The notes below the pieces were generated by a model that made no database searches, was not told the origin of the DNA, and saw nothing but the letters and a program-made list of their open reading frames with translations. 64,000 bases of DNA from Candidatus Spongiisociaceae bacterium (GTDB lineage Bacteria; Actinomycetota; Acidimicrobiia; Spongiisociales; Spongiisociaceae): assembly GCA_965202665.1 (NCBI GenBank), contig OZ241841.1:1120001-1184000 (forward strand), in the 5' to 3' direction. Shown in pieces: positions 1 to 64,000 of the stretch; position 1 is the stretch's first letter, and each line of letters starts with the position of its first letter. The translations under genes and the position numbers were made by a program.

Positions 1-364
1 TAGCAGAGAACTACGCAAAGGCGGCAGTTGGTGAGATCGGTAGACAACGGGGTGGCGGTCGCGCATCACTGAGCAAAATACCCGGCGTCGTCCGAACGCC
101 CCTTTGTCGGGAACGGACGCGCAGGCCGGATTCCATCGCCCGCAAAGGGCAAACTTCATATTCTTAGGTGAACTAGCTCGACGCGGCGGCGGTTACCAGT
201 GCGCGCGTTACCCAGCGAGGGCGAGTAGAAGTCAGCGGGGGGAAGAAAAAGGAACATTGCGTATAATGAAAGGTCATGCTGATCAATCGGAATAAGCGGA
301 GGTCGGTCGTCTCCAAGTTGGCCTCCATGGCGAAAGGCCTAGATGTACATGGCCAGTAGGTTGG

Positions 365-1312
365 TTACAGTCTGGAGGTTGGTGGTTTGCCTCCGAGGCT
401 GTAGTGGGGTCGGTGGTTATTGTAGTAGTGGAGCCAGTGGCGGAGGGCTTGGTTTCGGGTTTGGTTGTCGGGCCAGGGTTGGGAGTTGGCCCATTCTCGT
501 TTGAGGGTTTGGTTGTATCGTTCCACTTTGCCGTTCTGCTGGGGATGATACGGTTTGATCGTGATATGACGGATGTCGTGTTGGGCGAGCAGGGAAGCGA
601 ACGCTCGGCTGCGGGTGTAGCTCCAGTGGTTGTCGGTCATGATCTCCGCGATGTGGGTGACGCCCAGTTGGCGGAAGTAGTGGAGGGCGCGGGCGGTGAA
701 CGCGGCGACGGTGGTTCCCTTCTCGTCCGGCAACGGCTCGGTGTAGGCGAGACGGGTGTAGTCGTCCACTATGGAGTGCACAAAGGTCCATCCCGCTCCC
801 CCGGCGGGGGCGTTGCCCCGGCCGTGTACCTTCCATCCCCCGCCGGGCGGTATGGAAGAAAGCTTCTTAACATCCATATGCAGCAACTCCCCCGGCCTGT
901 CCCGTTCATACCGCACCACCGGCCCGGGAGGAGTTTTGAGCGGTTCGCCAGTCAGCTGGTCGCATTCCCACAGACGCAACATCCCGTGGCGGCGGAGGAT
1001 GCGGCTGATCGTCCGCTCCGGCACCCCCGTAAACGCCGACAACCGAGCGGGGCCCGCCCGCAACCGCCGCCGCGCCCGCAGCACCAGCTCTTCCACCTCC
1101 GGGCTGGTACGCATAGGGGAGCAGCGCGGCCGAGACGACCGATCCTCCAAACCGGCCTCGCCTTCCTCCCGGTAACGGCGCACCCACTTGGACACGCACT
1201 GCCGAGACATCCCCATCCCCCGAGCCACCCGCGCCACCGGCTCTCCTTCTTCTATCACCCGCAACACCATCCCCAAACGTCCCAAAGGCGACGACCTCGC
1301 GTTACCATGCAT
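365..1312 (-). CDS. IS481-family DDE transposase
   Basis: MHGNAR start, HTH (KWVRRYREEG..GL.DRSSRP), RPGELLHMDVKKL, TDN, PYHPQQNGKVERYN, YYNNHRPH rve core. Confidence 0.95.
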   Translation of the reverse strand: MHGNARSSPLGRLGMVLRVIEEGEPVARVARGMGMSRQCVSKWVRRYREEGEAGLEDRSSRPRCSPMRTSPEVEELVLRARRRLRAGPARLSAFTGVPERTISRILRRHGMLRLWECDQLTGEPLKTPPGPVVRYERDRPGELLHMDVKKLSSIPPGGGWKVHGRGNAPAGGAGWTFVHSIVDDYTRLAYTEPLPDEKGTTVAAFTARALHYFRQLGVTHIAEIMTDNHWSYTRSRAFASLLAQHDIRHITIKPYHPQQNGKVERYNQTLKREWANSQPWPDNQTRNQALRHWLHYYNNHRPHYSLGGKPPTSRL

Positions 1313-1316
1313 CCCT

Positions 1317-1374
1317 GAAGACCTCCTCCCGTGCTATAGGGTGCTTTCACTCCCCATAACACCAGGAGGTCTTC
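1317..1374 (-). promoter_or_regulatory. Inverted repeat that would sequester the transposase RBS
   Basis: GAAGACCTCC (1317-1326) / GGAGGTCTTC (1365-1374); one arm overlaps the GGAGG SD upstream of ATG 1312. Confidence 0.6.
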
Positions 1375-1774
1375 ACTTATGCAACAACCAAACCGTCACC
1401 AACGTCCTGGCCAAGTACACCTAGATTACAGACGACCGATCATCGCCTCCCCTGACGCCCTTGCGCCTACGCTCGGCGCGGGCCCCGCCGATTACCCGAT
1501 TGAAGATTATCGGCGCGGTTTCCGGAGCGGCCTGGAGGCCGGGATGCGCATCGGCCACTCCGGCGGACGCGGCTATGAGCAGGTAGCCGTCCAGCAGGCC
1601 ATCGAGGCCCACATCCGGGCCGCCGAGAACAGGGGCGATGCGGAAGCGGCCCGCGTCCTCCGCAACCTGGCCTCCCAACTCCCCGACCCCCGCCGCTCCT
1701 TGAGGGTGGTTTCCTGATGGCGCACAGAACACTTACAACGTCCATCTCGCCGACCTACTCCGCGCCCAAAGCCC

Positions 1775-1930
1775 TATCATCCACATCAGAACGGCAAAGT
1801 AGAGCGATACAACCAAGCCCTCAACTCAAATGGGCCAACTAGCAACCGGCCAGATAAACCAACCCCAAACCAAGCCCTCAAACACTGGCTCCGCTACCAC
1901 AACAACCACCGACCCCGCTACAGCTAACGG
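1775..1930 (+). pseudogene. Degenerate IS481 transposase 3' fragment, opposite orientation to the intact copy
   Basis: Encodes KPYHPHQNGKVERYNQAL and, after frameshifts, NQALKHWLRYHNNHRPRYS, matching the intact transposase C-terminus. Confidence 0.85.
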
Positions 1931-1964
1931 AGGATATGCGGGTATGACGGCGGCTGGTCGCCTA

Positions 1965-2432
1965 TTAGCCGCTCATCCCGTCCGCTAAACCTTGTAGCAT
2001 CTTCGCGGTTTCCCGGTTGATATCTGCCGCGCGCCGGTTATCCAGTGCCGCTATCCGATTGTCAGCGACCATATCCCCGATCTGCCGCATCGCTTTCACG
2101 ATCGTCTTGATTACCTCCCGATTCATTGCCGCCGCCTCCCGATTCATTGCCGCCGCCACCCGATTCATTGCCGCCGCCACCCGGTTATCCGCCGCCGCCA
2201 CCCCGTTATCCGCCGCCGCCACCCCGTTATCCGCCGCCGCCACCCCGTTATCCGCCGCCGCCACCCCGTTATCCGCCGCCGCGTCCCCCAACGTTTCCGC
2301 TATGTCCACCGCTGCCTGGGTCAGCGACGCGGTGGCGGCTACCATCCGTTCCACCGTCGAAGCCATCGCCTCCACCAACGCCGTTGCCGCTTCCGTCCAG
2401 CCGGGTTGGGTTCCGTTGCTATCTGCCATCAT
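1965..2432 (-). CDS. Ala-rich heptad-repeat coiled-coil protein (subfamily A)
   Basis: MMADSNGTQPGW start after a purine-rich SD-like run; (AAADNGV)n/(AAAMNRE)n heptads. Confidence 0.7.
   Translation of the reverse strand: MMADSNGTQPGWTEAATALVEAMASTVERMVAATASLTQAAVDIAETLGDAAADNGVAAADNGVAAADNGVAAADNGVAAADNRVAAAMNRVAAAMNREAAAMNREVIKTIVKAMRQIGDMVADNRIAALDNRRAADINRETAKMLQGLADGMSG
2118..2282. repeat. 21-bp tandem repeat, ~8 copies (heptad-coding VNTR)
   Basis: Units CCGATTCATTGCCGCCGCCAC and CCCGTTATCCGCCGCCGCCAC. Confidence 0.9.
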
Positions 2433-2824
2433 CCCTACTCTGTTGCTGTCTGGTTGGTTCCGGAGCCCACGAACGCTTCGCAACCGAAACCTTTTGTCCT
2501 TGTTCGCCGAGGCTATCCGGGTTCAGGGTCGGCGGGATTCTATCCCTGCCGTCGTCATCGTAGAACATTAGCCAACTCGGCGACGATGGCGGCAGTCAAC
2601 GGGCGGTCGCTCGCGCAGGATGAAACGACCGGGCTACGGACGATATTCCCCGCCGAATAATTCCCCGCCGGAGGGGGCGGTTCGTTTTCCGCGATTTTGG
2701 GCTTGGGTTTTTGTCATAGGGGGATGTTACCTTGCTCAATATGACGCAAAAAAGGCTAATTCGCTGGAAACGGGCTCTGCTTCGGGTATGGCGGAGCGTT
2801 CGGGAATCCGCCCGCCTGCGGCGG

Positions 2825-4792
2825 TCAGACGGCGCCGGGGTGGCCTCCGTCGATGGGGATTTGGGCGGCGGTGGTGGCGGGGAAGGCGTCTCCGCACACT
2901 TCCGCCACCGCCCGCGCCACGTCGGCGGCGGTTATTTCCCGTCCCAGGAGATTTCGGGTTTTGTACCGCTCCGGCGTCATCCCGTATTCGGCGGCGCGGG
3001 CGGCCAGCAACTCCTCCGTCCACAGGCCGGTGTCGAACACCGCGTCGGGATGGAAAATATTCACCCGGATTCCGTCCGCCGCCCATTCCAAAGCGGCCAC
3101 CCGGGCCAGTTGCGTGAGGGCGGCCTTGGAGGCCGAATAGGCGGCCGCCCCCCGGCCGGGGGCGGACACGTTGCGGGAACCGATCACCGCCACCCGGCCC
3201 CCGATCGGGGAGAGCGCCAACAGGGGATGCGCCTCGGCCAACAGGTCGGCCACCGCCCCCGCGTTAACCTCCATCACCGCCCGCCGTTGCGCAACGTCCA
3301 ACCCGGCCACCGGAGCGGAGGTTCCGAACGTCCCGGCCGCCGCCACAACCATATCCACCCCGCCGAACCGCTCCACCGCCGCATCCAAAGCCCGGCTCTG
3401 CGCGGCCCGGTCGGTCACGTCCGCCGCCAAACCCAGCCAGGCCTCCCCGGCGAAAGCCTCCCGCACCGAACTGTCGCGGTCCAAACCGGTCACCGCGCAC
3501 CCCCGCTTCAGCAATTCGGCGGCGCAGGCCTTTCCGATGCCGGAAGCGGCCCCGGTCACCACCGCCGCCGCCCCCGCCAACGGCGGCGGTTCCCCGGCCC
3601 GGCGCAACTTGGCTTGCTCCAAATCCCAATATTCCACTTGGAAAAGATCGCCCGGGGACAACGGAACGTAGCCGCCCAGATGATCCTCCGCCCGTTCCAA
3701 CACCGGCATGGTGCGCAGGTAAATGTCGGCTGCTACGGCGGCCGCCCCCGCCGTCTCCCCCGCCGTCAGCATCCCCATCTCCCGGTCCAAAACCACCCGG
3801 GGGGCGGGATCCAGCATCACCGGCTCGGTGCGGGCCCGGCTCCGCCAGGCGGTGAAATAGTCCCGGTAGGCGGCGGCGAAGGCCTCCACGTCCCGCCCGA
3901 CCATCGGATGGGGTTTGGTGCGGATCACATGATCGGGGGTGAGCGGCCCGCGGCGGGCCAGATCCTCCAGGTCGGGGCGGGAAACGAAGCGTGCCGTCCC
4001 CGCATCGGCGCGGCGGCGCACCACCATCGCCCGGCCCGCCGCTTGGGAAATCCGCAACCTCAGGTCGGCCAGCTCGGTTCGGGGAACAGGCGGCAGGGCC
4101 CGCCCCGCGGCCACCGCGACCGGGGCGGCCCGCTCCAGCCACTCTTCAGCCCGGGTGATCAGGCGGATGTGCCGCCGGTAAGCGGTGCGGGCGTCGGGGC
4201 CGAAAGTGAACAGGCCGTGGTTGAGCAGGACCAAACCGGTGATGTCCGCCGGAACCTCCGGCCACATGCGGGCCGTTTCTTTGGCCAGGTCGAAGCCGGG
4301 CATCACATAGGGGACGATCGCCGTCGCCTCCCCGAACACTTCCTTCGCCAGGCCGGCCCCATCGGGGGTGTTGGTCAAAGTCACTACGGCGTCGGCGTGG
4401 CTGTGCAGCACCGCCGGGTGGGGCAACAGGGCGTGCAACAAGGTCTCCACCGACGGCTCCGGGGCGGATGGGTCCAGCCGGGCGGCGGACAACTCCCGCA
4501 TCATCTCCGCGTCCGACAGCGAATCCAGCTCCAGCAGCTCCGCCAGGCGCTCCAAAGGAAGCGGGGCGAACCCCTCTTTTTCAATAGTCGCCAAATCCCA
4601 CCCGGACCCTTTTACGTACAAGGCGTCTATCAACCGGCCGGTGATGTCGGCGAAAGGGGCTTTGACCGAGGTGTTGCCCCCGCCGTGCAACACCAGGCCG
4701 GGCTCGGAACCCAAAAGGCGAGACCCGTATACGCATTCCCCCAACGGCCCGGCGAAAGCGGCCGCCTCCTCCCCGCTCCAACGGTCCTCCAT
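2825..4792 (-). CDS. Bifunctional class II aldolase / short-chain dehydrogenase (RhaD/RhaEW-like)
   Basis: GSRLLG..P.LVLHGGGNTSVK, PSVETLLHA, HSHAD, LLNHG, TPDHVIRTK, EYWDLEQAKL; C-terminal SDR TGAASGIG and YSASK. Confidence 0.92.
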   Translation of the reverse strand: MEDRWSGEEAAAFAGPLGECVYGSRLLGSEPGLVLHGGGNTSVKAPFADITGRLIDALYVKGSGWDLATIEKEGFAPLPLERLAELLELDSLSDAEMMRELSAARLDPSAPEPSVETLLHALLPHPAVLHSHADAVVTLTNTPDGAGLAKEVFGEATAIVPYVMPGFDLAKETARMWPEVPADITGLVLLNHGLFTFGPDARTAYRRHIRLITRAEEWLERAAPVAVAAGRALPPVPRTELADLRLRISQAAGRAMVVRRRADAGTARFVSRPDLEDLARRGPLTPDHVIRTKPHPMVGRDVEAFAAAYRDYFTAWRSRARTEPVMLDPAPRVVLDREMGMLTAGETAGAAAVAADIYLRTMPVLERAEDHLGGYVPLSPGDLFQVEYWDLEQAKLRRAGEPPPLAGAAAVVTGAASGIGKACAAELLKRGCAVTGLDRDSSVREAFAGEAWLGLAADVTDRAAQSRALDAAVERFGGVDMVVAAAGTFGTSAPVAGLDVAQRRAVMEVNAGAVADLLAEAHPLLALSPIGGRVAVIGSRNVSAPGRGAAAYSASKAALTQLARVAALEWAADGIRVNIFHPDAVFDTGLWTEELLAARAAEYGMTPERYKTRNLLGREITAADVARAVAEVCGDAFPATTAAQIPIDGGHPGAV

Positions 4793-4822
4793 CAGTTCCC
4801 TCCCAGCTCCTGCCCAGCGCCC

Positions 4823-5596
4823 CTAATAAGGGGTGTCGCCGCCGTCCACGCTGATGGCCTGCCCCCGGATGATCAACGCATCGTCGGACAGCAGAAACGC
4901 CGCCACCCGGCCCACTTCCACCGGTTCCACCCGGCGGCCCAGCTGGGCGGGCCCCATCCCGGCCAGCAGTTGGGCGGCGGGGGTTTCCAACCGGGGGGAC
5001 AGCCACTCCGCCACTCCGGCCAGCATCGGCGTGTCCACCCCGCCCGGACACAACGCGTTGACGTTGATCCCGTCCGCCGCCCATTCCATGGCCAACGACC
5101 GGGTCAACCCGATCACCGCCGCCTTGGACGAGTTGTAGGCGGCCATATTCGGATATCCGGCCTTGCCGCAGTTGGAGGCCACGTTGACGATCGCCCCCCC
5201 GCCCGTCTCCCGCAAACGGCGGCCCACCGCCCGGGCGGTCAGGAACGTTCCGGTCACGTTGATGTCAAAGGTGCGTGTCCAATCATCCGGGCGGGAATCC
5301 CACGCCTCATCCAGAAAAACCGCCCCGGCCGCGTTGACCGCCCCGTCCAGGCGGCCGAAGCGGGAGGCGGTTTCCGCCGCCGCCCGCTCCGCTTGTTCGG
5401 GATCGGCGACGTCGCACGCCAAACCCCAAGCGGAATCCCCCGACGGGTCCAAACGCCGGGCCGCGTCCTGCGCCGCCCCCCCGTCCAAGTCGGCCAACGC
5501 CGCCCGGCCCCCTTCTTCCAGAACGGCCCGCGCGGTCCCGGCGCCGATGCCGCCCGCCCCGCCGGTAATCAGATAGACGCGGTCCCGCAGGCGCAT
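4823..5596 (-). CDS. SDR family NAD(P)-dependent oxidoreductase
   Basis: TGGAGGIG, VNAAG, YNSSK, NALCPG.VDT. Confidence 0.92.
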   Translation of the reverse strand: MRLRDRVYLITGGAGGIGAGTARAVLEEGGRAALADLDGGAAQDAARRLDPSGDSAWGLACDVADPEQAERAAAETASRFGRLDGAVNAAGAVFLDEAWDSRPDDWTRTFDINVTGTFLTARAVGRRLRETGGGAIVNVASNCGKAGYPNMAAYNSSKAAVIGLTRSLAMEWAADGINVNALCPGGVDTPMLAGVAEWLSPRLETPAAQLLAGMGPAQLGRRVEPVEVGRVAAFLLSDDALIIRGQAISVDGGDTPY

Positions 5597-5602
5597 GGGC
5601 CC

Positions 5603-6382
5603 CTACCAGGTGGGGGTGGCGGAGACGCCCCCGTCCACCACCAGTTCCGCCCCGGTGATCCACCGGGCCAAATCGGACATCAGAAACAAACAGGCGTCCC
5701 CCACCTCCTCCGGGGAGCCCATCCGGCCCAGCGGACAGGCGGCCCCCCAGCGGGCGACCCCGTCCGGCCAATCCTCTTCCAAGCCGGGACGGCGGATAAG
5801 ACCGGGCGAAACCGCGTTCACCCGAATGCCGTCCGGCCCGTAGGCGATGGCGGCCGAGCGGGCATGCATGATCAGGCCCGCCTTGGACACCCCGTAATGG
5901 CCGTGCATCACCGGCGCGTGATGGCCTTCGATGGAGGCGATATGGACGATGGAGCCGCCGTTGCCGGCCCGTTTCATAGCCGCCGCCGCAACCTGGGTGA
6001 GCCGGTGGACGGCGGTCAGGTTGACTTCCAGCATCTCCGACCATTCGGCGTCGGTCAAGTCGGCGAAATGGGCGATGGGCTGGATGCCGGCGTTGTTGAC
6101 CAGCCCGTCGATCCGACCGAAGGCTTCGACGACGGCGTCCACCACCCGGGCCGGGCCGTCCGCGTCGGTCAGGTCGGCGGCGACCGGAAGCGCCCGTTCC
6201 CGGGCTTCGGCCGACAGGCCGTCCAGCAACCCGTCCAAAGGAGAGGCGCGGGTGTGGGCCGCCACCGCCGCCCCGGCGGCCGCCATCCGGGAGGCGATCC
6301 CCCGGCCGATCCCGCCTCCGGCCCCGGTAACCAGCACCACCCGGCCCGACAAATCCAACAGTTGTCCGGGGGGCGCCGTCAT
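5603..6382 (-). CDS. SDR family NAD(P)-dependent oxidoreductase
   Basis: Start MTAPPGQ (ATGA overlap with cupin stop; GGAGAG SD); TGAGGGIG, NNAG, YGVSK, NAVSPG. Confidence 0.92.
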   Translation of the reverse strand: MTAPPGQLLDLSGRVVLVTGAGGGIGRGIASRMAAAGAAVAAHTRASPLDGLLDGLSAEARERALPVAADLTDADGPARVVDAVVEAFGRIDGLVNNAGIQPIAHFADLTDAEWSEMLEVNLTAVHRLTQVAAAAMKRAGNGGSIVHIASIEGHHAPVMHGHYGVSKAGLIMHARSAAIAYGPDGIRVNAVSPGLIRRPGLEEDWPDGVARWGAACPLGRMGSPEEVGDACLFLMSDLARWITGAELVVDGGVSATPTW

Positions 6383-6834
6383 AAATTCTCCTCCCTGGTC
6401 AGGCGGCGGATATGTCCGGCCGCCGACGGGTAGCGTTCCGCCAAGTCGGAGGCCCGCCCCATCTCCATCTCCTCCGCCCGGAAAGGGGGGGCCATGGTGG
6501 TTCCCACCAGCGACCAGTCGCCGGTGGTGGCGGCCGCCATCCACACCCGGCCCGGAACCGCCACGAAAGGCCTCTCCCCCGCCTCCAAGTCGCTTCCCAA
6601 CCGGGGGAGCTCCGCCGAACCATCCTCGCGCAACAGCAACATCTCCGCCGCCGCCCCCGCGTAGAAGTGCCACATTTCCGGTCCCTCCACCCGATGCACG
6701 GCCGAGAAATCGCCCGGACGGAGCAGGAAATATATGGCCGAAGAATATTGGTCCCGCCAAGTCTGCGCCCACATCCCGCCTTCCACCGGCAACGGCTCCA
6801 AGCCCAGAATCTCAATCACCCGGTCGGCGTTCAT
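6379..6834 (-). CDS. Cupin domain protein (DUF985 / cupin_5)
   Basis: LGLEPLPVEGG, SAIYFLL, S..HRV...EMWHFYAG, W.LVGTTMAPPF. Confidence 0.88.
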   Translation of the reverse strand: MNADRVIEILGLEPLPVEGGMWAQTWRDQYSSAIYFLLRPGDFSAVHRVEGPEMWHFYAGAAAEMLLLREDGSAELPRLGSDLEAGERPFVAVPGRVWMAAATTGDWSLVGTTMAPPFRAEEMEMGRASDLAERYPSAAGHIRRLTREENL

Positions 6835-8138
6835 ACGGCCAGCCTACGCGCCCGCTCATCCAACTCGGCCAACATCGCAACGCGGTCCGCCCCTTCCGCT
6901 TCCCAGCCGGACGCCGCCCGGCGGCCCCCCACCCACACTTCTGTCACCGCGGCCGGCGAACCCGACCAGACGATGCGGGAAATCGGGTCGTCTTCGACGG
7001 GAACCACCGGACGCAAAGGCGGATAGTCGGCCGTCAAAGCGATCATGTCAGCCCAGGCCCCGGGGGACAGTCGTCCCAGGTCCGGGCGGCCGATGGCGTC
7101 GGCCGCTCCGGCGGTGACCATCCGCAAAGCCCGGGCGGGGGGGAACAGCTGGGCGTCGCCGCCCCGGACGCGGGCCAAGCGGATGGCGGTGCGCATCTCC
7201 TCGAACAGGTCCAAACGATGATGGGAGGCGGGGCCGTCGGTGGCGATGCCCATGCGGAGGCCGGCCGCCAGCATATCCCCCACCCGGGCCGTCCCGGAGC
7301 CGTGCTTGGCGTTGGAACAGGGACAATGGGCCACCGCCGTATCGGTGCGGGCGAAGGTCTCAATATCCCGGTCGGACATCCAAACCGCATGGGCGGCCAG
7401 CGTACGCCCCCGCAGCAAACCCACTTCTTCCAGGTAGGCGACCGGCCCCCGCCCGGTTTTGCGGCGCACCGCCTCCTCCTCCCACTGTTCTTCGTTGACA
7501 TGGATGTGCACCAGCATTCCCGTCTCGGCGGCCGTTTCCGCGATGCGGCGCAGGCACTCTTCGGAAACCGAATAAGCGGCGTGCGGCCCCACCCCCACTT
7601 CGATCAGCGGATCGGCGGACCAACGTTCCCGGGCGGCGGCCATCTCCTCCAACTGCGACTCCCAGGAACCCATATGCGCCAAAGCTTCGTCTTCTATCAG
7701 AGGGGCGGTAACCACGCACCGCAATCCGGCCTCCGCCGCCCCCCGGGCCACCTCCTCCCCCTGAAAATACATCTCCACCGAAGTGGTTATCCCGCCCGCC
7801 AGCATCTCCGCCGCCCCGGCCCTCATGCCCATCCGCACATCCCCGGGAGTGAGCCGGGCCTCCCGCGGCCACATAACCTCCCGCAGCCACCGCTCCACCG
7901 GCAACCCCTCCCCCGCCCCTCGCAGCAGAACCATCGGGGTGTGGCAGTGAATGTTGAGCATGCCCGGCATCAGAATGCCGCTTATGCGGGTCACCGGAAT
8001 CTGCGGACGGGCCGGGGCCTGCGCCGCCGCCCCCGCCCAAACCACCCGCCCCTCCTCCACATCCACCACCCCGTCCGGTATGGGGCCGGGATGCTCATCC
8101 GACATCGTAATCAGCAAGTCGGCGGCGTAACGCTCCAA
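6831..8138 (-). CDS. Amidohydrolase, MtaD/TRZ-ATZ family (MTA/SAH/5'-deoxyadenosine deaminase-like)
   Basis: PG.LNIHCH metal motif, GITT..EMY, GPHAAYS, HIHVNE, AAHAVW, HCPCSNAK, TDGPAS; TTG start after AAGGAG. Confidence 0.88.
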   Translation of the reverse strand: MERYAADLLITMSDEHPGPIPDGVVDVEEGRVVWAGAAAQAPARPQIPVTRISGILMPGMLNIHCHTPMVLLRGAGEGLPVERWLREVMWPREARLTPGDVRMGMRAGAAEMLAGGITTSVEMYFQGEEVARGAAEAGLRCVVTAPLIEDEALAHMGSWESQLEEMAAARERWSADPLIEVGVGPHAAYSVSEECLRRIAETAAETGMLVHIHVNEEQWEEEAVRRKTGRGPVAYLEEVGLLRGRTLAAHAVWMSDRDIETFARTDTAVAHCPCSNAKHGSGTARVGDMLAAGLRMGIATDGPASHHRLDLFEEMRTAIRLARVRGGDAQLFPPARALRMVTAGAADAIGRPDLGRLSPGAWADMIALTADYPPLRPVVPVEDDPISRIVWSGSPAAVTEVWVGGRRAASGWEAEGADRVAMLAELDERARRLAV

Positions 8139-8179
8139 TTTGACTCCTTGGGGCTCCTAACGGGCGGGGCGGACGACGC

Positions 8180-8734
8180 TCACCCCCATTTGAGCTCCGG
8201 GAAGTTTTCGTACCTCTCCAAGCATAACCGCTTCAGGAAATCCACTAGCTGGGATTCCATTTCCCCCGGCGGGAAATCCTTCGTTCTAAACGCCTCGGGC
8301 GCCTGTTGCTCATCATCCCGCCCGTTGCGCATGACGGTGGCCGACAGGGCGATGTTGGAAGTATCCAAAATGGAGGTTTTGCGCACCGCGTACCGAAACC
8401 CGAACTTTTTGTAGGTGTAGGAGCCTTCCTCGTTCAGCTTCTCGGCGTAGGAGGAGATTCCCAACAAGACCACGCCGTTGTCGGGTCTCTCAGAGCAATC
8501 CATATTTTTCACCGCGTAAGCGATGAACCGCTCCAATGCCTCCTCAGCCGGGAGGAAAAGGACCTTGTACCTGGTTCCCCTGTCCCTCGCCCGGAAAACC
8601 TTTTCGCCTTGATCCGTTTCATAAGGTCCCTTCAAGGCGAAACGGGACTCCATCCCGTTATTCGCCTCCCGGTAAGGCCCCAGGGCGAAGGTCCATATAC
8701 GGGACGGCTCGGAGGGGAAAGTCAGGTCTCTCAT
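8180..8734 (-). CDS. Hypothetical protein (184 aa), lower GC than flanks
   Basis: GGAGGG SD, ATGA overlap with upstream ORF, ordinary amino-acid composition. Confidence 0.6.
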   Translation of the reverse strand: MRDLTFPSEPSRIWTFALGPYREANNGMESRFALKGPYETDQGEKVFRARDRGTRYKVLFLPAEEALERFIAYAVKNMDCSERPDNGVVLLGISSYAEKLNEEGSYTYKKFGFRYAVRKTSILDTSNIALSATVMRNGRDDEQQAPEAFRTKDFPPGEMESQLVDFLKRLCLERYENFPELKWG

Positions 8735-9009
8735 TCGTCGCCCTCCGCCCTTATCTCCCAATCCTCCAGCGGTCGGATGTCTTCCATCTCTTCATAGGGA
8801 ACCAAGTCTCCTGGCTCCCCTGTCATAGAATACTCTTTCTCAGACCTGTAGCCGCTGGGAAGCGCATTGGATTTCTTTATCAACCTAGCCTCCGTCCATT
8901 CCCTATAAAACCGGGCGAACCTGTTCGCACATGCCGTGAGGGTCAGCAAACTCACCAGTACCCACGCGTACCAGGATGCTAGGAACGAGGAGAGATCCAC
9001 CTCGATCAT
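8731..9009 (-). CDS. Hypothetical small membrane-anchored protein (92 aa)
   Basis: Hydrophobic N-terminus FLASWYAWVLVSLLTLTAC, acidic tail, ATGA coupling on both sides. Confidence 0.55.
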   Translation of the reverse strand: MIEVDLSSFLASWYAWVLVSLLTLTACANRFARFYREWTEARLIKKSNALPSGYRSEKEYSMTGEPGDLVPYEEMEDIRPLEDWEIRAEGDE

Positions 9010-9132
9010 GAACTGGCCAATTCAGTTTTGCGTTTCATTCGCCTCTCCTAATACGATGGGAATCCGTTAGGATTTTCAGCTATCTTAGAACAGGCCGGCG
9101 GTTAGCGGGCCGCCGGGCGGCGCGGAGGGAGA

Positions 9133-10719
9133 ATGGGGAAAATGGAACCGGTGCTGATCAACGGGCGATGGCGCCCTTCGGACGCGGTCTCGTCGTTTCG
9201 GGCCGTCAACCCCAACCGGGGCCTGCCCTGCCCCGAAGAGTTTCCGGTTTCCTCGCTGGACGAAGCGGGCGCGGCGTTGGAGGCCGGGACGGCGGCCGCC
9301 CAAACCTTGCGGGAGGGCGGCCCGGAGATGGCGGCCGCTTTTCTGGAAGCGTACGCCGACCGGTTGGACGCCGACCGGGAAAACCTGGCAACGGCCGCCC
9401 ATGACGAAACCGGCCTGCCGGTGGAGCCTCGCCTAATCGGGGAACTGGCCCGCGCCACCGACCAGCTCCGACAAGCGGCCGCCGCCGCCCGGGACCGCAC
9501 CTGGACCACCGCCACCATCGACGCGTCCGCCAACATCCGATCAATGTACGGGCCGCTCGGCAAACCGGTGATCGTGTTCGGCCCCAACAACTTTCCGATG
9601 GCTTTCAACGGAATTTCCGGGGGGGACTTTGCGGCGGCGATAGCGGCGGGCAACCCGGTGATCGCCAAAGCCAACACCGGCCACCCCCGCACCACCCAAC
9701 TTATGGGGGAGCACGCTTTGGCGGCTGCCCAACAGGCCGGCGCCCCCCCGGCTTTGGCGCAGCTCATCTACCGCACCCGCCATGAGGACGGGGAGGCGAT
9801 GGTCTCCGACCGGCGGGTGGGAGCGGTCGGGTTCACGGGAAGCAAACGGGGCGGGTTGGCCCTGAAAGAAGCGGCCGACCGGGCTGGAACACCCATCTAC
9901 CTGGAGTTGGGGAGCGTCAACCCGGTGTTCCTGCTGGACGGGGCGTTGCGCGACCGGGGGGAGGAAATCGCCCGGGAGTTTTACGAATCCTGCACGCTGG
10001 GGGCGGGGCAGTTCTGCACCAATCCGGGACTGGTGTTCGCGCCCACCACCCCGGCGGGCGACCGGTTCGCGGAACGGGCGGCGGAACTCTTCCAAGCGGG
10101 GAAGGCGGAAACCCTGCTCGGCGAACCCGGCCATCTGGCGGCGGGAACCTCCGCCCTGCGGGAAATGGGGGCGGAGGAGCTGACCGGGGGCGGGGCGGTG
10201 GCGGGCGACCGGTTCGCCTATCGAAACACCCTGCTCTCCATATCCGGGGAAAAGTTCGCGGCCAACCCCGGCGGTTTCCAGACCGAAGTGTTCGGCCCGG
10301 TTTCCCTGCTGGTGCGGACGGCGGACGCGGCGGAGATGGCGCAGGCGGCGGAAAGCCTGGAAGGGGCCCTGACCGGATCCATTTACTCGGACCGCTCCGG
10401 GTCGGAGGAAGACGACTACCGGGCGGTGGCGGAGGCGGTGCGGGGCAAAGTGGGAAGGTTGCTGAACGACAAGATGCCGACCGGGGTGGCGGTGGTGTCC
10501 GCCATGAACCACGGGGGGCCCTATCCGGCCACCGGCCATCCCGGTTTCACCGCGGTGGGCGTCCCCGCCGCCATCCACCGGTTCGCCGCCCTGCACTGCT
10601 ACGACAACGTTCCCGAACCGCGCCTGCCGGCGGAACTGCGAAACCGCAACCCGAACGGACGGATGTTCCGGCTGATCGACGGACGGTGGACGCAGGACGA
10701 TGCGCCGGGGGCGGCGTAA
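9133..10719 (+). CDS. Aldehyde dehydrogenase (NADP+), KGSADH-like (2,5-dioxovalerate dehydrogenase family)
   Basis: VFGPNNFPMAF..GGDFAAAIAAGNPVIAKA, GFTGS, ELGSVNP, GQFCTNPG, EVFGP, PTGVAV..AMNHGGPYPAT. Confidence 0.92.
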   Translation: MGKMEPVLINGRWRPSDAVSSFRAVNPNRGLPCPEEFPVSSLDEAGAALEAGTAAAQTLREGGPEMAAAFLEAYADRLDADRENLATAAHDETGLPVEPRLIGELARATDQLRQAAAAARDRTWTTATIDASANIRSMYGPLGKPVIVFGPNNFPMAFNGISGGDFAAAIAAGNPVIAKANTGHPRTTQLMGEHALAAAQQAGAPPALAQLIYRTRHEDGEAMVSDRRVGAVGFTGSKRGGLALKEAADRAGTPIYLELGSVNPVFLLDGALRDRGEEIAREFYESCTLGAGQFCTNPGLVFAPTTPAGDRFAERAAELFQAGKAETLLGEPGHLAAGTSALREMGAEELTGGGAVAGDRFAYRNTLLSISGEKFAANPGGFQTEVFGPVSLLVRTADAAEMAQAAESLEGALTGSIYSDRSGSEEDDYRAVAEAVRGKVGRLLNDKMPTGVAVVSAMNHGGPYPATGHPGFTAVGVPAAIHRFAALHCYDNVPEPRLPAELRNRNPNGRMFRLIDGRWTQDDAPGAA

Positions 10720-10733
10720 CGGGCGGACAGTTG

Positions 10734-11792
10734 ATGGAAGCGGCCGACGGCGGGGGTTTGGGGGGGAGGTCGTTGGACTGGGCGGAGGGGGCGGTGGTGA
10801 TGGTTGACCAAACCCGGCTCCCCGACTCCTACATCCTGTTGCGGGTGGACAACGCCCCGGATATGGCGGCCGCCATCCGCCGGCTGTCGGTGCGGGGAGC
10901 GCCCGCCATCGGGGTGGCCGGGGCCTTCGGGGTGGCTTTGGCGGTGCGGGAACACGGCGGGCGGGGGCCGAGGCTGCTGGAGGCGGTGAAAATGTTGCGG
11001 GAGGCCCGGCCCACCGCCGTCAACCTGGCGCGAATGGTGGACCGGGCGGCGGCCCTGGCGGAAGAAGGCTTCGACCGGGTGTTGCGAGAGGCGTTTCGCA
11101 TCCGGGACGAAGAAGTGGCCGCCTCTGTCTCCATGGGGGAATACGGGGCGGATCTGATAACGGAACTGACGGAGGAGGCGCCGGTGCGCGCCATGACCAT
11201 CTGCAACACCGGCGGGCTGGCCGCGGTGGAAAGGGGCACCGCCCTGGCCGTCATCCAAACCCTGTTCGAACGGGGGTTGCTGGAAGAAGCCCTGGCGGTG
11301 GAAACCCGCCCGCTCCTGCAGGGCGCGCGCCTCACCACCTGGGAACTGGCCCGGATGGGGGCGCCCCATCGTTTGCTGGTGGACTCGGCCGGGCCGTTCC
11401 TGCTGGCCGCGGGCGGGGCGGACGCGGTGTTGGCCGGAGCGGACCGGATCGCGGCCAACGGCGACGCGGCCAACAAAATCGGCACCTTGGCCCTGGCCTT
11501 GGGGGCGCAACATGCGGGGGTTCCGATGGTGGTGATCGCCCCCGAATCCACCATCGACACGGCCACCCCCGCCGGGGCCGACATTCCCATCGAAGACCGG
11601 GGGGCGGCGGAAGTGGTGGAGTTGCGGGGAACGGCCATCGCCCCCGGAGGCACCCCCGTCCTCAACCCCGCGTTCGACGTAACCCCCGCCTCTTTGCTCA
11701 CCGCCATCGTCACCGACCGCCGCGTGATCCGCCTGGACCGGGGGGAAACCCTCGCCGACACCCCCCTCGGCCCCCTCCGCTCCGCCTTTTAG
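10734..11792 (+). CDS. mtnA: S-methyl-5-thioribose-1-phosphate isomerase
   Basis: DQTRLP, VRGAPAIG, ARPTAVNL, CNTG.LA, ETRPLLQGARLT.WEL, GADRIAANGD.ANKIGT, NPAFDVTP. Confidence 0.93.
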   Translation: MEAADGGGLGGRSLDWAEGAVVMVDQTRLPDSYILLRVDNAPDMAAAIRRLSVRGAPAIGVAGAFGVALAVREHGGRGPRLLEAVKMLREARPTAVNLARMVDRAAALAEEGFDRVLREAFRIRDEEVAASVSMGEYGADLITELTEEAPVRAMTICNTGGLAAVERGTALAVIQTLFERGLLEEALAVETRPLLQGARLTTWELARMGAPHRLLVDSAGPFLLAAGGADAVLAGADRIAANGDAANKIGTLALALGAQHAGVPMVVIAPESTIDTATPAGADIPIEDRGAAEVVELRGTAIAPGGTPVLNPAFDVTPASLLTAIVTDRRVIRLDRGETLADTPLGPLRSAF

Positions 11793-11831
11793 CCGCGACC
11801 GTCCCCCGCCCGGCGCCGCGCCCGAACCGGC

Positions 11832-11860
11832 GTTTTTGAACGCCCCCCAAATTCAAAAAC
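11832..11860. terminator. Inverted repeat after mtnA (terminator or operator-like)
   Basis: GTTTTTGAA-N11-TTCAAAAAC. Confidence 0.35.
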
Positions 11861-11995
11861 CCGTGTTTACCTGGGAAAACATACCCCTTGTTTTTTAGCT
11901 TTTAATTTGGTTTATTAATAGGTAGGGGTCCGGCGCAACGCCGGGGGCGCCCAGCTCCCGCCGCCGGGCCGCACATTACGAGAAAGGATGGTATA

Positions 11996-12613
11996 ATGAC
12001 CCCTATGGACGTATTGAACCTTCTGGTCATAGCCCTAGGCGGCTCGATGATGACCGTCCTGGTCACCAAAGGCTGGAACATGGCCGTCAGGTTCAACGAC
12101 CTGGAGACCCAGGTCGACGCCTTGACGAAGGCCATGGAGGACTTCGGGGCCAGGTTGCGGACCCTGGAGGCGAACATGGCCGCCCTGCAGAACTCCTTCG
12201 ACCTTCTGGAAACCCGGATCATAAACATCAATGATCGCGTCATCATCATCGAAACCCGGCTAACCGGCATAGACGAACGGCTGAACAACATGGACGAACG
12301 TCTAACCAGCATGGGCAAACATCTGAACAACCGGATGGCCGGACTGGAAGACCGGATGACCGTACTGGACAACCGGATGGCCAAGATGGAAGACCGGATG
12401 ACCGTACTGGACAACCGGATGGCCAAGATGGAAGACCGGATGACCGTACTGGACAACCGGATGATCAAGATGGAAGACCGGATGATCAATGTGGAAGACC
12501 GGATGATCAATGTGGAAGCCAAGGTGACCAGTTTGGACAACCGGATGGGCGGTATCGAAAAAGACCTGGCCCTTATCAAAGACCACTTCGGAATCGGCAA
12601 CGGCGACGCTTGA
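11996..12613 (+). CDS. N-terminally membrane-anchored heptad-repeat coiled-coil protein (subfamily B); alternative leaderless start at 12005
   Basis: Hydrophobic VLNLLVIALGGSMMTVLV then (MEDRMTV/LDNRMAK)n; AAAGGA SD before 11996 and TATAAT-7nt-ATG before 12005. Confidence 0.8.
   Translation: MTPMDVLNLLVIALGGSMMTVLVTKGWNMAVRFNDLETQVDALTKAMEDFGARLRTLEANMAALQNSFDLLETRIININDRVIIIETRLTGIDERLNNMDERLTSMGKHLNNRMAGLEDRMTVLDNRMAKMEDRMTVLDNRMAKMEDRMTVLDNRMIKMEDRMINVEDRMINVEAKVTSLDNRMGGIEKDLALIKDHFGIGNGDA
12345..12518. repeat. 42-bp x3 plus 21-bp tandem repeats coding heptads
   Basis: TGGAAGACCGGATGACCGTACTGGACAACCGGATGGCCAAGA repeated, then TGGAAGACCGGATGATCAATG. Confidence 0.9.
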
Positions 12614-12641
12614 GAAAGCGTCCAACCCTATCCGCCGCATC

Positions 12642-12678
12642 CCGCCCGGTTGCCGTCCCCACTTCGGCATCCGGGCGG
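12642..12678. terminator. GC-rich stem-loop downstream of the coiled-coil gene
   Basis: CCGCCCGGTTGCCG / CGGCATCCGGGCGG, 14-bp stem with one mismatch. Confidence 0.45.
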
Positions 12679-12725
12679 ATGGGGTGGTAGATTGACGGGA
12701 ACAAGCGGACAGGAGGGAAGGGAAA

Positions 12726-13742
12726 ATGAGGAAACTGTGGAAAGCGGGCGCGGTGTTGCTGTCTCTCACCATGCTGGCCGCGGCCTGCGGGGGCGACGCC
12801 GAAGAAGAGGGCATCAACCTGATTTACGTAACCCCCGGCCCCATCGGAATCAACCCGTTTCTGGGGTTGGGCGAAGTGGGCACGCAACGGGCGGCGGAGC
12901 GACTGGGCGGAACTTGGAAAACTTACGAATCCAACAACGACACCGCCTCGCAACGTTCCAACATCGAAGCGGCCATCGAAGAAGCCCCGGATGTGATAGT
13001 GCTCACCACTTTCACCCTGCTGGAAATGGCCGACGAGTTTTCCAAAGCCAACCCCGACCAGGAGTTCATCCTCATCGACTCATGCCCGGACGATCCGGCC
13101 CCCAACCTGCACTGCGGGGTGTTCCGGGAGCATGAAGGGGCCTACCTGCTGGGGATAATGGCCGGACGTCTCACCGAAAGCGGACAGATCGGCTCGGTGG
13201 TCGCCTTGGACATCCCCTTCTTCCAACGCTGGTGGAGCAGCTTCGAGTTGGGGGCTCGCTCGGTCAATCCGTCGGTCGAAAACTCCCCAGTGTTCATCGG
13301 CGGCGACAACCCCTTCGCCGACCCGCCCCGGGCCAAAGAGTTGGCCCTGTCGCTGGCCGCCCAAGGCCCCGACCACATTTTCGCAGTGGGGGCCGGTTCC
13401 AACGGCGGCGTCTTCGAAGCGGCCCGGGACGCCGGTTTCTTCTCCTACGGGGTGGACATCAACGAATGCCCCAACGGCTTCGGCCGGGTGGTGGACAACA
13501 ACCTGAAACTGGTGGATGTTTTGGTGGACCAGTTGATCGAGAAGGTGATAAACGGCGAAGCGGGCTCCGTGGAGTCGTTCGGCCTGGCCGAAGGCGGAAC
13601 CGGCGTGATGGCCATGCACCCCGACTTGGCGAGCAGCGAATGCCTGATCGCCAACCACCCGGAGATCATCGCCGAAGTGGAGGCGGCCGCGGCGGGCATC
13701 ATCGACGGCTCCATCACCGTACCCGATCCTTTGGCGGGCTGA
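12726..13742 (+). CDS. BMP-family (PnrA/NupN-like) nucleoside ABC transporter substrate-binding lipoprotein
   Basis: Lipobox LAAAC; FREHEGAYLLGIMAG..TESGQIG; GVDINE. Confidence 0.9.
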   Translation: MRKLWKAGAVLLSLTMLAAACGGDAEEEGINLIYVTPGPIGINPFLGLGEVGTQRAAERLGGTWKTYESNNDTASQRSNIEAAIEEAPDVIVLTTFTLLEMADEFSKANPDQEFILIDSCPDDPAPNLHCGVFREHEGAYLLGIMAGRLTESGQIGSVVALDIPFFQRWWSSFELGARSVNPSVENSPVFIGGDNPFADPPRAKELALSLAAQGPDHIFAVGAGSNGGVFEAARDAGFFSYGVDINECPNGFGRVVDNNLKLVDVLVDQLIEKVINGEAGSVESFGLAEGGTGVMAMHPDLASSECLIANHPEIIAEVEAAAAGIIDGSITVPDPLAG

Positions 13743-13769
13743 GCGCCGCCGGGCGGAACGGGCCGGGAA

Positions 13770-15332
13770 ATGGCCGACCCCGCCGCCGTCCCCGCTTTGG
13801 AGTTGCGCGGCATAACCAAGCGGTTTCCGGGGGTGGTGGCCAACGACCGGGTGAATTTAACGGTGCGGGCCGGGGACATTCACGCCGTGGTCGGCGAAAA
13901 CGGGGCGGGCAAGACCACCCTCATGTCCATTCTCTACGGGCTGTTCCCCCCCGACGAGGGCGAAATCCTGGTCGGGGGGGAACGGGTGCGCTTCGGTTCG
14001 GCTTTGGACGCCATCCGGGCCGGGATGGGAATGGTGCATCAGGCTTTCCGGCTGTTCCCCACTTTGAGCGTGGCCGACAATGTGGTTTTCCGCGAAGAAC
14101 CCACCAGGGGACCCCTGATCGACCGGGCGGCCGCGGTGCAAAAGGTGGCCGAGTTGTCCGAACGTTACGAGCTGGCGGTGGACCCGCGCGCCCTGGTGGA
14201 AACCCAGCCGGTGGGGGTGCTGCAAAGGGTGGAAATTCTGAAAGCCCTGTACCGGGAGGCGCAGGTTCTGATCTTGGACGAGCCGACTGCGGTGCTCACC
14301 CCCCAAGAGCGGGACCGGCTGTTCACGGTCGTCCGGCGCCTGCGGGATGCGGGACGCACCATCCTGTTCATCACCCACAAGCTGGGGGAGGTGATGGCCG
14401 TTTCCGACCGGGTGACCGTGCTTCGCAACGGCCAGTCGGTGGCCGACCTGGTTACCGCCGCCACCTCCCCGGAGGAGATCACCCGCCATATGACGGGGCG
14501 GGACGTGAACCTGAACCGGCGGGTCGCCCCCCATCAGCCGGGCAACCCGGTGTTGGCGGTAACCGGCCTCTCCGTGGCCGGCGAACATGGCAGGCCGGCG
14601 GTGGAAGAGGCGGGTTTTGAGGTGCGGGCGGGGGAAATCGTGGGCGTCGCCGGGGTGGCGGGCAACGGCCAAACGGAACTGATCGAAGCCATCGCCGGAC
14701 TGCGGGAAGCGACCGCGGGGGAGGTGTCGCTGAACGGGGTGGATGTGACCGCCGCCGCCGTCGGGGAACGGCGCCGGGCCGGGTTGGCTTTCGTGCCGGA
14801 AGACCGCCACCGGGTGGGTTCCAGCCATCACGCCTCCCTGTCGGACAACCTGCTGCTGGGCCATCAGCGCCACCCGGAAATCCAACGGCGGGGATGGTTC
14901 AACCTGCGCCGGGTGCGGGAACACGCCGGGCGGCTGATCAAAACCTTCGACATTAAAGCCGGGGCCCTCCGCAACGCGGTGTCCACCCTTTCCGGGGGGA
15001 ACCTGCAGAAGGTGGTGGTGGCGCGGGAAATGTCCCACAACGCCCCCCTGCTGATCGCCGAACAGCCCACCCGCGGCTTGGACATCGCCGCCATCGAATA
15101 CATTCACGGACGGCTGGCGTCGTACCGGAACGAGGGAGGGGCGGTGTTGCTGGTGTCCGCCGAATTGTCGGAAATTTTGGCCCTCAGCACCCGCATCCTG
15201 GTGATGTTCGACGGGCGGGTGGCCGCCGAGTTGGATCCGGCTTCCGCCACCGAACAGGAAATCGGCCTGTACATGACCGGGGCCTTTTTGGAACGGCCTT
15301 CCCCCGGCTCCGGGGAGGACGGCGATGGATAA
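13770..15332 (+). CDS. Nucleoside/sugar ABC transporter ATP-binding protein (two NBDs)
   Basis: GENGAGKTT, QRVEILKALY..LILDEPTAVL, ITHKL, LSGGNLQK, QPTRGLD. Confidence 0.95.
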   Translation: MADPAAVPALELRGITKRFPGVVANDRVNLTVRAGDIHAVVGENGAGKTTLMSILYGLFPPDEGEILVGGERVRFGSALDAIRAGMGMVHQAFRLFPTLSVADNVVFREEPTRGPLIDRAAAVQKVAELSERYELAVDPRALVETQPVGVLQRVEILKALYREAQVLILDEPTAVLTPQERDRLFTVVRRLRDAGRTILFITHKLGEVMAVSDRVTVLRNGQSVADLVTAATSPEEITRHMTGRDVNLNRRVAPHQPGNPVLAVTGLSVAGEHGRPAVEEAGFEVRAGEIVGVAGVAGNGQTELIEAIAGLREATAGEVSLNGVDVTAAAVGERRRAGLAFVPEDRHRVGSSHHASLSDNLLLGHQRHPEIQRRGWFNLRRVREHAGRLIKTFDIKAGALRNAVSTLSGGNLQKVVVAREMSHNAPLLIAEQPTRGLDIAAIEYIHGRLASYRNEGGAVLLVSAELSEILALSTRILVMFDGRVAAELDPASATEQEIGLYMTGAFLERPSPGSGEDGDG

Positions 15333-16413
15333 GGCCCTGCGAGGGTTGCGCCGGGCATGGTCCAACCCGGTGTCTTTTTCTTTGGTGTTCGCCTTGGCCG
15401 TCGGGGCGGCCATCGTGCTGCTGACCGGCGGCAACCCGTTGCTGGCCTACCAGGAAATGTTTTCGGGGGCGATCGGGGAGTCGGGGTTGCGCAACACGTT
15501 GAACCAGGCGGTCCCCATCATCGGCATGGCTTTGGCGGTGTCGGTGGCTTTCCGGGCAGGGGTGATCAACCTGGGCGGGGAAGGGCAGATGGTGATGGGC
15601 GGCCTGGCCGGGGCCCTGGTGGCCATCTACCTGCCGGGGCCGGGGCCGGTGGTGATTCCGGTTGCGATGTTGGCCGGGGCGGCGGCCGGAATGGCGTGGG
15701 CCATGTTGCCCGCCTTCGGGCAAACCAGGTTGCGGTTGCCGATTCTGATCACCAGCCTGCTGCTCAACTACGTAGCCCGGGCGGTCACCGGCTACCTGGT
15801 GCGGTTCCCGTTCTTGGACGATTCGGTTACGCTGACTTCCACCCGCCAGATTCCGGCGACGGCCCGCATCCCCAAAACGGACCTGGCCGGCGGGGTGAGC
15901 CTGTCGCTGGTTCTGGTGGTGGTCCTGGGCGGGGCGGCTTGGCTGATCTACCGGCGGACGGTGGTCGGATACGAAACGCAGATGGCGGGGATGAACGGAA
16001 GTTTCGCCCGTTACGGCGGCATTCAGGTGGAGCGGCAAACGGTGGGGGTGATGGCGGCGGCCGGGGCGGTGGGGGGAATGATCGGAACCCATCTGATCAT
16101 AGGCGGCGCCTATCGTTTCATAGACGGGGAGCTGGTGCTGAGCGGGCTGGCCTGGACGGGGCTTTTGGTGTCGCTGTTGGCGGCCAACCGGCCCGCTTTC
16201 ATCCTGCTGGCCGGGTTGCTGTTCGCCGGATTGCAGATCGGCGGGCAGGCCATGCAACGCGAAGCGGGCGTTTCCTGGCGGCTGTCGCAGGTGTTGCAGG
16301 CGGTGATCATCGTGGCGGTGGCCAGCCGCCTGACTTTCCGCCGGTGGAAACGGGGCCCGCGTCCGGCGGAGTTGGAAACCGACCCCGCCGCCGCCCACGT
16401 CGGAGAAGTGTGA
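15325..16413 (+). CDS. Nucleoside ABC transporter permease
   Basis: AFRAGVINLGGEGQ motif, multiple TM segments. Confidence 0.92.
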   Translation: MDKALRGLRRAWSNPVSFSLVFALAVGAAIVLLTGGNPLLAYQEMFSGAIGESGLRNTLNQAVPIIGMALAVSVAFRAGVINLGGEGQMVMGGLAGALVAIYLPGPGPVVIPVAMLAGAAAGMAWAMLPAFGQTRLRLPILITSLLLNYVARAVTGYLVRFPFLDDSVTLTSTRQIPATARIPKTDLAGGVSLSLVLVVVLGGAAWLIYRRTVVGYETQMAGMNGSFARYGGIQVERQTVGVMAAAGAVGGMIGTHLIIGGAYRFIDGELVLSGLAWTGLLVSLLAANRPAFILLAGLLFAGLQIGGQAMQREAGVSWRLSQVLQAVIIVAVASRLTFRRWKRGPRPAELETDPAAAHVGEV

Positions 16414-17330
16414 TGTTCGACCAGCTGTTCGACGGTGCGCTGGTGGATTCGGTGTTCCGGGCCATGATCCCCATTTTGCTGGCCGCCCTGGGGGGGATGA
16501 TCTGCGAACGGGCCGGGGTTTTCCAGATTTCTTTGGAGGGGATGATGCTGGCCGGGGCGTTCGCGGCGGTGGGCGGCTCTTTTCTGGCGGCGGCCAGCGG
16601 GGTGGGGGTGGTGTTGGCGGTGGCGGCCGGGATGGCGGTGTCGCTGGTGTTGGCTTTCGGGGCGGTGAGCAGGCGGGGGGATCCGATTGTGCTGGGGATC
16701 GCCATCAACCTTATGGCCCTGGGGCTGACCGGGTTTCTCCTGCCGCAGATTTTCGATGTGCGGGGGGTGTTCGCCGACCCGCGGGTGGACGGGTTGAACA
16801 ACTTCGCCGTCCCGGTGCTGTCCGACATTCCGCTGGTGGGGCCAGCCCTGTTCGACAACACGCTCATCGCCTACCTGTCGCTCCTGCTGGTGGCGGGGAC
16901 CTGGGTGTTTCTGTTCCGAACCCCGCTGGGATTGCGGCTGCGGGGGGTGGGGGAACGGCCGCAGGCGGCCGAGTCGCTGGGGGTGAGCCCGGTGGTTTAC
17001 AAATACGGGGCGGTGCTGGCCTCCGGGGCGCTGTGCGGACTGGCCGGAGCGCAGCTGGCGCTGGGGAACGTGGTGCAGTTCGCCGAGAACATGTCCAGCG
17101 GACGGGGCTGGATCGCGGTGGTGGCGGTGATGCTGGGCCGGGCCCACCCGGCGGGGGTGCTGGGGGCCAGCCTGCTATTCGCCTTCGCCGAAGGCCTGGG
17201 GTTCCGGTTGCAGGGCAACGGCCTCCCCGTCCAAATCACCGACGCCCTCCCCTTCGTAGTAACCCTCATAGCCCTGGTCATAGCCCGCAAACGTTTCGCC
17301 CGCCTCCTAGACCTAACCACCTCCGCCTAA
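16413..17330 (+). CDS. Nucleoside ABC transporter permease
   Basis: Start MFDQLF (TGATG overlap); LAALGG..CERAGV..I.LEGMML, TPLGLRLRGVGERP.AAESLG, GRGWIAV. Confidence 0.92.
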   Translation: MFDQLFDGALVDSVFRAMIPILLAALGGMICERAGVFQISLEGMMLAGAFAAVGGSFLAAASGVGVVLAVAAGMAVSLVLAFGAVSRRGDPIVLGIAINLMALGLTGFLLPQIFDVRGVFADPRVDGLNNFAVPVLSDIPLVGPALFDNTLIAYLSLLLVAGTWVFLFRTPLGLRLRGVGERPQAAESLGVSPVVYKYGAVLASGALCGLAGAQLALGNVVQFAENMSSGRGWIAVVAVMLGRAHPAGVLGASLLFAFAEGLGFRLQGNGLPVQITDALPFVVTLIALVIARKRFARLLDLTTSA

Positions 17331-17407
17331 AACCTCCCCAGCGAGGCGACAAAGGCTGGCACCGGCAACAATCAAACCAGGCTAAGCTCTGATGCAAGGA
17401 GGTACGC

Positions 17408-17596
17408 AATGAACCAAACAACCGATGACCGCCAAGCGGTTCAGGCTTACATAGAGTCTATGCGAGAGGACTTCGAAAACGAACACCCCGGCACCGCGGA
17501 AGCCTTGCGGCTCCACGAGGATGCCATGAAACACTACCTTCCCGCCGCACGCGCCCTAGCGAAGCCGGTTTTTCGGGCGACGGTAGCCAGCTCTAA
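17408..17596. repeat. ~189-bp direct repeat, copy 1
   Basis: Near-identical to 18175..18363. Confidence 0.9.
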
Positions 17597-17648
17597 CCCG
17601 CCTCCTCAAAGAGAATCCCACCGCATACGACCGGACGGCGGATTATGA
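17409..17648 (+). CDS. Hypothetical protein (79 aa), copy 1
   Basis: AAGGAGG SD; duplicated at 18176 with several synonymous differences. Confidence 0.7.
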   Translation: MNQTTDDRQAVQAYIESMREDFENEHPGTAEALRLHEDAMKHYLPAARALAKPVFRATVASSNPPPQRESHRIRPDGGL

Positions 17649-17821
17649 CGCCCGACGAACTGGCGGCTGGGCTGGCCGCCATTGTCCGGGAAACGGACGA
17701 GGGGCGTCCGAACAGGGACAACTGGGCGGCTGTCCGGGAACGGGCGGCGGCTAACCTGTCGCCCGCCGAACTGGCGGCGGCGCGGGCGGCGGTTCGGAAG
17801 GAACTGCGTAACCGAGAATGA
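17645..17821 (+). CDS. Hypothetical helical protein (58 aa), not in ORF track
   Basis: ATGA overlap with 17409 ORF; MTPDELAAGLAAIVRETDEGRPNRDNWAAVRERAAANLSPAELAAARAAVRKELRNRE*. Confidence 0.55.
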   Translation: MTPDELAAGLAAIVRETDEGRPNRDNWAAVRERAAANLSPAELAAARAAVRKELRNRE

Positions 17822-18174
17822 TGGGCGGGCGACCATCTGGTCGGTTCCAATCCCCGGATGACGAAAGGTAGCGGCGGGGCACAGGACTCGGCGAATTCCC
17901 CGCCGGGCGGATGATTCCTGGATTCCCGCCGAACCGGGTCGCCGTTGGAAAGAGAGGTGGTTCAACCAAGTTCGGTCGGTCGGTGTAGCTGTGTGATTGC
18001 AACGCCGATGTGGAGTTCCCTGATCCTGGATGCGGGGTGCTTTTTACGGAGCAAGTCGCGTGTATAGCCTCGGAGCGGGCGCGGTTAACCACGCGGGCGG
18101 CCCAGGGTGGGCGACGAGGTAGATAAGCCGGGGGCGGACGGTGCCGGAGGAGATGGGTTGCGACTGGCATACCG

Positions 18175-18363
18175 AATGAACCAAACAACCGACGACCGCC
18201 AAGCGGTTCAGGCTTACATAGAGTCCATGCTAAAGGACTTCGAAAACGAACACCCCGGCACCGCGGAAGCCCTGCGGCTCCACGAGGATGCCATGAAACA
18301 TTACCTTCCCGCCACACGCGCCCTCGCGAAGCCGGTTTTTCGGGTGACGGCGGCCAACTCTAA
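18175..18363. repeat. ~189-bp direct repeat, copy 2
   Basis: Near-identical to 17408..17596; ends at the stop codon of the AlbA_2 gene. Confidence 0.9.
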
Positions 18364-18385
18364 GATGTGCCATCAAAGGGACTGA
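18176..18385 (+). CDS. Hypothetical protein (69 aa), copy 2 with different C-terminus
   Basis: MNQTTDDRQAVQAYIESMLKDFENEHPG...; no obvious SD. Confidence 0.55.
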   Translation: MNQTTDDRQAVQAYIESMLKDFENEHPGTAEALRLHEDAMKHYLPATRALAKPVFRVTAANSKMCHQRD

Positions 18386-19631
18386 AAGACTCATGGGTGC
18401 TTGGGGTTTGTTTTTCTTTCCACAGCCTTATGATAAATCGGTCTTCATCGGCTATCAGGTCAGGTTCGGTACCGTTGTGTTCCAACATATCGGGGATGAT
18501 CTTATTGCGAACTCCCATGCCGCGTGCTTCGGCGTATCCGTAGTCCCGCATAATATTTACTAGTGTCTGATTGCGCATATAACGGAACCCGGCTTTTATT
18601 TTTTCCACGGTTACGGTGTTGGGCAGGCGACCGGGGCTTTCTATCTCCATCCGGTCCGCATAGATGGTGAGGGTTATTTCAGTACCGGCGATAGTGTAGT
18701 CCCGATGCACCAGCGCGTTGATTACGGCCTCTCGTACAACATGCTCCGGATATTCCCACCGGTCGACCCTTTGCATTCCATCCAGAAAGGCGGTTGGAGT
18801 GGTATTGCGTCTTACGAAATCCCAGGCCTGCTCCGCCAAACCGGGTTCAACTAGGGTTCCGTTTTGCGCTTTCAGCGAAACCATCGGACCTTTGAGATAT
18901 TCATCAGCGTGGGTCGCGTAGTCGCGATCTGTGCCCGGATAACAAAACGCTCGGATTCCGGACTGTGGTAAAAACCGCTTGGGCTCTTTACCAAAAAGCA
19001 GCAATCCGTCTATTGTCGCAACAGACTGTCCCCTATATTCAGTCATAAGATTGATGTTTCGCAACAGCGGTTCCCACTCACTTATGTCATCCCACGATAG
19101 TGACTCATCCCCCAATATACGATTAAAGTATTCGTTTATACGTCTAATATCAAAAGAATTTATATCAGTGCCATATACTGGTTTCAATCCATAATTCAGC
19201 TGACCAGAGGCTTGAAATAATCTTTGCAACTCCTCGCGACTCGCTTTCTTATTGGTGCTACCAACTCGTATATAATATTCCTCATTTTTATTCTTGATAT
19301 AGGCATATGGCTTACTAATACCTGGTGCTATGTCAATGGCAAGCACATCTTTACCTGGTTCCACATCTCTGATCCATAAAAGGGTTGGGTTGGTCGGAGG
19401 ATCAATCCTATCTCGACATGTGTTAACCACCCATTCTCCTAAATTCTTGTCGGTAGTAACACCGGAAAGATTACGATCATCTTCCACTCCCAGGAAAATA
19501 TATCCGCCTTCATGATTTAGGAAGGAAACAACTTCTTTAGCCAATTTACCGGTGGACACATTTACATTTTTAAACTCCACCTTGGAGTTCTCGCCGTTAT
19601 GGAGAAACTCTAAGAATTCAATTTTGTTCAT
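18360..19631 (-). CDS. AlbA_2 (Schlafen-like) domain + HATPase_c_4 protein
   Basis: GENSKVEFK, SFLNHEGGYIFLGVEDD, YYIRVGST, YPEHVVREAVINALVHRDY, ESPGRLP, RNQTL; AT-rich; AGGAG SD. Confidence 0.9.
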   Translation of the reverse strand: MNKIEFLEFLHNGENSKVEFKNVNVSTGKLAKEVVSFLNHEGGYIFLGVEDDRNLSGVTTDKNLGEWVVNTCRDRIDPPTNPTLLWIRDVEPGKDVLAIDIAPGISKPYAYIKNKNEEYYIRVGSTNKKASREELQRLFQASGQLNYGLKPVYGTDINSFDIRRINEYFNRILGDESLSWDDISEWEPLLRNINLMTEYRGQSVATIDGLLLFGKEPKRFLPQSGIRAFCYPGTDRDYATHADEYLKGPMVSLKAQNGTLVEPGLAEQAWDFVRRNTTPTAFLDGMQRVDRWEYPEHVVREAVINALVHRDYTIAGTEITLTIYADRMEIESPGRLPNTVTVEKIKAGFRYMRNQTLVNIMRDYGYAEARGMGVRNKIIPDMLEHNGTEPDLIADEDRFIIRLWKEKQTPSTHESFSPFDGTS

Positions 19632-19766
19632 GTTAGCAACTCCTACCGAAGCCTATTTCCCGGGGCGAACGCGTTGCGTGGGAACACCGCTACGGCGGGC
19701 GGCGTTCCCACGTTCGTCCGTCATTGTTGTAAGCGGAGGCGGCTATCAGCAACCGCCGCTTCCCGA

Positions 19767-20300
19767 TTAGCGATCGCCCGCCTCCCGATTTTCGATCTCC
19801 GCCTCCCGAATCTCGATCTCCGCCTCCCTATTCGCAATCGCCGCCTCCCTATTCGCAACCGTCGCGTCCCGAATCTCGATTGCCGCCTCCCTATTCGCAA
19901 CCGTCGCGTCCCGAATCTCGATTGCCGCCTCCCTATTCGCAATCGCCGCCTCCTGATTCGCAACCGTCGCGTCCCGATTCTCCACCGCCGCATCTCGAAC
20001 CTCAACCGCCGCCGCCCGAATCCCAACTATCTCGTCCCGAATCTCAACTATCGCGTCCCGGCTGGCAACCACCGCCTCCCGGGTAATATCCATCACCTCC
20101 CGCAATTCGGAAGTGGACGCTTTCAAATCGGCGGCGGGTGCTTTCAAATCGGCGAGGGACGCCATCAAACTGTCAGCGGCCGCGTCCAGGTTGGAGAACA
20201 CGGCATCTATACCGGCCGCGGTTTCCAGCAGGTTGCCGCCCGCCTTTCGGATGATGTCCGCCGGGTCGGTCGGGTCGGGGGTTCCATGGTCGTTCGTCAT
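19767..20300 (-). CDS. Ala-rich heptad-repeat coiled-coil protein (subfamily A), probably frameshifted near the 3' end (true end ~19721)
   Basis: (ANREAAI/EIRDATV)n heptads; the repeat continues in another frame as AIANREAAVADSRLRLQQ*. Confidence 0.72.
   Translation of the reverse strand: MTNDHGTPDPTDPADIIRKAGGNLLETAAGIDAVFSNLDAAADSLMASLADLKAPAADLKASTSELREVMDITREAVVASRDAIVEIRDEIVGIRAAAVEVRDAAVENRDATVANQEAAIANREAAIEIRDATVANREAAIEIRDATVANREAAIANREAEIEIREAEIENREAGDR
19783..20057. repeat. 21/42-bp degenerate tandem repeats
   Basis: TCCCTATTCGCAACCGTCGCG / TCCCGAATCTCGATTGCCGCC units. Confidence 0.85.
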
Positions 20301-20538
20301 TTTTTCAATCCTATCCGGTTCGGGGGAGCGGAACCTGTCCGTCCCCGGCCTTTACGTTACTACCTTCCGTTCCGGTCGTCGCCCGTGCCCGAACGGGTGG
20401 CCCGGCAGTTACACGCCGCCATCCCGCGACCGGTGGCGTCAGCCCATGGTAACCGTCTGCCGCAGTTAGTTGTACCAGGGCTCTTCGCGTCCCGGATCGC
20501 CCGCTGGTTTGCCGCCTTGTTCGGGCACTGGCGGATCG

Positions 20539-20862
20539 TTATTCTTCTTCCGTTACCCGTTCGGTGGGAAACCCGGTTCGATTGTGTGCCGTCAGCTGGT
20601 CGGAGAACGGTTTGAAAACGTCCCGGGCGGCTTTCCGCAATGCTTGCCGGACAGCCGGACGGACGCTGTTGTAGTCGGAGCCAACCACGCTCCACACATC
20701 GTCCAAAACCATTTCGTAGGCAGCCGCAACTATCCCCTCCCGCACCGCCCGATGGATTATATCCTGCAGGTCGGCCACCGCGTCGGGAGTCGGCCCGCTC
20801 GTTGCCATATCGGTCATAGTGGGCTCTGGTTCGATCATCAACGGATCTTCGCCTACGGTCAT
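20539..20862 (-). CDS. Hypothetical protein (107 aa)
   Basis: GGAGAG..AAGG SD, upstream TAGAAT; shares DL..II.R.VR.GI..AA with the 21003 ORF. Confidence 0.6.
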   Translation of the reverse strand: MTVGEDPLMIEPEPTMTDMATSGPTPDAVADLQDIIHRAVREGIVAAAYEMVLDDVWSVVGSDYNSVRPAVRQALRKAARDVFKPFSDQLTAHNRTGFPTERVTEEE

Positions 20863-21002
20863 CTTTTACCTTTTCTCTCCAAGACGAGGGTTCCGCTGGG
20901 TTTTATTCTACTATAGGCGAATTTTTATATTGGGCGGAGTTTGACGAAGGAGGATGTTTCTATTCAATCCGGTCGGTTACCGGTCGCATATCCGTCCCGA
21001 CG

Positions 21003-21215
21003 CTAGCGGTGAATGTTGACCAAAGCCCGGCGGGCGGGGTTCCATTCGGCTTTGAAATTTTCAAACATCGCGTCGTGTACGGCGCCGGTTGCCGCTAAGG
21101 CGATACCGTCTCGAACTGTCCGCTCAATGATGGTGCGGATGTCTTCGGGTTCCGCCGGTTTCCGCCGTTTCCGCCACCACCGGGGGCGACGGGTCGCAAT
21201 CGAATTCTCGTTCAT
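21003..21215 (-). CDS. Hypothetical protein (70 aa)
   Basis: AAGGAG SD; basic RRPRWWRKRRK N-terminus; similar to the 20539 ORF. Confidence 0.55.
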   Translation of the reverse strand: MNENSIATRRPRWWRKRRKPAEPEDIRTIIERTVRDGIALAATGAVHDAMFENFKAEWNPARRALVNIHR

Positions 21216-21274
21216 CCTTGCGCTCCTTGCGGGGGTGTTCTGTCTGGTTTCTTCTTATTCTGCTTTCGGCGGGT

Positions 21275-24200
21275 TTAGCTGGGGGCGGAGTTTAGGGCTC
21301 TTACGAAGAAGGAGGCCATCTGGGCTCGGGTTACCGGCTCGTTCGGGCAGTAGCGGAGCGGGTCGGTGCTGCAACCCAGCGTTATCTCCGCCTGATACAG
21401 GCCCTCTATGGCCCGCACCACGTCCTCTGACAGGCCGGACACGTCTGTGAACAGGTTCTCCGCTTCGTCCACCGACTGCAGGTGGGAGAAAGCGGCTATC
21501 AGCATCACCGCCATGTCTGCCCGGGTTACCACCCCGCCCGGGTTGAACATTCCGTTGGGCGCGGAGAAGGCCCCGATGGAGGTCACCCAGTCCGCATACT
21601 GGCTGTACCAGGCCCCCGCCGGGACGTCCGTAAACTCAACGCCGGAAGGAGGCGGGGCCGGGGCGCCCGACCGTTCCACCACCGCCCGGTACAGGAAAGC
21701 GGACATCTGGCGGCGGGTGATGGACTGGCCGGGGCAGAAATTGCTGCGGTCATCGCAACCGCGGGTGATCCCCTCCTCGGCGATCACCTCGATGTTGTCC
21801 TCGTGGACGCTCCCTTCGTCATCCCGGAAAGTGCCCTCCCACGTCTCCGGTTCGGTCGGAGCAACCGGCTCGCCCGGAGCGGTCGGCTCAGCGGGCCCGG
21901 TCGGGGCGGTGGGGCCGGTGGGAGCAGTGGGGCCGGTCGGGGCGGTGGGGGCGGGCGGACCGGTGGGAGCGGTCGGCCTGCTGGGGGGCGGAGTTATCAC
22001 CCGGGTGCCGGTGGGCGGCGAGGGGGTGTCGTTGTCGGTGATGGTGATGGTTCCGCCCCGGCTGTTCACTGTCACCCCGGAGGACTCCGGAACGGTCAGG
22101 CGAATGCCGAAGGACTCATTTTCCTCCACGTTGCGATCGTTGATGATGACCACGGTGAAAGTCTGGGTTTCGCCTTCGGTTCCGACGAAGTTCAACGCCT
22201 GGTTGGTGACCGCCTGGTAGTCATTCCCGGCGGTCGCGGTGCCGTTCACGGTGGAAGCCCGGGCGGTGAACCCGCTGTCCGGAATGCCGGTCAGGCGAAC
22301 GGAGATCGTCACCCTCCCTGCGTTTTCCTGCACCGTCTGGTTGCCGATGCTCAACTCGGGCACCGCATCGTCGTCCACGATCCGCAAACTGGTGGGGGTG
22401 ACCGTGAACCCGCCGGCCGTACCGGTCACCGCGATCCGTTCGATGGATTCCCGGTCGGCGTCGTCTCTGATGACCACGGTGAACGTCCCCGCCGTGGTCG
22501 ACTCGCGCTCCCGGGCGGGAATAGTGACCGTAAACGGGCTGGGAACCGTAAGGCTGTCGAAGTCGGTTCCGACGGTGGCGGAAGTATTGCCTCCGCTCGA
22601 GACCACCATCACGGTGACCGTGGTGGCGGTGGTCAGCACGGCCGAACCGGCCGGGAAGTTGGCTTTCACCCCGATGGTCTGGGGGGCGGTGCCCACGTTT
22701 TCCATCACGCCGTTCGCCGGGTCCACCGTCAACTCGATGCGGGTGGGGGCCGTGTCGTCGTCCGTCACCGTCACCGTGGCGTTCACAACCGCCATATCGG
22801 TGGCGGTCCCGCTGATCGTCCAGGTGCCGCCGCCTTCCCCGAACACGTTGTCGTCCCGCACGCTCACCAAAACATCGGTGGTTCCGGTCCTGCTCCCGGC
22901 GGGGATGTTGATGGTCCCGTTGGCGGTAACGGCGTCCCCGCCGGCGGTGGTGTAATGGGTGGTTACCGTCAGGTTGACGGTAACTCCGCTGGTAGGCAAC
23001 ACCGCATCGTTGGGAATGGCGGCCTGTATCCGCAACCGGGCGGAGCCGGCCCCTTCCGAAATGGTGCTCTGTATCCCGCCGGTGGAAACGTCGGTGTCCA
23101 CCGACAGGTTGATGATGGCCCGGTCGGTGAGGGACAAATCGACGGAGTCCGAACGGGAAGAGCCGTCCACGGTGGCCGTCCCGGACACTTTCGCCTTCTC
23201 GGTTCCTTCGTCCCGTCCGTCCATCGGAGCGGTCACCTGGAAAGTTCCGGTGCCGCTGATCTGCCCGGCGGCAATGTTGACGGTGAGCGAAGTGGGGTTG
23301 GCGGTGAAGTCGTCGGCGCTTCCGCTCCCCAGGCTGGCCGCGTCCGTTCCGTCGCCGCTGGCCACCGTCACCGCCACCGCGGTGGCGGAGGTGCGGGTGG
23401 AGCGGGTGACCCGGGTGTCGCCGGTGTAGCGGGCGGTGACGGTTATGGTGTGGGCGGCGGCCCGTTCCACCACCGTCCCCGGCGACAGGGAAAGTTCAAT
23501 GTCGCCGTCGGCGTCCGTCACCGGCAGGGAAACGGCGGTGGCGGACCCCAGCGGGGACGACCCGCCCACCGACAATGTCTCTTGCCCTTCGCTGACCGTG
23601 TCATGATTGACGCTCAACCCGGCCAACGTCCCGGCGGTGGCGCTGCTGGTGGTCCCGGCGGGGATGGTCACCCGGTTGGGCGTGGAAGGGGAGTACCGGA
23701 AGTCGCCGGAGGATAAGGTGGCGGTTCCGTCCGCCGCCGACAGGGTGATCATCAAATCGGAGGTGATCTGCGACGAAGTGGTTCCCGACTTGTAGGCGGC
23801 GGACACCATCACCCCGGAACCGTTGCCGCCTTCGCTCACGGAAGTGTTGGAGGGAATGGACAGCACCACCTGCGCATCGTCGTCGGCGATGGACAGCAAA
23901 ACCCCGGTCACGTCCAACCCGGCGGCGGTCCCGCCCACCTGCACCTTTTCGGTTTCTTCAGCGGCGGCGTCGTTGGTGATCGTCAAATTGGTGAGGGCGA
24001 CCCCGGAGCTGCTGGTGGAACCAGCCGGGATGGTGACCGTAATGGCCGTTCCCGGAGCGGTGAAGTCGGCCGCTTGGGCGGTGGCCTGGGAGGAGGCCAC
24101 GCTGTAAGTCAGGCTGACAACGGTGTTGGCGGCGATAACGGAGGAGGTCCCGGCGAAGCGGGCGGTAATACTGGCGTCCCCGGCGTTGCCATCGGCCTCC

Positions 24201-27200
24201 TCGGCCGTCCCGCTGACGGAGAGGGTGATGGCCGAGTCGTCGTCGGCGATGCCCAAAGACCGGTCCAGCACCGGCAACGACTGGCTGTTGATGGTCACCT
24301 GCCCGCCCCGGAACAGGATAGTTTCGTCTTCCGCCCCTTCCGCTATCCGGTCGTTGTTCACCGTCACGGTGACCAGGGCGGAGGCGGTGGTCTGCCCAGC
24401 GGGGATTCGGACGCCCAAAGCGTGCCCGGTGGGGGTTCCCTGGGGCTTGGCCGGGTAGGACACCCGGAAGTCTTCGGTGGCTCCGAAGGGGGCGCCGCCG
24501 GCGTCCAACACGGCCGTCCCCCCAATCGCGTTCAACCCGACCACCAGGGCGGAAGTGGGGGCCACCGGCACGGTGACGTGGACCCGCACCTGCGTGGATC
24601 CGCTGTTTTCCGCCAGGCTGGTCAAAATGTTTCCTCCGGTGTCCCGCAAGACCACGACCACTCCCCCGTCCAAAATGTCCATCGGGGTTTCGGTTTGCCG
24701 CGACACCCCGTTCACGGTGGCCGACCCGGTCAGTTTCGCCCTCTCGATTCCTTCGTTCAGGCTGTCGTCCCAGGCGGTCAGCTTGAAAGTCCCCGTGTTG
24801 CTGACGGAACCGGCCGCGATGCTTATCGTGATCCGGTCGTTGGTCTGGTCGGTGTCGAAGTCGCCGACGCGCGGCGGCCCGGCCGATCCCAAAACGGCCG
24901 CTCCGGTTCCGTCCCCGCTGGCGACTTGCACGGTAACCGTAACAGCCGAGGTCAGAACGGAGGAGGTGGCGTCGAAAGCGGCTGTGACCGTAATGTCATG
25001 GGCGTCGGCCGATTCCTGCACCGCCGCCGGACTGATGCTGAGTTTGATGTCCGTGTCGTCGTCGTTGATGGTAAGGGTGTCGGAGGTTACCGTCCCGGCC
25101 GCCGCCGCACCGGTGCTGGTGCCGGTGATCAGGAAAGTTTCGGAGTTTTCAGCGATTTGGTCGTCGTTCAAAGTCAAACCGGTGAGGATGGAGGCGGAAC
25201 CGGTCAGATTGGCGGCCCCGATGGGGATGGTCACGTTCACCGGCGTGGCCGGGGCGCGGAAGTCGGTGCCCGACCCCACCGCCGAAGCCGTGGACAGTTC
25301 GGCGGCGGTGACCCGCACCACCAGCGGTTCGGCCAGGTCGTTGGCGGTGGCGGAGGTGAATCGGGCCCGCACCCGCACCACCGGCGACTGGTCTTCCGCC
25401 ACGCCTTTCTGATCGCCGCTTTCATCGTTGTCGGTGTCGGCTATCAACGTGACGTCCAGGTCGGAGTCGTCGACGATGGGCAGTTTGAAGCCGGGCGCTT
25501 CCAGCCCGCCGGTGACGGTCCCGGTTACGTTGATGGTTTCGGTTCCTTCGGCGCGGGTGTCGTTGGTGATGGCCAGAGTGGTCAGGGCGACCGACGATGT
25601 GGGGCTGACGGAGTTGGCCGCGATGGTGAGGGTTATCGCCGTGTTGGGGGCGGTGAAATCGGCCGCTTCGGCGGTGGCCCCGTCGCCGGTTCCGAAAGCG
25701 AGCGTAATCACCGTGGCGGTGCTGATCTCCGAGGTGACGGCGGTGGAGGCGAAAGCGGCCCTGACCGAAGCGTCCCCGGCGTTGCCGTCCGCTTCTTCGG
25801 CCGTCCCGGTCAAGGTGAGGGTGATCCGGGAGTCGTCGTCGGTGATGGTGAGGGTGGTTTCGTCCAACTTGTAAGAGTCGGTGACCGTCCCGCCCACCAG
25901 CACGGTTTCCGGCAATTCGGCGATCGTATCCTGCGTGAACGCATAGCCGGTCAGGGCCGCCGTGTTGCTGGACACCGACCCGGCTGGAATGGTGAAGGTG
26001 ATGGAACTGCCGGGAGAGGTCAAGTCCGCGGCTTCGGCGGTGGCGTCCCCGTCGGTTCTGATGTTCAAAGTGACGGTTACCGGCGAAGTCAGATCCGATT
26101 CGGCGCCGGCGAAGCTGGCCCGGGCCTGCACCGACCCCAGGCTGTCGCCTTCGGTCCCGCCGTCGTAGGGCGACCCGGACAAGGTGAGCGTCCAGGAAAT
26201 GACATGGTCGTCGTCGACGATCGAGAAACTGACCGGGTCGATGTCGGGGAAACCGTCGGGGGGATTCCCGTCGATGACCAAACCTTCCTCGTTCTTTTCC
26301 CCTCCGGCCCCGGCGTCCACCCGGTCGTCGTCGGTGATGGTGAGCGCAAACGACTGGGCCCCGCTGGTGATGGCTTGGGCGGGGATGGAAACGGTGGTGT
26401 CAGTGTAGCTGTAGTCATCCAGATCGGCCCCATTGGAGGCGGCGGAGGCCACCGTAACGGCCACCGCGGCGGCGCTGCTGATGGTGGAGGAAGTAACCGA
26501 GGTTCCGTATTTGGCGGTAACGGTAAAGGTCGCATTGGCGTTTTCCGCTACTTCGGTGGAGCTCAAAACCAGGATTATCTTGGAGTCGGGATCGGCGATT
26601 TCCAGGTCGGCGTTGGGGACGGAGAACCCGGCGGAGCTCCCGGTGAAGCGGACGGTCTCCCTACCTTCCGCAATGTTGTCGGAGTTGGTGGTGATGTTCA
26701 CGTCGGTGGCGGCGGCGCTCAGCTGCCCGGCTTGGATGACGGCGCTTACCGAAGAAGCCGACCGGGTGTAGTCGGCGGCGGCCCCCAGGCCGGCCGTCCC
26801 TCCCGAAGCCCCCACCGTCACCGCCACCGTGGTGTTGGCGGTGAGGGAGGAGGAGGAGGCGTCGAGCGTTGCCCGCACCCGCACCGCCTGCACGGTCTGC
26901 GATCCGTCGGCTTCGCTGAGTTCGGCGAGGGCGTTGTCGGAGGAGTCGGTGAAAGTCAACGTCACGCCCCGGTCTTGGTCCATGATGGTAACGGTCGCCG
27001 GGTCCACTTGGAATCCGCTCAAAGTTCCGGCCACGCCCAACGTTTCGTGGTCTTCGGCCTCGTCGTCGTCCGTGGTGGACAAATCGAAGGTGGCGGTTCC
27101 GGTGGTGGCCCCGCCGACGATTTCCACTCGGAACGGCGAGGTGGCGGGGTTGGCGCTGTAGTCGGCGGGTTCCGCCGTGTAATCCCCGTCGTCTTTCACT

Positions 27201-30200
27201 TCCAAGGCGACGGTGCGTCCGCCGGCGGGGGCGGCTTCCCCGATGGTGGCGGTGACGGTAACGGTGACGGCGGCGGTGTTGGTGACGGTTCTTTCATCCA
27301 CTGAAGCGTTGTCTACGGTCAGATCCACGTCATCATCCACGATGGTTATCGCGGTGGCCGTTATGTTGGAGAACCGGACCGAAGTCCCGGACGCGGCCAG
27401 GGTTTCGTTGGGTTCCACCGTCCGGTCGTCGGCGACTTTCAGCCGCAGGGTGACCGTGTCGGAGGTGAGTTCCCCGTCGTCGAAAGTGATGTCCACGCCG
27501 CTCAACGGGTCTCCGGAGGCGTCCACCAGCTGGAAGTCATCACCGGTCCCGCCGCCCAGGTCGGCCTTGTTGGCGTCGGCGGTTTCTGAAAAGGCCAAAG
27601 TGATGGTTCCCCCGCTCGCCGTCCGCGGCTTGTCGGGCAGGGTGGCGGTCACTTCCACTTCGATGACGCCGTCCGCTTCCGCCACGTCGGTCTGATTGCC
27701 GACCGTCCCGGTGTCGGTGTCCACCACCAGGGTGACCGGGATGTCGTCGTCGAAGACAGTAAGTCGGCCTCTGTTGATGGTGAAGTCGACGGTCTGCGTT
27801 CCCGCCACGGTCCCTTCCAGGGTCAGGTATTCGTCTGCTTCCGCGACTTCATCGTTGTTGAAAGACAGGTTGGTCAGGCTGACGGTGGCGCTGTTGTCGC
27901 CGGCGGGTATCGTCACGCGCACCGGGTTGTTTTCGGTGTCGACCGAGTCGGAGAAGTCCCCGGCGCTCCCGTTGGTTCCGTCCCATTTGCCGTCGGCGGT
28001 CCCCGCGAATATGTAAACGTCCAGTTCGGTGTCGGCGCCGAGGACGGAGGTCCCCGGGTAGGAGGCCTTCACTTTGACGGGCACCGCCGACCCGACGTTT
28101 TCCCGCACCGACTCCAAAGGCTGGTCGTTTTCGTCGAGCAGGGTCAGGTTGATTTCCGACACCCGGTCGTTGTCGATGATGTTGAGCGTGGCCGGCATGA
28201 TGGTGAATTTGGGGGTGGCGTCGTCGGGGAGGGTGGAGTAAACGGTAAGGGTCTCCAAAGGTTCGTTGGCTTCCGTATCGTCCATCACTTCCAAACGGAA
28301 GGTAGCGGAGCCGCGGGTTTGCCCGGAGGGGATGGTAACGGTCAGGTCGCCGGTGACCGGATCGCCGTCTCCGTCCACAATCTGGAAGTCGGTTCCTTTG
28401 ACGGCGGTGTCGCCGGGGACGGTGATAGTCGCCTGGAGCCCGTTCGGCCCGATAATGGGCTGTCCGTTGGGGAGGGTGAGCCCCACGGAGCTGGCCGCCC
28501 GGCCGCCCAAACCGAAGGTGAGGACGGTGTTTTTGGAGCGGGCGGCCCCCGGGCCGAAGGTGGCGGTCACCGTGTATTCGGTCACCTCGTCCCCTTCCCG
28601 CACCATCCCCGTAAACAGCCTGGCCGCCGCCGTCCCGGACGCCCCCTCCGCCCCGGCGGACGGAGCGGGCAACACTTGCAGGGCCACGAAGGCGGGCGGC
28701 TCATCGTTGTCGGTGATGGTCAAAGCGGCGTGGGACACTGTGAATTCCCGCTTGGGGAATGCCGGATAGGGCTTGTGGTAGGGGGCTATCGCCTGCCCGG
28801 TCAAAGTGACGGTTTCCGCTTCTTCGCTCAAAAGATCATCGGTCAAACTGATATCAAACGAGCCTTCGCCCGATGATTTCCCGGCCGGGATGGTTACCAG
28901 CACGGTGGCCGGGGCCGTGTAATCCCCCGGCCCCGCCTCGTCGTCCGCATTTTCAGCCGCCCCGCCGATCCGCACCGACACTTTGGTGTCCACCGGGCGC
29001 ACCGGCGACCCCGCCGGGAAGGCGGCCCGCACCGTAACCGAACTGGTTCCGGTTCCTTCCCGCAACCCGCCCGAAGGCACGCTCAGGGCGATCCGGTTGG
29101 GCGCCACGTCGTTGTCGAATATCACCACCTGCGACTGCGGCCCGGCGGTAACCGTAAGATCTTCCCCTCCGATGGGCGACGTAGCCGAACCCGACAGTCG
29201 CACCGCGTCCAACGTGGTGGTTACCCCTTCGGCCACGTTGTCGTCCACCATCACCAAACCGAACCGAACCGAACCGCTGGCCGCGTCCGCCGGAACCGTC
29301 AGCCGCAAATCCTGCGCCGCCACCGGTTCAAAGTCGGGACCTCCCACTTCGGTACCGCTCAGAGCCAACTGAATAACCGCGTCCTCCCCTAACCGGATCG
29401 CGCCTTTCGCCCGGGCGGTCACCGTAACCCACTGCTTGCCCGTCGCCCCTTCCGCTACCAACCGCGGGGAAACCGACAGGTCGTAGGAGGGCAAAACGGA
29501 GTCGTTGTCGGTGATGTAGATAACCGCCGGGGACACCTCGCGACCGGAGGTGGAACCCACTATCTGCAGATTCTCCGTCCTTTCCACGATCTCATCGTCC
29601 GCCAGCGACACCCGAATCGTTCCCGTCGCGCTGCGCGTGCCGCCCGGAATGGTGAGCGTAAGCGCCGTGTCGCGGGTGTTCAGCACCACGCTTTGCACCG
29701 CGTAATCACCCGCCGTGGCCGCCGGGGAAACCGCCCCGTTCCGCACCCGCAACTTCCCGTCCGAGCCGCCCAAGATGATTTCCGTGTCGGCGGCCGGCAA
29801 ATCCGCATCCGCCACCGAGGCCGGGAAAGCCGCCCGCACATTCAAGGTCAAAGGCGACGCCGACCCTTCCGCCAACTCCATTTCCTGCACAAACAAGTCG
29901 GAGCCAATCGTCAAAACAATCGCCGCCGGTTCCGTATCCTGAATGGTCACCATATACGGCCGAACCTCAAACCCGTCGGCGACGCCTTTGAGGATGAACG
30001 TTTCATCCCCTTCCGCTACCGTATCTTCGGTCACGTCAAAATCAGCCGTGGCCGGTTGCGCCTCATTCACATTCGCAGTACTCGGATCGTCAGCCACCGC
30101 CGGACCGAGCCGGGCCAGCACCGCCGTCTCTCCCGCTGGGATCACCACCTGTCCCGCCGTCAACGGCCCGGTCCCGTCCGGGTCCGAGAAGGTCAGGCTG

Positions 30201-33200
30201 TAATCAGAAGAGCCCGCCGAACCGTTCTCCGCCGACAAGGTAACCACCGTATCCGCCAACCGAGCTCCCGAACCCGCCGGGAAGCCCACCGCCACATTCA
30301 AAACCTGGTCGGAGCCGGCGCTCTCGCTCACCACCCCCGGCCCCGAATCCGACCCGCCCAGCTCGGCAACCAGAGTTATTACATCCGCAACCGAGTCGTC
30401 GTCGACGATCCGCAATTTGGCCACCGGGTCGGAACCGCCCAACAGCGTACGCGTCGCCCTCAACACATTTTCCGCCGCCTCGTCCGCCGCCTCGTCCGCA
30501 TTCTCCGTATCGGCCTCGCATCCCGTCAGAACAAGCCTTACGACCTGAATGTTCGAATCAATACTGACCAACCGGTTCGAGGTTCCGGGACAACGCGCAA
30601 ACGCCCTGAACACAATGTCCTCCCCCGCGCCCTCGTCCAAATTGTCCTCCACCACTTCCAAGTCGAAGACGGCCGAGGCGCTACTGGAACCGGCCGGTAT
30701 GGTCACCGACTTGCTATCCTCGGGAGGGGGCGGGTCGTTGGCCGGAATCACCAACTGCGTCGAGGCCCCCAAATGGGTACCGATGGTGAAAACCTCCGCC
30801 CCCTCATGCACCGCGTCGTCGGTCACCCGCAACCGCAAAATAACGGTTATGCCGGAGGAACCACTCGGAGCATAAGCGCTGAACCGTCCGTTGGTGATCG
30901 TCAATGGACTATTAAAATGCGCCGAAACCAACTCATAATCCGTCCCCGCCACCGCCGAATCCCCCGCCGCCCCCACCGACACCGTAACCGTCGTACCGCC
31001 TCCACCGGCCCCCGACGGGAAAGACAATTGCAACCGAACATCTACCTCTGAACCCTCCGTCACCTCTGACCTATCTACCGACGCGTGGAGGTTATTACCC
31101 GGTATGGTTACCGGTTCGTCGTCCTCCAACTGCGCAGTCCCCGAAACTCGGAAGTCGTGATAAGCGTTGGCCAGGCCAGCCGCCGACAAGCGGGCTTCCT
31201 CCACGTCGCTCTTATTGTTCACCACCTGCAACAGCAACGGAATGTCCTCGGAGAAGGTGCCAGCGGAGCCGTCGGGGGCTACCAGCCGGGCGGTCGCCCG
31301 CACCGTATGCGACCCGTCGTCCTCCGCTAGGCTGGTTTTATCCAATTCCAGTTGCACGACGGGGGCCGGGTCGTCGTCGATGATTTCCAAGATGGCCCCC
31401 TCCGTCGTCCAACCTTGCAGGTCGGTCCCCACCCGCAACCATTCACTCCCCGACGGCCCAAACAGGATTGCGGACTCAGTGATCGTATCGCCCACAATCG
31501 GCAAATCGAACACCGTCTTCCCGCTCAACTCACCCGCCGGAATGACCACCGTCACCTCCGACCCCCCGTCCACATGGGAGGGGTCCGGCCCTTGGTAGGT
31601 CACACCCTCCGGAATGACCACCGGCGCTCCCGCTCCCACCGGTTTCGGCGAAATCTGAACCGGCGTCCCGTAATCCGTCCCCGACGAAGCCCACCCCGGC
31701 AACACGTTCCCGTCGTCGTCCACATTCGACGACAAAAGCAAGGGAACCGCCAAATCCGCGGCCAAAACGGTGTCCTCCAGCTCAGATGAAAGAGGCGTAC
31801 CCGCTATAGCGGCGGTGACCGTTACCCGCGCCGTATAACCGGCATCGCCTTCCACCACCCGCAACGGCGACAAGGTGAAGTCCAGAACTGTCGGAACCTG
31901 ATCAGACAAATCCCAAATCTCCAGCTCCGTCCCCTCCGTGCTAATGGAAGGATCGGTTCCCTGTTCTTTAGTAACCACCCCGGTGATGGACAGCGATTCG
32001 GTAATGGAAATATCCATGATCGGAATCCCGTTGGGCAAAGAGCCCACTTCCGACCGTTCGGTCTCGCCCGCCACATTGTCGTCGGTAGTCAAAATCCGGA
32101 AAGAGGAGGAGACGGCGCTTTCCCCCGCTGGGATGATGATATACAAGAAGCCGTCCTCTTGGAAACCATCATAGACGATGTAATCCTCTCCCGCCGTAGC
32201 CGTATCATCCTCATTACCCACCGCCACCCGCACCACCGTATCCCGATCCCGCACTCCGTCGGCCCCCTCCGCGCCGGTCAACGAAGCGGTAACCGAAATT
32301 TCAGGTACGTCCCGCAATGCATCCTGCTTGAAAGCATCATCCGTACAATTCTCATTGAACACAGGGGCGTTGTCGTCGTCAACACCCGTAACGCGACATG
32401 CTGTGGAAAACGAAGAGCGTACTATATGCCTCTGGGCGGAGCGGACATAGGCAACTTCCGCTTCCGCGTCAAACTCAAGGCGATCATTGACCTCCCAATC
32501 CCATCCTTCCAAAACATATTCTTGGTCCACGGTCAGTTTCACCGCCACCGTGTCGTCGTCCGCGATACGCAACACCGCCGGGTTGACTTTGTAACGCACC
32601 GGATCCCCGTCTCCCGCCGCTTGCGCAAACCCGAACGCTTCAAAAGTCTCCACTTCTTCCGCCACCTGATCATCCACCAACCGCAACTCACCGGCTTTCA
32701 CCGACACGCTGGAACGCCCGGCCGGAATGGTCAAAGTCAGCCTTTCCCGCTCCAACAACTCATAATCAATACCCGCCGCCGCCGAACCCCGGTTCAACAC
32801 CGCCGTCACCTCCGTATCGGAGGTTACGCTCAAACCGGCAGGCCATCCGGCGGTCAACACCAGCGGCACCCGGCCGTCTCCTTCGCTGACGGTCCCCCGG
32901 CTGAAACGCAAATCCAACTCCCCGGCCGCCTGCTCGTCGTCGATGATCAGCAAAGTGGCTTTGCCGACCCGATACCCTCCGAAAATGGAGCCGGTAACCG
33001 TTATCGACTCGTCGCCTTCCACCACCCGGTCATCCGACACCCGCAACTGCACGGTCGTCTTGCCGACGTGCTTGCCCGCCGGAATGGTCACCGTCGCCGT
33101 CTCCAAAGTGAAGTCGACCCCTTCGGTCGCCCGGCCTTGGTCCGACAACTCCAAGGCCACGGTCCGATCCTCCGCCAGAGTCGGGCAGGCCCCCGCCCGC

Positions 33201-36200
33201 TGGCAGTAGAACTGGGCGGTAACCGTCACCGGAACGGTTCCGTCCCCTTCGCCCACTTCACTCCGGTCCAGGGTGATATTGACCGCATCGACCGGAGATC
33301 TAGGATCATCTACGATAGTCATCGTCACCGGCGCCACCTGCAGGTCCCCGGTGGCCGTTCCGGAAATTATCAGCGACTCCGGCCCTTCCAAATTGGCATC
33401 CGACGGAACGGTTATGGATACTATCGTCTGATGGGCCGGCCCTATCTGAGCGGTGTAAGCGGGAACCTGCAAGGTGTTGCGCGGCAGATAGGTAACCTGG
33501 AAATCATTGGCGGAGGCGGTACCGCCCGCCACCGACAGGGTGACCGTGGCCGTAGAAGTCAAAAACCCCTGGTCGGCGGGAGGAGCGGCGGTGACCAGAT
33601 AGGTTCGGCCCACCCAACCTTCCGGCTCCGGAACGTCCACCCCGTCCGCGGTCAGCAAGGCCGGGGTCAATGTCAGAACCAAATCGGTGGGAGGATCATC
33701 GTTGTCGTTGATGACCAGGTTATGCGTTACGATTTGGTCCCGGAAACCGGCGGAAACCACCACCCGCTCCGCTCCCTCCACCAGTCGGTCATCGGTTACC
33801 GTCAAGTTGAAGGAACCGGTGACCGCGTTCTGACCGGCCGGGATGGTTAATGTGAAATCGGACACGTTCGCATAGTCGGTACGCGCCAAAGCCTGGCCCG
33901 CCTGCGACGGACAGTGCAACCGGCCCGCATCCTCGTCCGCGGTGCAAGCGGTCTCATCGGCGCCCCTCACTCTCACCGCCACCCCGATGGGCGAGGACAG
34001 CACCGCTCCTCCGGCCAGCGAAACGGTTACCCCCACCGCGGTGGTCCCCGAATCTTCCTCTACGGAGGCGGTGTCAACCTTCAAATTCACCGCCAAGTCG
34101 TCGTCGTCGATGATGCTCAAAGTTCCGTTGTTGATGATGGACTGCGGAATGTAGTCGGGGGAAGATCCCGTCAAAGGATCCGAACCGGTGATGGTCAAAA
34201 GCTTGTCCGATTCTTCCGGCAACCGGTCGTCTATCACCGGCAGACTGAAGGTGGTCGAGGCGGTGCGCCGCCCCGCCGGGAAGACAAATGTGAAGTCCGG
34301 CACCGCGGTGTAATCAGTCCCTTCCACAGCGGTGTCGCCCTCCGTCCCCACCGACACCCTGATCGGGGTATCGACGTCCGGGACGGCGCCGGGAACGGTC
34401 ACCTGCCGGGTGCGGAACTCCACGCATCTAGTCAAATCATCGTCGGTCAATAAGTCCCCATCGGGGCCCGGATCGTATGTCACATAAACGAAACTGCTCC
34501 CCTGTTGCGCATTGTCGCATTTGGGGTTGGTGTCGGGGTTGCCGTCGCCGTCGGCGTTATCGACGTCCGGCGCCGGCACCTGATACCCTTCCTGCGCCAC
34601 TTTGTCCACGGTGGCGTTCACCTGCACCGTGGCCGTTCCCGCCCCTTCGCTTACCGTAATAGGGGCTACGGACAGGGTGAAAGTCGGTCCCCGATTGGCT
34701 TCGATGAACATCGGCTTGTCGAACAGGCTGAACCCGGTGGGCGGGTCCAGCGCGGTCCCATCCACTTTGATAGTTTCCGACGGCTCCGATAACCCATCTT
34801 TTTTGACATCCAGCAAGAAATCAGCGGAAGCCTGGGTCTGACCGGCGGGAATAGTTATAACAACGGGGAGCGGCACGGTGAAGTCCGACCCTACGCCTGC
34901 GGGAACCAAGCCGCTCCGGGCGGCGGCGGCCTTCAACTCCACCCGCACCGCCAGGTCGCGGGGGAGACCGGCGGTGAAAGCCGTAAACGACGGCTGGTTT
35001 GACACTTGCGTCACTCGCGCCTGGGCGCCCGCACCTATTGTGTATGAGCAATGCACCGCCCCGAACTCGTCGGGGTCCGCGCAAGTGGCGGACTGCTGGT
35101 TGCCCCCTTGATCGGTGTAAGTAGCGGTGGTAGCGGCCGCGGTCCAAGTCCCCAACTGGGCGGTGACCGTTACCTGTTGCGGCTCATCCCCTTCCGAGAC
35201 CGTTTCGGGGCTTAATGTCAGTCGAACGCCGGGGGGGCCGCGGGAAATGGGATTCCCTTCACGATCAAGAGTTCGATCGTTGTCGTTAATGGTCAGGAAG
35301 AAGTCTCCTAATCTGTAGCCCGACGAAACGGCGGCGACGAACTGTAGGCTCTCCCCGTCTTCGGGAATGTTGTCATCGACCGCCTGCACCGTCATCTGTT
35401 TGCTTGCCGAGCGGCGCTGACCGGCCGGGATGGTCAAAGTTATGGGGGAGGCCAACGTGTAATCCGAGCTGGAAGCGATTACGCTGATCAGCCGCAGGTT
35501 GCGCACCTCCAAGTCCCGGTCCAAGACGGGGGTCCCCGCAGGCAGAAAAGCGGTGACCGCAATGGCCTCCGGACCGTTCCCTTCGGTCACGGAAGGCTGG
35601 AGGGTGGTCACAGAAAGCTGGGAGAAGGTGAGGAAGATCCGGCTGTAGTCGGTGACGGTTACCTGCAATGGGTCGATGTCGTCCCGGAACTCAAATTCCC
35701 CGAACGGGCCGGGGGTGGAAACGGCCCTAATCCACAAACTTTCATCCCCTTCCAACACCTTGTCGCGGATCGGTTTTATGTGGATAACGGCGGTGCCGCT
35801 GGTTTGGCCGGACGTGATGGTGATAGCGGCGGTGGAGGGGGCCGGGTCGCCGTCGGCGTCCACCACCTGGAAGTCAGAACCGGCGAAAGCGGTGCCGGAG
35901 CGCACCTCCAACGGAACTTCGACGTCCACATCCAAACCGGCCGGGGAGCCGCCGTCCCGAACGAGGGAGGCGGTGACGGTTACAGCAGTGTTGACGACGT
36001 CGTTTTCGTTAAGTTCCGTCACGTCCGCCGTCAGCTCAATCCCAGTGGGACGGCGGCTCCACTCGTCATCCCCGATCGGCGCCGAAGCAGGCCGCACCAC
36101 ATACCCGCCAGTGGCGGTACCGGTGAGCATTACGTTGCGGGGGACGGTGTTCACTACCTGGTCATTGAAGTTGGGTTGTGGATCGTTTCCGGACCTGATC

Positions 36201-39200
36201 GGAACAGCATGGCGTGTAGAACTACGATTCTGATTAGTGGCAATCGTAAAGGAACTCATGACCGTCCTGCCGGTTGGCACCACGGCATTCGTAGATACTG
36301 TGACGTTGCTTGCCACGGTGTTTCCGTTTTCCGTTTGAGCCCGACCCACCGTGATCCAGGGACGATTGCTTCTTGCTTCTTCACTTTCGGCGGACAACCC
36401 GACCGAGATTATTTTGTCAAAGGCGGGAATGGTTATGGTGGCCGGGTTGACGGTGAAATTGGCCGCGGAACCGGACACGATCACCGTCTCGTCGGGTTCC
36501 AACTGGTCGCTGTCAGTGGAGGCCGTAAGATTAAACGAAGCGGTACCGGAGGATTGGCCCGCGGCGATAGTTATCGAACCAGGAGCGGAGGCGGTGAAAT
36601 CGGCCGCCTGCGCCGTACCGGGCGAAACCGTTAGCGGAATTGCCAGTGGGCGTTGGGCGGTGACGCCGCTGGGCAAAGAAGCGGTGACGCTGACCGAATG
36701 AGCCATCGCCTGCTCCACGGCCGTAGTCTGGATGCCGGAAGCGCTACTCGTATCCGCCACCAAAGTAACCACCGAATCTGCAGGCGAGTCGGCAACGGTA
36801 ATAGTAAGCTCAGGCAAATACGCAGATGTAGGAGTGGTCATTAGAGGAGGACTAGTCCTGTGAGTTATGTAGTGGTAAATGCTAAAGGTCTCGTCGCCTT
36901 CCGCCAGGTTATCCGCCTTGAGATTTAGTACAATACTAACGGTAACGCTACGTTGGTTAGCTGGCAGAGTAACAAAATTATGAGGCGTAGCCGACCACGA
37001 CGAATAGTCGCTTTGATGGGTGAGAGTATCGTGAGATTGGGTTACCCCAAAGGCTATTGAATAATCTGATGCATAAGGACGACGGTCGTCGGGGACGGAA
37101 AGGGTCAGAGTAAAGGTGTGGGTGGCATCGGCCTCACCTTCCGTTACTCGATATTTGTCCAGGCTCCACTCCATTTCACGTATACCAACTGCGTTTTGGT
37201 CGTTTGCGGGAATGGTAACCGTCGCCCCAATGACCTTATGACTGTCGGATGTCCCCATAATGCTAAATCTTTCAAGGCTCTCCTGTGTCACATCGTCTAA
37301 TACCGACAGGTTCATCTGAGCGGAGGCGCGGCTGGCGCCGGCTGGAATAACTAAGTCGACGGAGGCGGGTGTGAAATCAGTTCCCGAGGTAGCATCACCC
37401 GTGCCACTGCCGGTGAAGGTAGATACCCGTACAACCAGCCCGCCGGGCGACGCGGTGTTCCCTCCACCGAGCTGGGCGGTAACGGTGGCCATGGTGGAGA
37501 CACCCTCGGAAATAGTGGATGGGGACACACTCAGCGTAACCGCGTCATTTTCATCGAGGCACGCAGAGTCGGACACTTCACTGATCACCGCATTGTAAGT
37601 TGTGCTTTGGGAGGCGCTATAGCCCAGCAACTGCATATTGCGCAGGGAACTGGGGATCGGGCCGGTAAAACCGTTCTCGCAGATTAGCAATCTGTTGCTA
37701 GCGGTACCGTCATCGAGAGCGGTATTGACCAGTTCGGCGGGGATGTTGCCGGTCAACCGGTTGTTGCTGATATCCAAATAGTTCAGCCGGGAAAGGCCGC
37801 CTAACGCAACGGGGATGGTTCCGGTCAAATCATTATTATTTAATCTCAGTTGGACGAGGGAACGCGGCAGGTTTATCGGGATGTCGCCGGTCAACCGGTT
37901 GTACTGCAAGTTCAAGTTCGTAAGGCTCGCCAGGTGAGTGAAGTAGGAGGGGATGGTCCCGGCGATGCTACTGGCGCCAACGCTGGCGTTGGACAGATCC
38001 AACGTGGTAACCCAATCTCCCGTTAAGGTCACTCCCGGCCAACTCCCGAGGGCCTCGGTTGTGCCTGTGCCCCACCGCAACAACTTATGGGTGGAGGGCA
38101 GGCCGGCGTTGGCCAAGTTGCCGGTCCAATGGTTGCGGATAGACACCAAGGCCTCGCACTGGCTGACCCTAGTGCGACTTGGCGACGAGCCCACCACGGC
38201 GGTGGTGTTGCAGATGTTCCAATCCAGAGGTGCGTGGGCGTCGTTGTTGGCGATGGTAACCGTGGCCGGGCTGATCGTGAAGGAAGCCAGAGTTCCGGTG
38301 ATGGTGAAGTTTTTGTCCGCCGCCGCCGCGCTGTTCTCGGCGGTGGTCAAATTGAAGGAGACGCTGCCGGTGCGGGAGCCCTGCGGAATGGTGATCCTCT
38401 GACCGGTCACGGTGGTGAAGTCGGTCCCAGCCATCGCCGTCCCGTTGGACAGAGTCAAGGAGATTGAGGTATCGGAGGAGCGAGTAGCGGAGTCGGCAGG
38501 GAAGGCGGCGGTTACCGTGATGTTGGTGGTGGAGCCCTCCGTCACCGTCGCCGGGCTGACGGTCAGGCTGGCCGTAGTCGGCGCGGAGCCGTCGTCGTCG
38601 GTGATGACGAAGGAGGTCCCGACCACCGCAATGTCGTCGACGCTCCCGGTTATGCGCAAGGTCTCGTCCGCTTCGGCGATGGCGTCGTTTTCGAGATTCA
38701 GCGTGAATGTGGCCTTGGCGGAGGTTTGCCCGGCGGGGATAACGATTTCAAACGGGTCCACCGCCGCGTAGTCCCCGGGGGCGGCGGCGCTTCCCCCCGA
38801 CGGGTTTACGGTCACCGTGGTAGCGGAAGTGGGCAGGGCGGGTTGTCCCGCGCCGCTGAAGCCGACCAGGGAGGCGGTAACGGTGATTACGGGATCGGGG
38901 GCGGCGTTTTCGGCCGCGGTCTGCGGGTCCACGCTCAGTTGCACCGCCCGCCGGCAGTCCGCAACCGAACGCAGACGGGGGCTAAACGGCCCGTAGATGA
39001 AACCGGCGTCGGCGGTGGAATCCTCCACCCGCACCCATTCGCTGAGCAGGTCGCTGGGCAGATTGCCGGATAGGTTGTTCCCGCAGAAACTGAACCATCG
39101 CAAAGCGCCACCCGTCCGATAAGGCGAATAGGCCAGTTCCCCCAGCGAAGAGGGGATGGTCCCGCTCAACTGGTTGTCGTCCAAATGCAACCGTTGCAGG

Positions 39201-42200
39201 TTGGTTAACCGGCCCAAAGAGGCGGGAATGGAACCGGTCAGCCGGTTGTCATGCAGATACAACAACGCCAAATTGGACAGGTTGCCCAAAGTGGAGGGAA
39301 TGGTTCCGGTCAGCTGGTTGCCGGACAGGACCAGCGTCGACAGGCGGGGTATGTTACCCAACCGAACCGGGATTTCGCCGGACAGATCGTTGTTGTGCAG
39401 GGTCAGCCAGGTCAGATTGGCCAGATCGACCACTCCGGCCGGGATCTCCCCCGACAGATCGTTGTATTGCAAAGACAACTGATTCAATCTGGTCAAAGAA
39501 CCGATCCCAGACGGAATGGAGCCGGTCAACCCGTTGCCTTCCAGAGTCAGTATGATTAAGTTGGTGAGGCTGGTGATCCCTGAGGGAATGTTCCCAGTCA
39601 ACCGGTTGTTTTCCAGCTTCAGTTGAATCAGGTTGGTCAGGGCGCCTATCTGGGAGGGAATAGAACCGGTCAACCGGTTGTTTTGTATTTGCAGGTTCCG
39701 TAAACTGGTGAGGCTGGTAATCGTAGCAGGAATACTCCCGGTCAACCGGTTGTTGCTCAGTGACAGCCATTCCAGGCCGGTCCAAGAATTGATTCCGGTG
39801 GGAATGTTCCCGGACAACCGGTTGTTGGACAAAATAAGGTGGGTCAGGGTAGCCGAAACGGAGGGTATGGAACCGGTCAACTGGTTGCTGCTCAGATTCA
39901 ACCTGTGCAAGGCGGTCATGGAATTGATTCCGGAGGGGATGGAACCGGACAACCGGTTGTTGTCCAGATGCAGTCGGGACAGGCTGGTCAAACTGGTTAT
40001 CCCAGAGGGGATGGCCCCCGACAACTGGTTGCCGGACAAGATCAGATTTACCAAACCAGTCAGGCTGGTAATCCCAGAAGGTATGGAACCGGTCAACCGG
40101 TTGTTGCCCAGATGAAGTTCGGTGAGGGCGGTCAGCGAACCAATCTGCGACGGGATTGCGCCGGACAGGCGGTTGCCCGTCAAATTAAGGCTTGTCAAAC
40201 CGGTCAGCAAACCGATCTCGGTGGGAATGGTCCCGTACAGGTACTCGTCCGTCGTCCTGGGTTGGAGAGACAGGCGGGTCACCCGGGTCCCGGTGGCCCT
40301 AACGCCCGGCCAGCCCGGCGTGATGTTGATTTTGGCGGCGGGGTCTCCGCTCCCCCAGGAACGCAACGGATGGTCGGCGGGGAGTCCGCCTTCGGCGGCG
40401 GGGCGGGCGTTGTCCGCGTTGCCCAGCCAATGGTTTCTGATAGCGACCAAAGCCCGGCAGTCAGCCACCAGAAGGGCGTTGCTACCGGGGTTGTCCACAT
40501 AGGTCCCGTCGGCGCAAGCGGCCGGGTCCAGGGCGGTGAGGGCGCCGTCGTTGCCGGCGATGGTCACCACCGCATCGGTCACCGTCGTGGAAGACAGGGA
40601 GCCGGACAGCGAACCGGAAACGGTGATCGTTTCGGCGCCTTCGGCCGCCGTGTCCGGTCTAACCGTAATGCTGAAAGTGGTGGTCCCGGTGGTTGCCCCG
40701 GCGGCTAGGGAAATAGCGGCCGGGGCGGTGGCGGTGAAATCTTTAGCAGGGCCCCGTTCCGCTTGGCCGGCCCCGGTTCCGCCCGCCACCGAAACCGTAA
40801 CCGTGGTTCCCCCCGCCGGTGCGACCACCCCGGCGGGCAGGGTGGCGGTGACGGTGATGGCTTGCGTGTTGTCGGCGCTGTTTTCGGTAAGCACCGCCGG
40901 GGAGACGGTGAGGGTTGCCGTCGGGTCGGTGATGGTCAACTTAACCGGGTTGACGGTCAACCCGGCGGCTTGGCCGGAAACGGTCAACGTCTCCGCCCCT
41001 TCCCCGGCCGTGTCCGACGAAATGACCAAACCGAACCGGACGGAAGCGCTGCGGGAACCGGCCGGGATGGTCACCGCCAGGTTGTTGCGCGGTTGGAAGT
41101 CCACCCGGGGGGTGGCCGTATCCCCGGCGACCGCCCCCACCGACGCGTTGATTACCGTGTCCTGGTCGCGGGCCTTGGAATCACCCGCGAAGGCGGCTCG
41201 CAAAGTGATAATTACGGACCGGGACCCGTCGGGGGATTCGGCCACGGTGGCGGGGGACAGGGACAGGTCGATGGCGGTGGGAGCGGGGTCGCTGGCCGGA
41301 ATGGTGAACGTAGCCGGTTGCACCGCGTATCCAGACCCTTCCCCGGCCGAACCGGTGAGGGTGATGGTTTCGGCGTCTTCAGTTGTCCGATCGTTGTCCA
41401 CGGCGATGGCGAGGTCGGCGGTGGCGGAACGGGTGTTGGCCGGAATGGTGATGGTCACCGTCTCGGGAGCGGTGTAATCCCCGGCGACCGCCTCATCCAC
41501 CTCGGCGGTGTCCGGGTCATCGGCCCGGCTGCGGGTGGCCGTATCGTCCGTCTTCCCCACCGTTACGGTGACCGTAACCGGGTCGGCGGGCGTGGTCACC
41601 CCGGCCGCGTATTCGGCGGTCACGGTGGCCGAAACCGAATCGCCCTCCCCGGCTTGGTTGGGAGAGACGGTGAGCGTAATCCCCTTATCGTTGTCGGTGA
41701 TGGTAAAGAAGGTGTTGTCAACCGTGTAGGAGCCCCCCGCCACGGTTCCCACCAAGCTGACGGTCTCCGAACCTTCCCCAGGTGTCTCATCGTCGATGAC
41801 ATTCAAAGCGAAAGCGGCTGAGCCGCTCCTCTGTCCGGCCGGAATCACGATGCGGAGGGTTGCGACGGCCTGGTAGTCCTGCCCGCGGGTAGCGGTGCTG
41901 GCCAACGTGGCCTGCTCGCCGATGGCGACGTCCACCACCGTCCGGGAGCTGACCGGGACGGCGTCGTCCGGGAAAGCGGCCGTAACCGTAACGGTGCGGG
42001 CCCCGACGTCCTCCGCTGCGAAAGTCTGCGCTCCGGAAATGTCCGGGTCAAGGTCAACGGCCAACGCCACCCGTTGCGGAGTTTCGTCGGCGTCGGTCAG
42101 GGTTACGGTTCTGCTGGCGGGGGAGACGGTCAACCCTTCGGGCTGGACTATTTTGACCGTTATCGTTTCCGAAGCCCCCGCCCCAGTCTCGTCCAGCTGG

Positions 42201-45200
42201 TCGGCGGTTCCCGACAGGCTGAAAACGGACGAGCCTTGCGTCTCCCCGGCTGGGATGATCACTGAAAAATCGGCCACCGGCTGATAATCCGTCCCCGCCT
42301 GAGCCGTGTCCCGCTCCACCACATTCATGGTGGCCGGATCATCGGCGTCCCCCACTTTGAAGCGAACCGCCGTAGCCCCGGTGCGCGCCCCGCCGGTGAG
42401 GGAAGCGGTTACTTTCACCTCTATGTCGGAGGGGCTTTCCTGAACCGAGGTCGGGCTGAGGATCCATGTCACTCCGGTGGGGGTGGATTCGTCGTCCACG
42501 ATCCCTATCCGGGCGGACACGATCGGCAACGAACCGGATTCGCCGACCACCGACAAAAATTCCACCGACTCGGAGGCGGAATCGTCCGTAGGCGTCAGTT
42601 GCAATGCGACCGAGGAGCTCCGTTTCCCGGCCGGAATGACAATCGCCAAGTTGGAAAGTCCCCCCTCCGCCGTCGCCGTGTAATCAGTGTTAGCCGTCGC
42701 CGAATCGCCCGTCGCCCCCACCGTCAACGACACCGTTGTGTCCCGCTCCGACAGGTTGCCGCCCGAACCTCCGTATTCGGGCCGGGTGGCGGTTACGGTC
42801 ACCTCGGTGAGCCCGTCTTCTTCGCCCACCACCGCCGGGGAAACGGTCAACACCACCCCCTGGGCGCACGCCTCCGCCCGCCGCGCCCCGGAGGGCAACC
42901 CGACCAGCTCCACTTCGGAAAGGAGCAAAGCGGGCACGGGCCCGGTGATCCCGTTGCCGCAGAAACCGAACCGGGACAAAGAGCCGCCCGCCGTAGCCGA
43001 CAAACTTACCAGGGCGGCGGGGAAGGGCCCGGTGAGCAAGTTGCCGGAAACCAAAAGCGTCTCCAACTTGGTCAAAGAACCCAAAGAAGTAGGCAGGGAA
43101 CCGGTAAGCCGGTTGCCGGACAGATCCAGGTAGGCGATGTCCTCCAACACTTCCAGTCCGGTGGGGAAGGCGGTGGTCAGCCCAATCCCGTTCAGATCCA
43201 AATAGGTTATTTCATCCAATGCGGACGGCCACTGCGCGAGACCGGCCGGGTAGAAGTTCGGGTTGCCGCCCAAATCCAAATGGGTGAGTCCCCTCACCCG
43301 GATGAGAGAAGTGGGAATACCGCCGGTCAACCCGTTGTCGCCCAACATCAGCTTCTCCAAACGGGACAGATCTCCTATATCGGCGGGGATGGCACCGGTG
43401 AGCCGGTTGCCGCCCAAATCGAGAACCCGCAAATCGGCCAACGAAGTCAAAGCGGCCGGGATGGAACCCGTAAACTGGTTGCCGCCCAAATCCAACATCG
43501 TCAAACCGGTGAAACCCCCCAACGCGGCCGGGATGGAGCCGGTAAGCCGGTTGCCGCCCAAATCCAACATCGTCAAACCGTCCCAACCGTCCAATGAGGC
43601 CGGGAGGGGGCCCCGCAACCGGTTCCCCGACAAATCCAAAGTAATCAAATCCAAACTCCCCAAGCTGGCCGGGAAGGAACCGGTCAACCGGTTATTGGAC
43701 AAATTAAGATAAGCCAGGTCTGCCAACCCCGTCAAACGGGGCAAATTCCCCGAAAAGTTGTTGCCGGAAAGATCAAGACGCTCCAAACCAGCGAACTTGC
43801 CCACCCACGACGGGACCGTCCCCGTCAGTTTATTCCCAGACAAATCCAAATCGGTCAAAGACCACAATCCATTTCTTCTGCCGTTATCGGTTAGCGGGGA
43901 GAAATTCCACGGGAACCCTCCGGTGAGTTGGTTGTCGCTCAGGTCGAGTTTCTCCAACTTGGTCAAAGAACCCAATAAGCCGGGCAGGTGGTCGCTCAAC
44001 TGGTTGCCGGACAAATCCAAAAAGGTCAGATCGGTGGAACGGAATTCCGGCACAGAACCGGTAAAGCCGTTTCCGGACAAGTCCAAGTGGGATAACTTGG
44101 TCAAAGAGTCCAAGAAACCGGGCAGGGGACCGCTCAACTGGTTGCCGGACAAATCCAAAAAGGTCAGAATGGTGGGACTGAAATTCGGCACAGAACCGGT
44201 GAAGCCGTTTCCGGACAGGTCCAAGTGGGTGAGGTTGGTGAAGGATATCACCTCGGAGGGAAAGGCCCCGGTGAGTCCGGTGTCGGACAGGTCAATTACG
44301 GACAAGTTAGCGTCCAGCGCGCGGCGCCTAGCCAGCTCCTCGTTCTGCCTGTCGGTGGGGGGGTTGGACAAGACCACTCCCGATATGTTGACATCCAGTC
44401 CGGTCGGCCACGAAGTCAACGAGTTGCCGCCCACTCGCAACTCGACAAGGCCGGTCATTTGAGTCACGTCCAAAGACCTCAAAGATAAGTAGTTGTCGGA
44501 CAGGTCCAACTTGGTCAAACCGCTTCGCAGAACTCCGGACGGGAGGGAGCCGGTCAAACGGTTGCCCCCCAAGTCCAGGCTGGTCAAAGCCGACAAATCG
44601 CCAATCTGGGCCGGGACCGTGCCTGAGATCCGGTTCGCCTCCACCTCGGTGCTGGGAAGGATGGGAACCGCCCGCGTGGCGGTGTAGTAGAAGCCAAGCT
44701 GGGGACTACAATTCGGGAGAAAGATGAGGTCGCTTTGATCTGGGTTTTGGCATGTTACGGTGATGGAGTCGACCGGTACCAAACCTTCCAGTCCCTGGTT
44801 GCGCAGGTTTAGTCCCGTTACCCGCAAAACGCCCCCGACTCTTTCCAAAGTCACCCCCGGCCATATTCGGATGTCCCGGGTTCCGAACCTGCTCTCCAAC
44901 ACACTTTCGCTCAGGCGGGTGGCGGAAAGGACCGGGGGGCTCCAAGGGGCGTATCCGATCGCCCCCCAGGCGCGGAGCACATGGGTTTCATCTATGTTTT
45001 TGGTACCTTGGGTTTCGTCCACATTGGGCGTGCTCGGATCGTCGGGGGTGTACGGAATGTCCACCGGCAGGTTCCCGTTGAGGGGGTTGTTGGTGAAATG
45101 ATTACGGATACCGACCAACGCCCGGCAATCCGCAATCAACAGGGTGTTGGACGTATCTTCCACGAAGGTTCCATCGGCGCACAACGCCGAGTCCAACGGC

Positions 45201-48200
45201 GTAATAGAACTGTCATCATCAACGATTGTTATCGCGAACTCGGATGGGTAGACCTTGAACCCGGTCGGGGGGGTAACCACTCGCAACAACACCGTCTTTT
45301 CCCGCTCTATGTCAGCGTCCTGGGGGACCGCCACCGTCACAGTCGTCGCACCAATCGTTTGGCCAGATGCAATAGTCAAATCAACATTGCCCGTCAAAGC
45401 CGTATAATCATTAGCAGACGCAAGCGCAGAACCATCCGCCAAATTCAACGACAAAGTTACCGGGCTCGTTTCCTGGCCATCCGGCAACGTAGCCCCTACC
45501 GTTATCGTCTCCGATCCGCCTTCCGCTACTCTACTCGGGGTAATGGACAACTCAACCGCCTTCCCCGTTTCGTTATCCTCGATTGCCACCTCCGCCTCCG
45601 ACACCCCCAACACTCCCCACGAACCAATCGCCACCCCCTGCGGACTCCCCACCTGCGCCGACTCCAGCCCCTCCCAGGTCGCGTCGTCCGTCACCGATAA
45701 AACAAACACGCCGCTCCCCGCCAACTTGCCCGCCGGGATGGTAATAGTGAAATTAGGAACCGTCGCAAAATCACTCCCAGCCGTCGCCGACCCGCCGCCC
45801 ACCGACACCGGCACCACGATATCCCCTTCCGGCCGCGCCGGTTGACCCGGCCCCCCGAACCCGGCCAGCGTCGCCGACACCGAAATCCGCGTCTCGTCAT
45901 CGCCCTCCGCCACTAGCGACGGGCTCACCGACAACTCCACCCGGCTTTCCCTGTCCACCACCGTCACCTCCACCGGTTCCACCACCCTCATCCAAGGACC
46001 TGCTGAAAATCGAGCCTCCCCGGTAATCGTCACCACCTCCGGACCTTCAAACAATTCATCTTGCTTCGCCCGAATTCGAACCCTCGTTCCAGCCGCCCAA
46101 TTCCTGGTTGTCCCAAAATATTGAGTATTGCCGGACCAACCGTGGACATCGGCCGAATCAGCCACCGACCACCTTACATGCGTAAAACCGGGATAGGCCG
46201 GTTGCCCAGGTCCCCCAAACCCAAACAACCCTCCCGTAATGAAAGGATTAAAATCTTCCCCCTCCCGCACGAAGTTCCTGGGGAGGGCAAACCAGACCCA
46301 TTGCTCGTCATCCAACACCCTCACCAGCGTCCCGGCATCGTGCGTCGCCTGCAACCGCCCCCCCGCAACCGCCACCCCATCCGCCGGGCCCACCACCGCC
46401 AACCATTCATCCCGCTCCCGTAAAGAATCATCCACCGTCTCCAACCGGAAAGCGCCCGTCCCGCTGGTCGAACCGGCCGGAATCGTAACCGTGAAATCAG
46501 GAACCGCTTTATAATCACCCGGCCCGGCGACGCCGCCCGTCACCGACACTCCCGCCGACCCGCCAGCCACTGACACCGGCACCGCCACATCCTCCGTGGG
46601 CGCCGCCGGCTTCCCCGCCCCTCCGAAACCAACCAACTCGGCGGTAACCGTCACCGTCGCCGACACCCCCTCATTCACAGAACCGGGACTTACCCTCAAC
46701 TGCACCCGGCTGTCCTCATCCAAAACAAACAACTGCTCCCCGAACACCAGCAACCCGGCGGACACCCCCGACACGTTCGCAAACTCCGAACCTTCGAACA
46801 AAGCGTCGGGCGCCCCCGTCAGCCAAAAACTCCCCTTCCCGCTCGCCGAGCCCGCCGGAATCGTAACCGTGAAATTATCCACCGCGCCGCTCTCGCCCCT
46901 CCCCTGGTAATCAGCGGCCGCCGCCGTGCCGCCCGCCACCGACACCGTCACCACCGTATCCGTCCCGGGCAAGCCCGGCTCCCCCGCCCCTCCGAACCCG
47001 ACCAACTCGGCCGTAACCTCCATCAACTCCGTGTCCCCCTCCGCCAAGCTGTCCGAGGTCAGCCGCAACGCCACCCCCCGCCGGCAACCCGCCACCCCCT
47101 CCGCCTCGTCATAACCGGGCAACGTCGTCCCCGAACCCAACCCGGCGGGCAGAGAACCGGTCAAGCCGTTGCCGCAGAACCCGAACTCAGCCAGAGAAGA
47201 CAGGCCTCCCAACCCGGCGGGGATGGAACCGGTCAGGCGGTTGCCGCTCACATCCAATGCGGCCAGGGCGCTCAGCGAGCCGAGAGAAGACGGAATCTGG
47301 CCGGTGAACCCGTTGTCGCTCAAGTCCAAGCCGGTTAGGGAAGTCAAAGAACCCAACGCAGAGGGGATGCTCCCCGACAGGCGGTTGCCGCCCAAATCCA
47401 AACTCGTCAAAGAAGACAAACCGCCCAAACCCACCCCCGACAACCCGCCGCTCAACCGGTTGCCGCCCAAATCCAAACTCGTCAAAGCCGTCAACCCGCT
47501 CAAAGACGGAATCGCATCCGACAAGCGGTTCCCGCCCAAATCCAAACTCGTCAAAGAAGACAAAGCATTCAACGCCGGAATCTCACCCGACAACCTATTC
47601 CCACCCAAATCCAAACTCGTCAAAGAAGACAAAGCATTCAACGCCGGAATCTCACCCGACAACCTATTCCCACCCAAATCCAAACTCGTCAAAGAAGACA
47701 AAGCATTCAACGCCGGAATCTCACCCGACAACCTATTCCCACCCAAATCCAAACTCGTCAACCCCGACAAAGAACCTATCTCGCTCGGGACGCTGCCCGC
47801 CAAAGCCGCGTCCGACAGATCCAATCCGGTAACCCTCCCGCCGGCCGTCGTCACCCCCGGCCAAGAATCCACCAGCCCGCTCCCCCACAAACGCAACGAA
47901 TGATCGGCGGGGAGTCCTGCGTTGTCCGGATTGCCCAGCCAATGATTGCGGATCGCTACCAGCTGTCGGCAGTCGCCGACCAACGCCGCGGCCGAGCCGG
48001 GGCTGGTCACCCAAGTCCCGTCCGAACAATTGCCGGAACCCAAAGCGGCCGCCTCCCCGTCGTTGCCCAAAATGGTCACCGTCGCCGGGGACACCACCCG
48101 GCCCGCCGCCACGCCCGCAATGGTTATGGACTCGGCCCCCTCCGCCTCCGAATCGTCGTTCACCGTAAAATTAAGAGAGACCGAACCGCCGTCCTGCCCC

Positions 48201-51200
48201 GCCGGAATGGTGATCCGAAACGGGTTGGGACGAGCCACCGTGAAATCCTTGCCCTCCCCCTCCTCCGCCTGGCCCGAGCCGGAACCACCGGTCGCCGTCA
48301 GCTCCACCACCACCGGCGAATCCGCCGGAGCGGACTCCCCCACCGGCAAAGTGGCGGTGACGACAACCGAAGTCTGGGCGGAATCCTCCTCCAGCGCCGC
48401 CGGGGCGGCCGACAAAGCCACCACCGAATCATCATCGTACAAGGCGACGGAAACCGGGATTACGCCGAAGGTAGCGGCCGAACCGGAAAAGGTCACCGCC
48501 TCCAAACTTTCCCGGCTCCGGTCATCCACCGGGGACAAAATCAAATCCAAAGAACCGCTTCTTTGCCCGGCCGGGATGGTGACCGTGAAAGGCCCCGTCC
48601 CGCCTTCGCCGTCCGTCAACGTGAAATCCGACCCGGGGGTGGCCGAACTGTCGGCGGTGGACAAGGAAACCGTCACCGCCGACTGCGACCGTTCCACGCC
48701 CTCCCGCAAAGCGGCGGTTACCGTTAAGGGCGTCGGCCCATCGTCTTCCGTCGCCGACGGCTGGCTCGCCGACAGCACGATGTCCGCTCCGTCGTCGTCC
48801 GCGATGGTCACCGACGGGTCGCCCGCCGCCAGGGCGGAAGTCGTTATCCCGCCGCGGGTGAAAGTGTAAACCGGGGAGAAAGGCTCGAAAGGCTCCGCCA
48901 CTCGGATAAACAGCCTTTCATTGCCCTCCGACGCCTCGTCATCGGCGACAGTCAGGTTGAAAGAAGCCGAACCCTCGTTGGCCCCGGCGGGAATGGTGAT
49001 CGTGAAATGCCTAGGCGAAGCCGTGAAATCGGATCTGCCGGCGGTGTCCTCCTTCACCGACACCGGAACCGTGAGGGGCGTAACCCGCACCGGCTCGCCC
49101 GGCAAGGTCACCCCCGGCGCCGAACCGGGCAGATAGGCGGTGACCGTCACCTTGGTGGTTCGGGAAGCCGCCCCGGAACCGCTGTCCTCGCTGATCCGAT
49201 ACGGATCCACCAAAAAGTTGATGCGCTGATCGTCATCGTTGATAACCACCGCAATAGTGGAAGTCTCCAAACCCGGCGCCGCCGCCGACGCCTCGAAAAA
49301 CTCATACCCCTCCGCCAAATCGTCCTCGATCAGCGTCACATCCAAAGAACCGGAAACGGTGCGGGTGTTCTGGGGCAAAGTAATCACCCGCCGGTTGGCA
49401 GCCGAGAAATCGCTCCCCCAAGTCGCCGTGCCGCTCGCCACCGAGACAGTAATCTCCGTGTCCTGCGCCAGCAGGGCTACCCCCGACGCCAAACCCACCT
49501 CGTAACTCAACTGAACCGAACCCGCCGCCTCGTTCAAAAACAGCGGGGTGATTGAGAAAAACAACTCATCGTCGTTGTCGATGATAAGGACTTCGGTGGC
49601 GTGCACCGCAAACCCGGTCAGGCCGCTGTCCGTCTCCGGCGGGATGGAACCGGTAGCCGGGCCGGGGGAGGCCGTCGTCTCATGTCCGATGATCCGCACC
49701 CGCTCATCCCCCTCCGCCAACGCGTCATCCACCACCGCCAAATTGAAGGAACCCGACGCCCTGACCGCGTTGGCGGGAATGGTGATGTTGAAATTTTCCA
49801 CCGCCGCGTAGTCGTCCGGGGCCGTTGCGTAACCGGCGTGGTTCGCCAACCCCACCGACACGGTAACCGGATCGGCGCGGGAAGCCCCGTCCGCGTATTC
49901 GGCGGTAACCGTCACTCTGGTGGTTCCGCTGTCCTCCCCCACCCGCGACACATCCGCCTGCAAATCAATAGCCGGGTCCTCTGCGGCAACCGGATCGTCG
50001 TCGGCGATGGAAATGAACGAAGGGGCGATGCTGAAACCGGTCGCCGAAGCGGACACTTTGATGGTCTCATCATCGTTGTCGGCGTCGGAAGCGGTGACCA
50101 GCGTGAACTCTTTGCTCGCCCCCGTTGATGAGGTAAACGGAGCGGACGGGCTGGCCGTAATTTCGATGGTGGCGGACGCCGGCGTGAAATCCGCCCCCTC
50201 CGCCGAACCCCCCGCCGTTGTTCCGTCCGCCGCCAAAGACACCGCCACCGAAACGTTTTCGGTAATCGGATCCGCCCCCGCCGGCAACGTGGCCGTCGCC
50301 GTCAAAGTGGTGGTGGAACCTTCCGTCACCCGGGATGGGGAAACCGCCACCTGCAACGTGCGGGGAGTGGGCGTCGGGGTGGTGGAAACGCCGGGGTCGG
50401 TTATAGCCACCGCGATCGGAGCGGCGAAGCGGAAAACGGATACGGGCGTGAAAGTGTCCGCCTCCATCGTCTCCCCCGGGTTGTCCGGGTCGGGCACGTC
50501 CGCATCCCGTTGCGAAACCGAAATCACCCCCAACTCCACGTTCTCCCCCGCCTCGGCCGCCTCGTCCGCCCACGAAGTCAGGGTGAAAGCGGCCGAACCG
50601 CTGCGGGAACCGCCTTCGATGTCAACATCAAAATCGGCCACCGTCTGGTAATCCGCCCCCGGCGCATCGGAGTCCGCCCCCGCCGTCGCCGTAGAAGAAC
50701 CCAACACTCCCACCCGCACCCGCAAATCCTGGGTCAGAGGGTCGGTTCCGGAAGGCAGGGAAGCGGTAACCTCCACTTCGGCCGCCTCCCCTTCCGCCAC
50801 CGACGTCGTATCAGCCGACAAAGAAATCAGGTTGTCGTCGTCCAGGATGGACAGGTAAGCGGAATAGACGTCGAACCGATCCGTTGTCCCGTGCACCGCC
50901 ACCCGTTGCCGAACCTCCGGTATCGCATCATCGACGGGGGTGAAAGTGAACTGGCCGGTGCCGGAACGGGCGTGATCGGGGATGGTGATGGTGAACCCGG
51001 GCACCTCCGCAAACTCCCCGCTCTCCGCCGCCACGGTTACCGCCACCGCGGTGGCCGTCGTTTCAACTCGGCCCTCCGGCAGGGAAGCGGTCACGGTGAT
51101 GGTATGCGACAAATTGCCCTCTTCCGCCTCGCTGCCTTCCGTCACCTCCGTCTTGTCCAAGGAGAGACGGATGGCGGAGTCGTCGTCGAGGATGGTGAGG

Positions 51201-52471
51201 GTTGCGGAATTGACGGGCAACTTCGGGTAGGCGTCGCCCCCTACGGTTGTGGCCCGGGTGAACCCGGTCACGGTCAAAGTCTTATCCGAATGGGCATCCG
51301 TGTTGCTGGTGATGGGAAGGTTGAAGGTGGCGGAACCCTGTTGGCGATAGGCGGGGATGGTGACGGTAAACGGGGAGGGGATGACGTAATCGGTTCCGCC
51401 CACCGCCGTGTCGCCGTCCGCCCCCACCCGAACGGTTACCTCGGTGGCGACCGGGCGCCGCTGCTGCCTTTCCGGAAAAGCGGCGGTCACTTGCACCGCC
51501 GCCGTCCCCGCCTCCTCCTCCACCGTCGCCTGATCCAAGCTCAGGTTGACGGAGACCGGAGCGGTAATGTCGCCTTCGTCATCCGCAATCGTCACCGCCG
51601 TCCCGGTGACGGTACCGCTCCCCAGCCCGGAGTCGGCGACGCTTCCGGAAACCGTCGCCGACCGGTCGGCCGCCTGCAGGGTGAAATCGTCAACCGGGGT
51701 TAAATCGAATTTGGCGGTACCGCTGGTCTGGCCCGCCGGGATGGTAATGCTCAACTCAGAATCGTCCACCGTCTGGAAATGGGTTCCTTCCGTGGTGCCC
51801 GCCCCCGCCCCCACGCTCAAATCCACGGTCAGCGCATTTGGGCCGGCATGATGGAGTTCGGCGGTGACCGTCACCTCCTCCGTACCGCCTTCCTCCGCAA
51901 CCTCGTCCGGCGAAACGCTGAGGGACGCGCTGTTGTCTTGGTCCACGATCGTAACCAACAGGGGCTCAACCGACACGGAGGACGCGCTGTGGGAGCCGAC
52001 CACTCGGAAAACCTCCGGACCCTCCACCAAAGTGTCTGCCAACGGTTGATAAGAAACTACGGTATTCCTCTTCGTGCCTACCCCCTCAGTCCCATCCAAA
52101 GTAACAGTGGCGACCGTACCGGCAACCCTGTAATCTCCGGTAAAACTAATTGCCGTGGCAGCAGGCAGGGAAGAAAGCAAACCTCCGCCATCCGCGAGAG
52201 TGAGGGTAAGCGTTCCCGCCGGCACTCCGCCCGGCAACTCAACTTCGATTGGCAGTTCGAGGATGGGGCCGCCAGTTGCCGGCTCCGACACTGAAATCTG
52301 CTTGGCATAGACCCCGCCCGTCGCGGTGGTGGGTCGGAAACGCAGGGTTATCTGTCCGGGGGACTGCGCCTGCGCCGAAGGGTGGGGCAGGGCGGGGAAC
52401 AGCGAAACCACCAAGCCGAGCACGACCAACAAGGCAAGCCAGCGAATTCCAGGTTTGACGCCGATGGTCAT
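21275..52471 (-). CDS. Giant (10,398 aa) secreted SLH-anchored surface protein with Calx-beta-like repeats and four plant-type LRR modules
   Basis: Signal peptide ..RWLALLVVLGLVVSLFPALPHPSAQA; recurring TA..G.DY / IPAG..SG / DD..EG.E / TI.DDD; LxxLxLxxNxLsGxIP repeats; PT linker; SLH motifs (F.DDEGSVHE..I..GIT.GC, FCP..ITRRQM, VTRADMA, YCP..VTRAQMASF). Confidence 0.93.
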   Translation of the reverse strand: MTIGVKPGIRWLALLVVLGLVVSLFPALPHPSAQAQSPGQITLRFRPTTATGGVYAKQISVSEPATGGPILELPIEVELPGGVPAGTLTLTLADGGGLLSSLPAATAISFTGDYRVAGTVATVTLDGTEGVGTKRNTVVSYQPLADTLVEGPEVFRVVGSHSASSVSVEPLLVTIVDQDNSASLSVSPDEVAEEGGTEEVTVTAELHHAGPNALTVDLSVGAGAGTTEGTHFQTVDDSELSITIPAGQTSGTAKFDLTPVDDFTLQAADRSATVSGSVADSGLGSGTVTGTAVTIADDEGDITAPVSVNLSLDQATVEEEAGTAAVQVTAAFPERQQRRPVATEVTVRVGADGDTAVGGTDYVIPSPFTVTIPAYRQQGSATFNLPITSNTDAHSDKTLTVTGFTRATTVGGDAYPKLPVNSATLTILDDDSAIRLSLDKTEVTEGSEAEEGNLSHTITVTASLPEGRVETTATAVAVTVAAESGEFAEVPGFTITIPDHARSGTGQFTFTPVDDAIPEVRQRVAVHGTTDRFDVYSAYLSILDDDNLISLSADTTSVAEGEAAEVEVTASLPSGTDPLTQDLRVRVGVLGSSTATAGADSDAPGADYQTVADFDVDIEGGSRSGSAAFTLTSWADEAAEAGENVELGVISVSQRDADVPDPDNPGETMEADTFTPVSVFRFAAPIAVAITDPGVSTTPTPTPRTLQVAVSPSRVTEGSTTTLTATATLPAGADPITENVSVAVSLAADGTTAGGSAEGADFTPASATIEITASPSAPFTSSTGASKEFTLVTASDADNDDETIKVSASATGFSIAPSFISIADDDPVAAEDPAIDLQADVSRVGEDSGTTRVTVTAEYADGASRADPVTVSVGLANHAGYATAPDDYAAVENFNITIPANAVRASGSFNLAVVDDALAEGDERVRIIGHETTASPGPATGSIPPETDSGLTGFAVHATEVLIIDNDDELFFSITPLFLNEAAGSVQLSYEVGLASGVALLAQDTEITVSVASGTATWGSDFSAANRRVITLPQNTRTVSGSLDVTLIEDDLAEGYEFFEASAAAPGLETSTIAVVINDDDQRINFLVDPYRISEDSGSGAASRTTKVTVTAYLPGSAPGVTLPGEPVRVTPLTVPVSVKEDTAGRSDFTASPRHFTITIPAGANEGSASFNLTVADDEASEGNERLFIRVAEPFEPFSPVYTFTRGGITTSALAAGDPSVTIADDDGADIVLSASQPSATEDDGPTPLTVTAALREGVERSQSAVTVSLSTADSSATPGSDFTLTDGEGGTGPFTVTIPAGQRSGSLDLILSPVDDRSRESLEAVTFSGSAATFGVIPVSVALYDDDSVVALSAAPAALEEDSAQTSVVVTATLPVGESAPADSPVVVELTATGGSGSGQAEEGEGKDFTVARPNPFRITIPAGQDGGSVSLNFTVNDDSEAEGAESITIAGVAAGRVVSPATVTILGNDGEAAALGSGNCSDGTWVTSPGSAAALVGDCRQLVAIRNHWLGNPDNAGLPADHSLRLWGSGLVDSWPGVTTAGGRVTGLDLSDAALAGSVPSEIGSLSGLTSLDLGGNRLSGEIPALNALSSLTSLDLGGNRLSGEIPALNALSSLTSLDLGGNRLSGEIPALNALSSLTSLDLGGNRLSDAIPSLSGLTALTSLDLGGNRLSGGLSGVGLGGLSSLTSLDLGGNRLSGSIPSALGSLTSLTGLDLSDNGFTGQIPSSLGSLSALAALDVSGNRLTGSIPAGLGGLSSLAEFGFCGNGLTGSLPAGLGSGTTLPGYDEAEGVAGCRRGVALRLTSDSLAEGDTELMEVTAELVGFGGAGEPGLPGTDTVVTVSVAGGTAAAADYQGRGESGAVDNFTVTIPAGSASGKGSFWLTGAPDALFEGSEFANVSGVSAGLLVFGEQLFVLDEDSRVQLRVSPGSVNEGVSATVTVTAELVGFGGAGKPAAPTEDVAVPVSVAGGSAGVSVTGGVAGPGDYKAVPDFTVTIPAGSTSGTGAFRLETVDDSLRERDEWLAVVGPADGVAVAGGRLQATHDAGTLVRVLDDEQWVWFALPRNFVREGEDFNPFITGGLFGFGGPGQPAYPGFTHVRWSVADSADVHGWSGNTQYFGTTRNWAAGTRVRIRAKQDELFEGPEVVTITGEARFSAGPWMRVVEPVEVTVVDRESRVELSVSPSLVAEGDDETRISVSATLAGFGGPGQPARPEGDIVVPVSVGGGSATAGSDFATVPNFTITIPAGKLAGSGVFVLSVTDDATWEGLESAQVGSPQGVAIGSWGVLGVSEAEVAIEDNETGKAVELSITPSRVAEGGSETITVGATLPDGQETSPVTLSLNLADGSALASANDYTALTGNVDLTIASGQTIGATTVTVAVPQDADIEREKTVLLRVVTPPTGFKVYPSEFAITIVDDDSSITPLDSALCADGTFVEDTSNTLLIADCRALVGIRNHFTNNPLNGNLPVDIPYTPDDPSTPNVDETQGTKNIDETHVLRAWGAIGYAPWSPPVLSATRLSESVLESRFGTRDIRIWPGVTLERVGGVLRVTGLNLRNQGLEGLVPVDSITVTCQNPDQSDLIFLPNCSPQLGFYYTATRAVPILPSTEVEANRISGTVPAQIGDLSALTSLDLGGNRLTGSLPSGVLRSGLTKLDLSDNYLSLRSLDVTQMTGLVELRVGGNSLTSWPTGLDVNISGVVLSNPPTDRQNEELARRRALDANLSVIDLSDTGLTGAFPSEVISFTNLTHLDLSGNGFTGSVPNFSPTILTFLDLSGNQLSGPLPGFLDSLTKLSHLDLSGNGFTGSVPEFRSTDLTFLDLSGNQLSDHLPGLLGSLTKLEKLDLSDNQLTGGFPWNFSPLTDNGRRNGLWSLTDLDLSGNKLTGTVPSWVGKFAGLERLDLSGNNFSGNLPRLTGLADLAYLNLSNNRLTGSFPASLGSLDLITLDLSGNRLRGPLPASLDGWDGLTMLDLGGNRLTGSIPAALGGFTGLTMLDLGGNQFTGSIPAALTSLADLRVLDLGGNRLTGAIPADIGDLSRLEKLMLGDNGLTGGIPTSLIRVRGLTHLDLGGNPNFYPAGLAQWPSALDEITYLDLNGIGLTTAFPTGLEVLEDIAYLDLSGNRLTGSLPTSLGSLTKLETLLVSGNLLTGPFPAALVSLSATAGGSLSRFGFCGNGITGPVPALLLSEVELVGLPSGARRAEACAQGVVLTVSPAVVGEEDGLTEVTVTATRPEYGGSGGNLSERDTTVSLTVGATGDSATANTDYTATAEGGLSNLAIVIPAGKRSSSVALQLTPTDDSASESVEFLSVVGESGSLPIVSARIGIVDDESTPTGVTWILSPTSVQESPSDIEVKVTASLTGGARTGATAVRFKVGDADDPATMNVVERDTAQAGTDYQPVADFSVIIPAGETQGSSVFSLSGTADQLDETGAGASETITVKIVQPEGLTVSPASRTVTLTDADETPQRVALAVDLDPDISGAQTFAAEDVGARTVTVTAAFPDDAVPVSSRTVVDVAIGEQATLASTATRGQDYQAVATLRIVIPAGQRSGSAAFALNVIDDETPGEGSETVSLVGTVAGGSYTVDNTFFTITDNDKGITLTVSPNQAGEGDSVSATVTAEYAAGVTTPADPVTVTVTVGKTDDTATRSRADDPDTAEVDEAVAGDYTAPETVTITIPANTRSATADLAIAVDNDRTTEDAETITLTGSAGEGSGYAVQPATFTIPASDPAPTAIDLSLSPATVAESPDGSRSVIITLRAAFAGDSKARDQDTVINASVGAVAGDTATPRVDFQPRNNLAVTIPAGSRSASVRFGLVISSDTAGEGAETLTVSGQAAGLTVNPVKLTITDPTATLTVSPAVLTENSADNTQAITVTATLPAGVVAPAGGTTVTVSVAGGTGAGQAERGPAKDFTATAPAAISLAAGATTGTTTFSITVRPDTAAEGAETITVSGSLSGSLSSTTVTDAVVTIAGNDGALTALDPAACADGTYVDNPGSNALLVADCRALVAIRNHWLGNADNARPAAEGGLPADHPLRSWGSGDPAAKINITPGWPGVRATGTRVTRLSLQPRTTDEYLYGTIPTEIGLLTGLTSLNLTGNRLSGAIPSQIGSLTALTELHLGNNRLTGSIPSGITSLTGLVNLILSGNQLSGAIPSGITSLTSLSRLHLDNNRLSGSIPSGINSMTALHRLNLSSNQLTGSIPSVSATLTHLILSNNRLSGNIPTGINSWTGLEWLSLSNNRLTGSIPATITSLTSLRNLQIQNNRLTGSIPSQIGALTNLIQLKLENNRLTGNIPSGITSLTNLIILTLEGNGLTGSIPSGIGSLTRLNQLSLQYNDLSGEIPAGVVDLANLTWLTLHNNDLSGEIPVRLGNIPRLSTLVLSGNQLTGTIPSTLGNLSNLALLYLHDNRLTGSIPASLGRLTNLQRLHLDDNQLSGTIPSSLGELAYSPYRTGGALRWFSFCGNNLSGNLPSDLLSEWVRVEDSTADAGFIYGPFSPRLRSVADCRRAVQLSVDPQTAAENAAPDPVITVTASLVGFSGAGQPALPTSATTVTVNPSGGSAAAPGDYAAVDPFEIVIPAGQTSAKATFTLNLENDAIAEADETLRITGSVDDIAVVGTSFVITDDDGSAPTTASLTVSPATVTEGSTTNITVTAAFPADSATRSSDTSISLTLSNGTAMAGTDFTTVTGQRITIPQGSRTGSVSFNLTTAENSAAAADKNFTITGTLASFTISPATVTIANNDAHAPLDWNICNTTAVVGSSPSRTRVSQCEALVSIRNHWTGNLANAGLPSTHKLLRWGTGTTEALGSWPGVTLTGDWVTTLDLSNASVGASSIAGTIPSYFTHLASLTNLNLQYNRLTGDIPINLPRSLVQLRLNNNDLTGTIPVALGGLSRLNYLDISNNRLTGNIPAELVNTALDDGTASNRLLICENGFTGPIPSSLRNMQLLGYSASQSTTYNAVISEVSDSACLDENDAVTLSVSPSTISEGVSTMATVTAQLGGGNTASPGGLVVRVSTFTGSGTGDATSGTDFTPASVDLVIPAGASRASAQMNLSVLDDVTQESLERFSIMGTSDSHKVIGATVTIPANDQNAVGIREMEWSLDKYRVTEGEADATHTFTLTLSVPDDRRPYASDYSIAFGVTQSHDTLTHQSDYSSWSATPHNFVTLPANQRSVTVSIVLNLKADNLAEGDETFSIYHYITHRTSPPLMTTPTSAYLPELTITVADSPADSVVTLVADTSSASGIQTTAVEQAMAHSVSVTASLPSGVTAQRPLAIPLTVSPGTAQAADFTASAPGSITIAAGQSSGTASFNLTASTDSDQLEPDETVIVSGSAANFTVNPATITIPAFDKIISVGLSAESEEARSNRPWITVGRAQTENGNTVASNVTVSTNAVVPTGRTVMSSFTIATNQNRSSTRHAVPIRSGNDPQPNFNDQVVNTVPRNVMLTGTATGGYVVRPASAPIGDDEWSRRPTGIELTADVTELNENDVVNTAVTVTASLVRDGGSPAGLDVDVEVPLEVRSGTAFAGSDFQVVDADGDPAPSTAAITITSGQTSGTAVIHIKPIRDKVLEGDESLWIRAVSTPGPFGEFEFRDDIDPLQVTVTDYSRIFLTFSQLSVTTLQPSVTEGNGPEAIAVTAFLPAGTPVLDRDLEVRNLRLISVIASSSDYTLASPITLTIPAGQRRSASKQMTVQAVDDNIPEDGESLQFVAAVSSGYRLGDFFLTINDNDRTLDREGNPISRGPPGVRLTLSPETVSEGDEPQQVTVTAQLGTWTAAATTATYTDQGGNQQSATCADPDEFGAVHCSYTIGAGAQARVTQVSNQPSFTAFTAGLPRDLAVRVELKAAAARSGLVPAGVGSDFTVPLPVVITIPAGQTQASADFLLDVKKDGLSEPSETIKVDGTALDPPTGFSLFDKPMFIEANRGPTFTLSVAPITVSEGAGTATVQVNATVDKVAQEGYQVPAPDVDNADGDGNPDTNPKCDNAQQGSSFVYVTYDPGPDGDLLTDDDLTRCVEFRTRQVTVPGAVPDVDTPIRVSVGTEGDTAVEGTDYTAVPDFTFVFPAGRRTASTTFSLPVIDDRLPEESDKLLTITGSDPLTGSSPDYIPQSIINNGTLSIIDDDDLAVNLKVDTASVEEDSGTTAVGVTVSLAGGAVLSSPIGVAVRVRGADETACTADEDAGRLHCPSQAGQALARTDYANVSDFTLTIPAGQNAVTGSFNLTVTDDRLVEGAERVVVSAGFRDQIVTHNLVINDNDDPPTDLVLTLTPALLTADGVDVPEPEGWVGRTYLVTAAPPADQGFLTSTATVTLSVAGGTASANDFQVTYLPRNTLQVPAYTAQIGPAHQTIVSITVPSDANLEGPESLIISGTATGDLQVAPVTMTIVDDPRSPVDAVNITLDRSEVGEGDGTVPVTVTAQFYCQRAGACPTLAEDRTVALELSDQGRATEGVDFTLETATVTIPAGKHVGKTTVQLRVSDDRVVEGDESITVTGSIFGGYRVGKATLLIIDDEQAAGELDLRFSRGTVSEGDGRVPLVLTAGWPAGLSVTSDTEVTAVLNRGSAAAGIDYELLERERLTLTIPAGRSSVSVKAGELRLVDDQVAEEVETFEAFGFAQAAGDGDPVRYKVNPAVLRIADDDTVAVKLTVDQEYVLEGWDWEVNDRLEFDAEAEVAYVRSAQRHIVRSSFSTACRVTGVDDDNAPVFNENCTDDAFKQDALRDVPEISVTASLTGAEGADGVRDRDTVVRVAVGNEDDTATAGEDYIVYDGFQEDGFLYIIIPAGESAVSSSFRILTTDDNVAGETERSEVGSLPNGIPIMDISITESLSITGVVTKEQGTDPSISTEGTELEIWDLSDQVPTVLDFTLSPLRVVEGDAGYTARVTVTAAIAGTPLSSELEDTVLAADLAVPLLLSSNVDDDGNVLPGWASSGTDYGTPVQISPKPVGAGAPVVIPEGVTYQGPDPSHVDGGSEVTVVIPAGELSGKTVFDLPIVGDTITESAILFGPSGSEWLRVGTDLQGWTTEGAILEIIDDDPAPVVQLELDKTSLAEDDGSHTVRATARLVAPDGSAGTFSEDIPLLLQVVNNKSDVEEARLSAAGLANAYHDFRVSGTAQLEDDEPVTIPGNNLHASVDRSEVTEGSEVDVRLQLSFPSGAGGGGTTVTVSVGAAGDSAVAGTDYELVSAHFNSPLTITNGRFSAYAPSGSSGITVILRLRVTDDAVHEGAEVFTIGTHLGASTQLVIPANDPPPPEDSKSVTIPAGSSSASAVFDLEVVEDNLDEGAGEDIVFRAFARCPGTSNRLVSIDSNIQVVRLVLTGCEADTENADEAADEAAENVLRATRTLLGGSDPVAKLRIVDDDSVADVITLVAELGGSDSGPGVVSESAGSDQVLNVAVGFPAGSGARLADTVVTLSAENGSAGSSDYSLTFSDPDGTGPLTAGQVVIPAGETAVLARLGPAVADDPSTANVNEAQPATADFDVTEDTVAEGDETFILKGVADGFEVRPYMVTIQDTEPAAIVLTIGSDLFVQEMELAEGSASPLTLNVRAAFPASVADADLPAADTEIILGGSDGKLRVRNGAVSPAATAGDYAVQSVVLNTRDTALTLTIPGGTRSATGTIRVSLADDEIVERTENLQIVGSTSGREVSPAVIYITDNDSVLPSYDLSVSPRLVAEGATGKQWVTVTARAKGAIRLGEDAVIQLALSGTEVGGPDFEPVAAQDLRLTVPADAASGSVRFGLVMVDDNVAEGVTTTLDAVRLSGSATSPIGGEDLTVTAGPQSQVVIFDNDVAPNRIALSVPSGGLREGTGTSSVTVRAAFPAGSPVRPVDTKVSVRIGGAAENADDEAGPGDYTAPATVLVTIPAGKSSGEGSFDISLTDDLLSEEAETVTLTGQAIAPYHKPYPAFPKREFTVSHAALTITDNDEPPAFVALQVLPAPSAGAEGASGTAAARLFTGMVREGDEVTEYTVTATFGPGAARSKNTVLTFGLGGRAASSVGLTLPNGQPIIGPNGLQATITVPGDTAVKGTDFQIVDGDGDPVTGDLTVTIPSGQTRGSATFRLEVMDDTEANEPLETLTVYSTLPDDATPKFTIMPATLNIIDNDRVSEINLTLLDENDQPLESVRENVGSAVPVKVKASYPGTSVLGADTELDVYIFAGTADGKWDGTNGSAGDFSDSVDTENNPVRVTIPAGDNSATVSLTNLSFNNDEVAEADEYLTLEGTVAGTQTVDFTINRGRLTVFDDDIPVTLVVDTDTGTVGNQTDVAEADGVIEVEVTATLPDKPRTASGGTITLAFSETADANKADLGGGTGDDFQLVDASGDPLSGVDITFDDGELTSDTVTLRLKVADDRTVEPNETLAASGTSVRFSNITATAITIVDDDVDLTVDNASVDERTVTNTAAVTVTVTATIGEAAPAGGRTVALEVKDDGDYTAEPADYSANPATSPFRVEIVGGATTGTATFDLSTTDDDEAEDHETLGVAGTLSGFQVDPATVTIMDQDRGVTLTFTDSSDNALAELSEADGSQTVQAVRVRATLDASSSSLTANTTVAVTVGASGGTAGLGAAADYTRSASSVSAVIQAGQLSAAATDVNITTNSDNIAEGRETVRFTGSSAGFSVPNADLEIADPDSKIILVLSSTEVAENANATFTVTAKYGTSVTSSTISSAAAVAVTVASAASNGADLDDYSYTDTTVSIPAQAITSGAQSFALTITDDDRVDAGAGGEKNEEGLVIDGNPPDGFPDIDPVSFSIVDDDHVISWTLTLSGSPYDGGTEGDSLGSVQARASFAGAESDLTSPVTVTLNIRTDGDATAEAADLTSPGSSITFTIPAGSVSSNTAALTGYAFTQDTIAELPETVLVGGTVTDSYKLDETTLTITDDDSRITLTLTGTAEEADGNAGDASVRAAFASTAVTSEISTATVITLAFGTGDGATAEAADFTAPNTAITLTIAANSVSPTSSVALTTLAITNDTRAEGTETINVTGTVTGGLEAPGFKLPIVDDSDLDVTLIADTDNDESGDQKGVAEDQSPVVRVRARFTSATANDLAEPLVVRVTAAELSTASAVGSGTDFRAPATPVNVTIPIGAANLTGSASILTGLTLNDDQIAENSETFLITGTSTGAAAAGTVTSDTLTINDDDTDIKLSISPAAVQESADAHDITVTAAFDATSSVLTSAVTVTVQVASGDGTGAAVLGSAGPPRVGDFDTDQTNDRITISIAAGSVSNTGTFKLTAWDDSLNEGIERAKLTGSATVNGVSRQTETPMDILDGGVVVVLRDTGGNILTSLAENSGSTQVRVHVTVPVAPTSALVVGLNAIGGTAVLDAGGAPFGATEDFRVSYPAKPQGTPTGHALGVRIPAGQTTASALVTVTVNNDRIAEGAEDETILFRGGQVTINSQSLPVLDRSLGIADDDSAITLSVSGTAEEADGNAGDASITARFAGTSSVIAANTVVSLTYSVASSQATAQAADFTAPGTAITVTIPAGSTSSSGVALTNLTITNDAAAEETEKVQVGGTAAGLDVTGVLLSIADDDAQVVLSIPSNTSVSEGGNGSGVMVSAAYKSGTTSSQITSDLMITLSAADGTATLSSGDFRYSPSTPNRVTIPAGTTSSATAGTLAGLSVNHDTVSEGQETLSVGGSSPLGSATAVSLPVTDADGDIELSLSPGTVVERAAAHTITVTARYTGDTRVTRSTRTSATAVAVTVASGDGTDAASLGSGSADDFTANPTSLTVNIAAGQISGTGTFQVTAPMDGRDEGTEKAKVSGTATVDGSSRSDSVDLSLTDRAIINLSVDTDVSTGGIQSTISEGAGSARLRIQAAIPNDAVLPTSGVTVNLTVTTHYTTAGGDAVTANGTINIPAGSRTGTTDVLVSVRDDNVFGEGGGTWTISGTATDMAVVNATVTVTDDDTAPTRIELTVDPANGVMENVGTAPQTIGVKANFPAGSAVLTTATTVTVMVVSSGGNTSATVGTDFDSLTVPSPFTVTIPARERESTTAGTFTVVIRDDADRESIERIAVTGTAGGFTVTPTSLRIVDDDAVPELSIGNQTVQENAGRVTISVRLTGIPDSGFTARASTVNGTATAGNDYQAVTNQALNFVGTEGETQTFTVVIINDRNVEENESFGIRLTVPESSGVTVNSRGGTITITDNDTPSPPTGTRVITPPPSRPTAPTGPPAPTAPTGPTAPTGPTAPTGPAEPTAPGEPVAPTEPETWEGTFRDDEGSVHEDNIEVIAEEGITRGCDDRSNFCPGQSITRRQMSAFLYRAVVERSGAPAPPPSGVEFTDVPAGAWYSQYADWVTSIGAFSAPNGMFNPGGVVTRADMAVMLIAAFSHLQSVDEAENLFTDVSGLSEDVVRAIEGLYQAEITLGCSTDPLRYCPNEPVTRAQMASFFVRALNSAPS
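21850..21975 (-). repeat. Pro/Thr linker (PTGPTA)n, 18-bp degenerate repeat
   Basis: PTAPTGPPAPTAPTGPTAPTGPTAPTGPAEPTAPGEPVAPTEP between Calx-beta region and SLH. Confidence 0.85.
37560..38240 (-). repeat. LRR module 4 (~5 repeats) of the giant protein
   Basis: N-cap CNTT...QCEALVSIRNHW..WPGVT, C-cap ICENGFTG..C. Confidence 0.85.
38950..40540 (-). repeat. LRR module 3 (~17 repeats of 24 aa)
   Basis: N-cap CADGT..DCRALVAIRNHW..WPGV, C-cap FCGNNLSG..DCRR. Confidence 0.9.
42860..45200 (-). repeat. LRR module 2 (~23 repeats, with insertions)
   Basis: N-cap CADGT..DCRALVGIRNHF..WPGVT, C-cap FCGNGITG..ACAQ. Confidence 0.9.
47080..48040 (-). repeat. LRR module 1 (~10 repeats), with a perfect 69-bp tandem repeat x3.3 at 47535..47761
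   Basis: N-cap CSDGT..DCRQLVAIRNHW..WPGVT; (LSSLTSLDLGGNRLSGEIPALNA) repeats; C-cap FCGNGLTG..GCRR. Confidence 0.92.
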
Positions 52472-52576
52472 CTGATTGGGACCCCAGGTGAATTTCTAAA
52501 TTTCATTGCTGTTGTATGTTGCCCTTTCACGGCGCGGCATCCCGCCCACGCGCACAGCGCAGACGGACGAGAGAGC

Positions 52577-52604
52577 AGTATACCCCCGCCGGCGCGCCGT
52601 GCAA
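52577..52604 (-). promoter_or_regulatory. Candidate sigma70-type promoter P2 for the giant gene (TTGCAC-N16-TATACT)
   Basis: Reverse complements of GTGCAA (52599-52604) and AGTATA (52577-52582). Confidence 0.5.
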
Positions 52605-52631
52605 GAATTTTCGTCAAGTTGTATTTCCGCC

Positions 52632-52661
52632 ATTCTATAGATTGGGGGGGGGGGGTTGCAA
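52632..52661 (-). promoter_or_regulatory. Candidate promoter P1 for the giant gene with a C12 homopolymer in the spacer (TTGCAA-C12AATCTA-TAGAAT)
   Basis: G12 at 52644-52655 between TTGCAA (52656-52661) and ATTCTA (52632-52637); spacer 18 nt. Confidence 0.65.
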
Positions 52662-52802
52662 ATTTACCGCCGCCGCCCGCCCCCGCGCCGCCCCCTCAAG
52701 CCCCCGGAAGCGGGAGGGGGGCCGCCGGATTTTCGGAAACCGCGCTACGGCATATCGTAGTCCGCTGACGCATTCCGCCCCACCCCCGCCCCTCGCCTTC
52801 CG

Positions 52803-53397
52803 CCCGGGTTTTCACCGCCCGTTCCAAGAACGCGAAAAAAATATCTAAAAACCGCAAATTGCCCCTTGTTTTTTCAAAAAAGTTCCTTAATATTGGAAGT
52901 ATGGACGCGACAGCCATCCTCACCGCCGGTCAGTTTGCCGGGCTTATCGCCCTGTTCATCTTCACCTGGCGCGTGGACAAGCGCTCCGAAGAGCGCACCA
53001 ACAACGCCAGCGAGGAACTGGGAACACAGTTCCAAACGCTGTTTACCGTTCTGCAAGAGTGCCAAACCCATCTGCAAGAGGGCCAAACCCAAATCCTGGC
53101 CCGGGTGGGCAACCTGGAAATGCGAGTGGGCAACTTGGAAACCCGGATGAGCAAACTGGAGGAAGGGCAGGCCACCCTGGCCGAAGGACAGGCGGCCCTG
53201 GCCTTGGAGTGGGCCAAAGCGGAAATCCGGTTGAAGCACCTGGAGGAAAACGCGGTCACGACGCAAGGCAAAATCGACGAGATCAGCGAACTGTCCCACC
53301 AAACCAATGCCAAAACCGCCAGCCTGGACGGCCTGATACGGGGCTACTTCATCCGAGAAGGCGACATCCTCCACGAAACCGCCGCCGCCGGATAACC
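52803..53397 (+). repeat. Tandemly duplicated promoter + gene unit, copy 1 (copy 2 at ~53914..54528)
   Basis: CCCGGGTTTTCACCGCCC..CAAGAACGCGAAAAAAATATCTA..CGCAAATTGCCCCTTGTTTTTT shared, followed by paralogous CDSs. Confidence 0.88.
52901..53395 (+). CDS. Membrane-anchored coiled-coil protein (subfamily B), leaderless
   Basis: TAATAT-7nt-ATG; TM AILTAGQFAGLIALFIFTW then (LE.R.GN/L.EGQ) heptads. Confidence 0.8.
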   Translation: MDATAILTAGQFAGLIALFIFTWRVDKRSEERTNNASEELGTQFQTLFTVLQECQTHLQEGQTQILARVGNLEMRVGNLETRMSKLEEGQATLAEGQAALALEWAKAEIRLKHLEENAVTTQGKIDEISELSHQTNAKTASLDGLIRGYFIREGDILHETAAAG

Positions 53398-53473
53398 ACC
53401 GCCCGACTACGCCCGCCCTCGGAAACGGAAAGGCGGGTTTTTGGATTTTCGGAAACGGAGCTATATGGAAAGT

Positions 53474-53991
53474 ATGATGGCTGAACACCTCTTCGCTTGG
53501 ATCCTCATCGGTCTCCATGTCCCGGCGATCGTCTTTGTGTCTTTGTTTTCTGGAGCTGGAGCCGCGACGATGTGGGTATCATGGATGCCCCGGTCGGGAA
53601 ACGCATCACCAAGCTGGCGAACAGGATGGCCGACCTGTCGCGCAGGCATGGCCGGCTGGCGAACCGGAAAGCCAAACGGGAGCGCAAGCGGGACCGGCTA
53701 GAGGACAAGGTAGCCGCGCTGGGGCGCAAACAGAACGATTTGATGGACAATTTGGCCGGGCTGGCGGGCAAGATGGTCGACTCGTTGGAAGAACTCAAAA
53801 CTCCAGCCGAAACCGACCTCCCGCCTTTCGCCGCCCAACCGCCGCCCCCCGTTGCGGACGCCGAAACCTCTTACGGTTCTTACGCTCCGCCCCACCCGCC
53901 GCCGTGTCTTCTACCCGGGTTTTCACCGCCCATTCCCAAGAACGCGAAAAAAATATCTAGAAATCGCAAATTGCCCCTTGTTTTTTTCTGA
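53474..53991 (+). pseudogene. Frameshifted membrane-anchored coiled-coil gene (subfamily B-like)
   Basis: TM MMAEHLFAWILIGLHVPAIVFVSLF joins FWSWSRDD..KRITKLANRM..DRLEDKV if one T is added to the T4 run at 53546-53549. Confidence 0.55.
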
Positions 53992-54013
53992 AAAGTGCTT
54001 TATATTGATTAGT

Positions 54014-54526
54014 ATGGATACGCTGATCACCATCATCGCCAGCCAAATCGGCCTGCTGGTCACCCTGTTCTACTTCATCTGGCGCTCGGACAAGCGCTCC
54101 GAAGAGCGCACCAACACAGCCAGCGAGAGACTGGAAACCCAGTTCCAAACGCTGTTCGCCGTTCTGCAAAACGGCCAAACCCAAATCCTGGCCCGGATGG
54201 GCAACCTGGAAGAAGGCCAAACCCAACTGCTAATCCGGATGGGCAACCTAGAAACCCGCACCGGCAACCTGGAAACCCGGATGGGCAACCTGGAGGAATG
54301 GCAGGCCACCCTGGCCGAAGGGCAGGCCACCCTGGCCATAGTGTTGGCCAAAGCGGAAATCCGGTTAAAGCACTTGGAGGAAAACACGGACACGATGCAA
54401 GGAAAAATCGACGAGATCAGCGAACTGTCCCACCAGACCAATGCCAAAACCGCCAACCTGGACGGCCTGGTACGGGGCTACCTCTTCAGAGAACACGGCA
54501 CCATCCACGAAGCCGCCACCGGATAA
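54014..54526 (+). CDS. Membrane-anchored coiled-coil protein (subfamily B), paralog of 52901, leaderless
   Basis: TATATT-7nt-ATG; WR.DKRSEERTN..S..L.TQFQTLF and KAEIRLKHLEEN..QGKIDEISELSHQTNAKTA shared with 52901. Confidence 0.8.
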   Translation: MDTLITIIASQIGLLVTLFYFIWRSDKRSEERTNTASERLETQFQTLFAVLQNGQTQILARMGNLEEGQTQLLIRMGNLETRTGNLETRMGNLEEWQATLAEGQATLAIVLAKAEIRLKHLEENTDTMQGKIDEISELSHQTNAKTANLDGLVRGYLFREHGTIHEAATG

Positions 54527-54562
54527 CCCCCGCCCGCCCCTCCCGCCCAGGGGGAGGCCCTG

Positions 54563-55117
54563 TTAGGGGGTTTGGCGCTTGCGGGCGGCGAACACCCGGC
54601 GCACCATCGGCTCGAAAAACTCCAAAGGCAGGTTGTCGTAGTCGGGGTCGAAGCAGTTCTGGTCGTAGTTGGCGCAGAAATCCACCGCGTCCTGATACCA
54701 CTGGTGGTCGCGGAACGCATCGCGAGCATGGCGGTCTTGGCCGTAATGATGGAAGTAGTAGTAACCCTGGAACAGCCCATGGTGGCGGATGATCCAGTAG
54801 TTGCGCTCCGACACGTAGGGGCGGAGAATGTCCGCCGCCACCTGGCTGTGGTTGAAAGGGGATATCAGGTCGCCGATGTCATGCATCAGGCAACACACCG
54901 TATATTCCTCGTCGCGTCCGTCCCGGTAGGCGCGGGTGGCCGACTGCAGGCAGTGCTCAAACCGGCTGATCCGGTAGCCGGCGTCCCCTTCGTTCCACTG
55001 AACCCATTGCAGCAACCGGTCCGCGTAGTCGGCGTGCAACTTTTCTTCCAACCGCTCCAACAGCAGGTAGTCCTCCCTGGTTCCGTCCTCCATCCGGGTA
55101 AACGACACCTGTTTCAT
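54563..55117 (-). CDS. HD-domain phosphohydrolase
   Basis: SRFEHCLQSATRA, LMHDIGD, NHS, HHGLFQGYY, YDQNCFDP; GGGAGGG SD. Confidence 0.88.
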   Translation of the reverse strand: MKQVSFTRMEDGTREDYLLLERLEEKLHADYADRLLQWVQWNEGDAGYRISRFEHCLQSATRAYRDGRDEEYTVCCLMHDIGDLISPFNHSQVAADILRPYVSERNYWIIRHHGLFQGYYYFHHYGQDRHARDAFRDHQWYQDAVDFCANYDQNCFDPDYDNLPLEFFEPMVRRVFAARKRQTP

Positions 55118-55248
55118 GTTCCCTCCCGTCCTAGCCCGGCCCGCCCGCCGCCGGTTGGAACTTTACGGCGAATTTCCCGTTCCGCCGCTCCGCGCGGTAT
55201 TCTACAGGTTATTATTTTGCTTGGAATGGGAACGGCGGCGGGAGCAGC

Positions 55249-56016
55249 ATGAAAAAAGACAACACCGACAAGCAAGTTCCGGCCCGGTTCGGTGGGGGAA
55301 AGCCCAGGTCGGGGAGCATTCGTTACATGGGGCCCCTGTTGGTAATGGCCTTGGCGGTTGCTTGCGGCGGAGGGGGGACCGACAACGGGGAAACCGCCGC
55401 GGAGGAAACCACTTCCACCACCGCCGCCGCCTCTTCGTCGGGCGACGCCGTAACCACCACCGCGGCCGCCGCCGTCGCCACCACTACCACCACCCGGCCG
55501 GTCATAACCACCACCACGACCACCACCCGGCCCGCGCCGGAACTGACCTCAGCCTCCCCGGCCACCCTGCGCGGCTTGGGGCCGGTGCGCATCGGAATGA
55601 CCGTGGAGGAGGCATCCGACGCGGCCGGCCTGGCCTTCACCCGCAGCCCGGCCCGGGGAGTGGGGGACAACTGCTACTACGTGAACGCCGGGTTGACGAT
55701 GAACGGGGTGTTTTTCATGGTGGTGAACAACCAGATCGCCCGTATCGAAGTGGAAGACCCCAGCCCGGTGTCCACCCGTTCCGGCGTGCGAGTGGGAACC
55801 AGTGCCTCCGAAGTGCGCACCACCTATCCGAACAACGTCCAGCGGGCCAACGAGGCGGTGGCCGAAGGCGGCGAAGCCCTGGCTTTCGTCCCCAACGACG
55901 ACTTCGACTCCGAATACCGCATATATTTTGAAATCACCGACGGGTCGGTGGCCCGCTACCGACTGGGCGTCAAACCGGCCATAGACCGAATAAACGGCTG
56001 CTCCGACACCGCCTAA
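55249..56016 (+). CDS. Hypothetical lipoprotein with Thr/Ala-rich linker
   Basis: Lipobox LAVAC; TTTTT linker; C-terminal GLGPVRIGMT..T..GVRVG domain with Cys pair. Confidence 0.75.
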   Translation: MKKDNTDKQVPARFGGGKPRSGSIRYMGPLLVMALAVACGGGGTDNGETAAEETTSTTAAASSSGDAVTTTAAAAVATTTTTRPVITTTTTTTRPAPELTSASPATLRGLGPVRIGMTVEEASDAAGLAFTRSPARGVGDNCYYVNAGLTMNGVFFMVVNNQIARIEVEDPSPVSTRSGVRVGTSASEVRTTYPNNVQRANEAVAEGGEALAFVPNDDFDSEYRIYFEITDGSVARYRLGVKPAIDRINGCSDTA

Positions 56017-56045
56017 CCGGGAGCCCGCGCACCCGCGGCGGGAGG

Positions 56046-57215
56046 TCAGTCCAGTTCCGGCAATGACTCCTGGCCGAACAACACGTACGGGTCTTCATAA
56101 CGCCGGGCCCGGTGCAGGGAACGGGTGCGCAACCAGGCTTCCCGCAACCGGGGGGCCGCCCGGTAGCGACGACTGCGGGCCTCCCCTTCCTGCAGCAACA
56201 GCCCGGCCCGCGCCAAAGCGGCCAGATCGCGGGTGGCGGCCGCTTCGCTGGGTTCTTCCGCGGTGGCCAACTTGGTTATCCGTTGATAGGTGGAGCGGCG
56301 CAACACCCTACCCCGGGCGGCGTCGTTCAACGCCCCCACCACCCGTTCCGGCAACCCGCTCCTTTCGGCTAAAATCTCGCATTCCCCCCACATAAACTCG
56401 GTTTCCTCGATGCGGCGCAGGTGGGTGCGGGCCGAGCGGTAGTGGGCGGTCAGGCAGAATTCCAACCACGGGCGGGCGTCCCGTTGCGGCGACCATTCGC
56501 CTGCTCCCACCTCCTGCAGCACCCGGTAGTAGGAGCCGGTGTTGCGACCCAGATATTCTTCGATGCTCGAAAACAGGGGCTCCATTATTCCCCCGGCGGA
56601 CAATACGAAGGTCTGCAGGCAACGGGCCATCCTCCCGTTGCCGTCCCGGAAAGGGTGAATCATCGTTAAGTTGAGATGGGCCATGGCCGCTTTCACCAAG
56701 ACGGGGGCTTCTTCGGCGGCCAGCTGCTCCGCCAGTTGCCCCAGCAAATCCTCCAGCAGGTCGCGGCCCGGGGGGATGTAGGCCACCGCCCCCTCGTTGT
56801 CCCTCACCCAAACCTGCCCCGACCGCCAGTTGCCGGGGCGGGATCTAAGATCGCGGCGCATCATCATAAAATGCAACGCCCGCAGGGTGCGGAGGTCAAT
56901 CGGCGGCCAACTTTCCGCCACCTGCAACACAAACGTCAGCGCATCCCGATACCCGGACAAGGCGTCGCGCGTCTCCCGGTCCGCCGTCACCCCCTCCTCC
57001 TCCCCTTCCGCCAAAGCGTCGGCTTCCTCCCAGGTGGATTCGTATCCTTCAATGGCGGTTGAATACCTCATAGCCCGCGTCAAAACGGCGCGACGCAAAT
57101 TCCCCTGCCAACGTTGGGGAACCCGCAGATGCAGACGCAACCGCTCCCGCAGTTCCCCTATTTCCCGCAAGATGCGGTGATCTATCAGCCTTAAAGTTGG
57201 TATTTTATAAATCAT
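56046..57215 (-). CDS. Fic family protein with probable C-terminal wHTH
   Basis: STAIEG, HPFRDGNGRMAR, ATRDLAAL; leaderless TATAAT-7nt-ATG at 57215. Confidence 0.92.
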   Translation of the reverse strand: MIYKIPTLRLIDHRILREIGELRERLRLHLRVPQRWQGNLRRAVLTRAMRYSTAIEGYESTWEEADALAEGEEEGVTADRETRDALSGYRDALTFVLQVAESWPPIDLRTLRALHFMMMRRDLRSRPGNWRSGQVWVRDNEGAVAYIPPGRDLLEDLLGQLAEQLAAEEAPVLVKAAMAHLNLTMIHPFRDGNGRMARCLQTFVLSAGGIMEPLFSSIEEYLGRNTGSYYRVLQEVGAGEWSPQRDARPWLEFCLTAHYRSARTHLRRIEETEFMWGECEILAERSGLPERVVGALNDAARGRVLRRSTYQRITKLATAEEPSEAAATRDLAALARAGLLLQEGEARSRRYRAAPRLREAWLRTRSLHRARRYEDPYVLFGQESLPELD

Positions 57216-57310
57216 TTGTTCTATTATAACGGCTCTACCTGGCAAAGCAAATTAATAATCAAATCATATGATCCGATAATACGAGACAACCAGTCTCTTT
57301 TTCGTTCTAC

Positions 57311-58615
57311 CTAGTCCCGCGGTTCGTCTTTGGGTTTGCGGTGGATCATTTCGGAGGGGTGGCGGACGCGGCGGGCCATCTGCAGGACGATGGCCCCGGT
57401 GCGCGCCGGCACCATCAGGAACGCCCGTTGCTGTTCCACCGACAGGCCCTCTTTGGTCAGCACCAGTACCAGCGCAAACAGGGTGACCGCCAGGAAAATC
57501 CCGGCCATAGTCCAAAACAGCCCGGTCGGGCCCAGCCAGTCCATCATCGGAGCGGCGATGATCGGGCCCAGAAACGCCCCCACCCCGGTGATGAACAGGT
57601 AGATGCTGCTCACCGACACCGCCGAGCCGGGGGGCACCACATCGTTGATATGGCTTAGAGCCAGCGCATAGAGGGGCAAAGTCAGCCCGCCGAGCAGAAA
57701 AGAAATGATCAGGGCCGTCCATCCGGTCGGGTCGGCGAACACCATCCACACCGAAGTCAGGGAAGCCAGCAAAGCCACCATCGAAATCAGGCGGCGGCGG
57801 CGCACCCGGTCGGAGATAATCCCGATGGGGGTCTGCAACACCAGCGCGCCGATGATGGCGATGCTCACAAACAGGGCGATCATTCCCACGCTCATCCCCA
57901 CCCGCGCCCCGTACACGGCCGCCAGGCTCAGAAACGCCCCCACCCCCAGGCCCTGCCCCAACCCGGCCACCACCCCCACCGGGGCCGCCTCCCAGATGGT
58001 GCGGAAAGAAAGTTTGGCCACCAGCTGGAAATCAGGGGAAGGGGTGGCGGACAGGGTGATGGGGATTATCCCCACCGAAATCAGCAGGGAAGACACGATG
58101 AAAATGACGATTCCGTTCGGGTCGGCCACCGTCAGCAACAGTTGGCTGGCGGCCATCCCCCCGGTCAGCACCACCATGTATATGGAAAGCACCCGCCCCC
58201 GGGACTCGTTGGTGGTGGAATCGTTCAGCCAACTTTCCGCCACGATCAGCATCCCCGACAGGGTGAAGCCGGAGGTGAGGCGGGCCGCCCCCCACACCCA
58301 CGGGGAGTCGGTGACCGCGTAGAGCAGGCTGGCCGACGAGCAGAGGGAAGCCAGGGCGGCGTACACCCGGATGTGACCCACGGTGACCACCAACCGGGGG
58401 GAGATCCAGGCGGCCAACAGGAACCCCAGGTAGTTGAGGGACAGGACGGCCCCGGTGACGCTGGTGGAAAACCCGACCAACTCGGCCCGGATGCCGATGA
58501 CGGTGGCCAGCATGTTGGTGCCCAGCATCACCAGCAGGAGAGCGGAAAACAGCCCCCAGGCGCCGAGGATGGTCTGCCCGGTTGGTCCGGTTACACGGCC
58601 ATTGGTCTTGATCAC
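57311..58615 (-). CDS. MFS transporter (YcaD-like)
   Basis: ~12 TM; VGHIRVYAALAS, IVAESWLND.TTNESRGR.LSIY, PIG.ISDRV.RRR. Confidence 0.9.
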   Translation of the reverse strand: MIKTNGRVTGPTGQTILGAWGLFSALLLVMLGTNMLATVIGIRAELVGFSTSVTGAVLSLNYLGFLLAAWISPRLVVTVGHIRVYAALASLCSSASLLYAVTDSPWVWGAARLTSGFTLSGMLIVAESWLNDSTTNESRGRVLSIYMVVLTGGMAASQLLLTVADPNGIVIFIVSSLLISVGIIPITLSATPSPDFQLVAKLSFRTIWEAAPVGVVAGLGQGLGVGAFLSLAAVYGARVGMSVGMIALFVSIAIIGALVLQTPIGIISDRVRRRRLISMVALLASLTSVWMVFADPTGWTALIISFLLGGLTLPLYALALSHINDVVPPGSAVSVSSIYLFITGVGAFLGPIIAAPMMDWLGPTGLFWTMAGIFLAVTLFALVLVLTKEGLSVEQQRAFLMVPARTGAIVLQMARRVRHPSEMIHRKPKDEPRD

Positions 58616-58898
58616 GGCAACTCACCAGAAACGTGAGACCGCCCGGGGCTGCCCCCGCGACGGTACTGGGATAGGACATAGCCCCGCCGCAACCGGCGAT
58701 GGTCGCCCCAGAATACCACACCCGAAACACCCCCGCGACCGCCCCGTTATCCCAGGTAAAACCCGAAAACGCCAGTTGGCGGACTCCTCCGCTCGTCCGC
58801 CGCATCGCGTAACGCAACCCGAACCCCCGCCTTTAGATCCGAAGGGTCGGAAGGGGGTGTGTCTAAAGACACGCCGCCGTTTGCGTTAACCTGGCGGG

Positions 58899-60200
58899 AT
58901 GCGCAAGGCGATTCTGCTGGCGGCGGCGATGGCGGTCGGGGCGTGCGGGAACCCGGAACCAGGTTTCCCCACCGCGCCCGTCTCCGTGGCGGAAAGCGCC
59001 GCCTCTTCGCTCCCGGTAGCGGAAACGGCCGCGTCCGCACCGGCGGCGCCGTCTACGGAAGCGGCCGTTCCTTCCACCGCGGATGCGGGTTCCCCCCCGG
59101 CCGCGCCGGACGAAATTCCGTCCAGCACGGCGGCGGCGGGTGAGCCGGGCTTGCCTCCTCTGCGTTCTTTGCGTTACCGGCCGGTGGCGGAAGTTCCGTT
59201 TCCCATAGATCTGGCGCCGTTGCCCGGAACCGACCTGTTGGCCGTGGCGGGCAAAGAAGGGAAGGTGTGGGTTTTGGACGGGACCGGTTTGCGCCCGGAG
59301 CCGTTGCTGGACATCAGTCGGTTGGTTGTCAACCGGGGCGAGCAGGGTTTGCTGGGGATCGTCCCCCACCCCGGCTATGAAACCAACGGCCGCCTGTTCG
59401 TCCATTACACGGCCCGCAACGGCGACACGGTTCTCGCCGAATACGACATGGGCGCCCCCGACCCGGCCGCCTCCGGGCAAATCTTGTTCCGCACCGGCCA
59501 GCCCGCCGCCAATCACAACGGGGGAGCCCTGGTTTTCGGCCCGGACGGGTTTCTCTATCTGGGACTGGGCGACGGGGGGGCGTCCGACGACCGGTTCGGA
59601 CACGGGCAGAACGACCGTTCCCCCTTGGCGGCCCTGCTCCGGTTCGATGTTTCCGTCCCCGGTCGGGCGGAGCCCGCCCCCGGCAACCCTTTCCCGGCCC
59701 CGGAGGCGTGGGCCATCGGACTGCGCAACCCGTGGAAATTCACTTTCGACCCGCCCACCGGCCTGGTGGTGATCGCCGATGTGGGCCAAGACGACTTTGA
59801 AGAAATCTCGCTGGCCCCCGCCTCGGCCCCCGGTCTCAACTACGGGTGGCCGATCACCGAAGGCCTCCACTGCTTCCAACCCCGCACCGGATGCGACCCC
59901 ACCGGCCTGACCTTGCCCGCGGTGGAAATAGAACACGGCGACGACGGAACCTGTTCCATCACCGGCGGGGCGGTCTACCGGGGGAAGGCCATCCCGGAAC
60001 TGGACGGGCATTACCTGTTCTCCGACCTCTGCGGAGGCTACCTGCGCAGTTTCCCGGTAACCGACCCCGCCCTGATGCGGGACTGGACCCCGCAAGTGGG
60101 CAAACAGGAACAGGTAACCGCTTTCGGAACCGACCAGGCCGGGGAAATATACATGATGACCGCCAAAGGACAAATCCTGGCCTTAGAAGCCGAACGTTAA
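58899..60200 (+). CDS. PQQ-dependent sugar dehydrogenase (GSDH) lipoprotein
   Basis: Lipobox AVGAC; GEQGLLG...HP, NHNGG.LVFGPDG.LY.GLGDGG, GLRNPWK, ADVGQ..EEI, NYGWP, SITGG.VYRG. Confidence 0.9.
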   Translation: MRKAILLAAAMAVGACGNPEPGFPTAPVSVAESAASSLPVAETAASAPAAPSTEAAVPSTADAGSPPAAPDEIPSSTAAAGEPGLPPLRSLRYRPVAEVPFPIDLAPLPGTDLLAVAGKEGKVWVLDGTGLRPEPLLDISRLVVNRGEQGLLGIVPHPGYETNGRLFVHYTARNGDTVLAEYDMGAPDPAASGQILFRTGQPAANHNGGALVFGPDGFLYLGLGDGGASDDRFGHGQNDRSPLAALLRFDVSVPGRAEPAPGNPFPAPEAWAIGLRNPWKFTFDPPTGLVVIADVGQDDFEEISLAPASAPGLNYGWPITEGLHCFQPRTGCDPTGLTLPAVEIEHGDDGTCSITGGAVYRGKAIPELDGHYLFSDLCGGYLRSFPVTDPALMRDWTPQVGKQEQVTAFGTDQAGEIYMMTAKGQILALEAER

Positions 60201-60232
60201 CCGAACCCGCCTCCCCCGGCCCCGAAGATGGC

Positions 60233-60293
60233 GATACGGCACCCGGGACGACCCCCGCAGTCTAGGCCGGACTAGTCCCGGGTTCGCCGTATC
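60233..60293. repeat. Long imperfect intergenic hairpin
   Basis: GATACGGC-ACCCGGGAC ... GTCCCGGGT-TC-GCCGTATC. Confidence 0.5.
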
Positions 60294-60428
60294 ACGATCC
60301 GCTGAGCGGACAAATATCATCATACCCTCTTGTTATCGAACCTCAAATTCTCCCTGATGGGTCGCAAAATTTGGTAGGGTGTTGGAGTCGCCGCGGCTGA
60401 TGGGCGGCGGACTTCGGGAGGAAAGATT

Positions 60429-62576
60429 ATGCGCCGCAAATTCACCGCCGCCCAGATTCTGGTGGGGCTGGGGTGTTTGGCCGCGGTGGGAACCCTGGGC
60501 AGTTGGCTGGTAGGGCAGTTCCCCGGGCATGTGGAAGACCCGGTTTCGCGGGTGGTGTTCGGCAACATCCCGGTGGCTTTGCAGGCCCTGTTTTACACGG
60601 CGGCGGCCGGGTTCCTGTTTCTCGTCTTCTACCTGTTTTCCCTGCGGGCCCGCAACTGGCAACGGGGCGGCCCCGACCGGCGGGCCGGAATGTGGCGGGA
60701 ACGGCTGGCCGCTTTGGGAGCCGGGATGCGGATGCAGACGTTGCTGCGGGACCGGGCGGCGGGCCTGATGCATTCCATGGTGTATTACGGGTTCGCGGTG
60801 TTGTTTTTGGGAACGGTCACGTTGGAAGTGGATCACCTGTTGCCCGCCGGGTGGAAGTTCCTGCACGGCGATGTCTACCGGGGATACTCGTTCGTTCTGG
60901 ATTTGGCGGCCCTGGTTTTCCTGGGCGGGCTGGCCTGGGCGGGCTGGCGCCGGTACGGGCGGCCACCGGACCGGATACGCTCCAAAACCCGTCCCGAAGA
61001 CCTGTGGATTCTGCTCACTTTGGCCCTGATCGGAATATCGGGGGTGGCGGTGGAGGCGGCCCGCATCACGGTGGAAGGCCGCCCCGCCCACGAAGTGTGG
61101 TCTTTCGTCGGCTACCCGCTGTCCTATCTGGTTCCCGCCGGGTCGGCCTCCGGCGTCCATCAGGTCCTGTGGGTGGCGCACATCCTGTTTTTCCTAGCGT
61201 TTCTGGTGATTCTGCCCACCACCAAACTGCGCCACATGGTCACCTCCCCGGCCAACATGTTCCTGTCCCCCCGCGCCCGGCCCAAAGGGGCGATGCGGGA
61301 AATGCCCAACCTGCTGGAAGCGGACGACATCGAATCGGTGGGGGCGGGGGCGGTGTCCGAATTCACTTGGAAGCAACTGTTGGACACCGACGCCTGCACG
61401 GTGTGCGGGCGATGCACTTCGGTCTGCCCGGCCAACGCTACCGGCAAGCCGCTCGACCCCCGGGAGATCGTGCTCAAACTGGGCGAGGTGGCGGCCGCCA
61501 CCGGAACGCCGGCGGTGACCGGGCCGGTGACCACCGACGGGGGGATCACGGTCGCCTCCGAGCAGGTTTTCGAGCGCATCACCCCCGAAGAGCTGTGGGC
61601 CTGCACCTCCTGCCGGGCCTGCGATGAAATCTGCCCGGTCAACATTGAGATTTTGGACAAGATTCTGGACATGCGCCGCTATCTGGCCCTGATGGAAGCC
61701 GACTTCCCAGCCGAGTTGGGCAAAGCCTACGTGTCCATGGAAAACTCTTCCAACCCGTACGGGATGGGGCAGGCCGACCGGGAAGGCTGGACGAAAGGGC
61801 TGGATTTTGCGCCGCCGGTGCTGGGGCGGGACACGGAACGGGCCGAATACCTGTACTGGGTGGGATGCGCCGGGGCCTACGACGACCGCAACCAGAAAGT
61901 GACGGTGGCCGTGGCCCGGCTGTTGCGGGAAGCGGGAGTGGATTTCGCCATCCTGGGGCCGGCCGAGCTGTGCACCGGGGATCCGGCCCGCCGTTCCGGA
62001 AACGAATTCGTGTTCCAGCAGTTGGCGTTGCAGAACATCGAAACCTTGAGCGAACTGGGGGTGAAAAAAGTCATCACGCAATGCCCGCACTGCTTCAACA
62101 CCCTCAAAAACGAATATCCGCAGTTCGGAGGGGAATACGAAGTGATCCACCACAGCCAACTGCTGGCCGACCTGGTGGAACGGGGCCTGCTCTCCCCCGG
62201 CGACGGGGAGACCCGCACCGTCACCTACCACGACTCCTGCTACCTGGGACGGCACAACGACGTGTACCTGGCCCCGCGGGGGGTGGTGGCCTCCATTGGC
62301 GGAATCGAAGTGGTGGAAATGGGACGATCCGGCACCCGCTCCTTCTGCTGCGGAGCCGGCGGATCGCAAATGTGGATGGAAGAACACACCGGCAAAAAAG
62401 TGAACATAGACCGAGCGGAGGAAGCGGTAGCCACCGGAGCGGAAGAAGTAGCGGTGGCCTGCCCCTTCTGCTACGTGATGATGGACGACGGAGTACGCGA
62501 ACTGGGAGCGGAAGAACAAGTGGCCGTCAAAGACATCTCAATGATCCTCGCCGACTCCATATTCAACAACCGCTAA
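60429..62576 (+). CDS. Membrane-bound heterodisulfide reductase-related Fe-S oxidoreductase (FadF/HdrD-like)
   Basis: TM N-terminus; CTVCGRCTSVCP, CTSCRACDEICP; two CCG domains (YWVGC..CTGD, CPHC; YHDSC..CCGAGG, ACPFC). Confidence 0.92.
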   Translation: MRRKFTAAQILVGLGCLAAVGTLGSWLVGQFPGHVEDPVSRVVFGNIPVALQALFYTAAAGFLFLVFYLFSLRARNWQRGGPDRRAGMWRERLAALGAGMRMQTLLRDRAAGLMHSMVYYGFAVLFLGTVTLEVDHLLPAGWKFLHGDVYRGYSFVLDLAALVFLGGLAWAGWRRYGRPPDRIRSKTRPEDLWILLTLALIGISGVAVEAARITVEGRPAHEVWSFVGYPLSYLVPAGSASGVHQVLWVAHILFFLAFLVILPTTKLRHMVTSPANMFLSPRARPKGAMREMPNLLEADDIESVGAGAVSEFTWKQLLDTDACTVCGRCTSVCPANATGKPLDPREIVLKLGEVAAATGTPAVTGPVTTDGGITVASEQVFERITPEELWACTSCRACDEICPVNIEILDKILDMRRYLALMEADFPAELGKAYVSMENSSNPYGMGQADREGWTKGLDFAPPVLGRDTERAEYLYWVGCAGAYDDRNQKVTVAVARLLREAGVDFAILGPAELCTGDPARRSGNEFVFQQLALQNIETLSELGVKKVITQCPHCFNTLKNEYPQFGGEYEVIHHSQLLADLVERGLLSPGDGETRTVTYHDSCYLGRHNDVYLAPRGVVASIGGIEVVEMGRSGTRSFCCGAGGSQMWMEEHTGKKVNIDRAEEAVATGAEEVAVACPFCYVMMDDGVRELGAEEQVAVKDISMILADSIFNNR

Positions 62577-62577
62577 C

Positions 62578-62908
62578 CTTACTTGGCCGGTAGGTTGTTT
62601 ACAGTCTGCTGGTTGGTAGTTTTCCTCCGAGTCTGTAGCGGGGCCGGTGGTTGTGGCAGTAGTGGAGCCGGTGGCGGAGGGCTTGGTTTCGGGTTTGGTT
62701 GTCGGGCCAGGGTTGGGAGTTGGCCCACTTGGGGTTTGAGGATTTGGTTGTATCGTCCCACTTTGCCGTTCTGCTGGGGATGATACGGTTTGATTGTGAT
62801 ACGGCGGATGTCGTGTTTGGAGACCCTCTCGGGGCGGGTTTTGAGCGGCTCGCCGGTCAACGGGTCGCATCCCACAGACGCAACACCCCATGCATCCCGA
62901 AGACCTCC
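62578..62908 (-). mobile_element. Internally deleted IS481 relic
   Basis: Three blocks matching intact IS ~345-581, ~932-990 and ~1307-1326; degenerate TIR TACTTGGCCGGTAGGTTGTTTACAG. Confidence 0.88.
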
Positions 62909-62917
62909 GCCCGTTGG

Positions 62918-63709
62918 TCAGCGGCCTTGCCAGACTGGGGGGCGTTTTTCGGTGAACGCGCGCGGGCCCTCCTGCGCGTCTTCGGAGGACAGCATCCGCT
63001 GGTAGGACTCCACTTCCCCGGAGCGCATCAACGCCAGCCCGTCCCGTACGTTTAAACCTTCGGTGCGGCGGCGCAGATCCAGCACGGCCTCCACCGCCAA
63101 CGGGGCCATCTCCGCCACTTGGTCGGCCATCTCCCGGGCCGTCTCCAACAGACGCTCCCCCGGAACCACCCGGTTTGCCAAACCGAACTGCAAGGCCTCC
63201 CCGGCGGTGAGCCGCCGTCCCAGAATCAAAACTTCGGTGGCCAAAGCGCGGGGCAGCAGTTTCGGCAAGCACACCGACCCCACATCGGGGATGATCCCGG
63301 CCGCCGTTTCCGGCAGGAAAAACTGCGCGTGGTCGGCCGCTGCCACCAGGTCGGCGCACATCGTCATCTCAAACCCGCCCCCCACCGCCATTCCGTTCAC
63401 CGCCAAAATCACCGGCTTGCGCAAACCGGGCAGTTCCGGGAAACCGCCGAACCCGCCCGGCCCGTAGTCGGACTCGTAGGCCTCCCCTTCGGCGGCCGCC
63501 CCCAAATCCCACCCGGCGGTGAAAAAACGCTCCCCGGCCCCGGTGAAAATGGCCGCCCGCAACTCGGGGTCGTCCCGAAACTCCACGAACGCCTCCCCCA
63601 AAACACGGCTGGTTCGGGCATCGATGGCGTTGGCCTTGGGCCGGTCCAAAGTTATTTCCAAAACGGGACCCCGGCGCGCGGTGCGAACGGCGGAGGCGAT
63701 GTCGCTCAT
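62918..63709 (-). CDS. Enoyl-CoA hydratase / carnitinyl-CoA dehydratase (CaiD-like)
   Basis: ITLDRPKANAID, FFTAGWDL, DYGPGGFGG, AVNGMAVGGGFE, LPE...GIIPD, DAQEGPRAF.EKR.PVWQGR. Confidence 0.9.
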   Translation of the reverse strand: MSDIASAVRTARRGPVLEITLDRPKANAIDARTSRVLGEAFVEFRDDPELRAAIFTGAGERFFTAGWDLGAAAEGEAYESDYGPGGFGGFPELPGLRKPVILAVNGMAVGGGFEMTMCADLVAAADHAQFFLPETAAGIIPDVGSVCLPKLLPRALATEVLILGRRLTAGEALQFGLANRVVPGERLLETAREMADQVAEMAPLAVEAVLDLRRRTEGLNVRDGLALMRSGEVESYQRMLSSEDAQEGPRAFTEKRPPVWQGR

Positions 63710-63742
63710 GACCCCAAGCCTACCCCTCCCCCAAACCTCCGC

Positions 63743-64000
63743 TTACCGGCCAGCGCGGGTTATCAGCGCGTCCACCGCCCACGCCCCGTCGCCGGTTACC
63801 AGCAACGGATTAACCTCCGCCTCTGCAATGTCGGGCCGGGAAGCCACCAACTCCACCAGGCGCACCGCCGCCTCCGCCGCCGCCCGCGCGTCGCCCGCTG
63901 GACCGCCCCGGAAACCGGCCAGCAACCTCCCCACCCGCAGGCCGGCCAAAGCCTCCTCCGCCTCCTCTACGGTCACCGGCGCCGGCAAAGTCACCGCGTC
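63743..64000 (-). CDS. Acetate/acyl-CoA ligase (ADP-forming) ATP-grasp C-terminus, partial
   Basis: LLAGFRGGPAGD, IAEAEVNPLLV, A.AVDALI. Confidence 0.8.
   Translation of the reverse strand, partial: DAVTLPAPVTVEEAEEALAGLRVGRLLAGFRGGPAGDARAAAEAAVRLVELVASRPDIAEAEVNPLLVTGDGAWAVDALITRAGR

Follow-up and report, generated by a model that had tools for sequence, protein, structure and literature searches.

A C12 tract in the predicted promoter of a giant surface-type protein gene of a sponge-associated actinobacterium: a candidate slipped-strand volume dial

Introduction

Phase variation driven by repeats has been studied mostly in vertebrate pathogens, where it is explained by escape from antibodies. 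Promoter homopolymers that tune families of surface proteins include the C-stretch of Bordetella fim, the poly-C of Neisseria opc, the poly-G of Treponema pallidum tpr/tprL and the poly-A of Mycoplasma hyorhinis vlp, all in hosts that are vertebrate pathogens. In fim, the stretch sets the distance between an activator site and the -10; the vlp genes form a paralogue family with one homopolymer per gene. Campylobacter, Helicobacter and Neisseria carry dozens of G/C tracts at surface and restriction-modification genes, among them switchable DNA methyltransferases; indeed, surface-protein and restriction-modification genes are the usual gene content of known contingency loci.

Closest to the case described here is porA of Neisseria meningitidis, in which a tract of 11 G is reported to give high output, 10 G about 2-fold lower and 9 G about 13-fold lower output, and unselected populations showed the expressing allele alone (PMC3639595). 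An actinobacterial example is espA of the Mycobacterium tuberculosis complex, where an indel in an upstream homopolymer is described as changing transcription about 2-fold (PMC10334774). LRR and Calx-beta domains are enriched in symbiotic Actinobacteriota in a study whose available text contains no match to the word 'phase' (PMC11706023). In the open-licence literature we found no report of such phase variation in sponge symbionts.

Here we describe a C12 tract in a 64,000-nucleotide stretch of contig OZ241841.1 from a Candidatus Spongiisociaceae bacterium, hereafter the window, to which all positions without a prefix refer. The source genome (G000) consists of one contig of 2.77 Mb with 64% G+C; G001 denotes a sister species of the same genus. 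Like porA, the locus has 11-12 consecutive G:C pairs between the -35 and the -10 of a surface-protein gene, the hexamers being recognized here by consensus match and the surface-type product predicted from its domains.

Results

A C12 tract in the predicted promoter of a giant gene

On the minus strand TTGCAA, C12, AATCTA and TAGAAT follow one another, so that the spacer is 18 nt long (Table 1), exactly as the initial annotation had read it. Its placement of this element about 160 bp upstream of the giant gene was equally accurate, with 161 bp from the end of TAGAAT to the ATG (52471) of the 10,398-aa ORF, and no other homopolymer of the window is indeed as long as the tract, the runner-up having a length of 7. 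When positions 52300-53100 were scanned for promoter consensus, the C12 arrangement was the sole promoter-like site by consensus match (shuffled sequences gave 0.2 +/- 0.5), and transcription from it is predicted to start near 52625. The second promoter proposed downstream, TTGCAC-N16-TATACT, is present as a sequence but misses the threshold of the same scan. A C12 placed at random landed in such a -35/-10 spacer in 0.33% of 20,000 trials. An Rfam scan of 52300-53000 gave no matches at E up to 0.1.

Table 1. Giant gene and predicted promoter elements, in window positions
Feature	Position	Strand	Remarks
Gene for 10,398-aa protein	21275..52471	-	Hydrophobic, signal-like segment at the N-terminus; Calx-beta-like repeats; several blocks of LRR; SLH region at the C-terminus
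Second candidate promoter TTGCAC-N16-TATACT, tract-independent	52577..52604	-	TTGCAC at 52604-52599, TATACT at 52582-52577; TATACT kept in G001, TTGCAC not
Predicted -10 hexamer TAGAAT	52632..52637	-	From consensus scan; TACCAT of G001 retains T, A and the last T
C12 tract (G12 on plus strand), candidate slippage element	52644..52655	-	Two thirds of the 18-nt spacer; C12 also in the G001 orthologue
Predicted -35 hexamer TTGCAA	52656..52661	-	Matches 5/6 of the mycobacterial optimum TTGCGA and 4/6 of TTGACA; TTGCCA at the equivalent site in the G001 orthologue

Several trivial explanations were considered. Chance origin of the tract is ruled out by the genome-wide excess of such tracts, described below, together with the random-placement trials. 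An assembly artefact is ruled out as well, because contigs from all four public sequencing runs bridge the tract and show no indel. Action of the tract on the divergent gene at 52901 is unsupported: the two lie about 245 bp apart and no plus-strand promoter was found in the scan of 52300-53100.

With its SLH, Calx-beta and LRR domains and its signal-like N-terminus, the giant gene product is predicted to be exposed at the cell surface. Orthologues of 10,430-10,766 codons are present in G001 and in two further relatives, G009 and G013. Divergent from the giant gene are two paralogous coiled-coil-like genes on the plus strand (52901-53395 and 54014-54526), which encode proteins of 164-170 aa that are 68% identical; TAATAT stands 7 bases ahead of the ATG of the gene at 52901, which suggests a leaderless transcript. 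Elsewhere in the genome, a Calx-beta giant behind a C13 tract (G000:C1:2167845-2183334) is broken into two ORFs, of 1,537 and 3,630 codons; these share about 10 bases, and their junction contains no homopolymer.

Long C/G tracts form a genome-wide class

The C/G tracts of G000 number 96 at a length of 8, one at 9 and none at 10, and then 24 at 11, 28 at 12, 14 at 13 and nine that are longer. Geometric extrapolation from the 6-8-mers predicts 0.15-2 tracts of at least 11, compared with 75 observed. In the sister species no tract measures 9 or 10, and 81 measure at least 11. Long tracts number 44-76 in three genomes from a sister genus, with 7-15 at lengths 9 and 10, a gap shallower than in G000 and G001. 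Elsewhere in the family 22 of 24 genomes contain tracts of at least 11, as do 2 of 16 genomes of the order from outside the family, with the reservation that kin are not independent and that fragmented assemblies lose such tracts. Two sites in G000 stand out by their form, a G33 tract at G000:C1:640404 and a C12 abutting an A13 at 2473121-2473145.

Twenty-five of the 66 G000 tracts of 11-13 lie inside TTG-N15..19-TAnnnT spacers, versus 0.33% under random placement; 24 of them are copies of one paralogous promoter, TTGACA followed by a spacer with G11-13 and a TAGCGT-like hexamer, and are thus not independent. The twenty-fifth is the C12 of the giant gene, which differs in type and has its C on the coding strand. 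Spacers in the poly-G family measure 15 nt (8 promoters), 16 nt (11) or 17 nt (5), and 23 of the 24 lie ahead of an SLH gene. The lone TTGACA poly-G promoter that does not, at G000:C1:846185, stands in front of a short ORF and a gene of the methylase-HNH type. Overall, 27 of the 49 SLH ORFs in G000 have a tract at their 5' end, as do 27 of the 35 that reach at least 1000 aa. The three largest SLH ORFs (8,083, 10,406 and 12,734 codons from stop to stop) are all of the poly-C kind, and three of the four poly-C Calx-beta giants have the poly-C in or beside a TTG..TAnnnT arrangement.

At least 17 other tracts lie inside methyltransferase, HsdS or Type ISP frames, many of them out of frame; this count is a lower bound from 52 and 18 scanned segments. 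In the restriction-modification genes, tract lengths of 11-13 span all three frames. Long tracts are therefore in excess at surface and restriction-modification genes, as expected of contingency loci, and the giant-gene tract likely belongs to a genome-wide set of 75 such loci at SLH promoters and restriction-modification genes.

Some of the individual arrangements deserve mention. A tandem cluster of Type ISP restriction-modification genes (G000:C1:1215500-1233000) holds 11 C/G tracts. A type I HsdS region contains two C tracts, at G000:C1:1870408 and 1871045, one just past the start codon and the other about 640 bases on; such a pair could switch both expression and specificity. Further tracts lie in HmaB-like and N6/N4 methyltransferase genes (G000:C1:331506, 390586, 2606199, 598959, 2263994, 2444737 and 2758626), several of them right behind the ATG; in the assembly most are out of frame, and these genes are candidate switchable methylation systems.

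The giant-gene tract is constant in the majority while some other tracts differ by one base

Contigs from all four sequencing runs, which come from four studies, carry G12 at the giant-gene tract as the majority sequence. Those of runs X3, X4 and X6 equal the window over 901 bases and may represent source data. The X12 contig, from a diverged strain with 9 letter differences and one gap over 675 bases, also reads G12. The contigs of the four runs, the diverged strain included, accordingly contain no length variant; because contigs drop rare variants, this result describes the majority allele. With G12 in 4/4 runs, switching at the giant-gene locus is something that we infer.

As a positive control, four sequencing runs (X3, X4, X6 and X7) were compared with a 17.5-kb restriction-modification region containing 11 tracts. 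Four of the nine listed indels are a gain or loss of one C exactly at tracts of at least 11, and tracts make up less than 1% of the region. At the level of contigs, and with the following caveats, length polymorphism is focused on the tracts as in contingency loci. Coverage was 2 of 30 bins for X4 and 12 of 30 for X6, so that only X3 and X7 were informative. An X3 piece of 4,825 bases without any substitution has a single extra C in the C13 tract at G000:1232112, which is in frame within a Type ISP gene, and the five other tracts bridged by the listed X3 pieces show no change; X3 may be the source sample, and long-read consensus error could therefore explain the C13/C14 difference. Two of the other three tract indels are on minor contigs at duplicated flanks, and one is in a contig with 10 SNPs and a 19-base flank. 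In the same region, contigs of X6 and X7 skip 6 kb of the Type ISP cluster. The tract class thus appears mutable, with its giant-gene member held at 12 in the majority.

The repair background was surveyed in five genomes. NucS was found in all five and MutS_I in none, at a completeness of 91-96%. Mycobacterial NucS does not repair indels; their rarity is ascribed to polymerase proofreading, and rates at a 4-G tract were very low (PMC7015689). Given proofreading and these low 4-G rates, a high rate of slippage at 12-mers is likewise something that we infer. The stochastic switching suggested for this protein therefore stands in part: the tract belongs to a non-random, conserved class in which other members vary by one base, and MutS was not found in the genomes surveyed, but the G12 itself was invariant in 4/4 runs.

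Relatives retain the tract but not one geometry

The G001 orthologue is preceded by TTGCCA-C12-AATCCTC-TACCAT, with a spacer of 19 nt, and by a downstream TATACT. Identity between G000 and G001 is 31/41 around the tract (the tract itself excluded) versus 72/133 upstream, 27/44 in the proximal block and 49/99 in the leader. Since the same C12 is combined with a 19-nt spacer in G001, spacer geometry is not conserved. The orthologues of G013 and G009 have G11 tracts upstream, at differing positions and in differing orientation and with no clear -35/-10 around them, which further weakens the case for a single conserved geometry. The downstream TATACT is also found at an 11,483-codon paralogue in G001, and TATAGT occupies a like place in G013.

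TTGACA-type promoters of G001 have spacers of 15 nt (13 cases), 16 (9), 17 (2), 18 (3) and 19 (2), in an examination of 67 of the 81 tracts. The poly-C giants of G000 and G001 taken together have spacers of 17, 18, 18, 19 and 19 nt. Among named genomes, a related poly-G promoter was found in 22 stretches, 19 of them in one Candidatus Spongiisociaceae bacterium record; these 19 copies may not be independent of the G001 set and were counted once. The other three matches fall in an unrelated low-GC MAG and have a different arrangement. In that MAG (L093, L094 and L113) a -10-like hexamer accompanies repeated TTGACAAATT-G8/9 elements, a comparable design outside the present lineage. A scan of JGI metagenomes for the giant-gene promoter with any tract length gave five matches, all of them unrelated and with no blastn match to G000. 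The window stretch itself is represented by at least half of its words in 16 of the 24 listed public sequencing runs, whose labels include sponge and marine metagenome; none of the 24 is an RNA data set, which has no bearing on whether the gene is expressed.

Spacer length points to an expressing state at C12

Promoter-like pairs in 979 tract-free upstream regions of G000 most often have a spacer of 17 nt (52 pairs), followed by 18 (33) and 16 (26) over a background of about 18, with 19 (16) at background level, statistics that are rough because the self-trained gene caller misses AT-rich genes and misplaces some starts. TTG..TAnnnT pairs in the G000 upstream regions are also frequent at a spacer of 11 nt (58 counts), a peak probably due to a repeated element. 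For the mycobacterial polymerase, the highest activity is reported with TTGCGA and a spacer of 18 bp (PMC1616969). The earlier proposal that losing one C would create the optimal 17 nt is thus half right, in that 17 is the modal length but 18 comes second, at 33 over a background of about 18, and TTGCGA-N18 is the mycobacterial optimum. Because 18 nt is both the second-commonest length above background in G000 and optimal in mycobacteria, C12 is probably already an expressing state; a C11 tract would match or modestly exceed its output, and that of C13 would be low. The same comparison suggests that the poly-C giants, at 17-19 nt, are on by default and that the poly-G family, mostly at 15-16 nt, is low by default.

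Discussion

From the sequence and non-random position of the element, its retention in the sister species, the one-base differences at other tracts and the finding of NucS without MutS, we consider it fairly likely that C12 is a slipped-strand 'volume dial' in a predicted housekeeping-type promoter of the giant gene, and that this usual length is already an expressing state. Gain or loss of one C would move the spacer from 18 nt to 19 (C13) or 17 (C11), and this shift would alter the amount of giant protein made. Transcription from the downstream TATACT would add a basal level, making output graded rather than on or off, and may buffer the effect of the tract. The proposal presumes that the promoter is in use, for which the conserved block in G001 offers indirect support, and that slippage is frequent in a minority of cells, and it takes the direction of the length effect from the spacer comparison.

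The proposed contribution of TATACT could be larger than this. If it carries most of the transcription, the tract, though mutable, would fine-tune output or space an upstream element, and the protein would in effect be constitutive. We regard this as unlikely, even though TATACT is kept in G001 and at its 11,483-codon paralogue, with TATAGT in G013, the majority allele is invariant, and the 19-nt spacer of G001 would be weak by the G000 profile. The -35 of the downstream candidate, TTGCAC, is not conserved, conservation within the intergenic region is highest in the distal block (31/41 versus 27/44), and poly-C recurs in or beside TTG..TAnnnT at three of four poly-C Calx-beta giants of G000, all of which argues against this account. 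The spacer data bear on the opposite polarity, in which C12 is a low or OFF state and a minority of cells turn the costly gene ON by losing one C. Seventeen is the modal spacer of tract-free upstream regions, and the poly-G family, with 19 of 24 members of G000 at 15-16 nt, resembles a design that is low by default; yet 18-nt spacers exceed background in G000 (33 versus about 18), 18 is optimal in mycobacteria with TTGCGA, and the poly-C giants of G000 and G001, at 17, 18, 18, 19 and 19 nt, centre on the permissive range. This polarity therefore seems improbable to us.

We would also give little credence to a tract without any switching role, whether as a fixed structural spacer (a rigid poly-dC:dG or G-quadruplex former) or as the neutral by-product of an expansion-biased polymerase. 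Such accounts would fit the invariance of C12 in four sequencing runs and in the sister species, and in two genomes the lengths do break off abruptly at 11, which suggests a mutational equilibrium. They fit less well with the gathering of tracts at surface-protein promoters and within restriction-modification frames, many of them out of frame, and with the length variation of other tracts. G belongs to the template strand here and to the coding strand in the 24 poly-G promoters, which likewise argues against one structural role.

Extending the volume-dial reading of the giant gene to the whole family is a more tentative step. It is possible that members of this sponge-symbiotic actinobacterial family each use about 75 slippage switches to randomize their coat and their methylation and defence systems. 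Poly-G promoters with 15-16 nt would then be low by default and on in a minority with longer tracts, poly-C promoters of the largest proteins, with 17-19 nt, would be on by default, and a mutational floor would hold the tracts at 11-13 in a NucS-only background. If true, selection by phage, host phagocytosis or innate recognition would favour the same bet-hedging in a host animal that lacks adaptive immunity, and tract-length spectra in existing deep sponge metagenomes would report which surface proteins are on.

Compared with the systems described so far, the best reading is that the giant-gene promoter would work like porA-type phase variation, as a graded dial. The two loci are alike in their invariant majority allele, and the graded output of porA serves as the model for our interpretation of the giant gene. 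They differ in the host, here a sponge-associated actinobacterium that is uncultured and in which NucS but no MutS was found; in the gene, which encodes a 10,398-aa SLH protein and has C on the coding strand and a second promoter candidate; and in the repetition of the design at about 27 surface genes of G000. The espA case shares an actinobacterial host and an upstream homopolymer; the M. tuberculosis complex tracts are about 7 bases long and outside the -35/-10 spacer (PMC10334774), as against 11-13 for those of G000 (n=75). With respect to the tract sets of Campylobacter, Helicobacter and Neisseria, the phylum and the habitat are different, and the gap at 9-10 with a floor at 11 was seen here in two genomes. 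The mechanism is thus already known; it is the host lineage and the scale that are unusual.
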